Of a stretch of DNA of 64,000 nt, positions 1 through 64,000 are shown in pieces. The notes beneath the pieces were generated by a model. It was not told where the DNA came from. It ran no database searches and saw only the letters and a list, made by a program, of their open reading frames with translations. Source of the stretch: Eledone cirrhosa (Eukaryota); the NCBI GenBank assembly GCA_964016885.1, contig OZ024741.1, positions 187,302,001 through 187,366,000 of the forward strand. The letters are read 5' to 3'. Each line of letters opens with the position of its first letter. Within the stretch, counting starts at the first letter, position 1. The position numbers and the translations under genes were made by a program.

Positions 1-221
1 ACATATTGTGTTTTAAAGAGCTCAGGATTCCTACTCCTTTGGCAGTATCGGTAGAGAGTCGAACGCCATGCATTCCAGCATAGTTCGATCCCACCGCTGG
101 GCACATTTTACCAGACCTGTCAACTTTCCCATTCCGACGGGGAGATCTCCCACCCACTTTGTGATGGGTGAGAGATGTCTTCTCTTGTGAAAATGGGTAT
201 AGCTTTCATTATGTAAAATCT

Positions 222-407
222 GGTGGATTGGCAGTATCGGTAGAGGGTCGGACGCCATGCTTTCCAGCTTAGTTACGTCCCTTTACGATCTGAGTTCAAA
301 TCCCGCCGAGGTTGACTTTGCCTTTCATCCTTACGGGGTCGATAAAATAAAGTACCAGTAATGCACTGGGTAATTGCTGGCGTTGTGCCTAAAGTAGAAA
401 CAATTAT
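222..407 (+). mobile_element. tRNA-derived SINE, family 1 (~185 bp), representative of ~20 copies
   Basis: A box TGGCAGTATCGG, B box GAGTTCAAATCC, central GCCTTTCATCC..GGGGTCGATAAAAT..AGTACCAG (resembles Meta/MESC-type SINE cores, unverified), family tail GGCCTTGTGCCAAAAGTAGAAACAATTATT. Other approximate copies: 3403-3593+, 5934-6126+, 7527-7710+, 8141-8320-, 10396-10581-, 10600-10768-, 10996-11185-, 11208-11413-, 14352-14540-, 15934-16119-, 17731-17920-, 17940-18155-, 21962-22148-, 24770-24990+, 30621-30805-, 35615-35800+, 52073-52252-, 63297-63484+. Confidence 0.92.
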
Positions 408-541
408 TTACAGGGAATAGCGAGAGTCTATGGCTCCGTTAATTTATGGGGAATACAATTTTACAATAGATTAGAAGTTCGACAAGGTATTTTCCTGGAG
501 TATTTAATATTATTCAAAATCTTAATTTTGAATAAGATTTG

Positions 542-607
<66 letters not shown>

Positions 608-1007
608 ATAATAATAAATTTGAAAACTAAAATCCAAAGAGGCCCCGATAAGGATAAATATATATCATATATATAAGAACCCTAGAGCAAAGATTTATTA
701 AAATAACAGATTAAAGTTTAAGCAAAGAATCGCTGCATTCAACCTTAACGGGATCTAAGTATTGAGTACTCTGGTCCGTTATGGTCGATCTGGTTCCTTA
801 CCACAATTCCTTTGTTATATATATATATAGGAAAAAGTAAGACCCCGACGGCAGAGCTCAAGCCGTTTCGACGGCTATTTCTAGACTCAGTCTAGAAATA
901 GCCATCGAAACGTTTTAAAATTCTTTTCCTATTAGCCACTCTACTACCCTAAGTATTGAATACTCTGGTGTGTTATGGTCCATCTGGTTCCTTACCACAA
1001 TTCCTTC

Positions 1008-1052
<45 letters not shown>

Positions 1053-1056
<4 letters not shown>

Positions 1057-1361
1057 GGAGGCTTAGTAAAATCGAATCTTTGACGGTGTGCAAGCAAATT
1101 CGACCTACGATATGAATGAGTAGGTCCTTAGAGTAAAAACATACGTTTAAATAGCTTGACAAATTGAACATTGTGGTAGGCAAAATCTAACACACAATAC
1201 CAAAGTAACGAAAGAACTAACAGGTTGAAAAAATACACCTGGACAAATCAAACGTTATACGTTTAAAGTGTTTCTATGAAATCGAAATCAAATATCAGAC
1301 TTACGTAACTGGCAAGCTCGTGGTATTCATGATCGAACAGAGGACTCATTTCATCAACAGG

Positions 1362-1364
<3 letters not shown>
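1053..1364. repeat. (TA)n-flanked dispersed repeat family C
   Basis: Reverse-complement copy at ~34265-34600, also between TA tracts. Confidence 0.75.
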
Positions 1365-1418
<54 letters not shown>

Positions 1419-1623
1419 AAAAAATAGAGGTGTAACAGATTATAGCAAACATCACGAGCGCTCTATCTCAAAATTATTTTTGAAAAGCATTAGAAATGCG
1501 CAACCGGGTAAAAACTTAAAACTAAAACTGAATACTAACCAATACTTATTACTAAGTTATACTTATTCCTAATTAAACTATTTTTCACTGGGAAAAATTT
1601 GTCAGCATTTTATTTTCCTTTTA

Positions 1624-1665
<42 letters not shown>

Positions 1666-2134
1666 TACGATTTTAGAAGCTACAACAATGCCAATAACAC
1701 ATTAAATACTAAAAATAATAATAATATAAGATTTGAAATATAAGCTTGCAGATGTTTCGTTGGTCTGTAATATTTCGGGAAACACCCCTTCATAAACAAA
1801 ATAAGGAACTAGGGAAGCATGTTAAATTTAACATCAGAGTTCCTATCACGACTAGGAAACGGACAACAGGTCGAGGACACTATAGATTAATAGAAGACTA
1901 GATCAGTCCAAATACACTATAACACTGTACCATGGTATCCAATATATTTCCGCCTGTCCATTAATACTAATATAAACACATACACATAGGCATTCATACA
2001 CAAAGCCACCCACCCCTACACACACATATACATATGTGTGTATGTGTGTGTGTGCAAGTGTGTATATATATATAAATATATAGGAACAAGTAAGACCCCG
2101 ACGGCTGAGCTCAAGCCGTTTCGACGGCTAATTC

Positions 2135-2218
<84 letters not shown>

Positions 2219-2423
2219 TATCCACGGTAAGTTGTGGGGTCTAGTCTGCATGAAGAACTCAATGTAATCCGTATGTTGAAAATGTTGTAGGTTAAAATAA
2301 ATCCCGGAAAACAATAAAACATTAAAAGGAAAACAGAGTCATGATATATGTTAAAACAATGAAATAAAAAATCAAGTTATTAGAAATATACTTCACTGCT
2401 TTACGATTGGTTTCTAGATGATG

Positions 2424-2672
2424 ATGATAATACATCGTAACTATACCTCGTTATCGATCTATGTAAGGTTAGTTACAAAATATCAAATAAGGAGAATATT
2501 TACTTACATGCATATCACCAGCTATTAGTTCTTCAACTACCTCCAAATAAGGTTATTATTACTTTTGACAACAGCTGGCGATATGCATGTAAGTAAATAT
2601 TCTCCTTATTTGATATTTTGTAACTATCCTTACATAGATCGATAACGAAGTATAGTTACGATGTATTATCAT
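2424..2672. repeat. Inverted repeat (~100-bp arms, ~45-bp spacer) beside (TA)n
   Basis: 2424-2525 pairs with 2572-2672. Confidence 0.85.
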
Positions 2673-2691
2673 ATATATAATACGATGTATT

Positions 2692-2772
<81 letters not shown>

Positions 2773-3236
2773 GTATGTATATATATATATATATTTGCAT
2801 GTGTATGTATATGCACGAGGGCATAGAAATAATCGGGCTTGATACCTGATCACGCGGTTAAAACACTTGGAGTGAAGGACCCCTAGCCCTTTTCAGGGCA
2901 TTCTTCTAGGAGAAGGCAACTCAGGAAACTGGGATAACTCCGATATAAAACCTGCGACTCAGTAGTTACCGATGATGTTAATCTTTTCTTCTTTTCGGGT
3001 TATAGCTACTGTCGCTCAGAGAGTGGGATTGGCTCAGTGCACAGTCTTTCCTCACTTTAAAAAAAATCTTCACGCACAGACATTGCACGATAGAATTAAA
3101 TAATTATTAATAATGCTATATCAGGCAGCCAACATGTATGCAAGTATGTTTGTATGTATGCATTTGTTTATGTATGTTTCTATGATTTTCATTAAGCAGG
3201 GCTAACTAGGGTTGACATACACACATAAATACATAT

Positions 3237-3290
<54 letters not shown>

Positions 3291-3852
3291 TTTCCAACGG
3301 CAACATTTATATATACACTTACATATATACACTCTCTCACACACATACACTCATACACATACACATACACACACATCCGTGCATATTATCGATGATAACG
3401 ACGGTGGATTGGCAGTATCGGTAGAGGGTCGGACGCCATGCTATCCAGCATAGAGTTACGTCCCTTTACGATCTGAGTTCAAATCCCGCCGAGGTTGACT
3501 TTGCCTTTCATCCTTACGGGGGTCGATAAAATAAAGTACCAGTAATGTACTGGGATAATTGATGGCCTTGTGCCTAAAGTAGAAACAATTATTGCTGATA
3601 ACGACGTTGATGATGATGAAGACAAAGATGTTGATGATGATGATCATTGCTGTCAATACTACTACTACTACTACTACTACTACTATCACTGCTACTAGTA
3701 CTACTATTACTGATGATGATGATGATGATGATGATCTTGATGAACATACTATCCACCACCATTTACCCTCCTGTAATCATTTTTCACCTTAATTGGTCTT
3801 CGACTTCCGGTATTTCAATGCTTGCCACTGATCCTCAACTGTTTCATACATA

Positions 3853-3889
<37 letters not shown>

Positions 3890-3892
3890 GCA

Positions 3893-3930
<38 letters not shown>

Positions 3931-4175
3931 TTCACACTCACACACACACATTTATTCACAAACGCGCGCTCACATACAAGGACTCACGAACACTACATAT
4001 ACATACATACACATACACTACATATACACTACATATACATACATACACATACATTACATATACATACATGCATACATATATAGAGAGGCATACGCACAGA
4101 TGTACTAACACACCTATATACAGGTACAGATATACCGATGTTTATACATAAAAACACATATATCTATACACACAC

Positions 4176-4221
<46 letters not shown>

Positions 4222-4413
4222 ATATATATAAACATATGCACATACTCGTAGATACATGTACATACATTCAGGTGAATTAATACTTAAGCTGATTATAATT
4301 AGGTTTATCTAATCAGTTAACAAAATGATAAAACTGCATCGGTTTAGTCATGTTTGTTAATACAACAACAACACCATCGGCAGTAACAGCAGCAGCAGTA
4401 GCAGCAGCAGTAA

Positions 4414-4446
<33 letters not shown>

Positions 4447-4648
4447 CAGTAGTAGTAGTAGTAGTAGTAGTAGTGATGGTGGTGGTGGTGGTAATAGTAA
4501 TAGTAGTACGATTTGCAGTATTTAGTTACAGCCCTTTAGATTCTGAGTTCAAATCCTGTCTTTCACTCTTTCGTGGTCGATAAAATACGTCATTTATTAG
4601 GGTAGACAAAGGGAGGGTTCATTTGTAAGACACGGTAGGCGGTGTGGT

Positions 4649-4719
<71 letters not shown>

Positions 4720-4934
4720 GGAGTAAGTAAGACCCCGTCGGCTGAGCTCAGAATTAGCCGTCGAAACGGCTTGAGCTCAGCCGTCGGGGTCTTACTTACT
4801 CCTATTACCCACTCTACTACCCTAAGTATTGAGTACTTTGGTGCGTTATGGTCCACCTCGTTCCTTACCACTTCTCCTTCGCTATATATATATATATATA
4901 TTTGAAAATGTGTGAGATCCTTGGTACAGTTAGG

Positions 4935-5310
4935 TATATTTGAAAAAAAGGAAAAGAATGACTTCACTTGTAGTTCTAAACAATTTGATTTAATTTTATA
5001 AAATTATAATATTATGAGTTGGTAGATCTAGAATTTTAAAGATTCCTGGTTAACTTTCTTGGAGAACTTTCTCGCATTTGTCGGTCGCGGTGGCTATTGT
5101 CAAAATGAGACCAGTTTGACAATCGCCACCACGACCGACGAATGCGAGAAAGTTCTCCAAGAATGTTAACCAGGAATCTTTAAAATACTTCCCACCGAAA
5201 TTAACAAAGAACTTACTAGATCTACCAACTCATAATATTATAATATAAAATTAAATCAAATTATTTAGAACTCCAAGTGAAGTCATTCTTTTCTCTTTTT
5301 TCAAATATAT
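4935..5310. repeat. Fold-back palindrome centred near 5108
   Basis: Arms of ~170-200 bp with one ~30-bp indel. Confidence 0.85.
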
Positions 5311-5514
5311 ATATTGTTATAGTTGGAGAGAGTCATATTGTTGTGATACTATTGCCAGAAATAATAACAGAACACACTCACTGTTTGGTTGGTTTTCGCT
5401 TCTGCATCTTTTATATCTCCATAGTTAATTTATTTGGCCATCAATGTTTATCATTGATGACCAAATAAGTTAACTATGTTTCGATACACGATTTCATATC
5501 AAAAACCTCACAAG

Positions 5515-5556
<42 letters not shown>

Positions 5557-5707
5557 AATCAATTTCTAGTTGATATATATATATATCTATATATATATCT
5601 ATATATCAACTAGAATATATATATATATATATATAAAATATACATATGAAACAATCACAGTGGATATGGCGCATGTCTCTCAGACATCACACCCTTAATT
5701 TAATTTT

Positions 5708-5764
<57 letters not shown>

Positions 5765-5933
5765 TTGCGAGGGTTTTTTTTATATGAAATCGTGTGTCGA
5801 AACATAGTTAACTCATTTGGTCATCAATGATAAACATTGATGGCCAAATGAATTAACTATGGAGATATAAAAGATTCAGAAGCGAAAACCAACCAAACAG
5901 TGAGTGTGTTCTGTTATTATTTCTGGCAATAAT

Positions 5934-6126
5934 GGCCAGTGGATTGGCAATATCGGTAGAGGGTCGGACGCCATGCTTTGACGCATAGAGTTACGGCCCT
6001 TGCCATTCTGAGTTCAAATCCCGCCGAGGTTAACTTTGCCTTTCACCCTTATGGGGTCGATAAAATAAAGTACCAGTAATACACTGGCTAATTCCTGGCC
6101 TTGTGCCGAAAGTAGAAACAATTATT
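5934..6126 (+). mobile_element. SINE family 1 with 18-bp TSD
   Basis: TSD ATTATTTCTGGCAATAAT at 5916-5933 and 6121-6138. The empty site is visible in the inverted partner arm near 5340-5370. Confidence 0.9.
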
Positions 6127-6263
6127 TCTGGCAATAATATCACAACAATATCACTCTCCCCAACTATAACAATATATATATTTGAAAAAAGAGAAAAGAA
6201 TGACTTCACTTGTAGTTCGAAAGATGAAGGTAATGACAGTTTGGTTCCATTGTGTCCGGACCT

Positions 6264-6326
<63 letters not shown>

Positions 6327-6329
<3 letters not shown>

Positions 6330-6800
6330 GTCATGTTGCCAATAAGAAACACACGCACCAGTTAATTTCGCTTCAATTTATTATAATAAATTTATAAATT
6401 TAGGAATTTATAAATTTGCGGTTGGTTGGTTGGTTCTACAACCAGATGATTGTTTATATATTGTCAAAGTTATTTCGTCACACATTCTGTGACCTCTTCA
6501 GTGACAGGTGTTCTTTTCTTTGTTTTTGTGCCTCTCCTTTGTTCTGTCCTACGCCATCTTGACGTAGATGACATAGGACAGAACAAAGGAGAGGCACAAA
6601 AACAAAGAAAAGAATCCCCAGTCACTGAAGAGGTCACAGAATGTGTGACGAAATAACTTTGACAATATATAAACAATCATCTGGTTGTAGAACCAACCAA
6701 CCAACCGCAAATTTATAAATTCCTAAATTTATAAATTTATTATGATAAATTGAAGTGAAAGCAACTGGTGCGTGTGTTTCTTATTGGCAACATGACCCTC
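6327..6800. mobile_element. ~475-bp near-perfect palindrome, Penelope-like inverted pLTR pair
   Basis: Centre near 6563, flanked by (TA)n. Each arm carries a hammerhead-like core. Confidence 0.8.
6621..6663 (+). ncRNA. Minimal type I hammerhead ribozyme-like motif (mirror copy 6463-6505, minus strand)
   Basis: GTCA-CTGAAGA-G-GTCACA(GAATG)TGTGAC-GAAA-TAAC-TT-TGAC. Stems I and II pair, stem III is weak. Confidence 0.55.
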
Positions 6801-6809
6801 CCAAAGTAT

Positions 6810-6878
<69 letters not shown>

Positions 6879-7082
6879 AGGATGGATATATATACCAACG
6901 AAGGAGTTGTGGTAAGGAACCAGATGGACCATAACGCACCAGAGTACTCAATACTTAGGGTAGTAGAGTGGGTAATAGGAAAATGTATGACCCCGACGGA
7001 AGAGCTCAAGCCGTTTCGACGGCTATTTCTGGACAGAAATAGCCGTAGAAACGGCTTGAGCTCTGCCGTCGGGGTCATACAT

Positions 7083-7130
<48 letters not shown>

Positions 7131-8364
7131 CAGGTCCGAACACAATGGAACCAAACTGTCATTGCCTTCGTCTTTCCCACTCTCTCCATCTCTCACTATT
7201 GCGAGCAAATGGAGACCCCCGCACTGGCGTCCCGGGCGATAGAGAAGGCGTTTCCCTTGAGGGTGGTGATGGGGATGTGTGCTGGTAGCCAAATCTGCCG
7301 GTGGTGGTGAATAGGGAGGTGGTCCTGGGGCCAAGGACTCCAGAATCGATTTTGCCCTCGCACAAAAATGGCTGTCCTTGAGCATAAATTAGATATCATT
7401 GTTAAATTTAACTATTTAGTCCCTGGGATATAAAGATATGAGATGGCACTGCTGGGACAACTTTGATCATAGTTCGGCTTGATTATGGCTAATCCGGACT
7501 AAAAGAAATAAACCATCGTTATCAATATTAGCAGTATCGGTAGAGGGTCTGACGCCATGCTTTGCAGCATAGATTTACGTCCCTTTACGGTGTGAGTTCA
7601 AATCCCGCCGAGGTTAACTTTACCTTTCATCCTTACGGAGTCGATAAAATAAAGTACCAGTAATGCAGTGGGATAATTGTTGGCCTTGTGCCAAAGGTAG
7701 AAACAATTGTGACCACCACCACAAATAACCGCCGCTACAACTCCTCTCATACACGACATGTGTCCTCATAGGTAGACATTAGGTACGTGACATACATGAC
7801 AAGACCATGTACGGTTTTGTTTGACATGTGCTGCCTAGTGTAGCTTATAGAGTACTGTATGATAAGGTGGTGGTGGTGGTGAGATAGGTGGGGTTATAGG
7901 TGGAGTACTGTATGATAAGGTGGTTGTGGCGACGTAGGGGTCATGATTTCATAAATAAATCCTTTGTTTTGCAAATAACATATGAAATACATTTTTTAAA
8001 GAAATGATACCAATTATTCAGAAGTAGTAATAAAGAACAGGCGGGGAGAAGAATAACAGAATAGGCGTAGTGAATAACAGAATAGCAGAACAAGTGTAAA
8101 GAATAACAAATCGTGCGTAAAGAATAACGGAACGAATGTTAATAATTGTTTCTACTTTTGGCACAAGGCCAGCAATTATCCCAGGCATTACTGGTACTTT
8201 ATTTTATCAACCCCGCAAGGATGAAAAGCAAAGTTAACCTCTGCGGGATTTGAACTCAGAACGTAAAGGGCCATAACTCTATGCTACAAACATGGCGTCC
8301 AACGCTCTACCGATTCTGCCTAATAAACGTAAATAAGGCGGGGGCCCAAGCCATAGGTATATTT

Positions 8365-8640
8365 TAAAGATTATGCCAACATCATTTGGGCAATGCAATA
8401 CTGATAGAATATTTTCCACATCATGCAGATAATGTAGCGCTCATGGCGGCATTGGAGAGAGTAGAGTTTGAGCTCTTTTAGTCAACCCGAATAGTCAAGG
8501 CCTGTCATGCCGTATACCTTTTTTGTGATTGATCTTTCAATCTTCATGATACTTTGTTTCGTGTGAGGAGACCTCAGTTGACAATAGTATTCAAGGTTAT
8601 GCCAGGCAAAAGTAGAGAAGAGAAAGTTAACGGTGAGGAT
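8365..8640 (-). pseudogene. CR1/L2-type LINE ORF2 C-terminal fragment
   Basis: LEYYCQLRSPHTKQSIMKIER..GMTGLDYSG*LKELKLYSLQCRHERYIICMMWKI. Confidence 0.75.
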
Positions 8641-8777
8641 CTCCCTCGACTGGAAAGTTCTGAGAATCCAGTGGACGTAAAGAAGAGGAAAGAACGAAAG
8701 AATGGATCTCCAGTAGTTTCGAGATGAGTGTTTCGGTTGTTTGATCAACAGAACAACCTTCTCAAGAAATTAACGTG

Positions 8778-8953
8778 CAAGTAGCCGACACGTGTACCTT
8801 TATTGTAGTTGTCAGGGAGATTGAGTATGACAAGTAGCCGACATGTGAACCTTTATTGTATTTTCTAAGGGAGACTCAGCATGACATGTAGCCGACATGT
8901 GTAGCCTTATTGTAGTTCTAATGGAGATTGAGTATGACAAGTGGCCGACATGT
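8778..8953. repeat. Minisatellite, ~53-bp units, 3-4 copies
   Basis: CAAGTAGCCGACATGTG..CCTTTATTGTA..GGAGATTGAGTATGA repeated. Confidence 0.8.
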
Positions 8954-8955
8954 GA

Positions 8956-9168
8956 AGGCGCGTGGCTGAGTGGGTAGCGAATAGGATTCACAATCGTGAG
9001 ATTGTGAGTTCGATTCCTGGACCGGTTGATGCGTTATGTCCTTGAGCAAGACACTTTATTTCACATTGCTCCTTCTACCTGGAGTTGCGACCGATAGATA
9101 GTATTAGCAACTGGAAAGACCAATGGAAACATTGTTTCCTCGGCCCGATTCGACGAAAGTCAATCGAC
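8956..9168 (+). mobile_element. tRNA-derived SINE family 2 (V-SINE-like core)
   Basis: A box TGGCTGAGTGG, B box GAGTTCGATTCC, core TGTCCTTGAGCAAGACACTT. Second copy inverted at ~18521-18731. Confidence 0.8.
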
Positions 9169-9727
9169 TCCTGCATGTGTACCCTTAATCTAGTTCTCAG
9201 GGAGACTGAGCATGATAAAATATGTGTCAGATATAACATATTTTGTCTACTCAACTTCAGGTATAACATTTTCCTTCTACCCTGTTTTACACACAAAGAT
9301 ACGATCGACCCAAAACTATGGTAAATGATCCTTGGCCATTGATGCCACGCAAGAGGATTGAACCCGGTACCTAATGATATCGAAGTGAACTTCTTAACCG
9401 TCTAGCCAAGCTGCTACCACTAAAGAAGAACAGACGTAAATAAAAAACAAGGAAATGTAAAGAAGAGGAAGGAAGACAAGGACGGCAAGAGTAGGAAGGG
9501 AGAAGTGGTAGATAAGAATAAGGACAAAATGTTGAATCGTGGTTTGGACGAAATAAAAGGTGTCAATGGCAATCCATTGTTCAATGAATTTAGGTGAGTT
9601 TCCTATAACTATATGTTTTCTACTTTAATTTAGTTTGTGAACAAACATTGTCCTGAATAAAACCTGTTTTTACAGAGATTTGGGTGTGATAAGAATAGAC
9701 GACACGACACTTTTATGTCCGTTTGTT

Positions 9728-9792
<65 letters not shown>

Positions 9793-10002
9793 CGCTCTCT
9801 CTCTCACACTTTCACTCTCTCAGTTTCTCTCTCTCTTGCTCTCGGTCTCTCTCTCGCTCGCTCTCTCTGTCACTCTCTCACTCTCTCACTCTCTCACTCT
9901 CTCAGGTTTCTCTCTCTCTCTTGCTCTCGCTCTCTCTCGTTCTCTCTCTCGCTCTCTCTCGCTCTCGCTCTCTCTCGCTCTCACTCTCTCTCTCTATCTC
10001 TA

Positions 10003-10086
<84 letters not shown>

Positions 10087-10162
10087 CGTGTGTGTGTGTG
10101 TCTGTTTGAGTGTGTGGCTGTGCATATGTGTGTGGTGCTTCTGAGTATGTCACTACATGTGT

Positions 10163-10213
<51 letters not shown>

Positions 10214-10395
10214 TATATCACTCTGCGTGTGTGTATGTGTATATGAGTGTGCCCGTCTATGTGTATCTGTGAGTACGTGTGTGGTTGTGCCCGTCTACGT
10301 GTATCTGTGAGTATGTGTTCTAAAGTGACGACAACAACATTTACAACATCACCACCAGCCAAAGAAGGAGCTACTATGTAGTCATCCAGCCTACT

Positions 10396-11413
10396 AATAA
10401 TTGTTTCTACTTTTGGCACAAGGCCAGCAATTAATCAGTGCATTACTGGTACTTTATTTTATCGACCCCATAAGGATGAAAGGCAAAGTTAACCTCGGCG
10501 GGATTTGAAATCAGATCATAAAGGGAGGTAACTCTATGTTTCAAAGCATGGCGTCCGACACTTACCGATACTGCCAATCCATTTTTTTGGGGGGGGGGGG
10601 GGGTCGATTAAATAGACCCCAGTGCGTGACTTGACTGGTAGTTTATTTTATCGACCCCGTAATGATGAAAAGCAAAGTTAACCTCGGCGGGATTTGAACT
10701 CAGATCACAAAGGGCCGTAACTCTATGCTGCAAAGTATTTCGTCCGGCCCTCTACCGATACTGCCAACTAATAATAGAGAAATGACAGAATGACAGTCAA
10801 ATCTTCTCCGAATTAAAACGGCTTGGAAACAAAGAGAGCATTCGGTAACATGGCCCTGAGTTATAATGTGTCTTGGACAATGACTAGACGATCGCAGACA
10901 TTCTGAAGGTCACCATCCAGGACTTCTGGAAGAACAGAGGTGTCCTGAAGCTAGACACTAACGTACATTTTTACTACTGCTACTAATCATAATAATAATT
11001 GTTTCTACTTTTGGCACAAGGCCAGCAATTGCCCAGTGCATTACAGGCACTTTTATTTTATCGACCCCGTAAGGATGAAAGGCAAAGTTAACCTCGGCGG
11101 GATTTGAACTCAGAATGGCAAGGGCCGTAACTCTATGCGTCAAAGCATGGCGTCCGATACTCTACCGATACTACAAATTCACCGCCCTAATCATAATAAT
11201 AATGATGATGGTTTCTGATTTAAGCACAAGGCCAACAATTTTATGGGAGGGAAAAATCGATTAAATCGACCCTAGTGCATTACTGGTGTTATATTTTATT
11301 GACCCCGTAAGGATAAAAGACAAAGCTAACCTCGGCGGCATTTGAACTCAGACCGTAAAAGGCCATAACTCTATGCTACAAAGCATGGCGCCCGACCCTC
11401 TACCAATCCACCG
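10396..11413 (-). mobile_element. Cluster of four co-oriented SINE family 1 copies
   Basis: Four reverse-complement copies. Two are of a longer subfamily with an extra GTCGATTTAATCGAC-type hairpin. Confidence 0.88.
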
Positions 11414-11430
11414 CTTATGATAATAATAAT

Positions 11431-12385
11431 GTTTTCTTTGGCCACAAGGGCCGTCATATAGGGGACAATACAATGGACAGGAACAGTGGGGTTTTACATT
11501 TAAATCGTGTAAAAATAATGTATATAAACAATAACAATAAATATTAAAAATACGAACAACAAAATTCGCAAGTAGGGAGAGAACCACCCAGGGGCGACTC
11601 AAGTACCCTACCCTGAATCACGCCTCTCATCCTCAAATCAACCAGCTCACAGGCCTTTCTTACAACATTCACCCACCTTTTAGCAAACTTTTGATTGTTT
11701 TAAATTAATCAGAGTCCCAAGAAGCCAGGTTTACTCACTATCCTCTCTACGATGTATCGCATGAGGCAGAGGTTATCGGGTATGGACCTGGTAGGGATTG
11801 CGCAATTTTGCGCCTTCCCTACCAGACCCACGACGACAAGCGCTAACCTCTTCGCTAACACCTTGGCCAAAATCTTAAACTTTGATTTCAACAGAGTTAT
11901 GGGCATGAAATTATCTACAGTATCCCTCTTGTCCTCGTCTTTAGCGTTACTATGCCCCGACTCACAGACCTAGGAATACTCCCGTTTAGCTATCAGTTGC
12001 AGTAGACCGCTTCGAAGAGAACAGAGAACCAGTCTGATGTTTCTACGTAAAACTCGTAGGGAAGACCATCCAAACCGGGTGACTAGCGCCACATACAACC
12101 GGCCAGGGCATCCTGAATCTCGTCTGACGTTATCGGCCTTCCGAAGCACTCGGCATCGGCTGGAGAAAGTCACGGGAGGCAGTCAAGGTAGGAACTGAAG
12201 TTTACCACCATCCCCGAGCCCCCGCCCTCCCCGAACAGTCAAACAAAGTGCGGGCGAAAGGCCGTACACATCTGTCTGGAATCGTTCAGCAGACGTTCGT
12301 CTGAGTCCGTCAAAGACCGAATTGTGGTTTTGTTACCATACTGCGCTTCCACCACACGGGCCCATTAAGCAGCTTTCGTTCCCTG
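11431..12385 (-). mobile_element. Older Tx1-family fragment (RT part, ORF2 C-terminus, 3'UTR), internally deleted
   Basis: Translates to PITLLKSKFKILAKVLAKRLALVV..AQNCAIP..IPDNLCLMRYIVER, homologous to ORF2 above. 3' end GGCCCTTGTGGCCAAAGAAAAC followed by (ATT)n. Confidence 0.88.
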
Positions 12386-12651
12386 ATAAATGGGAAAGCT
12401 TAAATGTATTTGGATTTGTTCTGGAACGTTCCAAGTTCAAATGCTGGGATCCATTATTTGTTTTTCAATTATATAATGACAACCATTGCAGTAAATGACT
12501 AAGAAGTCATTCGCAACTATGTTCTTCAGGTTTCTTCCAACTGTGAAATATCTTGGGAACATGACGTCTCCCATAGACATAGGCTGGCCAAAGCTTTGTG
12601 AGTGAAATTTAGTAGACAAAAACTGTGTGGAAGTCCGATGGAGAGAAGTTG

Positions 12652-12950
12652 TCAATCAGTTTAATACCACCACTAGCCTGTTGAGTGCCTCCGTCGGAGA
12701 GACAGCTATCTGGTAGGAGGGGGTGATAGACGCAGTCACCAGTTTAACACTACCACTAGCCTGTTGAGTGCCTCTGTCGGAGAGACAGTTATCTGGTAGG
12801 GGGGGGGGGGGTGATAGACATAGTCAACCAGTTTAACACTACCACTAGCCCGTTGAGTGCCTCTGTCGGAGAGAAAGTTATATGGTAGGGGGGCGTGGGG
12901 GTGATAGACGTAGTCAACCAGTTTAACACTACCACTAGCCCGTCGAGTAC
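12652..12950. repeat. Minisatellite, ~4 units of ~80-90 bp
   Basis: CAGTTTAACACTACCACTAGCCYGTTGAGTGCCTCTGTCGGAGAGA repeated. Confidence 0.9.
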
Positions 12951-12952
12951 CT

Positions 12953-26500: not shown

Positions 26501-26600
26501 TTCAAGATCTGTTGCTGATTCGTGTGGCTAGCTGTAGCCTAAAAGTGTACCATTCTCTGTAATCTGACAAGCGATTGCAATATTCTTAGCAGAGTTTGCA

Positions 26601-26657
<57 letters not shown>

Positions 26658-27197
26658 TATACGTTATTCCGGGTTGAATCGGAGGTAACCACAGTAAGTA
26701 AGGTACTCAATACATTGCAGAGTATAAAAGTTTTAATATAGATGAGATTCTACAGGACTAGAACTGTTTCATTCTTTAGAAATTATCATATATATAAATA
26801 TATATATATTTATATATATATGTATGTGTGTGTGTATATATATATATATAAATTAGAGGTGTATATGAAAACATATATATATATATATACATATTTAATA
26901 CGCTTAAACACACATATGGGTAGCGTTTCTGCTGAAGAAAAATATTCTTTCGTAACATATTCCTCCCCAATGAGAAGATACATATTTATTTGAAAAATGG
27001 AATCAATTTTTAAATTATGTAGATTTCGATTACGTGTTTATTTCAATGTATTCAGAAATGTCTCAGTAAAAATATTTATTATCTTGACTTGTTCAAATAA
27101 TTTGATTTAATGTTCAAATTTAAGAACTCACTATTTAGTATGTTAAAAGATTCAAATTTCTTCTGGTGATGGTGGTGGTGGTAGTAGTAGTAGTAGT

Positions 27198-27260
<63 letters not shown>

Positions 27261-28199
27261 TGCTGACGCTCCCTTTTTTCTGTTAGTTATGTGAATCACA
27301 ATCGATGACAAAGTACATGTAACCTTGAGCAAGCTCAGGTTGTATAGTAATCAGACGTAATTTATAATCGATTCCCATCTTGGCAAGAAACCAACAGGAG
27401 GCGCCCATGTCGAGCAACAAACGCTACTAAACTAACCAATACTTAATGACACATACATATAATTGGAATTAGACCAAACAAAAGAACAATGACTTTTCTG
27501 CGACGTTACCTGTGCTACTAATCGAAATATATGGACTACAGAAATATAATAATCAAAAACAACATATTCCCTGACCGGAACTATTCATGACGTCATATCC
27601 GCTTGATATAGGAAAGCACCACAATATAATTTCCGGTTTCTTTACAATTCCGAGTTCTATATATCTCCAGTTATGGCGAAGTAAGATCAGGGACAGAGCA
27701 CTACATATGTTGTGTTGACTGTCGCTGAGAGAAAACCGGATTAAGTATGTCTTGCAGTGGATAAGTTCAGAGTTCAAATCCAGCTGGGATCGAATTTAAT
27801 TTCATCCTTGTTAAACTTTAATAAAATCAATGTTGCTATTACCCTTCTTGTAAAATGACATAACCCTTACTTGTACAAAAATCACTAATTCATACCAAAT
27901 ATACTAAATTTACTAAATTTACTTAGATCCCAATCAAATAAATAAAAGTTAAGGTTGAATTAAATTATATTCAGACCATACGCTTTCCAAGGCAAACTGA
28001 AACCACCCACCCAAAGAGTATTTTGGATCTCTCTTAAATTTGCTAAGCTTCTACTATCTTAATGTAAATAAGTTAAATCTTAAAGCCCTGTGCCTCTCAT
28101 CTGAAAAGTAGAAATAACCACAAATTTTCACCAAATCTCCCTATTCGCGCAAAGGCTCCAACGATTTTCCGAAATTTCTCTTTGCATCCCTATCCTACC

Positions 28200-28402
28200 A
28201 TATGTTTTAAAAACGTATTCAGTATCTCCGTTGAAACATTCATCTGGCTACTTATTCTACTATAACGTATAACTTGTATCCTAAATATATTGGCGTACAG
28301 CTGCATGCAAATGGCACCCAAGCCACCTTAAAGGCAAAATCATTAGTCTTGTTGGAGACCTTTGTAACTATCGTCTCTTCGCCTATTTCAATAGTGACGT
28401 CC
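28200..28402 (-). pseudogene. Penelope-like RT C-terminal fragment, truncated at (TA)n
   Basis: VNYLDVTIEIGEETIVTKVSNKTNDFAFKVAWVPFACSCTP resembles the YLD..YDKRDDF.F...FP...SNIP block of PLE RTs. Confidence 0.6.
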
Positions 28403-28422
28403 AAATAATTAACCTTGCTAAC

Positions 28423-28464
<42 letters not shown>

Positions 28465-28650
28465 CGGAGGAAATGTGGTAAGGAACCAGGTGGACCATAA
28501 CGCACCAAAGTACTCAATACTTAGGGTAGTAGAGTGGGTAATAGGAACGAAGGCTGAGCTCAAGCCGTTTCGACGGCTAATTCTGGACTAAATTAGTCCA
28601 GAATCAGCTGTCGAAACGGCTTGAGCTCAGCCGTCGGTGTCCTACTCGTT

Positions 28651-28719
<69 letters not shown>

Positions 28720-28948
28720 ATAATAATAAATGTGAAGACTAAAATCCGAAGAGGACTCGATAAGGATAATATATATATAGCAAAATATATAAAACCATAG
28801 AGCAAATATTTATTAAAATAACAGATTAACGTTTAAGCAAAGAATCGCTGCTTTCACCCTTAACGGGATCTTCTGAAACTCCCCCACACACACACATATA
28901 TATATAATATAGGTTCGATTCCGTCACACACACACATATATATATATG

Positions 28949-28980
<32 letters not shown>

Positions 28981-28981
28981 T

Positions 28982-29030
<49 letters not shown>

Positions 29031-29283
29031 GTTAGCTTGTCAAGTGATTGACCTCGGTCCACTGATAGTCATATGATATGACAATGGGAACAAGATTGCA
29101 GTTTAATCAAGTAAAGTATTCATGGACGCTAAGTCTGATGTTAAAATCTATTGGGTCGTCTTAGCATAATGGTCGATGCGTTTGTCCGGTATACAACTGA
29201 TGCTACATTCGACTCCCACAGACGGTTCCATCGTAATTTATCTGTCATATTTTGCCTATTTAAAAATGCATCATTTATGTTAA

Positions 29284-30301
29284 TCAGCAGTACCCAGCGC
29301 TGGGTAGGTAAAATAATATCAGCTTTGATGAAAAGGTGTTGATCTTAGCGACTGCTTCTCGATGACTCATCTATGGCCACACACAGGCCATGCGGGGGAG
29401 GGTGGCGATGACCTCTATCACTGAGAAACGCGGGTGACTGACGAAGGGGTATGCTGGGGGAGGGAGGTAATGACCTCTAACACTAAGCCAAATTTCCTCA
29501 CGCTACTTGATTGGAAACCGATGAATTCTCAAATACACAACTAAAAGCTCAGACGACGTCAGTGGCCATCGTTTTGCCTTTGACCATCTATAATATGTGC
29601 AATGATAGGTTCTATCGTAGTATAAAAGTTGAACCAGATAAATTGATTTAGGTGTGAGGTGGAGCCGATGTTTCGAATTTGAACGAAATCGGTTGAAAAA
29701 TGTGGGAGCTAGAGCCGAAAAGGAGGAAATTTGAGTGAAAAGGTGGTATTTTCGAATATTTAAGCGGCTGCCACGCCGTTCCTGAACAAAAATCCAAAAT
29801 GTAAAGCCACTTTAAGACGTGAAATAATCAGATCTAGCGTAGTGTAAAATTTGAACAAAGTAGGTTGATTAATGTGAGAGCTAAAGCCGAAAAAGTGGAA
29901 ATTTGAGTCTAAAAGTGGTATTTTTGAATATTTAAGCGGCTGCCACGCCGTCCCTGAACAACAAATTCAAAATATAAAGCCATTACAGGATGTGCAATGA
30001 TAAATTCTATTTTGCTTTAAAATTTGAACGAAATCGGTGGCAAAATGTGGGAGCTAGAGCCAAAAATCTTATTTTTCGATACCTAAAAAAAGGTGACCCG
30101 CCCCCCTCCTATCGATTTTTATCTACAGAATGACCCCGGAATAAAAAAAACGATACGTTGATATATAGGAAACATTCCCCCGATGACTAATCTATGAGCC
30201 TGTAAAGTTTCATGAAAATCGGTCGTAAGATGTAGGCCCCTATAGGTAATACACAGACACACAGACACACACACACTTATTTAATTTTATATATATACAG
30301 A
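29284..30301 (-). mobile_element. Non-autonomous Helitron-like element with internal ~172-bp tandem repeats
   Basis: Minus-strand start A^TCTGTATATATATAAAA followed by a GT microsatellite. 3' hairpin TACCCAGCGCTGGGTA near a degenerate CTAG-like end. Repeat units near 29677, 29848, 30020. Confidence 0.55.
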
Positions 30302-30327
30302 TATCACGCGCACACAAACATATATAC

Positions 30328-30392
<65 letters not shown>

Positions 30393-30524
30393 TGAGTGTG
30401 TATATGTGGGTGTGTGTGTGTGTGTGTCTGTGTGCGTGTGTGTAAAGTGACCTTCCAAAACAGTTTCTGCCAGTCAAATTCGACTCATATGGCATTGTTT
30501 GTTAATCCGATATTACAGTAAAAT

Positions 30525-30915
30525 CATAGCTGCCAACCTCGAAAAACCCAAACAGAGAGTACCATGAAAAAGAAGTGCCCTAAATCGGGGAGAAATGAGG
30601 CAAAATGGGGAGATTTTACATAACTGTTTCTACTTTAGGCACAAGGCCAGCAATTACCCAGTGCATTACTGGTACTTTATTTTATCGACCCCGTAAGGAT
30701 GAAAGGCAAAGTCAACCTCGGCGGGATTTGAACTCAGATCGTAAAGGGACGTAACTAAGCTGGAAAGCATGGCGTCCGACCCTCTACCGATACTGCCAAT
30801 CCACCAGATTTTACATAATGAAAGCTATACCCATTTTCACAAGAGAAGACATCTCTCACCCATAACAAAGTGGGTGGGAGATCTCCCCGTCGGAATGGGA
30901 AAGTTGACAGGTCTG
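30525..30915. mobile_element. hAT-like MITE interrupted by a SINE
   Basis: TIRs CATAGCTGCCAACCT / AAGTTGACAGGTCTG, flanking direct repeat GTAAAAT. The internal SINE has TSD AGATTTTACATAA. Confidence 0.65.
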
Positions 30916-31091
30916 GTAAAATGTGCCCAGCGGTGGGATCGAACTTGTCCGTATAAGCAATTTTCATCATCTATGGTCACTCTCATTCGCTCACTTTCCC
31001 ACTATTACGCGCACTCTTTCGCTCTTTCCTCCATCTTCTCTTTTTCTCTACCCCTCCACCCATTCTCCTTAAATACAAATAACATTGTTGT

Positions 31092-31172
<81 letters not shown>

Positions 31173-31332
31173 CCTATCTCAATTTGAATATTTAAATATT
31201 CTAAGTGACACGAAATGAAACAGCTGTCATGTGTGATGACTAATAAACCACTTTTCTAAACAGCATCCATTTCAAATCTGTCGAATCCTTCTGTTTCGAA
31301 AGAACAACACACACAACACACATACGCTATAT

Positions 31333-31410
<78 letters not shown>

Positions 31411-33017
31411 ATAATAGATGTGAAGACTATATATATAATGTATTATGTATGATTGTATATATGTATGTATATATGCATGTATATATATATGTCTGTATGT
31501 ATGTATATATGTATGTATATATGTATGTATGTGCAGGGGTGGGGGTAAACCAAGCCGGTTAATTGCAAGTAAATGCAATCGTTTGTGTCTTTCTGTGTGG
31601 AATTTTTGAATTGAAAAAAATGTTTATCTATGTTTTTGTTTGAAATATTTTGTAATTATAATAGTATCTTATATTATTCTCTTTCTTCAACATTATATAT
31701 ATAGAAACAATTATATATATATATGTGTGTGCGAGTGTATATACTCATATACAATGTACAAACATACATATGTACGCATATGGTGCTTAGATACATACAT
31801 ACATACACACATACATACATACATACATACAAACGTATATACATGCATATATACAAACGTATATAGATACATACATACATTTATACATACATACATACAT
31901 ACATACATACATACATACATACATACATACATACATACATACATACATACATACCATATTTTTTGGGCCTACATATGCTTCAATATACACCCAAAACATT
32001 CATTGAGTGAAAATCACAACCACAACGAAAACTAAAAACAATTATTACAAAATGATAGCAATTTCCCTTTGGAATGTCGTCTGCTTCATATTATTCAATG
32101 AAACAAGAAAAATAATAAATAAAAATAGAAAGAAATACGCTGTAAAATCGTCCCTAATGAGATTTGAAACTTAATTACATATATTTAACCTTTATCTTAT
32201 TTTATCCCCGCCTCATCACCATCACCATCGACAATAGACTCCAGTTCAGGGTAGATAATTGTAATTCTATTCGTTTGCTATTTCGTATTAAGTTTTCTCT
32301 GGTGAAACATTGAATACATGAGAAGGATATTAAAGCTTGGCTTAACAAAGACAGAATCAGCGATGATGATTTTTATGTAATCAAGTGTTTTAGATATAGT
32401 TTGCTTCCTTTTTCACATCCATTTCATTTTTCGTTTTCATAGAACAAATGAATTTTCTATTCAACAGCGGATGTGATTTTTGATTCCTTATTTATTTTAT
32501 ATTCGTTCGTTTTTTGGTTGGTTTTTTTTTCTACGTGTATTCTTTATTTTATTTTTTGTTTGTTTGTTTTTTGTGGTTGTTGGTTTTTTGTTTTTTTTTC
32601 ATTTTCAATCTCTTCAGCTATTACTCAGTACTCTAAAAGATTATTATGGTTATTTTTGTTCTTTCTTGTAGAATTTGTAGGTGATATTTTTTTTTTTCAT
32701 CTTTCCTCATAGTGGTTGAAGACAAAAACATTTAATATTTTCTATTGTAACACTTCCTCAATTAGTCTAAAATATTTTACGGTTCTCTCGGTGACTCACT
32801 CTCAGACCCCCTTGTGTCTCTCTCTTTCCCTCACTCTCTCGCTTTCTCTATCTAACTATCTATGTATCTATCTCTTTCAAGTTGATAATCACTATTGTCA
32901 AAATCATAGTGAATGTGTATATATATATATATATATATATATTTCTCTTTCTATATATGTAAAGAGAAAGAGATACATACATACATACATACATACATAC
33001 ATACATACATACATACA

Positions 33018-33048
<31 letters not shown>

Positions 33049-33423
33049 GAGAAGCTCTTCGTTCAAGCATGTCGTTATGCTGTATTGAAAGTATTGCCTA
33101 CTACAACAACAACTGAATTCTAAGGTTTTCCGTTCGGCTTTTTCAAGTTTAATTGAAACCATCTTGTTTTGTTTTGATTCTATTTTATATTATGTACCAC
33201 TAAAACATTTACAACAATTTCATGACCGGAAGTCAAAGATGAATACATGAAATTAAACTAAGTATTCACATTGTGCGTTAAAACAGATATTTTTGAGAAT
33301 TGTTGTACCGTTTCACTAACGAACAAAAGATTCGCTACTTCAACTTAACATCTTGACGGAAAACTTTCTTCTCAGAAATCTGTATTCAAAACTACGTAAG
33401 CGTGTGTATATATATAGTGAGAG

Positions 33424-33583
<160 letters not shown>

Positions 33584-33639
33584 TTGTACGTGTGTGTATA
33601 TATATGGGGAATTGGGAGGTGTCCACTTATATATATATA

Positions 33640-34133
33640 TATCGTATATATAGTTGTCACGTGTTATTTCCAGCAAGGCAAACAACCCCCGGTTTTTGGT
33701 GGGTCATTCAAAATGTTAGAGAACGGAAATATTATATATATATATATGACACACTTTTAGGCATGTAGAAATCATTTTTCTATAAAATAAAGATGTCAAA
33801 GTATCGAGTACCTTTTTTAACTGTGGGTACAAACTGACACATCACGGAAACCTACACCCCCTACACATGTGTATGTATGTGTGTGTTTGTGTGGGTGTTG
33901 GTGACTGTATGTAGGGGGGTGTAGGTTTCCGTGATGTGTCGGGTTGTACCCACAGTTAAAAAAGGTACTGGATACTTTGACATCTTTATTTTATAGAAAA
34001 ATGATTTCAACATGCCTAAAACTGTGTCATATATATATAATATTTCCGTTGTCTAACATTTTGAATGACCCACCAAAAACCGGGGGTTGTTTCCCTTGCT
34101 GGAAATAACACGTGACAACTATATATACGATAT
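33640..34133. repeat. ~490-bp fold-back palindrome beside (TA)n
   Basis: 33640-33868 pairs with 33908-34133. Confidence 0.88.
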
Positions 34134-34219
34134 GCTGCACCTAGCGGTAATATTTAGCTTCTCACCCCGTCTTTGGTAGAACAAAAACCTGTTGATGAAC
34201 TGAATCCTCTGCTCGATCA

Positions 34220-34268
<49 letters not shown>

Positions 34269-34597
34269 CCTGTTGATGAAATGAGTCCTCTGTTCGATCA
34301 TGAATACCACGAGCTTGCCAGTTACGTAAGTCTGATATTTGATTTCGATTTCATAGAAACACTTTAAACGTATAACGTTTGATTTGTCCAGGTGTATTTT
34401 TCTCAACCTGTTAGTTCTTTCGTTACTTTGGTATATTGTGTGTTAGATTTTGCCTACCAGAATGTTCAATTTGTCAAGCTATTTAAACATATGTTATTAC
34501 TCTAAGGACCTACCTTGTCGAGTGCTTTGCTAACTCATTCTCATAGTAGGTCGAATTTACTTGCACACCGCCAGAGATTCGATTTTACTAAATATCC

Positions 34598-34671
<74 letters not shown>

Positions 34672-34703
34672 TAGGTTTACATATACATAAACTAGACGGA
34701 GCC

Positions 34704-34735
<32 letters not shown>

Positions 34736-34780
34736 TTAATTAATTAATTCGTCATTGAGCCACACCATAAATAGTTACCA

Positions 34781-35468
<688 letters not shown>

Positions 35469-35614
35469 TTAAAGAAAATCAATCTGTGAACGCTGAAGTA
35501 AATATTTCGAAAAACGTTGCAACCGAAGGAAGACAGGAAGACGATACTTTGGTTCGTGGAGACGTTCCCTGGCAATGAACGGAAAAAACGAAGATAATAC
35601 GTCATTATTTGGAG

Positions 35615-35800
35615 CGGTGAATTGGCAGTATCGAAGAGGGTTGGACACCATGCTTTCTAGCATAGTTACGTCCCTTTACGGTCTGAGTTGAAATCCAGTC
35701 GAGGTTAACTTTGCCTTTCATCCTTACCCGGTCGATAAAATAAAGTACCAGTAATGTACTGGGTAATTGCTAGTCTCGTGCCAAAAGTAGAAACAATTAT
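35615..35800 (+). mobile_element. SINE family 1 with 17-bp TSD
   Basis: ATTATTTGGAGCGGTGA at 35604-35620 and 35796-35812. Confidence 0.88.
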
Positions 35801-35949
35801 TTGGAGCGGTGAGGACATTTACACGCAAAGACAAAACCACGTTTATGGTATAAATGAAGTCGTAGACTAATATTCTATTAGGTGGTTCGTGGAGACGTTC
35901 CCTGGCAATGAACGGAAAAACGAAGATAATACGTCATATGTGGAGAATT

Positions 35950-37238
35950 AATTAGTCTACCCACTACTAATTTTCATAGAAAAAGCATATAACGATATGT
36001 GCTTTTACAATTCTCCAGAGAAGCCGGAAGATGGGTAAATATTGCTGATGAGATGTAATAACATCGAAACTAGTCCAATATTCCTGTCTGGCCCTCTGGA
36101 GAATAGAGGAAATGCGTTTCCTTGAAAACTCGTATGACTCTAAAACCCGGTCCGCCTGTGTGGTTACATACAGACTAGCTGACACTCACTGTAAAGTGTC
36201 TAGTGAAAAGCTGAGTACATGTACATATGTATACATGTGTGTATTTATATGCATACTAATACTTCCGTATACATATGTAGATGTACACTTTAACTTAATT
36301 GTTTAAGCGTCAGTCATACAAAAGTGAGTTAGAAGCGAAACGAAATTTAATTTCGTTTCGTTATTTGTTTTTATCGTTTCCGCTGAACCGGTGCGTACAA
36401 TGACTCACGTTCTATGCAAATTAGTCTACCCACTACTAATTTTCATAGAAAAAGCATATAACGATATGTGCTTTTACAATTCTCCAGAGAAGCCGGAAGA
36501 TGGGTAAATATTGCTGATGAGATGTAATAACATCGAAACTAGTCCAATATTCCTGTCTGGCCCTCTGGAGAATAGAGGAAATGTGTTTCCTTGAAAACTC
36601 GTATGACTCTAAAACCCGGTCCGCCTGTGTGGTTACATACAGACTAGCTGACACTCACTGTAAAGTGTCTAGTGAAAAGCTGAGTACATGTACATATGTA
36701 TACATGTGTGTATTTATATGCATACTAATACTTCCGTATACATATGTAGATGTACACTTTAACTTAATTGTTTAAGCGTCAGTCATACAAAAGTGAGTTA
36801 GAAGCGAAACGAAATTTAATTTCGTTTCGTTATTTGTTTTTATCGTTTCCGCTGAACCGGTGCGTACAATGACTCACGTTCTATGCAAATTAGTCTACCC
36901 ACTACTAATTTTCATAGAAAAAGCATATAACGATATGTGCTTTTACAATTCTCCAGAGAAGCCGGAAGATGGGTAAATATTGCTGATGATATGTAATAAC
37001 ATCGAAACTCGTCCAATATTCCTGTCTGGCCCTCTGGAGAATAGAGGAAATGTGTTTCCTTGAAAACTCGTATGACTCTAAAACCCGGTCCGCCTGTGTG
37101 GTTACATACAGACTAGCTGACACTCACTGTAAAGTGTCTAGTGAAAAGCTGAGTACATGTACATATGTATACATGTGTGTATTTATATGCATACTAATAC
37201 TTCCGTATACATATGTAGATGTACACTTTAACTTAATT

Positions 37239-37243
<5 letters not shown>
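35950..37243. repeat. 469-bp tandem repeat (~2.75 units)
   Basis: Units at 35967, 36436 and 36905 are near-identical. Confidence 0.95.
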
Positions 37244-37299
<56 letters not shown>

Positions 37300-37366
37300 A
37301 ATTTTACAAGGAAGACATTGTTTAAAGATTGTCAGCATAGTTGTAGTTTAATGTAAGGAATGTAAA

Positions 37367-37435
<69 letters not shown>

Positions 37436-37696
37436 TTTCTTTATTAACCACAAGGGTTTACATAAAGTAGACATTAAGGACAGTGCAGGACAATGCAGGA
37501 CGGTACAAATGGGCATTTCTGCGTGTAAAAAAACAAAAACAGAGGATGTAACAAAAATAACAATGAAAATAACAATGAAAAAATTCCCCAATAGGGGGGA
37601 GACTTCGGAGGGACATTTGTGGAGAAAGCCCAGTAAAAAGCCACAATGACCCTGACCACCAAGGCAAGTGCCCTCTCCCAGTTTTCCACCTTTAGT

Positions 37697-40600
37697 TTAC
37701 AGATATATACTCAGAGTCGGCCCATTCACTCGGGCCATTCTTGCTTCTCTCACCCATCTTTCAACAAAATGCTGGGAAGAGAGCACTTCCTTCTCTACTC
37801 TGATTTTCCTTTTCAAATGAAATTTGAAAAAGTCAATCAGAGCATCACCGAAGAGGTAAGTGCTCGTCTTCAGCCCTTTCAAACGTGTCCACCATACTAT
37901 CTCTTTCGCCATGGCCACCAGACAGATAAAAACTGCCTGCCCTTCCCGGCTAAAGGAGGAGGGCGGGGCAATCCTCACGATAGACTCAGATGATAGCTGG
38001 ATCCGTCCTAAACGCGACAGCAGGTGTTCGACATAAACCCACAAGTCAGCAATTTTCGGACACTGGACGAGTGCGTGCAGGACGGTTTCGTCGCCCTGCG
38101 CGCATCTCGGACATGCCCGGCTGACGGCACCTCCATGCCTGTAGAGTTTATCCCGAACTGGCAAGGCTCCTCGGTAGCACTGCCAGGCCAGAGATTTCTG
38201 GAAGTTGTCCATAGGCCCTGGCCCGAAAGTTCTTCCGAAGAGATTGGCTAGTTGATTTTCGTCGACGCCTAGAGTTTCCCCAAGTACGTCGTCGCTCTTC
38301 CCCTCCACTAATCCTCTATAGAACGCCGAGGTGGAGTTTCCACCGATCACATTGCCCGATTGGTCGAGGGCTGTGAGCGCCTGAAGACATTCCAGTCTCC
38401 AGGCGCTCCCTCTCGGTCTTCGCTTGACCCAGGACTGCAGCTCCGTCAAGGAAACGAGCTGGGGAAAAACGCGTCTAGCAAACGGCGACCACACCTGATC
38501 ACCGTCGAGGAAGAGGTGGAGATGTCGTAGCCTGAGCGCGTGCCTGCGCATCATCAGCCACGGCATGCCCAGCCCTCCACGTAGCGGGTGTTGACAACAG
38601 ATGGACCGCCTGACCATCGGAGCACGTCCCTTCCACAAAAAGCGAAAGAGCAAACGCTCCAGCGCAGTCAGGCGAGGCTTAGGACAAGGTACGACGGTTA
38701 GGCGGTAGCAGATGACAGACGCGATGTACGCGTTAGCCACCTCCGCTCGACCTTTCAGGGATAGCTTCCTCTCCGCCCATTTCTGGGTGAGAGAAGCCAC
38801 CCTGCTCGTCACCTCGTCCCAGTTTTTGTCCGTCTGGAGGTCCGGACCGAACCAGACCCCTAGCAATTTAACCGGTCCGTCCGTCCAGCGCCCGACGACG
38901 CTGTTGGACGGCATGGACCTGCCTCTCCAGGTGCCGAGCTGCAGGCCCACTGACTTTTCCTGGTTGATCATTGCTCCTGTCACCGCTTCGTATTCTCTTA
39001 GTGTAGTGCCGATCGCCTCGATGTGTTTGGCGTTCGACACCACTACGGTGACATCGTCCGCATATGCTGACACGGATCTTCCGCATCCTAGTTCGCGCGG
39101 GACTCCCCTCAACGTCTCCAGTTTGTGCAGTAATGGCTCGAGAGTCAATACGTACAAGAGGGACGAGAGGGGACATCCTTGGCGGACCGAGCGCATGATG
39201 TTGAACGGTTCCGACAGGTGACCGTTCACTCTCACCACAGAGCAGATGTCGCTGTGCATGGCAGCGATCCAGCCTCTGAAGACGGGCCCAAAGCCAGCCG
39301 CCCTCAGGACTGCCGCTAGGTAACGATGGTCGACCCTATCGAAAGCTTTCGACTGATCTAAATTGATCAAGGACCCACCCGTGCCAGGTTCCCTAGCTAC
39401 CCTCTCTACGATGTATCGCATGAGGTGGAGGTTGTCGTGGATGGATCTGTCGGGAATGGCGCATGTCTGCGCCTCTCCCACCAGACCACCAACGACAAGC
39501 GCCAACCTCTTTGCTAGCACCTTGGCCAAAATCTTAAACTCTGTGTTTAGCAGAGTTATGGGCCGGAAATTGTCTATGTTATCCCCCTTGTTCGGATCCT
39601 TTCTCAGCAGTGCCACCGCTCCTCGGCTCACAGAACTGGGAATTCTCCCGTTCTGTTGCCAGTTGCAGTAGACGTCCGCCAAGAGGCCTCCGAACAAGTC
39701 TGGCATCTGTACGTAAAGTTCATAGGGCAGACCATCCAAACCAGGCGATTTACCCCTTGTGCAGCCAGTCATTGCCTCCCGTACTTCAGCGGCTGTTATC
39801 GGCTTTTCGCAACACCTCGCCTCAGTGGCCGAGAGCCGCGGCAGCCCGTCGAGGTAGACACTAAAGTCCATCCCTCTACCCGGCCCCCCGCTGCCCCCGA
39901 ACAGCTGAGCGAAGTGTCGCTGAAAAGCTTCACACATTTGCCCGGGATCGAGTAGCATGCGCCCGTCGTGGTCCACCAAAGACCGGATCGTGGCTTTGTT
40001 GCCACGACGCGCCTCCGCCACTCGGGCCCATTGAACGGCTTTCGTCCCCTCGTGTCTGAGAGCACGCACCCTAGCTCTGACAACGCAGCCTTCGTGCTTT
40101 GCATTGAAGAATTGGTCAAGGGCCAATTTCGCCGCAAGCACGTCGGTCGCAATGCCTTTGCTAAGCGCCTCGTCTAATTTTCTAACTAGTTCTCCCTCTG
40201 CTCTATTTTTCTCTATTGCTAAAGCCTTACTAAACCTAATCGATTCTATTCTAATCGCTCTTTTCAGAGCAAACCACCACTTGTTGTTGACGATGGCCCC
40301 CGTCAACGCCCGCTTAACTAGTTCGCTAATCCGGTCTCTGTAGGCCTTGCGCGCTGGTAAGGACGCGTTTAGCTTCCAGTAGCCGGGTCCTCGTCTATGA
40401 AGCCTATCTAAGTCAAGCACACAGATCACGAATTTGTGGTCCGTGTAGCTGACTATCTTGAATTGTGGACAGCCTATGCTAGACCTATCTATTTCCCTAC
40501 AAAATACTCTATCTAGATATGATCTGGATGACCCTATGCGGTTTGTCCAAGTCCACATTGGCACATTCGGGAAATCCAATCGGTACCTGTCAGACAGTTC

Positions 40601-41116
40601 AAAACGCCTGAGCAGGTTGGTGAGGCTCTTGCACCCTCCACCCCTATCCGCTAATCCCACACAGTCCCAGCGTGCATCTAAGATCCCGTTCCAGTCGCCC
40701 ACTAACACTAAAGAGCGGGACGTTCCAAGAAAGGTCTCCAGACGCCGGAAGAAATCAGGCCGCCCTGCTCCTGTCGGGGCATAGACGGCCACTAGCCTGA
40801 AAGCTTGCCCGTCTCCGCTGGTCACGTCCAGCACCACCAGCTTACCCTCTGGGTCCAGGAAGATGGCCCGTATGGCGAGATCCAAACCTCTCCGAAAAAG
40901 TACAGCAACTCCTCCACCGGATCCAGGACGGCTGGGAGATGCGTACACATCGTAGCCGCCGAAGATCGGTGCGAAGGCCCGTGCTTCGGAGATTCTGGTC
41001 TCGCTGATGGCCACTACATCTATGTTTAGTGACCTGAGGTCGTTGAGCAGGTGACCCTGCTTCCATGACGACCCCAAGCCACGCGCATTTATGCTGCCTA
41101 TTCTGAGTGAGGTCAT
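37697..41116 (-). CDS. Tx1 ORF2: AP endonuclease + reverse transcriptase + C-terminal zinc-binding domain (1139 aa)
   Basis: APE motifs SINARGL, ISETR, VYAP, GDWN, YLDRV, YTDH. RT motifs KSPGLDG, FRPITLLNTEFKILAK, DQSKAFDRVDH, VRQGCPLS, YADD. C-terminal CPRC..ETVLHALVQC. Confidence 0.97.
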   Translation of the reverse strand: MTSLRIGSINARGLGSSWKQGHLLNDLRSLNIDVVAISETRISEARAFAPIFGGYDVYASPSRPGSGGGVAVLFRRGLDLAIRAIFLDPEGKLVVLDVTSGDGQAFRLVAVYAPTGAGRPDFFRRLETFLGTSRSLVLVGDWNGILDARWDCVGLADRGGGCKSLTNLLRRFELSDRYRLDFPNVPMWTWTNRIGSSRSYLDRVFCREIDRSSIGCPQFKIVSYTDHKFVICVLDLDRLHRRGPGYWKLNASLPARKAYRDRISELVKRALTGAIVNNKWWFALKRAIRIESIRFSKALAIEKNRAEGELVRKLDEALSKGIATDVLAAKLALDQFFNAKHEGCVVRARVRALRHEGTKAVQWARVAEARRGNKATIRSLVDHDGRMLLDPGQMCEAFQRHFAQLFGGSGGPGRGMDFSVYLDGLPRLSATEARCCEKPITAAEVREAMTGCTRGKSPGLDGLPYELYVQMPDLFGGLLADVYCNWQQNGRIPSSVSRGAVALLRKDPNKGDNIDNFRPITLLNTEFKILAKVLAKRLALVVGGLVGEAQTCAIPDRSIHDNLHLMRYIVERVAREPGTGGSLINLDQSKAFDRVDHRYLAAVLRAAGFGPVFRGWIAAMHSDICSVVRVNGHLSEPFNIMRSVRQGCPLSSLLYVLTLEPLLHKLETLRGVPRELGCGRSVSAYADDVTVVVSNAKHIEAIGTTLREYEAVTGAMINQEKSVGLQLGTWRGRSMPSNSVVGRWTDGPVKLLGVWFGPDLQTDKNWDEVTSRVASLTQKWAERKLSLKGRAEVANAYIASVICYRLTVVPCPKPRLTALERLLFRFLWKGRAPMVRRSICCQHPLRGGLGMPWLMMRRHALRLRHLHLFLDGDQVWSPFARRVFPQLVSLTELQSWVKRRPRGSAWRLECLQALTALDQSGNVIGGNSTSAFYRGLVEGKSDDVLGETLGVDENQLANLFGRTFGPGPMDNFQKSLAWQCYRGALPVRDKLYRHGGAVSRACPRCAQGDETVLHALVQCPKIADLWVYVEHLLSRLGRIQLSSESIVRIAPPSSFSREGQAVFICLVAMAKEIVWWTRLKGLKTSTYLFGDALIDFFKFHLKRKIRVEKEVLSSQHFVERWVREARMARVNGPTLSIYL

Positions 41117-41151
41117 GTTTAAAATAGAGTGGAAAAGATGGGAAAGACCAC

Positions 41152-43242
41152 TTACCGTATTTTTGGTAGAGGAGGGATGGTTTTTACATCCCTTTTCACT
41201 TGATCGTCTGGTGAAGGGACCGTTGAATCGTCCCTTCGGCTGGTCGTCGGCTCTTCTAAGAGAATGTCTGAATATACTCTTCGATTAATGGTTCCTCCTA
41301 GGTCCCTGAAATCACCAACTGCGTTGGGGAATTTCGTTTTAATGTTTGTGTATTGTTTCTGTGCTATTTTTAGCAGTCTTATGTTAGTTGGCGTTTTGAT
41401 TGGTGCTGGTATTATGTAGTCCTGTTGTGAAATGTCTGTGTGTTCAATTATGTAAGTCATTAGTTTCTTGTTGTGTGTGTTTATTGCCGTGCATTTGTTT
41501 TTCTGGGGGTGGGGTGTGGTTCTGCTATTTTCTTGTCGTTGTTGCTGGGTGTGTGTGTTTTGTTGTTGTGTTTGCGATGTTGGTGCTTGTGGTGGTGGTG
41601 TTGAAGGTGTTGTTGGCGGTGGGGTTGTCGCCGGTGGTGATGGTGGTGCTGGTGTGGGTGGTGATGGTGTTGGTGGTGTTGCTGCTGTGGGTCTCTTTGC
41701 AGTAGACTTTACCCTTTTCTCATTTCTTTCCTCCCTTTTCAAAGGCGACGATGCGCTGCTTCTGCGTTTGTGCCTTCTTGAGACCTTTTGCCATCCCTCT
41801 CCCACCTCACACTCCATGTCTGATTCTGTAAGGTCGGGGAGGGGTACCAGCTCCACTCTTTCACTTGTTGTTGTTGGTGATGTTTGCACTGGAGTCTCTG
41901 TTGCAGCTGCATTTGGTATTGCTGTTGTTGTTGTTAATATTTCCACTGCTGCTGCTGTCTTTGATTTCCGTGGAGTGGGTATGGGTGCCACGGACCTATC
42001 GTTCCTGGTTGCCGCTTGTCCTGTTGCTGGTAGCCGTGGAACCGGATTCGGGAGGAGGGGGGTTTTCTCCTTTCTCAGGGTCTTCTCGTTGCAGAAGGCC
42101 CTGAGGTGAGTCTTCGATCCACAGCGAAAGCATTTCGGGCGTTTGCCCTCAACACTTATGGGCAGTTGAGTGCCGTTATCGAAGTCTATCACATCCGGGA
42201 TAGCTTCGATGCACTCCTGGTTGGTTTGGATTAGCATCTCAATGGAGGAGCCGACCCAATCTTCTCTTACTTTTTTCTGTACTTGCAGTACAGTTGTTTT
42301 GTCCTCGATTCCGACGAGGACAGACGCGGCCAGCCAAGAAGGGGTCATTCCGGGGGGGACGTGGGTCAGTTTGACCCTCACAATTTTTTGCCCGCAGTAG
42401 GAGGGCACCAACACCATTTCCTCGCTCCTTAGGGTCACTACTGATTGGGCCTTTGCCTCCTGGGGTGTGGCAAAAAGTACGTCTACGGTGGCGTATTTTT
42501 TGCCTCGGGTGATGTGCGTTTTCCTCTGCCACACAGACCCCAAGGCTTTTTGTATTTGGGCCTCTGTGGCTCTTTCCACCCTACGGGATTTTGTACTTAC
42601 TGTACGGTACGTGACCGTACAGTGCTCTTGGGTTTCGAAAAAATTTTTCGCTGCTTTGCAGATTGCTCGGTGTCCGTTCTTTGTCACCATCTTCTTCGCT
42701 TCCTCTAATTCCTCATTTGTTATGAGGATTGTTTCCAAGTTTTTCGCAATACCTGCAAATGAGATTGGTTTGTCTCTGCTGTTGTTGTTGTCGTCAGAGC
42801 TGCTGGTACTTTTGTTGTTGCTGCAGGTACTACGACTACTGCCTCCGCCGCTGTTGCTGTGGTTGTTGTTGGTGTTGCTGCTGCTAATGCTGTTGTTGTT
42901 TATGCTGCTGGTGATGCTGTTGCGGCTGCTACTGTTGTTTTCATTGTCACTGTTGTTATTACGGCTGCTACTGCTATTATTCCTGACGTCAGACGAATGA
43001 ACTGGGTTTTTGTATTTCCCGCACACCTGTTTCGTCGCTGTCGTCGTCGTCGTGGAGAAACTTTGCACGCTTTGCACGAGACTTTTCTTTTCTTTCGTCA
43101 CTTGCGAAAGAGAAGGGAGGGAGAGAGACACATTTAAAGAAGGGAGGGAGAGAGACAATCTTCTCTCTGCTGTAGTGATGATTGAGGAAGAAGAAGACGG
43201 AATGAGTGGGAGTGACGTATGAAATTTCTTTTTCGTAGCCAT
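41152..43242 (-). CDS. Tx1 ORF1, gag-like nucleic-acid-binding protein (696 aa)
   Basis: Long ORF upstream of ORF2 with a CCHC knuckle CFRCGSKTHLRAFC, a Ser/Asn-rich N-terminal tract and a Pro/Thr/Gln-rich C-terminal tract. Confidence 0.92.
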   Translation of the reverse strand: MATKKKFHTSLPLIPSSSSSIITTAERRLSLSLPSLNVSLSLPSLSQVTKEKKSLVQSVQSFSTTTTTATKQVCGKYKNPVHSSDVRNNSSSSRNNNSDNENNSSSRNSITSSINNNSISSSNTNNNHSNSGGGSSRSTCSNNKSTSSSDDNNNSRDKPISFAGIAKNLETILITNEELEEAKKMVTKNGHRAICKAAKNFFETQEHCTVTYRTVSTKSRRVERATEAQIQKALGSVWQRKTHITRGKKYATVDVLFATPQEAKAQSVVTLRSEEMVLVPSYCGQKIVRVKLTHVPPGMTPSWLAASVLVGIEDKTTVLQVQKKVREDWVGSSIEMLIQTNQECIEAIPDVIDFDNGTQLPISVEGKRPKCFRCGSKTHLRAFCNEKTLRKEKTPLLPNPVPRLPATGQAATRNDRSVAPIPTPRKSKTAAAVEILTTTTAIPNAAATETPVQTSPTTTSERVELVPLPDLTESDMECEVGEGWQKVSRRHKRRSSASSPLKREERNEKRVKSTAKRPTAATPPTPSPPTPAPPSPPATTPPPTTPSTPPPQAPTSQTQQQNTHTQQQRQENSRTTPHPQKNKCTAINTHNKKLMTYIIEHTDISQQDYIIPAPIKTPTNIRLLKIAQKQYTNIKTKFPNAVGDFRDLGGTINRRVYSDILLEEPTTSRRDDSTVPSPDDQVKRDVKTIPPLPKIR

Positions 43243-43457
43243 GTTGTTTTTTGTTTAAAATGAAATTTTGGGTACAAAACCCCAATAACTGGTTATTTAA
43301 CCCCGAAGGGCCAAATAACGGACAGAAAGACCCCTCTCACGAGGAGGAGGGTGTCTTTATCAACAATTTGGTTCAAGTTTTAAACAATTTACAATTGTTT
43401 TAACGGTTAAAAATTACTATACCTTACAGAGCCGAGCCTCCGTCAACCATGGCATTC

Positions 43458-43492
<35 letters not shown>

Positions 43493-43762
43493 TAATAATG
43501 ATTTCTTTATTAACCACAAGGGTTTACATAAAGTAGACATTAAGGACAGTGCAGGACAATGCAGGACGGTACAAATGGGCATTTCTGCGTGTAAAAAAAA
43601 CAAAAACAGAGGATGTAACAAAAATAACAATGAAAATAACAATGAAAAATTCCCCAATAGGGGGGAGACTTCGGAGGGACATTTGTGGAGAAAGCCCAGT
43701 AAAAAGCCACAATGACCCTGACCACCAAGGCAAGTGCCCTCTCCCAGTTTTCCACCTTTAGT

Positions 43763-46700
43763 TTACAGATATATACTCAGAGTCGGCCCATTCACTCGGG
43801 CCATTCTTGCTTCTCTCACCCATCTTTCAACAAAATGCTGGGAAGAGAGCACTTCCTTCTCTACTCTGATTTTCCTTTTCAAATGAAATTTGAAAAAGTC
43901 AATCAGAGCATCACCGAAGAGGTAAGTGCTCGTCTTCAGCCCTTTCAAACGTGTCCACCATACTATCTCTTTCGCCATGGCCACCAGACAGATAAAAACT
44001 GCCTGCCCTTCCCGGCTAAAGGAGGAGGGCGGGGCAATCCTCACGATAGACTCAGATGATAGCTGGATCCGTCCTAAACGCGACAGCAGGTGTTCGACAT
44101 AAACCCACAAGTCAGCAATTTTCGGACACTGGACGAGTGCGTGCAGGACGGTTTCGTCGCCCTGCGCGCATCTCGGACATGCCCGGCTGACGGCACCTCC
44201 ATGCCTGTAGAGTTTATCCCGAACTGGCAAGGCTCCTCGGTAGCACTGCCAGGCCAGAGATTTCTGGAAGTTGTCCATAGGCCCTGGCCCGAAAGTTCTT
44301 CCGAAGAGATTGGCTAGTTGATTTTCGTCGACGCCTAGAGTTTCCCCAAGTACGTCGTCGCTCTTCCCCTCCACTAATCCTCTATAGAACGCCGAGGTGG
44401 AGTTTCCACCGATCACATTGCCCGATTGGTCGAGGGCTGTGAGCGCCTGAAGACATTCCAGTCTCCAGGCGCTCCCTCTCGGTCTTCGCTTGACCCAGGA
44501 CTGCAGCTCCGTCAAGGAAACGAGCTGGGGAAAAACGCGTCTAGCAAACGGCGACCACACCTGATCACCGTCGAGGAAGAGGTGGAGATGTCGTAGCCTG
44601 AGCGCGTGCCTGCGCATCATCAGCCACGGCATGCCCAGCCCTCCACGTAGCGGGTGTTGACAACAGATGGACCGCCTGACCATCGGAGCACGTCCCTTCC
44701 ACAAAAAGCGAAAGAGCAAACGCTCCAGCGCAGTCAGGCGAGGCTTAGGACAAGGTACGACGGTTAGGCGGTAGCAGATGACAGACGCGATGTACGCGTT
44801 AGCCACCTCCGCTCGACCTTTCAGGGATAGCTTCCTCTCCGCCCATTTCTGGGTGAGAGAAGCCACCCTGCTCGTCACCTCGTCCCAGTTTTTGTCCGTC
44901 TGGAGGTCCGGACCGAACCAGACCCCTAGCAATTTAACCGGTCCGTCCGTCCAGCGCCCGACGACGCTGTTGGACGGCATGGACCTGCCTCTCCAGGTGC
45001 CGAGCTGCAGGCCCACTGACTTTTCCTGGTTGATCATTGCTCCTGTCACCGCTTCGTATTCTCTTAGTGTAGTGCCGATCGCCTCGATGTGTTTGGCGTT
45101 CGACACCACTACGGTGACATCGTCCGCATATGCTGACACGGATCTTCCGCATCCTAGTTCGCGCGGGACTCCCCTCAACGTCTCCAGTTTGTGCAGTAAT
45201 GGCTCGAGAGTCAATACGTACAAGAGGGACGAGAGGGGACATCCTTGGCGGACCGAGCGCATGATGTTGAACGGTTCCGACAGGTGACCGTTCACTCTCA
45301 CCACAGAGCAGATGTCGCTGTGCATGGCAGCGATCCAGCCTCTGAAGACGGGCCCAAAGCCAGCCGCCCTCAGGACTGCCGCTAGGTAACGATGGTCGAC
45401 CCTATCGAAAGCTTTCGACTGATCTAAATTGATCAAGGACCCACCCGTGCCAGGTTCCCTAGCTACCCTCTCTACGATGTATCGCATGAGGTGGAGGTTG
45501 TCGTGGATGGATCTGTCGGGAATGGCGCATGTCTGCGCCTCTCCCACCAGACCACCAACGACAAGCGCCAACCTCTTTGCTAGCACCTTGGCCAAAATCT
45601 TAAACTCTGTGTTTAGCAGAGTTATGGGCCGGAAATTGTCTATGTTATCCCCCTTGTTCGGATCCTTTCTCAGCAGTGCCACCGCTCCTCGGCTCACAGA
45701 ACTGGGAATTCTCCCGTTCTGTTGCCAGTTGCAGTAGACGTCCGCCAAGAGGCCTCCGAACAAGTCTGGCATCTGTACGTAAAGTTCATAGGGCAGACCA
45801 TCCAAACCAGGCGATTTACCCCTTGTGCAGCCAGTCATTGCCTCCCTTACTTCAGCGGCTGTTATCGGCTTTTCGCAACACTTCGCCTCAGTGGCCGAGA
45901 GCCGCGGCAGTCCGTCGAGGTAGACACTAAAGTCCATCCCTCTACCCGGCCCCCCGCTGCCCCCGAACAGCTGAGCGAAGTGTCGCTGAAAAGCTTCACA
46001 CATTTGCCCGGGATCGAGTAGCATGCGCCCGTCGTGGTCCACCAAAGACCGGATCGTGGCTTTGTTGCCACGACGCGCCTCCGCCACTCGGGCCCATTGA
46101 ACGGCTTTCGTCCCCTCGTGTCTGAGAGCACGCACCCTAGCTCTGACAACGCAGCCTTCGTGCTTTGCATTGAAGAATTGGTCAAAGGCCAATTTCGCCG
46201 CAAGCACGTCGGTCGCAATGCCTTTGCTAAGCGCCTCGTCTAATTTTCTAACTAGTTCTCCCTCTGCTCTATTTTTCTCTATTGCTAAAGCCTTACTAAA
46301 CCTAATCGATTCTATTCTAATCGCTCTTTTCAGAGCAAACCACCACTTGTTGTTGACGATGGCCCCCGTCAACGCCCGCTTAACTAGTTCGCTAATCCGG
46401 TCTCTGTAGGCCTTGCGCGCTGGTAAGGACGCGTTTAGCTTCCAGTAGCCGGGTCCTCGTCTATGAAGCCTATCTAAGTCAAGCACACAGATCACGAATT
46501 TGTGGTCCGTGTAGCTGACTATCTTGAATTGTGGACAGCCTATGCTAGACCTATCTATTTCCCTACAAAATACTCTATCTAGATATGATCTGGATGACCC
46601 TATGCGGTTTGTCCAAGTCCACATTGGCACATTCGGGAAATCCAATCGGTACCTGTCAGACAGTTCAAAACGCCTGAGCAGGTTGGTGAGGCTCTTGCAC

Positions 46701-47182
46701 CCTCCACCCCTATCCGCTAATCCCACACAGTCCCAGCGTGCATCTAAGATCCCGTTCCAGTCGCCCACTAACACTAAAGAGCGCGACGTTCCAAGAAAGG
46801 TCTCCAGACGCCGGAAGAAATCAGGCCGCCCTGCTCCTGTCGGGGCATAGACGGCCACTAGCCTGAAAGCTTGCCCGTCTCCGCTGGTCACGTCCAGCAC
46901 CACCAGCTTACCCTCTGGGTCCAGGAAGATGGCCCGTATGGCGAGATCCAAACCTCTCCGAAAAAGCACAGCAACTCCTCCACCCGATCCAGGACGGCTG
47001 GGAGATGCGTACACATCGTAGCCGCCGAAGATCGGTGCGAAGGCCCGTGCTTCGGAGATTCTGGTCTCGCTGATGGCCACTACATCTATGTTTAGTGACC
47101 TGAGGTCGTTGAGCAGGTGACCCTGCTTCCATGACGACCCCAAGCCACGCGCATTTATGCTGCCTATTCTGAGTGAGGTCAT
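43763..47182 (-). CDS. Tx1 ORF2 (APE-RT, 1139 aa), copy 2
   Basis: Same motifs as copy 1. Differs at KLALDQ/KLAFDQ and EARCC/EAKCC. Confidence 0.97.
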   Translation of the reverse strand: MTSLRIGSINARGLGSSWKQGHLLNDLRSLNIDVVAISETRISEARAFAPIFGGYDVYASPSRPGSGGGVAVLFRRGLDLAIRAIFLDPEGKLVVLDVTSGDGQAFRLVAVYAPTGAGRPDFFRRLETFLGTSRSLVLVGDWNGILDARWDCVGLADRGGGCKSLTNLLRRFELSDRYRLDFPNVPMWTWTNRIGSSRSYLDRVFCREIDRSSIGCPQFKIVSYTDHKFVICVLDLDRLHRRGPGYWKLNASLPARKAYRDRISELVKRALTGAIVNNKWWFALKRAIRIESIRFSKALAIEKNRAEGELVRKLDEALSKGIATDVLAAKLAFDQFFNAKHEGCVVRARVRALRHEGTKAVQWARVAEARRGNKATIRSLVDHDGRMLLDPGQMCEAFQRHFAQLFGGSGGPGRGMDFSVYLDGLPRLSATEAKCCEKPITAAEVREAMTGCTRGKSPGLDGLPYELYVQMPDLFGGLLADVYCNWQQNGRIPSSVSRGAVALLRKDPNKGDNIDNFRPITLLNTEFKILAKVLAKRLALVVGGLVGEAQTCAIPDRSIHDNLHLMRYIVERVAREPGTGGSLINLDQSKAFDRVDHRYLAAVLRAAGFGPVFRGWIAAMHSDICSVVRVNGHLSEPFNIMRSVRQGCPLSSLLYVLTLEPLLHKLETLRGVPRELGCGRSVSAYADDVTVVVSNAKHIEAIGTTLREYEAVTGAMINQEKSVGLQLGTWRGRSMPSNSVVGRWTDGPVKLLGVWFGPDLQTDKNWDEVTSRVASLTQKWAERKLSLKGRAEVANAYIASVICYRLTVVPCPKPRLTALERLLFRFLWKGRAPMVRRSICCQHPLRGGLGMPWLMMRRHALRLRHLHLFLDGDQVWSPFARRVFPQLVSLTELQSWVKRRPRGSAWRLECLQALTALDQSGNVIGGNSTSAFYRGLVEGKSDDVLGETLGVDENQLANLFGRTFGPGPMDNFQKSLAWQCYRGALPVRDKLYRHGGAVSRACPRCAQGDETVLHALVQCPKIADLWVYVEHLLSRLGRIQLSSESIVRIAPPSSFSREGQAVFICLVAMAKEIVWWTRLKGLKTSTYLFGDALIDFFKFHLKRKIRVEKEVLSSQHFVERWVREARMARVNGPTLSIYL

Positions 47183-47217
47183 GTTTAAAATAGAGTGGAA
47201 AAGATGGGAAAGACCAC

Positions 47218-49299
47218 TTACCGTATTTTTGGTAGAGGAGGGATGGTTTTTACATCCCTTTTCACTTGATCGTCTGGTGAAGGGACCGTTGAATCGTCCC
47301 TTCGGCTGGTCGTCGGCTCTTCTAAGAGAATGTCTGAATATACTCTTCGATTAATGGTTCCTCCTAGGTCCCTGAAATCACCAACTGCGTTGGGGAATTT
47401 CGTTTTAATGTTTGTGTATTGTTTCTGTGCTATTTTTAGGGGTCTTATGTTAGTTGGCGTTTTGATTGGTGCTGGTATTATGTAGTCCTGTTGTGAAATG
47501 TCTGTGTGTTCAATTATGTAAGTCATTAGTTTCTTGTTGTGTGTGTTTATTGCCGTGCATTTGTTTTTCTGGGGGTGGGGTGTGGTTCTGCTATTTTCTT
47601 GTCGTTGTTGCTGGGTGTGTGTGTTTTGTTGTTGTGTTTGCGATGTTGGTGCTTGTGGTGGTGGTGTTGAAGGTGTTGTTGGCGGTGGGGTTGTCGCCGG
47701 TGGTGATGGTGGTGCTGGTGTGGGTGGTGATGGTGTTGGTGGTGTTGCTGCTGTGGGTCTCTTTGCAGTAGACTTTACCCTTTTCTCATTTCTTTCCTCC
47801 CTTTTCAAAGGCGACGATGCGCTGCTTCTGCGTTTGTGCCTTCTTGAGACCTTTTGCCATCCCTCTCCCACCTCACACTCCATGTCTGATTCTGTAAGGT
47901 CGGGGAGGGGTACCAGCTCCACTCTTTCACTTGTTGTTGTTGGTGATGTTTGCACTGGAGTCTCTGTTGCAGCTGCATTTGGTATTGCTGTTGTTGTTGT
48001 TAATATTTCCACTGCTGCTGCTGTCTTTGATTTCCGTGGAGTGGGTATGGGTGCCACGGACCTATCGTTCCTGGTTGCCGCTTGTCCTGTTGCTGGTAGC
48101 CGTGGAACCGGATTCGGGAGGAGGGGGGTTTTCTCCTTTCTCAGGGTCTTCTCGTTGCAGAAGGCCCTGAGGTGAGTCTTCGATCCACAGCGAAAGCATT
48201 TCGGGCGTTTGCCCTCAACACTTATGGGCAGTTGAGTGCCGTTATCGAAGTCTATCACATCCGGGATAGCTTCGATGCACTCCTGGTTGGTTTGGATTAG
48301 CATCTCAATGGAGGAGCCGACCCAATCTTCTCTTACTTTTTTCTGTACTTGCAGTACAGTTGTTTTGTCCTCGATTCCGACGAGGACAGACGCGGCCAGC
48401 CAAGAAGGGGTCATTCCGGGGGGGACGTGGGTCAGTTTGACCCTCACAATTTTTTGCCCGCAGTAGGAGGGCACCAACACCATTTCCTCGCTCCTTAGGG
48501 TCACTACTGATTGGGCCTTTGCCTCCTGGGGTGTGGCAAAAAGTACGTCTACGGTGGCGTATTTTTTGCCTCGGGTGATGTGCGTTTTCCTCTGCCACAC
48601 AGACCCCAAGGCTTTTTGTATTTGGGCCTCTGTGGCTCTTTCCACCCTACGGGATTTTGTACTTACTGTACGGTACGTGACCGTACAGTGCTCTTGGGTT
48701 TCGAAAAAATTTTTCGCTGCTTTGCAGATTGCTCGGTGTCCGTTCTTTGTCACCATCTTCTTCGCTTCCTCTAATTCCTCATTTGTTATGAGGATTGTTT
48801 CCAAGTTTTTCGCAATACCTGCAAATGAGATTGGTTTGTCTCTGCTGTTGTTGTTGTCGTCAGAGCTGCTGGTACTTTTGTTGTTGCTGCAGGTACTACG
48901 ACTACTGCCTCCGCCGCTGTTGCTGTGGTTGTTGTTGGTGTTGCTGCTGCTAATGCTGTTGTTGTTTATGCTGCTGGTGATGCTGTTGCGGCTGCTACTG
49001 TTGTTTTCATTGTCACTGTTGTTATTACGGCTGCTACTGCTATTATTCCTGACGTCAGACGAATGAACTGGGTTTTTGTATTTCCCGCACACCTGTTTCG
49101 TCGCTGTCGTCGTCGTCGTGGAGAAACTTTGCACGAGACTTTTCTTTTCTTTCGTCACTTGCGAAAGAGAAGGGAGGGAGAGAGACACATTTAAAGAAGG
49201 GAGGGAGAGAGACAATCTTCTCTCTGCTGTAGTGATGATTGAGGAAGAAGAAGACGGAATGAGTGGGAGTGACGTATGAAATTTCTTTTTCGTAGCCAT
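47218..49299 (-). CDS. Tx1 ORF1 (693 aa), copy 2
   Basis: Same as copy 1 except that it lacks one VQS repeat and has IRPLK in place of IRLLK. Confidence 0.92.
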   Translation of the reverse strand: MATKKKFHTSLPLIPSSSSSIITTAERRLSLSLPSLNVSLSLPSLSQVTKEKKSLVQSFSTTTTTATKQVCGKYKNPVHSSDVRNNSSSSRNNNSDNENNSSSRNSITSSINNNSISSSNTNNNHSNSGGGSSRSTCSNNKSTSSSDDNNNSRDKPISFAGIAKNLETILITNEELEEAKKMVTKNGHRAICKAAKNFFETQEHCTVTYRTVSTKSRRVERATEAQIQKALGSVWQRKTHITRGKKYATVDVLFATPQEAKAQSVVTLRSEEMVLVPSYCGQKIVRVKLTHVPPGMTPSWLAASVLVGIEDKTTVLQVQKKVREDWVGSSIEMLIQTNQECIEAIPDVIDFDNGTQLPISVEGKRPKCFRCGSKTHLRAFCNEKTLRKEKTPLLPNPVPRLPATGQAATRNDRSVAPIPTPRKSKTAAAVEILTTTTAIPNAAATETPVQTSPTTTSERVELVPLPDLTESDMECEVGEGWQKVSRRHKRRSSASSPLKREERNEKRVKSTAKRPTAATPPTPSPPTPAPPSPPATTPPPTTPSTPPPQAPTSQTQQQNTHTQQQRQENSRTTPHPQKNKCTAINTHNKKLMTYIIEHTDISQQDYIIPAPIKTPTNIRPLKIAQKQYTNIKTKFPNAVGDFRDLGGTINRRVYSDILLEEPTTSRRDDSTVPSPDDQVKRDVKTIPPLPKIR

Positions 49300-49514
49300 G
49301 TTGTTTTTTGTTTAAAATGAAATTTTGGGTACAAAACCCCAATAACTGGTTATTTAACCCCGAAGGGCCAAATAACGGACAGAAAGACCCCTCTCACGAG
49401 GAGGAGGGTGTCTTTATCAACAATTTGGTTCAAGTTTTAAACAATTTACAATTGTTTTAACGGTTAAAAATTACTATACCTTACAGAGCCGAGCCTCCGT
49501 CAACCATGGCATTC

Positions 49515-49549
<35 letters not shown>

Positions 49550-49714
49550 TAATAATAATGTCCGTTTACAATTGTTTCTCTACTCCAGATAATGCCTTTA
49601 CGGTTTTGGCTTCTAACTAATTCACTAATCTCTCTTGTCCTCTCCTATCTCCATCTCTCTCTTTAAGATTGGTTACTCTTGAACTGTGTATATATATATA
49701 TATATATAAATATA

Positions 49715-49761
<47 letters not shown>

Positions 49762-49849
49762 TCCAGGTTCTATCTCACTGCAGTAATATCTACTACTATA
49801 GCTTCCAGGCACCAATGGTTTGTGTGTCGTAGAATTTGATAAATGGAAA

Positions 49850-50024
<175 letters not shown>

Positions 50025-50807
50025 TGTGTGTGTGTGTGTGTGTTTGAATTTGATGTGTTTGTTCATTTGCACCTTCCTTTTGAATGTAAAGATCTAGCTT
50101 TGTAATTCAAAGAGAAATAAAAAAATAAGTTGGATGATTTTAGCTATTTTCTAGAACTTTATTGCATATTTATATATAAATATTCCTTCCAACGCAGAAT
50201 CATGAGGTTTGTTAATCTTTAATGAAGAGACATCAATCTCTGAAATACAAATATAAGAATAATCTATTATGTTCGATTACAGAGGAATAGTTGAAATTGT
50301 TTATACTTCAAACGACATTCTTTACATAAGGTAGGCTTATAATTTTAAAACGGTAGTTATATTGAAACTAAATATACTTTAAAATTTACAATTATACACT
50401 GTGTAAATAATGTATGTGTAAAGTCAAATGTTTTCAACAAAGCACGTCTTATTTCATCCAAAGACCTCTATATTTACTGAGATGATAATACATCACTATT
50501 TGAGCAACCAACAAATCCCACAATCAATTATATCTGTGTGTGAGTGTTTAAGTTTGACCGTCGTTTTTACAGGTCAGATGATATTATATACATACACACA
50601 CACATATATAGATACGTAAATATATATGGATATGTTTATGCATCTGTATATATGTATGTGTGTGTGTGTGTGTGTGTCTGTCTATGTGTGTGTTTGTGTT
50701 TTTGTGTGTGTGTGTTTGCTGAGGGAGGGTGCGTGAATGTGTGTGTGTGTGTGTGTGTTTGTGTGTGAGCGTGTGTGTGTGTGCGCGTGTGTGCGTGCGT
50801 GTGCGTG

Positions 50808-50920
<113 letters not shown>

Positions 50921-51489
50921 GTAATGCGGAAAGAGGGTGCGTGTATGTGTGTGTAGATATAATGGACAGACCGGAAAATGTGGAAAGATTAAAAGAAGAC
51001 TTAGAAAATAATTCTGATGTAAAATTGAATATCCAGCCCATTCCAAATAAAACTACTAGCAATAGAACAGGCAGACAATAAATAACAGATATATATCAAG
51101 TCTGTCTACACAGAAGACGCTAACAAATCGTTGTAGGCATAGGTGGGTGGTTAAAACGTTCACTTTGTAACTACGAGATTCAGTTCGATTGTATCCATTA
51201 CCCACCATGTTTGGCAAGAAGAAGCTTTTAACAGGTCAGTTTACAAATAAATATTCGTAGTTGTTACTTTACGATGTTTATGATAAGTGTGTTCGTATTC
51301 TGATGAACAACCAAATAGCAGTGAAACAACCTTATGTTTTGTATGGGCAAAGATAATAACAAATTGTTTTCTAAATTTCTTTAAATTCTCATAGTATGTC
51401 TTATAGACTGTAGTCATTAGTCATAAATACATTAAGTTTCGCTTCAATTGTTTTTTATATGCTGCATTGTGTTTATATAGCTAGATAAA

Positions 51490-51715
51490 AAAACACAATC
51501 TAGCCAACTCCACTTCTTTATCTAGCTACGTACACTCTCTGAAAACTAGGAATAGACCATTTACACTTCAATGGGAAGTAGTAGGTAGGACCACATCGTA
51601 TAAACCACCGAATAAATTGTGTAATCACTGTCTTCTAGAGATCCGTACTATAATCTTTTCGAAACTAGACCTCCTAAATAGAAAGTCAGCACCACTACCG
51701 ACACTCGTTCCATAA
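51490..51715 (+). pseudogene. Penelope-like GIY-YIG endonuclease C-terminal remnant
   Basis: STSLSSYVHSLKTRNRPFTLQWEVVGRTTSYKPPNKLCNHCLLEIRTIIFSKLDLLNRKS fits the W..Y..CxxCLxE..LLN(K/R) pattern of PLE endonucleases. Confidence 0.65.
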
Positions 51716-53482
51716 CTTTAAACCTAGCTGCTAGTATATAACAATGTCAGATTTGAATTCCTCACCACCATTAACACTTCACATCTAGGACTTATCATCC
51801 CCCACAGCATCACACTCTTTGATCAGCTCTTTCCTCTACACAATTCCTATTTATCTCTAGCCTTATACTCTACAATAACTGTTAGAATTAAGCATAAAGT
51901 TACCACCTTTTGATATAACTAATATAGCTTAAGTGTATTATATACAGTAATGGATATATAATATGTAGAGACATTTAATATAATATGTAATAATAAATGA
52001 TATATACATTTATAATTAAATGTTTAATTAATAGCATGTATATAAGGGAGTTACTTTTAACACAATATAATAATAATTGTTTCTACTTTTGGCACAAGGC
52101 CAGCAATTATCCCAGTACATGACTGGTACTTTATTTTATCGACCCCGTAAGGATGAAAGGCAAAGTTAACCTCGGCGGGATTTGAACTCAGAATGGCAAG
52201 GGCTGTAACTCTATGCTGCAAAGCATGGCGTCCGACCCTCTACCGATACTGCATAATAATAATAAAGTATATATACATTCATAATTGAATATATAAAGTA
52301 ATAGCATTGTATATAAGGGATTAACTTTTAACACAATATTGTAAATTATTACACATATGATGTAACTACTTCGACATTTAAACAGCTATACAATTTTTCC
52401 ATAACATATATCTTGTCCAGTAATGAATAGATAACAATCTAAAGAGACCGTTAATGTATTATAGGAAAATACACTGTATTTAAAATTAAGTATAAATATA
52501 TAACATTATGTCATAGAAATTCACTTGTATCACATTATAATGTGTATTAGAGCAAAGAATTTAAATAATTGAATTTATTAGCTAGTTACCTCCCCTTACG
52601 CATTGGCTCCCCTTAATCTTGGATCACATACTTACTTCCGGAAACTAAACCGTTGGAAAAACTACCTGTTGAACAACACTAATCCAGGAATAAGAATACA
52701 ATAAGAATAATTTACAATCCATTGCTTTAACAAACTTAAAACATTCAATATAAACATTAACTAAAATATAATTCAACATATGTAATGGAAAAGACTGCAA
52801 TAACTTTGTTTTTCTCAACACACACAAATTCGAACACTATCAACATATTACATCCGCCATAGATTTTAATACATTAACATATTTGCTTAACATACAGTAT
52901 TTATTTATCTATATATGCATAATACCTTTGCTTATTTCCTTCTCATATATATGACTAACGCATGTGCACTTTCTACACGCTTGCATATGTACTGCTACTG
53001 TACTATTCCTCTCTCAATGACTCTTTAATTATTAGACTATTCTCTTGTATTATCTGTTGCATGTATTCCACACTGTACTTTTAATTTGAATTATTGTATA
53101 ATTCTCGTATGATATATGTCGCACCCAGTACACCCTATAAATACGAAACTGTTGCTCACAACATCAATATATATGTATCTATATGATTGTTCAGTTGAAT
53201 AGGAGGTTAATTATATGTAAAAACATTGATGACTCCAAATGACTCCGATGACTCCAAACGAAAATTTGGAAGAAACGATTGTCAGCTATTAAATGATTTG
53301 AACACAACTTTGTTAATTGTCTAATTTATTTTCCTGCTCTGTAAAACACCTGATGTTCTTACATTGAGCTATTTCTCTTACTGGTAATAAGGTAGTAGAA
53401 ATTACTGACCTTTCCTGTTTAAAGTTGTTTATAGTATATACATAACTATAAATAGTATTATTATTATATATATATATATATA

Positions 53483-53564
<82 letters not shown>

Positions 53565-53668
53565 CGTGCGTGTTTGTGTAGTGTAAAAGGTAAACAGAAA
53601 TAACAACACAATCGGTACAATCTATGAAAGGAATATATAAAGTTAACGCATGAAATAGCAGAAAGGTG

Positions 53669-53706
53669 GTTTTAACGTTTCGGACGCTAGTCATTCATCA
53701 GAAGAA
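53669..53706 (-). ncRNA. Minimal hammerhead-like motif (same family as 23744)
   Basis: CTT-CTGATGA-A-TGAC(TAGC)GTCC-GAAACG-TT-AAAAC. Flanks are homologous to 23730-23810. Confidence 0.55.
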
Positions 53707-54206
53707 AGAATGAGAAATAAGATAGATTGAAGGAATGGGCGGGGTAGAATTGGAAAAAATGTCTTTAGATAAAAATAACAGGTCCATTCATGTCGACATC
53801 CCTTGGAAAACTGTTGATTCTGGCGTTTTGTGTATGATATATATTTTAAAACAGTGGATGATGGAGCGCGTCTACATATATATATATATATATAAGTCTA
53901 TTTATACATATATAAGTATGTACACGTACATAAATATATGTATACAGACGTACAGTGGTATGTATATGCATATACATAGATGCACACATATATATATATG
54001 TACGTATGGATTCACCGAACATTTATTATAATGCTCGGTGTGTTTGTAAACAAACATCCCGTATTAAGCCATAGTGTCTAGCAACCATCGTTGCTCGTTT
54101 GTTCAACACTGACAAAGGAACGCTGTACTAGTTTCAAGCTTATTAGCTATCGTCAGCAACGTATACCTTCCTGCCAGATTGTTGAACGTATATACTTACC
54201 TTATGC

Positions 54207-54270
<64 letters not shown>

Positions 54271-54280
54271 TACATATATA

Positions 54281-54505
54281 GAAGGGAGATCTCTCTAACA
54301 CCAACAACTACAGGGGATCTCACTGACGTCACTTGTGGCAAAGACCCTCAACAGGATGATTCTTAACAGGATCCAGCCTGAGATGGAGAAAAAGCTCAGG
54401 GACAACCAGAACGGCTTCAGAGAGGGAAGATTAACCACCAGTCACATCCTGATGCTGAGAAGGATATTGGCGGGAGCTAGAGCAAAGTGCCTTCCTGCGG
54501 TCATA
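54281..54505 (+). pseudogene. RTE-type RT fragment abutting the Tx1 copy 3 insertion site
   Basis: NYRG/ISLTSLVAKTLNRMILNRIQPEMEKKLRDNQNGFREGRLTTSHILMLRRIL. Confidence 0.8.
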
Positions 54506-54521
54506 TTATCATTGCTGAAAA

Positions 54522-54564
<43 letters not shown>

Positions 54565-57500
54565 GAATGCCATGGCTCGGCTCTGTAAGGTATAGTAATT
54601 TTTAACCGCTATAACAATTGTAAATTGTTTAAAACTTGAACCAAATTGTAGATAAAAACACCCTCTTCCTCGTGAGAGGGGTCTTTCTGCCCGTTATTTC
54701 ACCCTTCGGCGTTAAATAACCGCTTATTGGGGTTTTGTGCCCAATATTCATTTTAAACCGTAAAAAAAACATGGCTACAAAAATGAATTTTCACAAGTCA
54801 CTCCCACTCATTCCGTCTTCTTCTTCCTCAATAGTCACTACATCAGAGAGACTTTTTGTCTCTCTCCCTCCCTTCTCTAAATGTGGTGTCGCATCGGCCC
54901 CAAGCGACGCCATTAAAGAAACAGAAAAATATATTTTCTGGTAGCTTTCACCAAGAGAGCGTGCATTCCATGGAACATTTCTCCACGACGACGACAACGA
55001 CGAAAAATGTGTGCGGTAAATACGTAAAGCAATTTCATTCGTCTGACGTCATGAAGAATAGCAGCAGCAGCCGTAATAACAGCACCAGCAGCAACAGTGA
55101 CAAGGAAAACACTGGTAGCAGCCGCAACAACATCAGCAGCAGCATAAACAACAACAGCAGCAACAGCAACAACAACAGCAGCATCAGCAACAACAACAAC
55201 AACAACCACTGCAACAGCGGCGGCGGTCGTAGTACCAGCAGCAACAACAAAAGTAACAGCAGCTCTGACGACAACAACAACAACAACAAGAAGAAAGAAA
55301 AACCAATCTCGTTTGCAGGTATCGCAAAGAACCTGGAAACCATCCTCATAACAAATGAGGAATTACAGGAAGCAAAGAAGATGGTGACGAAAATCGGACA
55401 CCGATCAATCTGCAAGGCAGCCGAAAAATGTTTCGAAACCCAACAGCACTGTACGGTCACGTACCGTACAGTAAGCACAGCATCACGTAGGGTTGAAAGA
55501 GCCACAGAGGCTCAAATACAAAAAGCCTTAGGGTCTGTGTGGAAGCGGAAAACGCATATCACCCGAGGCAAGAAATATGCCACCGTGGACGTGCATTTTG
55601 CCACATCCCAGGAGGCAAAGGCTCAATTCTTAGTGACCCTAAGGAGTGAGGAAATGGTGTTGGTGTCCTCCTACTGCAGGCAAAAAATTGTAATGGCCCT
55701 CCAAAAAAGGGATGGCCCCTTCTTGGCTGGCCGCGTCTGTCCTCGTCGGAATCGAGGACAGAACAACTGTACTGCAAGTACTGAAAAAAGTACGAGAAGA
55801 TTGGGTAGGCACCTCCATTGAGATGTTAATGCAAACCAACCAGGAGTGCATCGAAGCTATCCCGGATATGATAGACTTCGATAACGGCACTCAACTGCCC
55901 ATAAGGGTTGAGGGCAAACACCCGAAATGCTTTGGCTGTGGGTCGAAGACTCACCTCAGGGCCTTCTGCAATGAGAAGACCCTGAGAAAGGAGAAAACCC
56001 CCCTCCTTCCAAAACCGGTTCCACTGCTACCAGCAACAGGGCAGGCGGCAAACAGGTAGGATAGGTCCGTGGCACCCATACCCACGCCACGGAAATCAAG
56101 AACAGCAGCAGCAGTGGAAGTATTAACAACAACAACAGTAATACCAAATGCAGCTGCAACAGAGACTCCACTGCAACCATCACCAACAAGAATAAGTGAA
56201 AGAGTGGAGCTGGTACCCCTCCCCGACATCACAGAATCGGACATGGAGTGTGAGGTGGGAGAGGGATGGCAAAAGGTCGCAAGAAGGCACAAACACAGAA
56301 GCAGCGCATCGTCGCCTTCGAAAGGGGAGGGAAGAAATGAAAAAAGAGTAAAGGCTACTGCAAAGAGACTTACAGCAGCAACATCACCAACACCATCTCC
56401 ACCCACACTAGCACCACCATCACCACCGGCGGCAACCCCACCGCCAACAACAACAACACCTTCAACACCCCCACCTCAAGAACCAACATCGCAAACACAA
56501 CAACAAAACACACACACCCAGCAACAACGACAAGAAAATAGCAGAACCACACCGCACCCCCAGAAAAAGAAATGCACAGCAATAAATACACACAACAAGA
56601 AACTAATGACTTACATAATTGAACACACAGATATTTCACAGCACGACTACATAATACCAGCACCAATCAAAACACCAGCGAACATAAGACTGTTAAGAAT
56701 AAAACAGAAACAATACACAAACATTAAAATAAAATTCCCCAACGCAGTTGTTGATTTCAGAGACCTAGGAGGGACACTCAACCGGAGAGTATACTCGGAT
56801 ATACTCTCAGAAGAGCCGACGACCAGCTGAAGGGACGATTCACCAGACGATCAAGTAGAAAGGGATGGAGAAACCATCCTTCCTATACGAGAAGTAAGGT
56901 AAGTGGTCTTTCCCATCTTTTCCACTCCTTTTCAACATGACCTCACTCAGAATAGGCAGCATAAATGCGCGTCGTTTGGGGTCGTCATGGAAGCAGGGCC
57001 ACCTGCTCAACGACCTCAGGTCACTAAACATAGATGTAGTGGCCATCAGCGAGACCAGAATCTCCGAAGCAGGGGCCTTCGCACCGATCTTCGGTGCTAC
57101 GATGTGTACGCATCTCCCAGCCGTCCGGGATCGGGGGGAGGGAGTTGCTGTGCTTTTTCGGAGAGGTTTGGATCTCGCCATACGGGCCATCTTCCTGGAC
57201 CCAGAAGGTAAGTTGGTGGTGCTAGACGTGACCAGCGGAGACGAGCAAGCTTTCAGGCTAGTGGCCGTCTATGCCCCGACAGGAGCAGGGCGGCCTGAAT
57301 TCTTCCGGCGTCTGGAGACCTTTCTTGGAACGTCCCGCTCTTTAGTGTTAGGGGGTGACTGGAACGGGATCTTAGATGCAATCTGGGACTGTGTGGGATT
57401 AGCGGATAGGGGAGAAGGGTGAAAGAGCCTCACCAACCTGCTCAGGCGTTTTGAACTGTCTGACAGGTACCGATTGGATTTCCCGAATGTGCCAATGTGG

Positions 57501-60160
57501 ACTTGGACAAACCGCATCGGGTCATCCAGATCATATCTAGATAGAGTATTTTGTAGGGAAATAGATAGGTCTAGCATAGGCTGTCCACAATTCAAGATAG
57601 TCAGCTACACGGACCACAAATTCGTGATCTGTGTGCTTGACTTAGATAGGCTTCATAGACGAGGACCCGACTACTGGAAGCTAAACGCGTCCTTACCAGC
57701 GCCCAAGGTCTACAGAGACCGGATTAGCGAACTAGTTAAGCGGGCGTTGACGGGGGCCATCGTCAACAAGTAGTGGTTTGCTCTGAAAAGAGCGATTAGA
57801 ATAGAGTCCATTAGGTTTAGTAAGGCTTTAGCTATAGAGAAAAATAGAGCAGAGGGAGAACTAGTTAGAAAATTAGACGTGGTGCTTAGCAAAGGCATCG
57901 CGACCGACGTACTTGCGGCGAAATTGGCCCTTGACCAATTATTCAATGCAAAGCACGAAGGCTGCGTTGTCAGAGCTAGGGTGCGTGCTCTCAGACACGA
58001 GGGGACGAAAGCCGTTCAATGGGCCCGAGTGGCGGAGGCGCGTCGTGGCAACAAAGCCACACTCCGGTCTTTGGTGGACCACGACGGGCGCATGCTACTC
58101 GATCCCGGGAAAATGTGTGAAGCTTTTCAGCGACACTTCGCTCAGCTTTTCGAGTGCAGCGGCGGGCCGGATCGAGGGATGGACTTCAGTGTCTACCTCG
58201 ACGGATTGCCGTGGCTCTCGGCCACTGAGGCGGAGTGTTGCGAAAAGCTGATAACAGCCGCTGAAGTAAGGGAGGCAATGACTGGCTGCACAAGGGGTAA
58301 ATCGTCTGGTTTGGATGGTCTGCCCTATGAACTTTACGCACAGATTCCAGACTTGTTCGGAGGCCTCTTGGCGGACCTCTACTGCAACTGGCAACGAACG
58401 GGAGAATTCCCAGCTCTGTGAGCCGAAGAGCGGTGGCGCTGCTGAGAAAGGATCCGAACAAGGGGGATAACATAGATAATTTCAGGCCCATAACTCTACT
58501 AAACACAGAGTTCAAGATTTTGGCCAAGGTGCTACCAAAGAGGTTGGCGCTTGTCGTTGGTGGTCTGGTGGGAGAGGCGCAGACGTGCGCCATTCGCGAC
58601 AGATTCATCCACGACAACCTCCACTTCATGCGATACATCGTAGAGAGGGTAGCTAGGGAACCTGGCACGGGTGGATCCTTGATCAATTTAGATCAGTCGA
58701 AAGCTTTCGATAGGGTCGACCATCGTTACCTAGCGGCAGTCCTGAGGCTATGGGCCCGTCTTCAGAGGCTGGATCGCTGCCATGCACAGCGACATCTGCT
58801 CTGTGGTGAGAGTGAACGGTCACCTTTCGGAACCGTTCAACATCATGCGCTCGGTCCGCCAAGGATGTCCCCTGTCGTCCCTCTTGTACGTATTGACTCT
58901 CGAGCCATTACTGCACAAACTGGAGACGTTGAGGGGGGTCCTGTGTGAACTACGATGCGGAAGATCCGTGTCAGCATATGCGGACGATATCACCGTAGTG
59001 GTGTCGAACGCCAAACACATCGAGGCGATCGGCACTACACTAAGAGAATACGAAGCGGTTACAGGAGCAATGATCAACCAGGAAAGGTCAGTGGGCCTGC
59101 AGCTCGGCACCTGGAGAGGCAGGTCCATGCCGTCCAACAGCGTCGTCGGGCGCTGGACGGACGGACCGGTTAAATTGCTAGGGGTCTGGTTCGGTCCAGA
59201 CCTCCAGACGGACAAAAACTGGGACGAGGTGACGAGCAGGGTGGCTTCTCTCACCCAGAAATGGGCCGAGAGGAAGCTATCCCTGAAAGGTCGAGCGGAG
59301 GTGGCCAACGCGTACATCGCGTCCGTCATCTACTACCGCCTGACCGTCGTACCTTGTCCTAAACTCCGCCTGACTGCGCTGGAGCGTTTGCTCTTTCGCT
59401 TTTTGTGGAAGGGACGTGCTCCGATGGTCAGGCGGTCCATCTGCTGTCAACACCCGCTACGTGGAGGGCTGGGCATGCCGTGGCTGATGATGCGCAGACA
59501 CGCGCTCAGGCTACGACATCTCCACCTCTTCCTCGACAGTGATCAGGTGTGGTCGCCGTTTGCTAGACACGTTTTTCCCCAGCTCTCAGCTGGGTTTTTC
59601 CCCGGTTTTTCCCCGGATCCAGCTATCAGCTGAGTCCATCGTGAGGATTGCCCCGCCCTCTTCCTATAGCCGGGAAGGGCAGGCAGTTTTTATCTGTCTG
59701 GTGGCCATGGCGAAAGAGATAGTATGGTGGACACGTTTGAAAGGGCTGAAGACTTACCTCTTCGGTGATGCCCTGATTAACTTTTTCAAATTTCATTTGA
59801 AAAGGAAAATCAGGGTAGAGAGGGAAGTGCTCTCTTCCCAGCATTTTGTTGAAAGATGGGTGAGAGAAGCAAGTATGGCCCAAATGAATGGGCCTTCTCT
59901 GAGTATGTGTCTGTAAATTAAAGGTGGAAAACTGGGAGAGGGCACTTGCCCTGGTGGTCAGGGTCACTGTGGTCTTTTAATGGGCTTTCTCCACAAATGT
60001 CCCTCGGAAGTCTCCCCCCTATTGGGGAATTTTTTCTTTGTTATTTTATTACATCCTCTGTTTTTTTACACGCAGAAATGCCCATTTGTACCGTCCTGTA
60101 TTGTCCTGTACTGTCCTTAATGTCTACTTTATGTAAACCCTTGTGGTTAATAAAGAAAAC
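54565..60160 (+). mobile_element. Decayed full-length Tx1 copy 3 (frameshifts, stops, internal deletion)
   Basis: Same 5' start (GAATGCCATGG) and 3' end as copies 1/2. ORF1 and ORF2 are broken into fragments (54856, 55712, 56069, 56937, 57474, 57879, 58418, 58782, 59539). (ATT)n on both sides. Confidence 0.93.
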
Positions 60161-60177
60161 ATTATTATTATTATTAT

Positions 60178-60221
<44 letters not shown>

Positions 60222-60880
60222 TTGCTATTATTATTATTATTGTTATAGATGATCAGCAGCAGAATTATGACACGACATGTGTAATAGTCGTTGAGACAGG
60301 TGAGGAGGTGGAGGCTGAGTATTATGCGGCTCATTAGTGGTTTTCTAATACCAATGTCTGGTGTTAAGTAGTCTTCAACAATTTATTGTCTGAACTACAT
60401 ATAATGATGTAGATCATCAATAATATTTAGAAAGATAGGATAGGCATACAGACGAAACATAAAACATAACACATGAGTCTCCCTCCATTTTCTTTCGTCT
60501 TTAGTGGTAGTTTACTCGATTTATTCAACTACTATTACTAGTTATTTGCATTGCGGCGACTATAATTTCAAAGTTTAACATCCCCCATTGCGTTGTAAGT
60601 CGACCATATGTTGTTATGTTTCTAGCTTCTCGCTTAAATCTTCTAAAATAACGATAATTAGTGGCTTAGACCCCGTTGGTATAACTGTTAAAAGCGCTCA
60701 CTCGACCTACGATGTTCTTTTCCACTCAGACATCTCAGTTGTTCACACTTTTTCCGTCTCTGGGAGTACTTTATCCGATTTATTGAGCTATTATTTATAG
60801 TTATCTGCATTGGAGCAACTATATTTTCATGCACACACACACACACACACGATGTGTATGTGTGTGTGTGTGTGTATGTA

Positions 60881-60985
<105 letters not shown>

Positions 60986-61099
60986 GGTGGAATGTTTCAT
61001 TTATTCATATTCTTACAACATAAGCAGCATGATCGTAAATAAAGACTTATAGACAGAATCTATAGCACCCTATTACTTCTCTCATAAAGCTTTACTACC

Positions 61100-63050
61100 A
61101 CTGTACCGTAATATCATGCCCATATTTCAAGAATATGAAAATATCTACTAATACAATACTGTTATACATATTCAGTTATTCCCCTTTCGTGGTTTAAGAC
61201 GATCGTATGATATGAACCCAATATAAGAAAATATCTTGGTTGTTGAGCGCTTGATTATGCACAACAAACCAAATCATTGATAAACAATATATCGGAATAT
61301 TTTAACTAAGAACATTACCATACCCAATTGAAATGCCTAAATAAAATGCTTGCTCCCTAAAGCTAAACTGCTTAGTTGTGACTTTGCGATATCGTACTAA
61401 CAATTTTAAACAGGCAGGCACTAAAACAACCGAAACTAACTAGGGCTAGAAAATATAAAAATGCCAACCAACCAATCTATACCACTTCTAATATGAAGAA
61501 TATCTCTTTGATATAATTTCAGTTCAACACCTCTTTCTAATTGCACCTATCTAAAGAACATCTGAATATATTTACGGACATTCAGTCAAAACAAAAAATA
61601 AGTATCATATAGAAACCTCCACATATAATAGCCTAATATCAAACTCACTAACGTGGAATACTTTAATTATATAAACACCCATCGATAGATGATGAACTCC
61701 TGACTGAAAGCTGATAACAAAATATAACCCTTAAAAATTAAACACTTCACATTAAAGTATCATAAAGAAACTTTTAAAACAAACTCATAAATCCACTCAA
61801 ATCAGATATAGGCAGCAAAATCAATAAATACACCCTCGATTATCATATTTTACCTGCACTTGAAAAAGCTACCCAACTATCTCTCCAGAATAACTCACAG
61901 TCAGTAATCATTTGGTTTAGAAACGGTAATGATAAATAATCAGAATTTCTACAATTTGACATAAATTTGACACATAGCTAAAATGGTTCTATTGGAAGCC
62001 CTGAAATTTATTAAAACTACCATCCAAAATCAATGCCTACGATACAGACGTAATCCTTCAAACTAGAAAATCTCTAATGCGGTACATTTTGTCAAAGAAA
62101 TGCACAGATGCTCCGTTCTGTGTCGGCATGAAAGCGAATTTGTGGAGCTAAGCGACCTCGTTAAATTATTCTTATTACTCAATCTAAAATACAACTTCAT
62201 AGAAAGTGGTCTATACAGAGATTACACATTACTAAGCGTAAGAAATTATACCTCCAGTTCCACTGATTTGTTAAGAAATATAGTTTATCTATAACTGCTC
62301 AAAGTCTTTTAAAAACTCGACCTTTCAAATTCTGTATTCTAGCGCTTCCCTATCCAAACCAGTCTCATAATTATAGACACATATAGATATTCAAACCACT
62401 ATATAAACATTCTAAATAACCTCGTAAAAATGCATCTCTCGGGATATTAAACGGCTTACAACGAATAAATCGTTGAAAATAATACCCTCTATTAAAACCA
62501 AGCTCTAAAGAACAGTGGCTTTCAGGAAAGGATTATTTACATTAGGTACACAAATAATCAAACTAAACGAATAAGATAAGTAAGTTGGTTTAATTCACCT
62601 CAAAGCATAGACGTTGCTACCTTTATACAGAATTATTTCTACTGAAGACAGAAACCACCAAATATTTAATAATTATCACTGTCGGGCTAAGCTATATAAC
62701 ATCGACTAAGTGCTCATCTCTCAAGACAACTGCAACTGTACCAATGCAGCTTTCTGTTCCATAAATTCAAAATCACTTATGTAAGAAGTAGTATATCAGT
62801 AAAAGATCCTTATATCCATCTCCCCAGCCCCAAATCTACATTTACTTCCCGACAATGAACTGAAAAAACAATACAACATACCTACTTATTCAAGCAAGAT
62901 TCTATGAACAACACACATATCATCCATTACAGTATGAAATGGTATATAATCGCGACTGTAAAACAATTCACTAAAGACCGAAAAAGCATTCCGAGAGATC
63001 GGAATTAATTCCCTAAAGACAGAAAGACCATGTCTAATCTAAACATCTGA
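61100..63050 (+). pseudogene. Heavily decayed Penelope-like element pol (RT + GIY-YIG), possibly Naiad-type
   Basis: Broken motifs in the expected order: FTLKYHKETF..LINPLKSDIG (~61745-61815), FLQFDI (~61950), LSDLVKLFLL..GLYRDY (~62150-62225), WFNSPQS (~62590), NCNCTNAAFC..VVYQ (~62730-62800), MKWYII (~62935). Confidence 0.7.
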
Positions 63051-63595
63051 AATCTGATATGCAAATTACCATAATAAACAAGCAGAGAGGGAGTATTCTG
63101 AAGCATTTAAAATATTTCAAATGTATATAACATCAAACAAACATCCCATAATGATTTGCACCATTATTCTATCACTTCCCACGTTACCCTGCTACTATCA
63201 ATACGTCTACCAACAAATTTGCTGCAATCTAACTGCCGTTTCATCTCACTATATCCTCTACAGAAGTTTTAATTTATTGATTATTATACCTTAGGGCAGT
63301 GGATTTGCAGTATCGGTAGAGGGTCGGACGCCATGCTTTGCAGCACAGTTACGTCCCTTTACGGACTGAGTTCAAATCGCGCCGAGGTTAACTTTGCCTT
63401 TCATCCTTATGGGGTCGATAAAATAAAGTACCAGTAATACACTGGAGTAATTGCTGGCCTTGTGCCAAATGTAGAAACAATTATACCCTAATTCTTATTA
63501 TAAATTAGTTTATCAATATATTTGATATATTGTTGGTATTCTTTTAACTTCTTTAAATGCTTTATGTAGATATGCATGTATACATACACACGCTT

Positions 63596-63636
<41 letters not shown>

Positions 63637-63638
<2 letters not shown>

Positions 63639-63834
63639 AACCAGTAAGACCCCGACAGCTGAGCTCAAGCCGTTTCGACGGCTAATTCTGGACTCTGAGT
63701 CCAGAATTAGCCGTCGAAACGGCTTGAGCTCAGCTGTCGGGGTCTTACTGGTTCCTATTACCCACTCTACTACCTCAAGTATTGAGTACTTTGGTGCGTT
63801 ATGGTCCACCTGGTTCCTTACCACATTTCCTTCG

Positions 63835-63836
<2 letters not shown>
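63637..63836. mobile_element. (TA)n-embedded fold-back element family A (Penelope-like pLTR fragment), representative copy
   Basis: ~125-bp palindrome plus a unique tail ending CCTTCGTT(AT)n. Other copies at ~828-1010, 2081-2136 (one arm), 4716-4882, 6895-7088, 15410-15604, 28461-28654, always between (TA)n tracts. Confidence 0.75.
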
Positions 63837-63868
<32 letters not shown>

Positions 63869-64000
63869 GTATATATTATACACACAAACATACATACATA
63901 TATATATTATTACTATATGTATATATATATGTGTGTGTGTGCATGTGAATATGGGTTTATGTATTTATGTGTGTGCATACATAAATAATACATATAATAA

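Follow-up and report, generated by a model that had tools for sequence, protein, structure and literature searches.

The window, that is, the whole stretch of 64,000 nucleotides of Eledone cirrhosa DNA that was analysed, contains three long copies of a LINE, the third of which belongs to a sister subfamily, together with an old relative and an abundant SINE. The LINE features are the following:

37434-43457, minus strand: copy 1, a full-length LINE of 6024 bp without poly(A), made up, from 5' to 3', of a 215-bp 5'UTR, ORF1, a 35-bp spacer, ORF2 and a 263-bp 3'UTR
41152-43242, minus strand: ORF1 of copy 1, 696 aa, with one CCHC knuckle and a ZCCHC3-like RNA-binding region (a lead only)
37697-41116, minus strand: ORF2 of copy 1, 1139 aa, with an APE endonuclease, RT and zf-RVT
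43500-49514, minus strand: copy 2, a full-length LINE of 6015 bp with both ORFs open
47218-49299, minus strand: ORF1 of copy 2, 693 aa
43763-47182, minus strand: ORF2 of copy 2, 1139 aa
54565-60160, plus strand: copy 3, of a sister subfamily, degraded but with its two ends
11431-12384, minus strand: old relative, an ORF2 fragment plus 3' end, internally deleted, about 70% nucleotide identity

Copies 1 and 2 form the head-to-tail pair with open ORFs and few differences that the first-pass annotation had described, and that description is borne out. They differ at 12 places (9 substitutions, one 9-bp indel and two 1-bp indels); all 9 substitutions are confined to 1.6 kb (P 2e-4), leaving none in 4.4 of the 6.0 kb, and 5 of the 7 located within ORF2 are synonymous (P 0.02). 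All three copies start directly after ATT with GAATGCCATGG (at 43457, 49514 and 54565, respectively), sharing the 5' junction ATT followed by GAATG, and each is flanked on both sides by (ATT)n. To this extent they are the three full-length copies that had been claimed, but copy 3, which diverges by 6.0% (332/5495 aligned sites), lacks about 430 bp of ORF2 and carries frameshifts and two stops.

The Pfam domains of ORF2 are Exo_endo_phos, RVT_1 and zf-RVT, with the APE at the N-terminus, the zinc finger at the C-terminus and RNase H absent; the catalytic motifs are present in copy 1, and the best PDB match is human L1 ORF2p (E 5e-119, versus 1e-38 for R2). With APE, RT, a zinc finger and no RNase H, the element is, as judged from its sequence, an L1-group non-LTR retrotransposon. 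Compared with human L1, the APE hairpin loop aligns without gaps; the grafted Tx1L loop is longer by two residues. In a quick RT tree of 54 rows (2 were left out, and the rows contain no curated Tx1 references), the query falls within a 36-row group (SH-aLRT 82) that includes an automatically named TX1 protein and two proteins with ZCCHC3-type domains, and plant L1 falls outside this group, as do two named fish rows. The ORF1 of Tx1-clade elements contains an RRM-type region and a CCHC knuckle. The CCHC is invariant in 13/13 aligned ORF1s, and the zf-CCHC profile is detected in 12/13, the query being the exception; for the RRM part there is a lead only, namely an Atlas lead to ZCCHC3 RNA-binding domains (0.90). 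ORF1 gave no matches in a word search and no significant pairwise similarity to a ZCCHC3-type protein. The Tx1-type anatomy proposed earlier is supported, and the element probably belongs to the Tx1 clade.

ATT tracts and the origin of the dimer

The tracts that flank the three copies are:

37368-37433, minus strand: (ATT)22, tail plus target, directly 3' of copy 1
43458-43499, minus strand: dimer junction tract (ATT)3-TTT-(ATT)10, 5' of copy 1
49515-49559, minus strand: (ATT)4-TTT-(ATT)10, 5' of the dimer and upstream of copy 2
54523-54564, plus strand: (ATT)14 before copy 3
60161-60241, plus strand: compound tract (ATT)6(AGT)14 ATT GCT (ATT)5 after copy 3

The tracts 5' of copies 1 and 2 share both the TTT interruption and the run length (ATT)10, so the two copies do not sample the target independently, and a count of two insertions for the dimer was rejected. 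Most probably a single insertion was duplicated in place, which leaves two independent insertions, not three. The likeliest route, at about even odds, is unequal exchange between the flanking ATT tracts, a central 1.6 kb being overwritten later by another family member. Because duplication in place may account for how little copies 1 and 2 differ, their similarity alone is no proof of recent transposition.

The 5'-side ATT runs are 14-15 units long at both independent full-length loci. The (ATT)14 of copy 3 is preceded by in-register degenerate triplets and by an RT fragment that we take to be RTE-like. All (AAT)5+ tracts in the window lie at, or at most 70 bp from, element ends, and free tracts are absent. 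No unique-sequence target duplication was found outside the ATT runs at the full-length loci (the best matches, of 7 and 5 bp, are not adjacent). Within the window, ATT is present at the 5' flank of 2/2 independent full-length loci versus 0/1 for the old 5'-lacking relative, which has no ATT at its 5' boundary and for which no target duplication was found upstream. The old relative does, however, also carry a large internal deletion. Truncated copies of the young family lacking their 5' end were not seen. Among 24 of the 6254 loose-end read rows from 4 of 20 listed runs, covering 43380-49660, there was no ATT-flanked truncation, and the rows drop at the flanking repeats. One read run, X14, gave low-complexity matches only, the element being absent.

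Relatives at 41-44% identity carry the hairpin described below, yet they lie in arrays without ATT between units; these arrays are long and head-to-tail, with differing ORF1 types. Among the matches listed, the flanks of these array loci share only (AT)n with the window. Metagenome contigs yielded distant relatives only (best-segment identity 22-42%), the CUUGU hairpin was found in 0/7 distant loci having a 3' region, and no related loci were found in viral contigs. Contig depth was rejected as a measure of copy number.

A common 3' hairpin and the target sites of the SINE

The predicted hairpins and the SINE copies referred to here are:

37446-37458, minus strand: predicted 3' hairpin AACC-CUUGU-GGUU of copy 1
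43512-43524, minus strand: predicted 3' hairpin of copy 2
60136-60148, plus strand: predicted 3' hairpin of copy 3
5915-6140, plus strand: example SINE copy (about 190 bp) that has a 3' CUUGU hairpin and an 18-bp target duplication with ATTAT at its start
10984-11430, minus strand: two SINE copies in a stack that directly adjoins the ATT tail of the old relative

In copy 1, the end of the hairpin loop is separated from the ATT run by 16 nt, and the SINE has this predicted CUUGU-loop hairpin at its end too, likewise 16 nt from ATT; in the old relative, the hairpin is GGCC-CUUGU-GGCC, followed by (ATT)3. A stem of at least 4 bp is present at 13/115 CTTGT sites, and 12 of those 13 are the 3' ends of LINE (4/4 copies) or SINE copies. 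In 13 hairpin rows, which were hand-picked for showing the motif, 95.8% of the stem cells are paired, 3/4 pairs are changed on both sides, and 0/500 shuffles score as high. RNA folding was done on the 3' end of copy 2, and the folding energy of the 3' ends is not beyond that of shuffles (z -0.4 to -1.6). Anchored at the ends, LINE and SINE match at a median of 14 of 22 positions, a value reached by 3/1982 pseudo-ends; the same test for the old copy was not significant (103/300). In a sliding test, the last window of the young copy was the best match for 2/17 SINE tails (median rank 37 of 399), that of copy 3 for 0/17 and that of the old copy for 11/17. The likeness between LINE and SINE is short, about 22 nt. 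LINE and SINE have in common a 3' end with a conserved stem-loop, as in a stringent LINE-SINE pair, the hairpin being predicted, the match short and the rows hand-picked.

The SINE is abundant in the window, and 18 events were scored. This tally supersedes two automated ones that missed copies, and all three agree in direction. An anchored target duplication, scored without its first five bases, is present in 12/18 events, and 33/306 cross-pairs reach that score. The genomic 5' copy begins with ATTAT in nine cases and with ATTAA, ATTAC and GAAAA (mis-registered) in one each, so that 11/12 begin ATTA; the base at -1 is T or C in 11/12. For comparison, the background frequency of ATTAT is 0.26% of positions. 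The 11 sites starting ATTA contain at most three ATT units each and are not long tracts. An Rfam search with one SINE copy returned nothing real. The two SINE copies stacked on the tail of the old relative support the earlier proposal that each insertion creates a new target.

Target choice and its relation to known systems

We lean towards a reading in which this L1-group element, likely a Tx1 and likely from an octopod, encodes an enzyme that recognises the predicted CUUGU hairpin and inserts at short ATTAT motifs preceded by T or C, (ATT)n tracts being the densest array of such targets and the SINE riding along. The cut made by the APE would fall in the AAT strand at 5'-ATAAT/R, between a pyrimidine and a purine, and the freed AAT-3'OH would pair with the (AUU)n end of the RNA and prime reverse transcription. 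The target duplication, which is invisible within a pure ATT tract, would result from a second nick at a distance of 11-20 bp. The SINE, carrying the same hairpin, would be mobilised by the LINE enzyme, both the binding and the trans-mobilisation being predictions. As the SINE probably uses the enzyme of this lineage and lands at ATTAT with at most three ATT units, its sites point to a preference for a short motif. However, both LINE loci have at least 14 units, and a short-motif model therefore explains the LINE sites incompletely; compared with the older, SINE-moving subfamilies, the young one may have a stronger bias towards long tracts. Of the (AAT)n microsatellite specificity claimed in the first-pass annotation, an ATT-based target thus stands, at two independent loci, but the SINE at short ATTAT sites speaks against restriction to microsatellites.

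The young family might instead insert strictly into long (ATT)n, much as Kibi and Koshi are tied to their own repeats, whatever the older subfamilies and the SINE did. This is unlikely in our estimation, although it has the run lengths on its side: 14-15 units at 2/2 independent full-length loci compared with 0/11 ATTA-starting SINE sites with at least four units, copy 3 lying inside an in-register degenerate tract that reaches out on both sides, and 46 kb without a free (AAT)5+ tract. The sample is n=2, full-length loci only, and the endonuclease loop of L1 length and the short sites used by the old relative and the SINE argue against it. A bolder version of our reading, which we hold to be doubtful, is that a still-active octopod Tx1 lineage recognises the CUUGU hairpin, drives a large octopus SINE expansion, and has narrowed its target from ATTAT preceded by a pyrimidine to long (ATT)n in its youngest subfamily.

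It is also conceivable, though improbable, that the 5' ATT run is borne by the RNA, through a transcription start inside an upstream tract or a jump of the RT onto the (AUU)n end of another RNA. A full-length copy would then carry a 5' run of its own, TTT included, and a dimer would arise in a single event or when one element inserts into the tail of its neighbour. The identical TTT-(ATT)10 before copies 1 and 2, the similar lengths of the 5' runs at unrelated loci, the synonymous-biased differences between copies 1 and 2, which suggest two donors, and the long arrays of relatives with differing ORF1 types would fit this. Against it, insertion at a short site would leave a unique duplication outside the runs, and none was found; TTT is missing at copy 3; and copies 1 and 2 are free of substitutions over most of their length. 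The earlier statement, which denies that the element could itself supply a 5' microsatellite, is too strong given that an RNA-borne run is conceivable, although no outer target duplication was found. Finally, there may be neither targeting nor partnership: the ATT runs could be tails that expanded after insertion or runs acquired by chance, a different LINE clade could have moved the SINE, or the dimer could be an assembly duplication. The numbers are small, the LINE-SINE likeness is short and, among the contigs listed, none spans the whole 43380-49660 stretch. We nevertheless consider this very improbable, since a 5' run as a chance tail at two loci is implausible when such tracts are absent elsewhere in the window, copies 1 and 2 do differ at 12 places, and the hairpin stem shows paired changes.

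Dong elements end in TAA on the sense strand, opposite to the ATT of the present element. They concern the same microsatellite class (TAA = AAT/ATT): excerpts of the literature report that Dong elements, including a snail family, target TAA microsatellites (PMC3812793), that Dong belongs to the R4 clade and encodes a restriction-like endonuclease (PMC4640811; a review places it among the APE types), and that 'Dong-R4' outnumbers every other recently active LINE class of Octopus vulgaris (PMC13282606 Table 1). An identity with Dong (R4), which has a single ORF and a C-terminal restriction-like endonuclease, was rejected given the two ORFs and N-terminal APE found here. Tx1 families within microsatellites comprise, in the sections available of PMC4494074, Kibi in (TC)n, Koshi in (TTC)n and crocodilian elements in (TTCC)n/(TTTC)n, a family being called target-specific when one sequence type makes up >20% of flanks. 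These are likewise Tx1-type APE elements inside a microsatellite, but they differ from the present element in repeat and host group, and a short-motif use is suggested here by the SINE; a Kibi or Koshi target, (TC)n or (TTC)n, was rejected because the flanks are (ATT)n. As regards the undescribed specificity suggested earlier, Dong already provides an AAT-type target among non-LTR elements; in the literature searched (Repbase and Dfam lay outside that search), we found neither an ATT-targeting Tx1 nor a Tx1-SINE hairpin pair.

The crocodilian Tx1-Mar has been inferred to mobilise SINEs (SINEU) via a shared target preference (PMC4494074, in part); there the link is target choice plus snRNA heads, whereas here it is a short ATT motif together with a common 3' hairpin. 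Stringent pairs with a 3' stem-loop, such as those of ZfL2 (PMC4176376) and monocot L1 (PMC3472496), both seen as excerpts, have a conserved loop, a compensated stem and a short tandem-repeat end, as do the present LINE and SINE, but the part shared here is only about 22 nt and the hairpin is predicted. Table 1 of PMC3747384 lists 58 LINE-SINE pairs, none of them from a mollusc and none with a partner under the name Tx1, and the portions of the cephalopod repeat literature searched name no partner LINE for SINEs. In O. vulgaris, SINEs make up 11.6% of the genome, and 80 L1-Tx1 consensus sequences are reported, with 13 families recently active, targets not being given in the sections available (PMC13282606).

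In its original form, a further microsatellite target in a clade already noted for such targets, the finding is modest. If our reading is true, a Tx1 partner with a defined hairpin and a short target would explain the spread of one abundant SINE and the stacking of its copies; if the narrowing also holds, one genome would record the origin of a target specificity, with an intact element at hand for testing. The human L1 endonuclease (PMC1950540, in part) has a hairpin loop of equal length and a short A+T-rich consensus, with a Y/R nick proposed here as well, but its consensus is TTTT/AA compared with the putative ATAAT/R, and the present element lacks poly(A). The intact APE, with its L1-length loop but a putative preference for the ATT register, offers a simple test of whether the endonuclease or the pairing between RNA tail and target is the source of target choice.

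LINE copies and their ATT flanks

The element is real and intact. The first-pass annotation had described head-to-tail copies with both ORFs open and few differences, and this is what copies 1 and 2 of the 6-kb LINE are, differing by 9 substitutions, one 9-bp indel and two 1-bp indels. It had also counted three full-length copies with the same start and ATT flanks; all three indeed start with ATT followed by GAATGCCATGG and end 3' in ATT runs without poly(A), but copy 3 is broken.

37434-43457, minus strand: copy 1, ORF1 of 696 aa and ORF2 of 1139 aa, both open
43500-49514, minus strand: copy 2, ORF1 of 693 aa and ORF2 of 1139 aa, both open
54565-60160, plus strand: copy 3, both ends present, ~430 bp of ORF2 gone, frameshifts and two stops
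11431-12384, minus strand: old relative, a LINE fragment lacking its 5' part

Copies 2 and 3 differ at 332 of 5495 sites (9.4% in ORF1, 3.8% in ORF2), and we assign copy 3 to a sister subfamily because its synonymous changes exceed the prediction of neutral decay (46 of the 105 changed codons, against an expected share of 0.28; P = 3e-4).

An element that brought a 5' run of its own to a short site is expected to leave a unique duplication outside both ATT runs. None was found flanking the runs, the best matches being 7 and 5 bp and non-adjacent, and copy 3 is bordered at each end by degenerate triplets that keep the register, as an old tract would have. Every (AAT)5+ tract of the window lies at an element end, unlike six other triplet classes, which have free tracts. 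The old relative has ~70% nucleotide identity and the same 3' end (score 77, shuffle maximum 43) and terminates in (ATT)3, but neither ATT nor a matching duplication was found at its 5' boundary, which counts against the 5' run as target; given a large internal deletion, this boundary may be secondary. ATT-based targeting is likely, and strict microsatellite specificity is unproven.

Some neighboring repeats should be noted. A 469-bp tandem unit (2.8 copies, 99%) lies immediately left of the dimer (35950-37243), with an inverted relative, ~88% identical, at 16791-17654, and a CAT/CAC-rich minisatellite (92/181 bp, ~19 units) at 19457-21770. A short RT fragment, presumably RTE-like, at 54290-54505 stops just ahead of copy 3's ATT tract; a second match to it was not found within the window.

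Origin of the dimer

ATT tracts of the dimer
5' of copy 2: (ATT)4-TTT-(ATT)10
Junction, 5' of copy 1: (ATT)3-TTT-(ATT)10
Outer 3' tract: (ATT)22, uninterrupted

The dimer is probably one event, not two insertions. An unequal exchange in which the tail recombined with the 5' tract would produce the shared TTT-(ATT)10 pattern directly, whereas a second insertion would have to copy the TTT in a duplication of at least 33 bp, against 11-20 bp in the SINE duplications. All nine substitutions between copies 1 and 2 lie inside 1.6 kb (P = 2e-4) and five of the seven in ORF2 are synonymous (P = 0.02); such clustering and synonymous bias do not fit neutral drift after duplication, and suggest that the patch was donated by another active family member. 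We give duplication plus conversion about an even chance. A second insertion with a long duplication is unlikely, as is, to a similar degree, a 5' run carried in the RNA, and an assembly error is less probable still. Whichever origin applies, the window contains two independent full-length loci.

SINE target sites and the predicted 3' hairpin

The SINE (~190 bp, 21 intervals in the window) carries motifs that we take, from the A/B-box consensus, to be A- and B-box-like. With two fragments removed and one nested pair merged, the intervals represent 18 events, 12 of which show a target duplication when the first five bases are left out of the anchoring; the same score is reached by 33 of 306 cross-pairs. 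The genomic 5' copy starts with ATTAT in nine, and with ATTAA, ATTAC and GAAAA (register slipped) in one each; in the background, 0.26% of positions are ATTAT. At 11 of the 12 sites the base at -1 is a pyrimidine (T or C). Each of the 11 sites starting with ATTA has at most three ATT units. The contrast between long LINE tracts and short SINE sites suggests either that the young subfamily has a narrower preference or that the 5' run is carried in the RNA. The tail of the old relative bears a stack of two SINEs, and there are two further SINE-on-SINE stacks.

The SINE and the LINE share CTTGT followed 16 nt on by ATT, with different loop-closing stems; in the old relative the distance is 13 nt.

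Loop-closing stems of the predicted hairpin
Young copies: AACC/GGTT
Old relative: GGCC/GGCC
SINE: TGGC/GCCA
41-44% relatives (metagenome contigs): AAGGC/GCCTT

The window contains 115 CTTGT sites; 13 have a stem of at least 4 bp, and 12 of these 13 are 3' ends of the LINE (four of four copies) or the SINE (eight). Across 12 distinct rows picked by hand, 95.8% of cells are paired and both sides change in three of the four pairs, a level reached in none of 500 shuffles; slid controls score lower. The end-anchored LINE-SINE match is 14/22, equaled by 3 of 1982 pseudo-ends (1 of 1842 for copy 3); that of the old relative to the SINE is not significant. Against such a link, the terminal window in a sliding local test ranked first for 2 of 17 SINE tails with the young copy, 0 of 17 with copy 3 and 11 of 17 with the old relative, and folding energies of the 3' ends are no better than those of shuffles. 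We consider a SINE-LINE partnership through this hairpin probable, and the more interesting part of the finding; the actual driver of the SINE may be an older subfamily.

Mechanistically, ORF2 would bind the predicted hairpin, as demonstrated for zebrafish L2 elements (PMC4176376, in part), and nick the AAT strand at ATAAT/R, after which AAT-3'OH would pair with the (AUU)n RNA end. Either the endonuclease or pairing between tail and target could set the target preference. Aligned with human L1, the APE hairpin loop shows no gaps, and it has two residues fewer than the loop of Tx1L. This loop shapes nicking profiles yet is not modular (PMC1950540, in part), so that its L1 length is at most a hint of a short consensus target.

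Two SINE copies share their 5' flank in inverted orientation (82-410 and 30617-30945, 98.8% over 329 bp) but differ in the flank on the 3' side, so that a piece has been duplicated or recombined. The single tRNA call by ARAGORN, tRNA-Ser(gga) at 25783-25856, may derive from the SINE.

Clade, relatives and known systems

ORF2 contains APE, RT and zf-RVT domains with the catalytic motifs; human L1 ORF2p is its closest solved structure, and an Argonauta hians protein (73%) its sole named close homologue, which points to an octopod as the probable host. A quick RT tree of 54 rows, with two others omitted for short matches, places the query in a clade with this protein and one unnamed NCBI protein (support 100). 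The sister of this clade is 13 unnamed proteins (98), and both fall within a larger group of weak support (82) that also contains an auto-named TX1 protein and two ZCCHC3-type-domain proteins. The CCHC knuckle of ORF1 is invariant across 13 aligned relatives, and feature-level similarity points to putative ZCCHC3-type RNA-binding domains. Tx1 is the likely clade, as judged from a tree lacking curated Tx1 references.

(TC)n, (TTC)n, (TTCC)n and (TTTC)n are known targets of Tx1 families, and SINEU of crocodilians is probably mobilised by Tx1-Mar (PMC4494074, in part); TAA repeats are the target of Dong elements (PMC3812793, in part), and 13 L1-Tx1 families have been active recently in O. vulgaris (PMC13282606, in part). 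Mollusc pairs are absent from a table of 58 SINE/LINE pairs, and none of the partners listed there bears the name Tx1 (PMC3747384). Neither an ATT-targeting Tx1 nor an octopus SINE-Tx1 pair was found in the literature searched, which covered subscription papers thinly, excluded Repbase/Dfam and included parts of PMC8967140, PMC4758252, PMC10294476, PMC4640811 and PMC3472496; this is a weak sign of novelty.

When 43380-49660 was matched against four sequencing runs, the family was abundant in two (59,993 and 79,711 contigs, of which 12,074 and 8,256 are at least 99% alike), a third had ~99% identical pieces over nearly the full element length, and the fourth lacked it; the young subfamily therefore exists outside this assembly. 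In two runs, summed contig depth, which does not equal copy number, drops ~3.5-fold at the ORF2/ORF1 boundary (47160-47182) and is roughly level over ORF2, which suggests subfamilies with a common ORF2 and differing ORF1 more than it does a gradient of 5' truncation. The 41-44% relative forms head-to-tail arrays of ~6.4-6.8 kb units, in which a near-constant ORF2 is combined with several types of ORF1 and the units adjoin without an intervening microsatellite. These arrays fill whole contigs of one bacterial MAG, probably mis-binned animal host DNA, and the lineage may tend to form tandem arrays. On a contig of another MAG (L118), a distant relative (28%), possibly a U1-array-associated Tx1, lies between U1 snRNA matches at 3036-3199, 9961-10137 and 18183-18346.

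Follow-up and report, generated by a model that had tools for sequence, protein, structure and literature searches.

The dominant SINE in the genome of Eledone cirrhosa very probably has a Tx1-like LINE lineage as its partner, and both elements are present in the 64,000-nt stretch of DNA analyzed here (the window). The original prediction had paired the two, and at the level of the lineage the pairing is well supported: SINE and Tx1 have in common their terminal 22 nt, a 16-nt spacing, and a flush target site duplication (TSD) led by ATTAT, and no better LINE was found among those sampled. The SINE likely borrows the Tx1 copying enzyme, because its RNA carries the hairpin predicted for that lineage, equally far from an identical landing sequence. 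The flush ATTAT-led TSD is the best evidence for the partnership. As to how the SINE is copied, the sequences lead us to favor, with some reserve, a model in which ORF2 of the ATT-targeting Tx1 subfamilies would copy it by gripping a 3-bp CUUGU hairpin as the recognition signal; granted the Tx1 partnership, there is a good chance that the hairpin is the determinant. We looked for the features of a stringent SINE-LINE pair, namely a common 3' terminal sequence, a stem-loop with compensatory changes, the same insertion signature, and overlapping periods of activity.

The LINE appears to be a Tx1-like member of the L1 group, a label taken from its architecture, its CCHC-knuckle ORF1, and its targeting rather than from a reverse transcriptase tree. 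Two intact copies stand in tandem in the window (Table 1), and their ORF2 proteins differ at 2 amino acids. ORF2 has the APE, reverse transcriptase, and C-terminal zinc-binding domains of the Tx1 clade (Pfam PF03372, PF00078, and PF13966). It is nearer to L1 than to other clades: its best match among solved structures is human L1 ORF2p (E value of 3e-52, compared with 1e-21 for R2), and its identity to the CR1 and RTE elements of the same genome is 22 to 28%. A target preference is also evident, with ATTAT at 58 of 68 Tx1 3' junctions. ORF1 matched no Pfam family at an E value of ≤0.001; an ORF1 with a CCHC knuckle is typical of Tx1.

Several features of these copies are recorded here in their own right. 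Full-length Tx1 copies have ATT tracts at their 5' junctions too. The tracts at 43458-43499, between the tandem copies, and at 49515-49559, 5' of copy 2, have an identical single interruption, which suggests either duplication of a long tract or unequal recombination. Longer head-to-tail Tx1 arrays, with a spacing of about 6.07 kb, occur elsewhere in the genome. At four loci the sequence is 94 to 96% identical to the window Tx1 from the ORF2 region on, and the 5' part is unrelated, an apparent replacement of ORF1 and the 5' untranslated region (UTR). The C-CUCGU-G hairpin of the Tx1 5' UTR adjoins a long 12-bp hairpin. The decayed Tx1 is followed directly by three SINE copies, head to tail. 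Dong-R4, with (AAT)n in sense, and a LINE bearing RNase H were seen tail to tail with Tx1, with (ATT)n in sense, sharing one microsatellite.

Table 1. Positions of the Tx1-like LINE and SINE features in the window
Feature	Position	Strand	Remarks
Tx1-like LINE copy 1, AACC subfamily	37434..43457	-	Full-length, two open frames
ORF2 of copy 1	37697..41116	-	1139 aa counted from first ATG; APE endonuclease, reverse transcriptase, C-terminal zf-RVT
ORF1 of copy 1	41152..43242	-	696 aa; single CX2CX4HX4C knuckle visible in translation
3' hairpin of copy 1, AACC-CUUGU-GGUU	37446..37458	-	Followed by AATAAA-GAAA-TC; 16 nt from loop end to target ATTAT
(ATT)22 tract at 3' junction of copy 1	37368..37433	-	Target and/or tail
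Tx1-like LINE copy 2	43500..49514	-	Full-length, 99.6% identity to copy 1; flanked on either side by ATT tracts; hairpin at 43512-43524
Tx1-like LINE copy 3	54565..60160	+	About 91% identical, broken frames; same hairpin at 60136-60148
Decayed Tx1, GGCC lineage	11431..12388	-	Internal deletion; hairpin at 11440-11452
C-CUCGU-G hairpin in Tx1 5' UTR	43336..43346; also 49393-49403	-	Related to the 3' motif
Short-form SINE, GCCA subfamily	63299..63479	+	Hairpin at 63455-63467; TSD ATTATACC
Short-form SINE, young GCCT subfamily	30625..30806	-	Three stem pairs only
SINE with exact 18-nt TSD	5916..6138	+	ATTAT start flush with 3' end
Long-form SINE	11210..11407	-	Extra segment ahead of the same terminal motif

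The SINE is about 180 nt long and has 21 matches in the window; it is short, non-coding, dispersed, 5'-truncated, and flanked by TSDs. A density of 48 short-type ends per 600 kb extrapolates to about 240,000 copies genome-wide. Its head looks tRNA-like, which makes it a candidate tRNA-derived SINE: there is a B-box match, GTTCAAATC, at position 74, and a near match to the A box is visible where the strict pattern gives none. None of the copies was called a tRNA by ARAGORN or Rfam. We take the element to resemble the octopus tRNA-SINEs OK, OR1, and OR2. Among 121 SINE 3' ends, 53 were of the paired GCCA type and 31 of the GCCT type, which has a T.T mismatch, with 20 other variants and 17 unparsed. 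The GCCT subfamily is the younger (median distance from its own majority, 2.2% versus 5.5% for GCCA; n = 14 and 24). Both partners have young copies, the SINE down to 0.6% from the majority and Tx1 at 99.6% identity, and several Tx1 subfamilies are young; their periods of activity overlap, in a comparison of small samples in which the Tx1 sets are biased to young copies.

Other repeats and a tRNA were noted in the window as well. An inverted duplication of 329 nt (98.8% identity; positions 82-410 versus 30617-30945) takes in a SINE together with roughly 140 nt of the adjoining 5' flank. A tRNA-Ser(GGA) was found at 25783-25856 (+) by both ARAGORN and Rfam, a degenerate tandem array lies at 19455-21811, and a tandem unit of about 470 nt occurs at two sites, 16791-17654 and 35950-37243.

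The insertion signature was compared between the SINE, Tx1, and the ATT-tailed CR1 family. All seven SINE TSDs listed in the original prediction (at 5916, 10983, 14346, 21950, 35604, 52066, and 63283) are indeed duplications and start with ATTAT in element sense; in the window as a whole, 7 of 15 SINEs have a flush TSD. In 60 evenly spaced 10-kb stretches of the genome, with a threshold of ≥9 nt, an exact flush TSD of 9 to 18 nt was present in 20 of 44 SINE copies, 18 of these TSDs being led by ATTAT; the control with mismatched flanks gave a mean of 0.8. For truncated Tx1 insertions, taken from 30 AACC ends picked for having only two ATT units, the 5' junction was in view in 15, and a script found a flush TSD in 8 of them; by eye, 6 were clean, 13 to 17 nt long and ATTAT-led, one with a single mismatch. 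The ATT-tailed CR1 family had a flush TSD at none of 46 junctions, 25 of which had been selected like the Tx1 set (14 of 60 loci were dropped since the 5' junction fell off the locus, and one locus was counted twice, leaving 45 distinct). By Fisher's test, Tx1 differed from CR1 (P = 9e-5), as did the SINE (P = 3e-8), and the P value for the SINE against Tx1 was 0.77. SINE and Tx1 thus have the same insertion signature. Four of the truncated Tx1 insertions are just 25 to 38 nt long and end at or slightly 5' of the hairpin.

The terminal motifs are found where they had been reported: AACC-CTTGT-GGTT at 37446-37458 (-) and 60136-60148 (+), GGCC-CTTGT-GGCC at 11440-11452 (-), and TGGC-CTTGT-GCCA at 63455-63467 (+). 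A further AACC-CTTGT-GGTT, at 43512-43524 (-), belongs to tandem copy 2. Exact matches in the 3.0-Gb genome numbered 9,671 for the AACC-type Tx1 end, 2,878 for the GGCC hairpin, and 44,749 for the 30-nt SINE tail, and the reversed patterns gave 0, 5, and 0; since the counts lie far above these controls, the ends are family features and not the chance property of single copies. The motif of the old Tx1 at 11440 is there as described, in a decayed copy whose relatives read GGCC-AATAAATGAAATC.

Two earlier statements about the tail had to be given up. The SINE had been credited with an ATT tail of its own; it ends in GAAACA, and the ATTAT that follows is the start of the TSD (median of 2 ATT units, n = 82). 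Nor is (ATT)n diagnostic of the partnership: an abundant CR1 family ends in it too, and we rejected the tail as evidence for that reason. ATT tracts are usually longer at Tx1 than at SINE ends (median, 5 versus 2 units), which speaks against the partnership. No poly(A) of 8 or more follows any of 82 SINE and 68 Tx1 ends.

Loci around motif matches and zf-RVT matches revealed at least seven Tx1 stem types. Those before (ATT)n are AACC/GGTT, GGCC/GGCC, GGCC/GGCT, and AGCC/GGCC; those before (ATCT)n are CGCC/GGCA, CGCC/GGCT, and TGCC/GGCT. In an analysis of 13 genome rows and 4 database proteins, the C-terminal parts of Tx1 ORF2 grouped as a single clade in which the ATCT types made up a supported branch; between subfamilies these parts differ by 20 to 35%. 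The hairpin is retained in the ATCT-targeting sister clan (5,079 matches to the pattern, some double-counted), so that a clan ending in (ATCT)n is seen with its target switched and its RNA handle unchanged. SINE ends before TATCTATC number only 114 genome-wide, and ATTAT still leads in the majority of the ones listed. Mobilization of the SINE by the ATCT clan is therefore unsupported, despite the shared hairpin.

The 4-bp stem had been described as paired throughout. This is true of the inner 3 bp, which pair in all 11 representatives; the fourth pair forms in only 5 of the 11, is absent in 4 of 7 Tx1 subfamilies, and is broken in the youngest SINE subfamily. Covariation was analyzed in 11 rows, one per stem type: seven Tx1, one truncated Tx1-like end, and three SINE forms. 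The closing C-G pair is invariant in all of them. At stem pair 2, Tx1 has C-G where the SINE has G-C, both sides having changed with pairing kept, and stem pair 3 is G-C except in the AACC subfamily, where it is A-U. These are two compensatory events in total, and an alternative reading of the SINE state is a GGCC stem that has lost one base pair. The covariation score was 0.377, with 0 of 500 shuffles as high and 0.164 for the best slid control; the rows are related and were picked by stem type, so the shuffle result is not a probability. The loop and the spacing are identical across the Tx1 subfamilies and are retained in both long and short SINE forms, in which the AATAAA between them has drifted. 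The stem-loop covaries across families, and the fold is absent from the structures predicted for full-length SINE RNA.

In ungapped, 3'-anchored comparisons, the SINE forms are identical to the AACC and AGCC Tx1 ends at 14 to 17 of the 22 terminal bases (shuffle P ≤ 0.0003) and to the one-base-longer GGCC and GGCT ends at 10 to 12; for CR1, RTE, BovB-like, and Dong ends the number is 2 to 7. The stretch in common is about 22 nt and at most about 35 nt, with no similarity between SINE and Tx1 farther upstream of the shared tail. A common 3' terminal sequence is therefore present, but it is shorter than in most described pairs; bivalve SINE-LINE pairs, in the available text of PMC11481361, have 35 to 61 bp in common. 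Counted from the end of the loop, the first ATTA(T/A) follows at a distance of 16 nt in 82 of 105 SINE ends, and in ATT-type Tx1 ends the distance is 16 nt in 31 of 48 and 17 nt in 10 of 48.

When the terminal 40 nt were aligned locally, the GGCC and AGCC types scored 24 to 31 versus 18 to 20 for AACC (22 to 32 for the GGCC, AGCC, and ATCT types together), and a GGCC/AGCC-type Tx1 subfamily is the probable source from which the SINE acquired its tail. This better alignment also favors a reading in which the partnership lies in the past or is that of a sister subfamily, the SINE being driven by GGCC/GGCT/AGCC Tx1 elements and not by the AACC copies in the window. The GGCT subfamily has near-identical copies (in a selection-biased sample), and the divergence between the ORF2 C-terminal parts noted above would fit such a division of labor. 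The loop and spacing, on the other hand, are the same throughout the subfamilies, and AACC is the commonest exact end found and leaves a SINE-type TSD. We regard the exclusion of the AACC subfamily as rather doubtful, although it keeps some weight; this judgment concerns that exclusion, and the reading overlaps with the one we prefer, copying of the SINE by ORF2 of ATT-targeting Tx1 subfamilies. Judged from their sequences, the intact AACC copies in the window are plausible drivers of the SINE.

Folding predictions bear on whether the hairpin itself is recognized. Tx1 hairpins mostly form: pairing in the AACC copy was 0.5 to 0.9 across five contexts, and two GGCC-type copies fell to 0.02 to 0.25 in some contexts. 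In three short-form SINE copies the pairing probability was 0.0 to 0.3 with ≥40 upstream bases, because the 5' arm is drawn into a stem lying upstream, and in long-form copies it ranged from 0 to 0.99. The SINE hairpin is missing from the minimum-energy structure of both full-length SINEs folded. None of the 40- and 60-nt ends was more stable than its shuffles (z from -1.6 to +1.0), and thermodynamic stability was rejected as evidence for the hairpin, there being no excess over shuffles. It is in the weak predicted folding of the SINE that the stringent reading is most vulnerable. Such folding is what one would expect if Tx1 ORF2 mobilized the SINE through primary sequence (CCUUGUG, GAAA), or mainly through pairing of AUUAU with the target, and not through a folded hairpin; the hairpin would then serve the LINE itself, for instance beside the AAUAAA signal, and be a relic in the SINE. 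Besides the hairpin that goes unpredicted in full-length RNA, where a longer upstream stem competes for the 5' arm, this alternative draws on the loss of the fourth pair from the youngest SINE subfamily, on the loss of AATAAA from the SINE, and on the crocodilian SINEU, tied to Tx1-Mar by its target and with a SINEU-1 3' half that has no LINE match in the available text of PMC4494074. It does not readily account for stem pair 2, which in the SINE differs from all Tx1 on both sides and is still paired, or for a loop and spacing that persist in SINEs of both the long and the short form though the intervening AATAAA drifted. We consider it unlikely, and recognition of the folded hairpin by Tx1 ORF2 remains our preferred model.

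A non-Tx1 LINE whose 3' end matched the SINE tail better would speak against the partnership, and none was found among the eight families sampled. For this survey the genome was searched with Pfam and with proteins, and about 2 Mb of its DNA was used; the 3' ends were those of four CR1-like families, RTE, BovB-like, Dong-R4, and the RNase H-bearing LINE, with L2, Penelope, Hero, R2, rare families, and RTE-X-like ends outside it. C-CTTGT-G is absent from the 3' ends of all eight, and the hairpin motif from six Dong copies inspected. RTE, with (GAT)n, BovB-like, with (ATGT)n, Dong-R4, with (AAT)n, the RNase H-bearing LINE, with (CAA)n, and two further CR1 families, with (AATTG)n and (AAATG)n, were rejected as partners since their ends differ. 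The ATT-tailed CR1, with 7,411 exact ends, was rejected on its 0 of 46 flush TSDs and 2 or 3 of 22 terminal identities. A second CR1 family, with 3,850 ends of the form GGC-CUGG-GCC, scored 20 to 24 against the SINE tail (P = 0.003 to 0.04); all 20 copies end in TCAAAGTT repeats, with (TA)n-rich DNA next in nearly all and ATTAT in none. It was rejected for a weak sequence match and for a tail and target that differ, with the 5' junction in view for 1 of 20 copies. A short remnant of this GGC-CTGG-GCC/TCAAAGTT family lies in the window at 15019-15042 (+).

Searches for further carriers of the motif gave a similar picture. No third family with a SINE/Tx1-type end was found in 1.36 Mb, and 60 loci with a variant motif comprised 55 SINEs, 4 Tx1 copies, and 1 bare SINE tail. 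A supposed Tx1 subfamily combining the SINE GGC/GCC stem with AATAAA (152 genome matches) was rejected, all 30 matches inspected being SINE mutants. Among distant L1/Tx1 relatives in metagenomes, 12 of 38 loci were inspected and showed no motif, several being without a 3' end; identity was about 26 to 31% where they aligned end to end, and one ends in AATAAA plus poly(A). It is thus quite improbable that the SINE has its true, or its main, partner in another LINE, whether the ATT-tailed CR1, the GGC-CUGG-GCC CR1, or a rare or extinct family outside the sample, with the Tx1 match a convergence on a common target: the abundance and (ATT)n end of the first, the SINE-like GGC/GCC stem of the second, and the partial nature of the survey are outweighed by the missing flush TSDs and few identities, the TCAAAGTT ends that never precede ATTAT, the other repeat tails, and the variant-motif loci that all proved to be SINE or Tx1.

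The Tx1 partnership can be cast as a series of steps. ORF2 would bind the C-CUUGU-G stem-loop, and, as the TSDs suggest, its APE domain would nick the strand opposite ATTAT. The freed DNA end could then pair with AUUAU 16 nt 3' of the loop in the RNA, the AUUAU coming from the TSD or ATT tract of the donor copy. With such pairing at AUUAU, reverse transcription would begin inside the RNA, and poly(A) would therefore not be copied. A second nick about 9 to 18 nt further on would complete the insertion, its outcome being the ATTAT-led TSD flush with the element end. As new copies regenerate ATTAT sites, SINEs and Tx1 elements would stack head to tail. The mechanism would account for the fixed 3' end, the lack of poly(A), the head-to-tail stacks, and the exclusion of the SINE from ATCT sites.

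The known systems are compared here as they appear in the available text of the sources cited. Among the closest are the maize SINEs ZmSINE2 and ZmSINE3 and sorghum SINEs with LINE1-1_ZM (PMC3472496, PMC3747384), likewise an L1-group LINE and tRNA-SINEs with a 3' hairpin in common. There, too, the loop is conserved and the stem variable with compensatory changes, and stringent recognition was inferred (PMC3472496). They differ in being a plant L1, whereas the LINE here is an animal Tx1-like element, and in having about 50 nt in common (PMC3472496) compared with about 22 here; the present hairpin, moreover, is coupled to microsatellite targeting and a fixed 16-nt target distance. Ohshima lists 3 SINEs with L1 tails in 58 pairs, from maize/sorghum and Chlamydomonas, the Chlamydomonas L1-group pair sharing a tail and those of maize and sorghum a hairpin (PMC3472496, PMC3747384). 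In ZfL2-1/ZfL2-2 and UnaL2/UnaSINE (PMC4176376), ORF2 reads a 3' stem-loop in a loop-specific, stem-tolerant manner, with a repeat tail and no poly(A); these L2 systems belong to another clade, and recognition was shown there by assay, whereas here the stem has 3 bp and the evidence is from sequence.

Target preference is common in the Tx1 clade (PMC4494074). Kibi, Koshi, and the crocodilian microsatellite Tx1 are Tx1-type APE elements in simple repeats, as here, but their targets are (TC)n, (TTC)n, (TTCC)n, and (TTTC)n, as opposed to (ATT)n and, in the sister clan, (ATCT)n; the available text of PMC4494074 names no SINE partner for them. It assigns the crocodilian SINEU to Tx1-Mar through a common target preference, and this is the only link between an animal SINE and Tx1 that we found in the literature. 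In SINEU the head is of snRNA type and the tail is poly(A), and the SINEU-1 3' half is without a LINE match (PMC4494074), whereas the present SINE has a tRNA-like head, no poly(A), and a tail that itself matches Tx1. Octopus tRNA-SINEs OK, OR1, and OR2 are cited in PMC4758252, PMC4824008, and PMC3531059. Octopus vulgaris has active L1-Tx1, CR1, RTE, and Dong-R4 together with abundant SINEs, the same set as the present genome, and the available text mentions no SINE partners (PMC13282606). The partners named for mollusc SINEs are CR1, CR1-Zenon, L2, and Nimb (PMC4758252, PMC4824008, PMC11481361), and for bivalves PMC11481361 lists only these. In the literature covered, to which Repbase Reports, Dfam entries, most subscription papers, and supplements do not belong, we found no description of a SINE sharing its tail with Tx1, and none is named in the available text of PMC5786205, PMC3531059, PMC8967140, and PMC13282606. 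Tail sharing between L1-group LINEs and SINEs was found described, in these partial sources, only for plants and algae.

The concept of stringent recognition is already established, and what is added here is a further instance, from a clade where it was not expected, and not a new mechanism. L1-group LINEs stand out as the exception to the sharing of tails between SINEs and LINEs. We propose tentatively, and at slightly less than even confidence, that an animal Tx1/L1-group ORF2 may be stringent and independent of poly(A), with a minimal 3-bp CUUGU hairpin serving as a ruler that places the site of RNA-target pairing 16 nt away; the hairpin would have stayed fixed through the split of the ATT and ATCT clans, and the AUUAU flanking the SINE, not the hairpin, would set which clan carries it. 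If the partnership is real, it names the engine of the dominant SINE of this genome. The pair would then support the view that stringent recognition has persisted in animal L1-group elements, would make this view testable with intact young ORF2 copies, and would provide a natural system for studying shifts of L1-group elements between stringent and relaxed RNA recognition.
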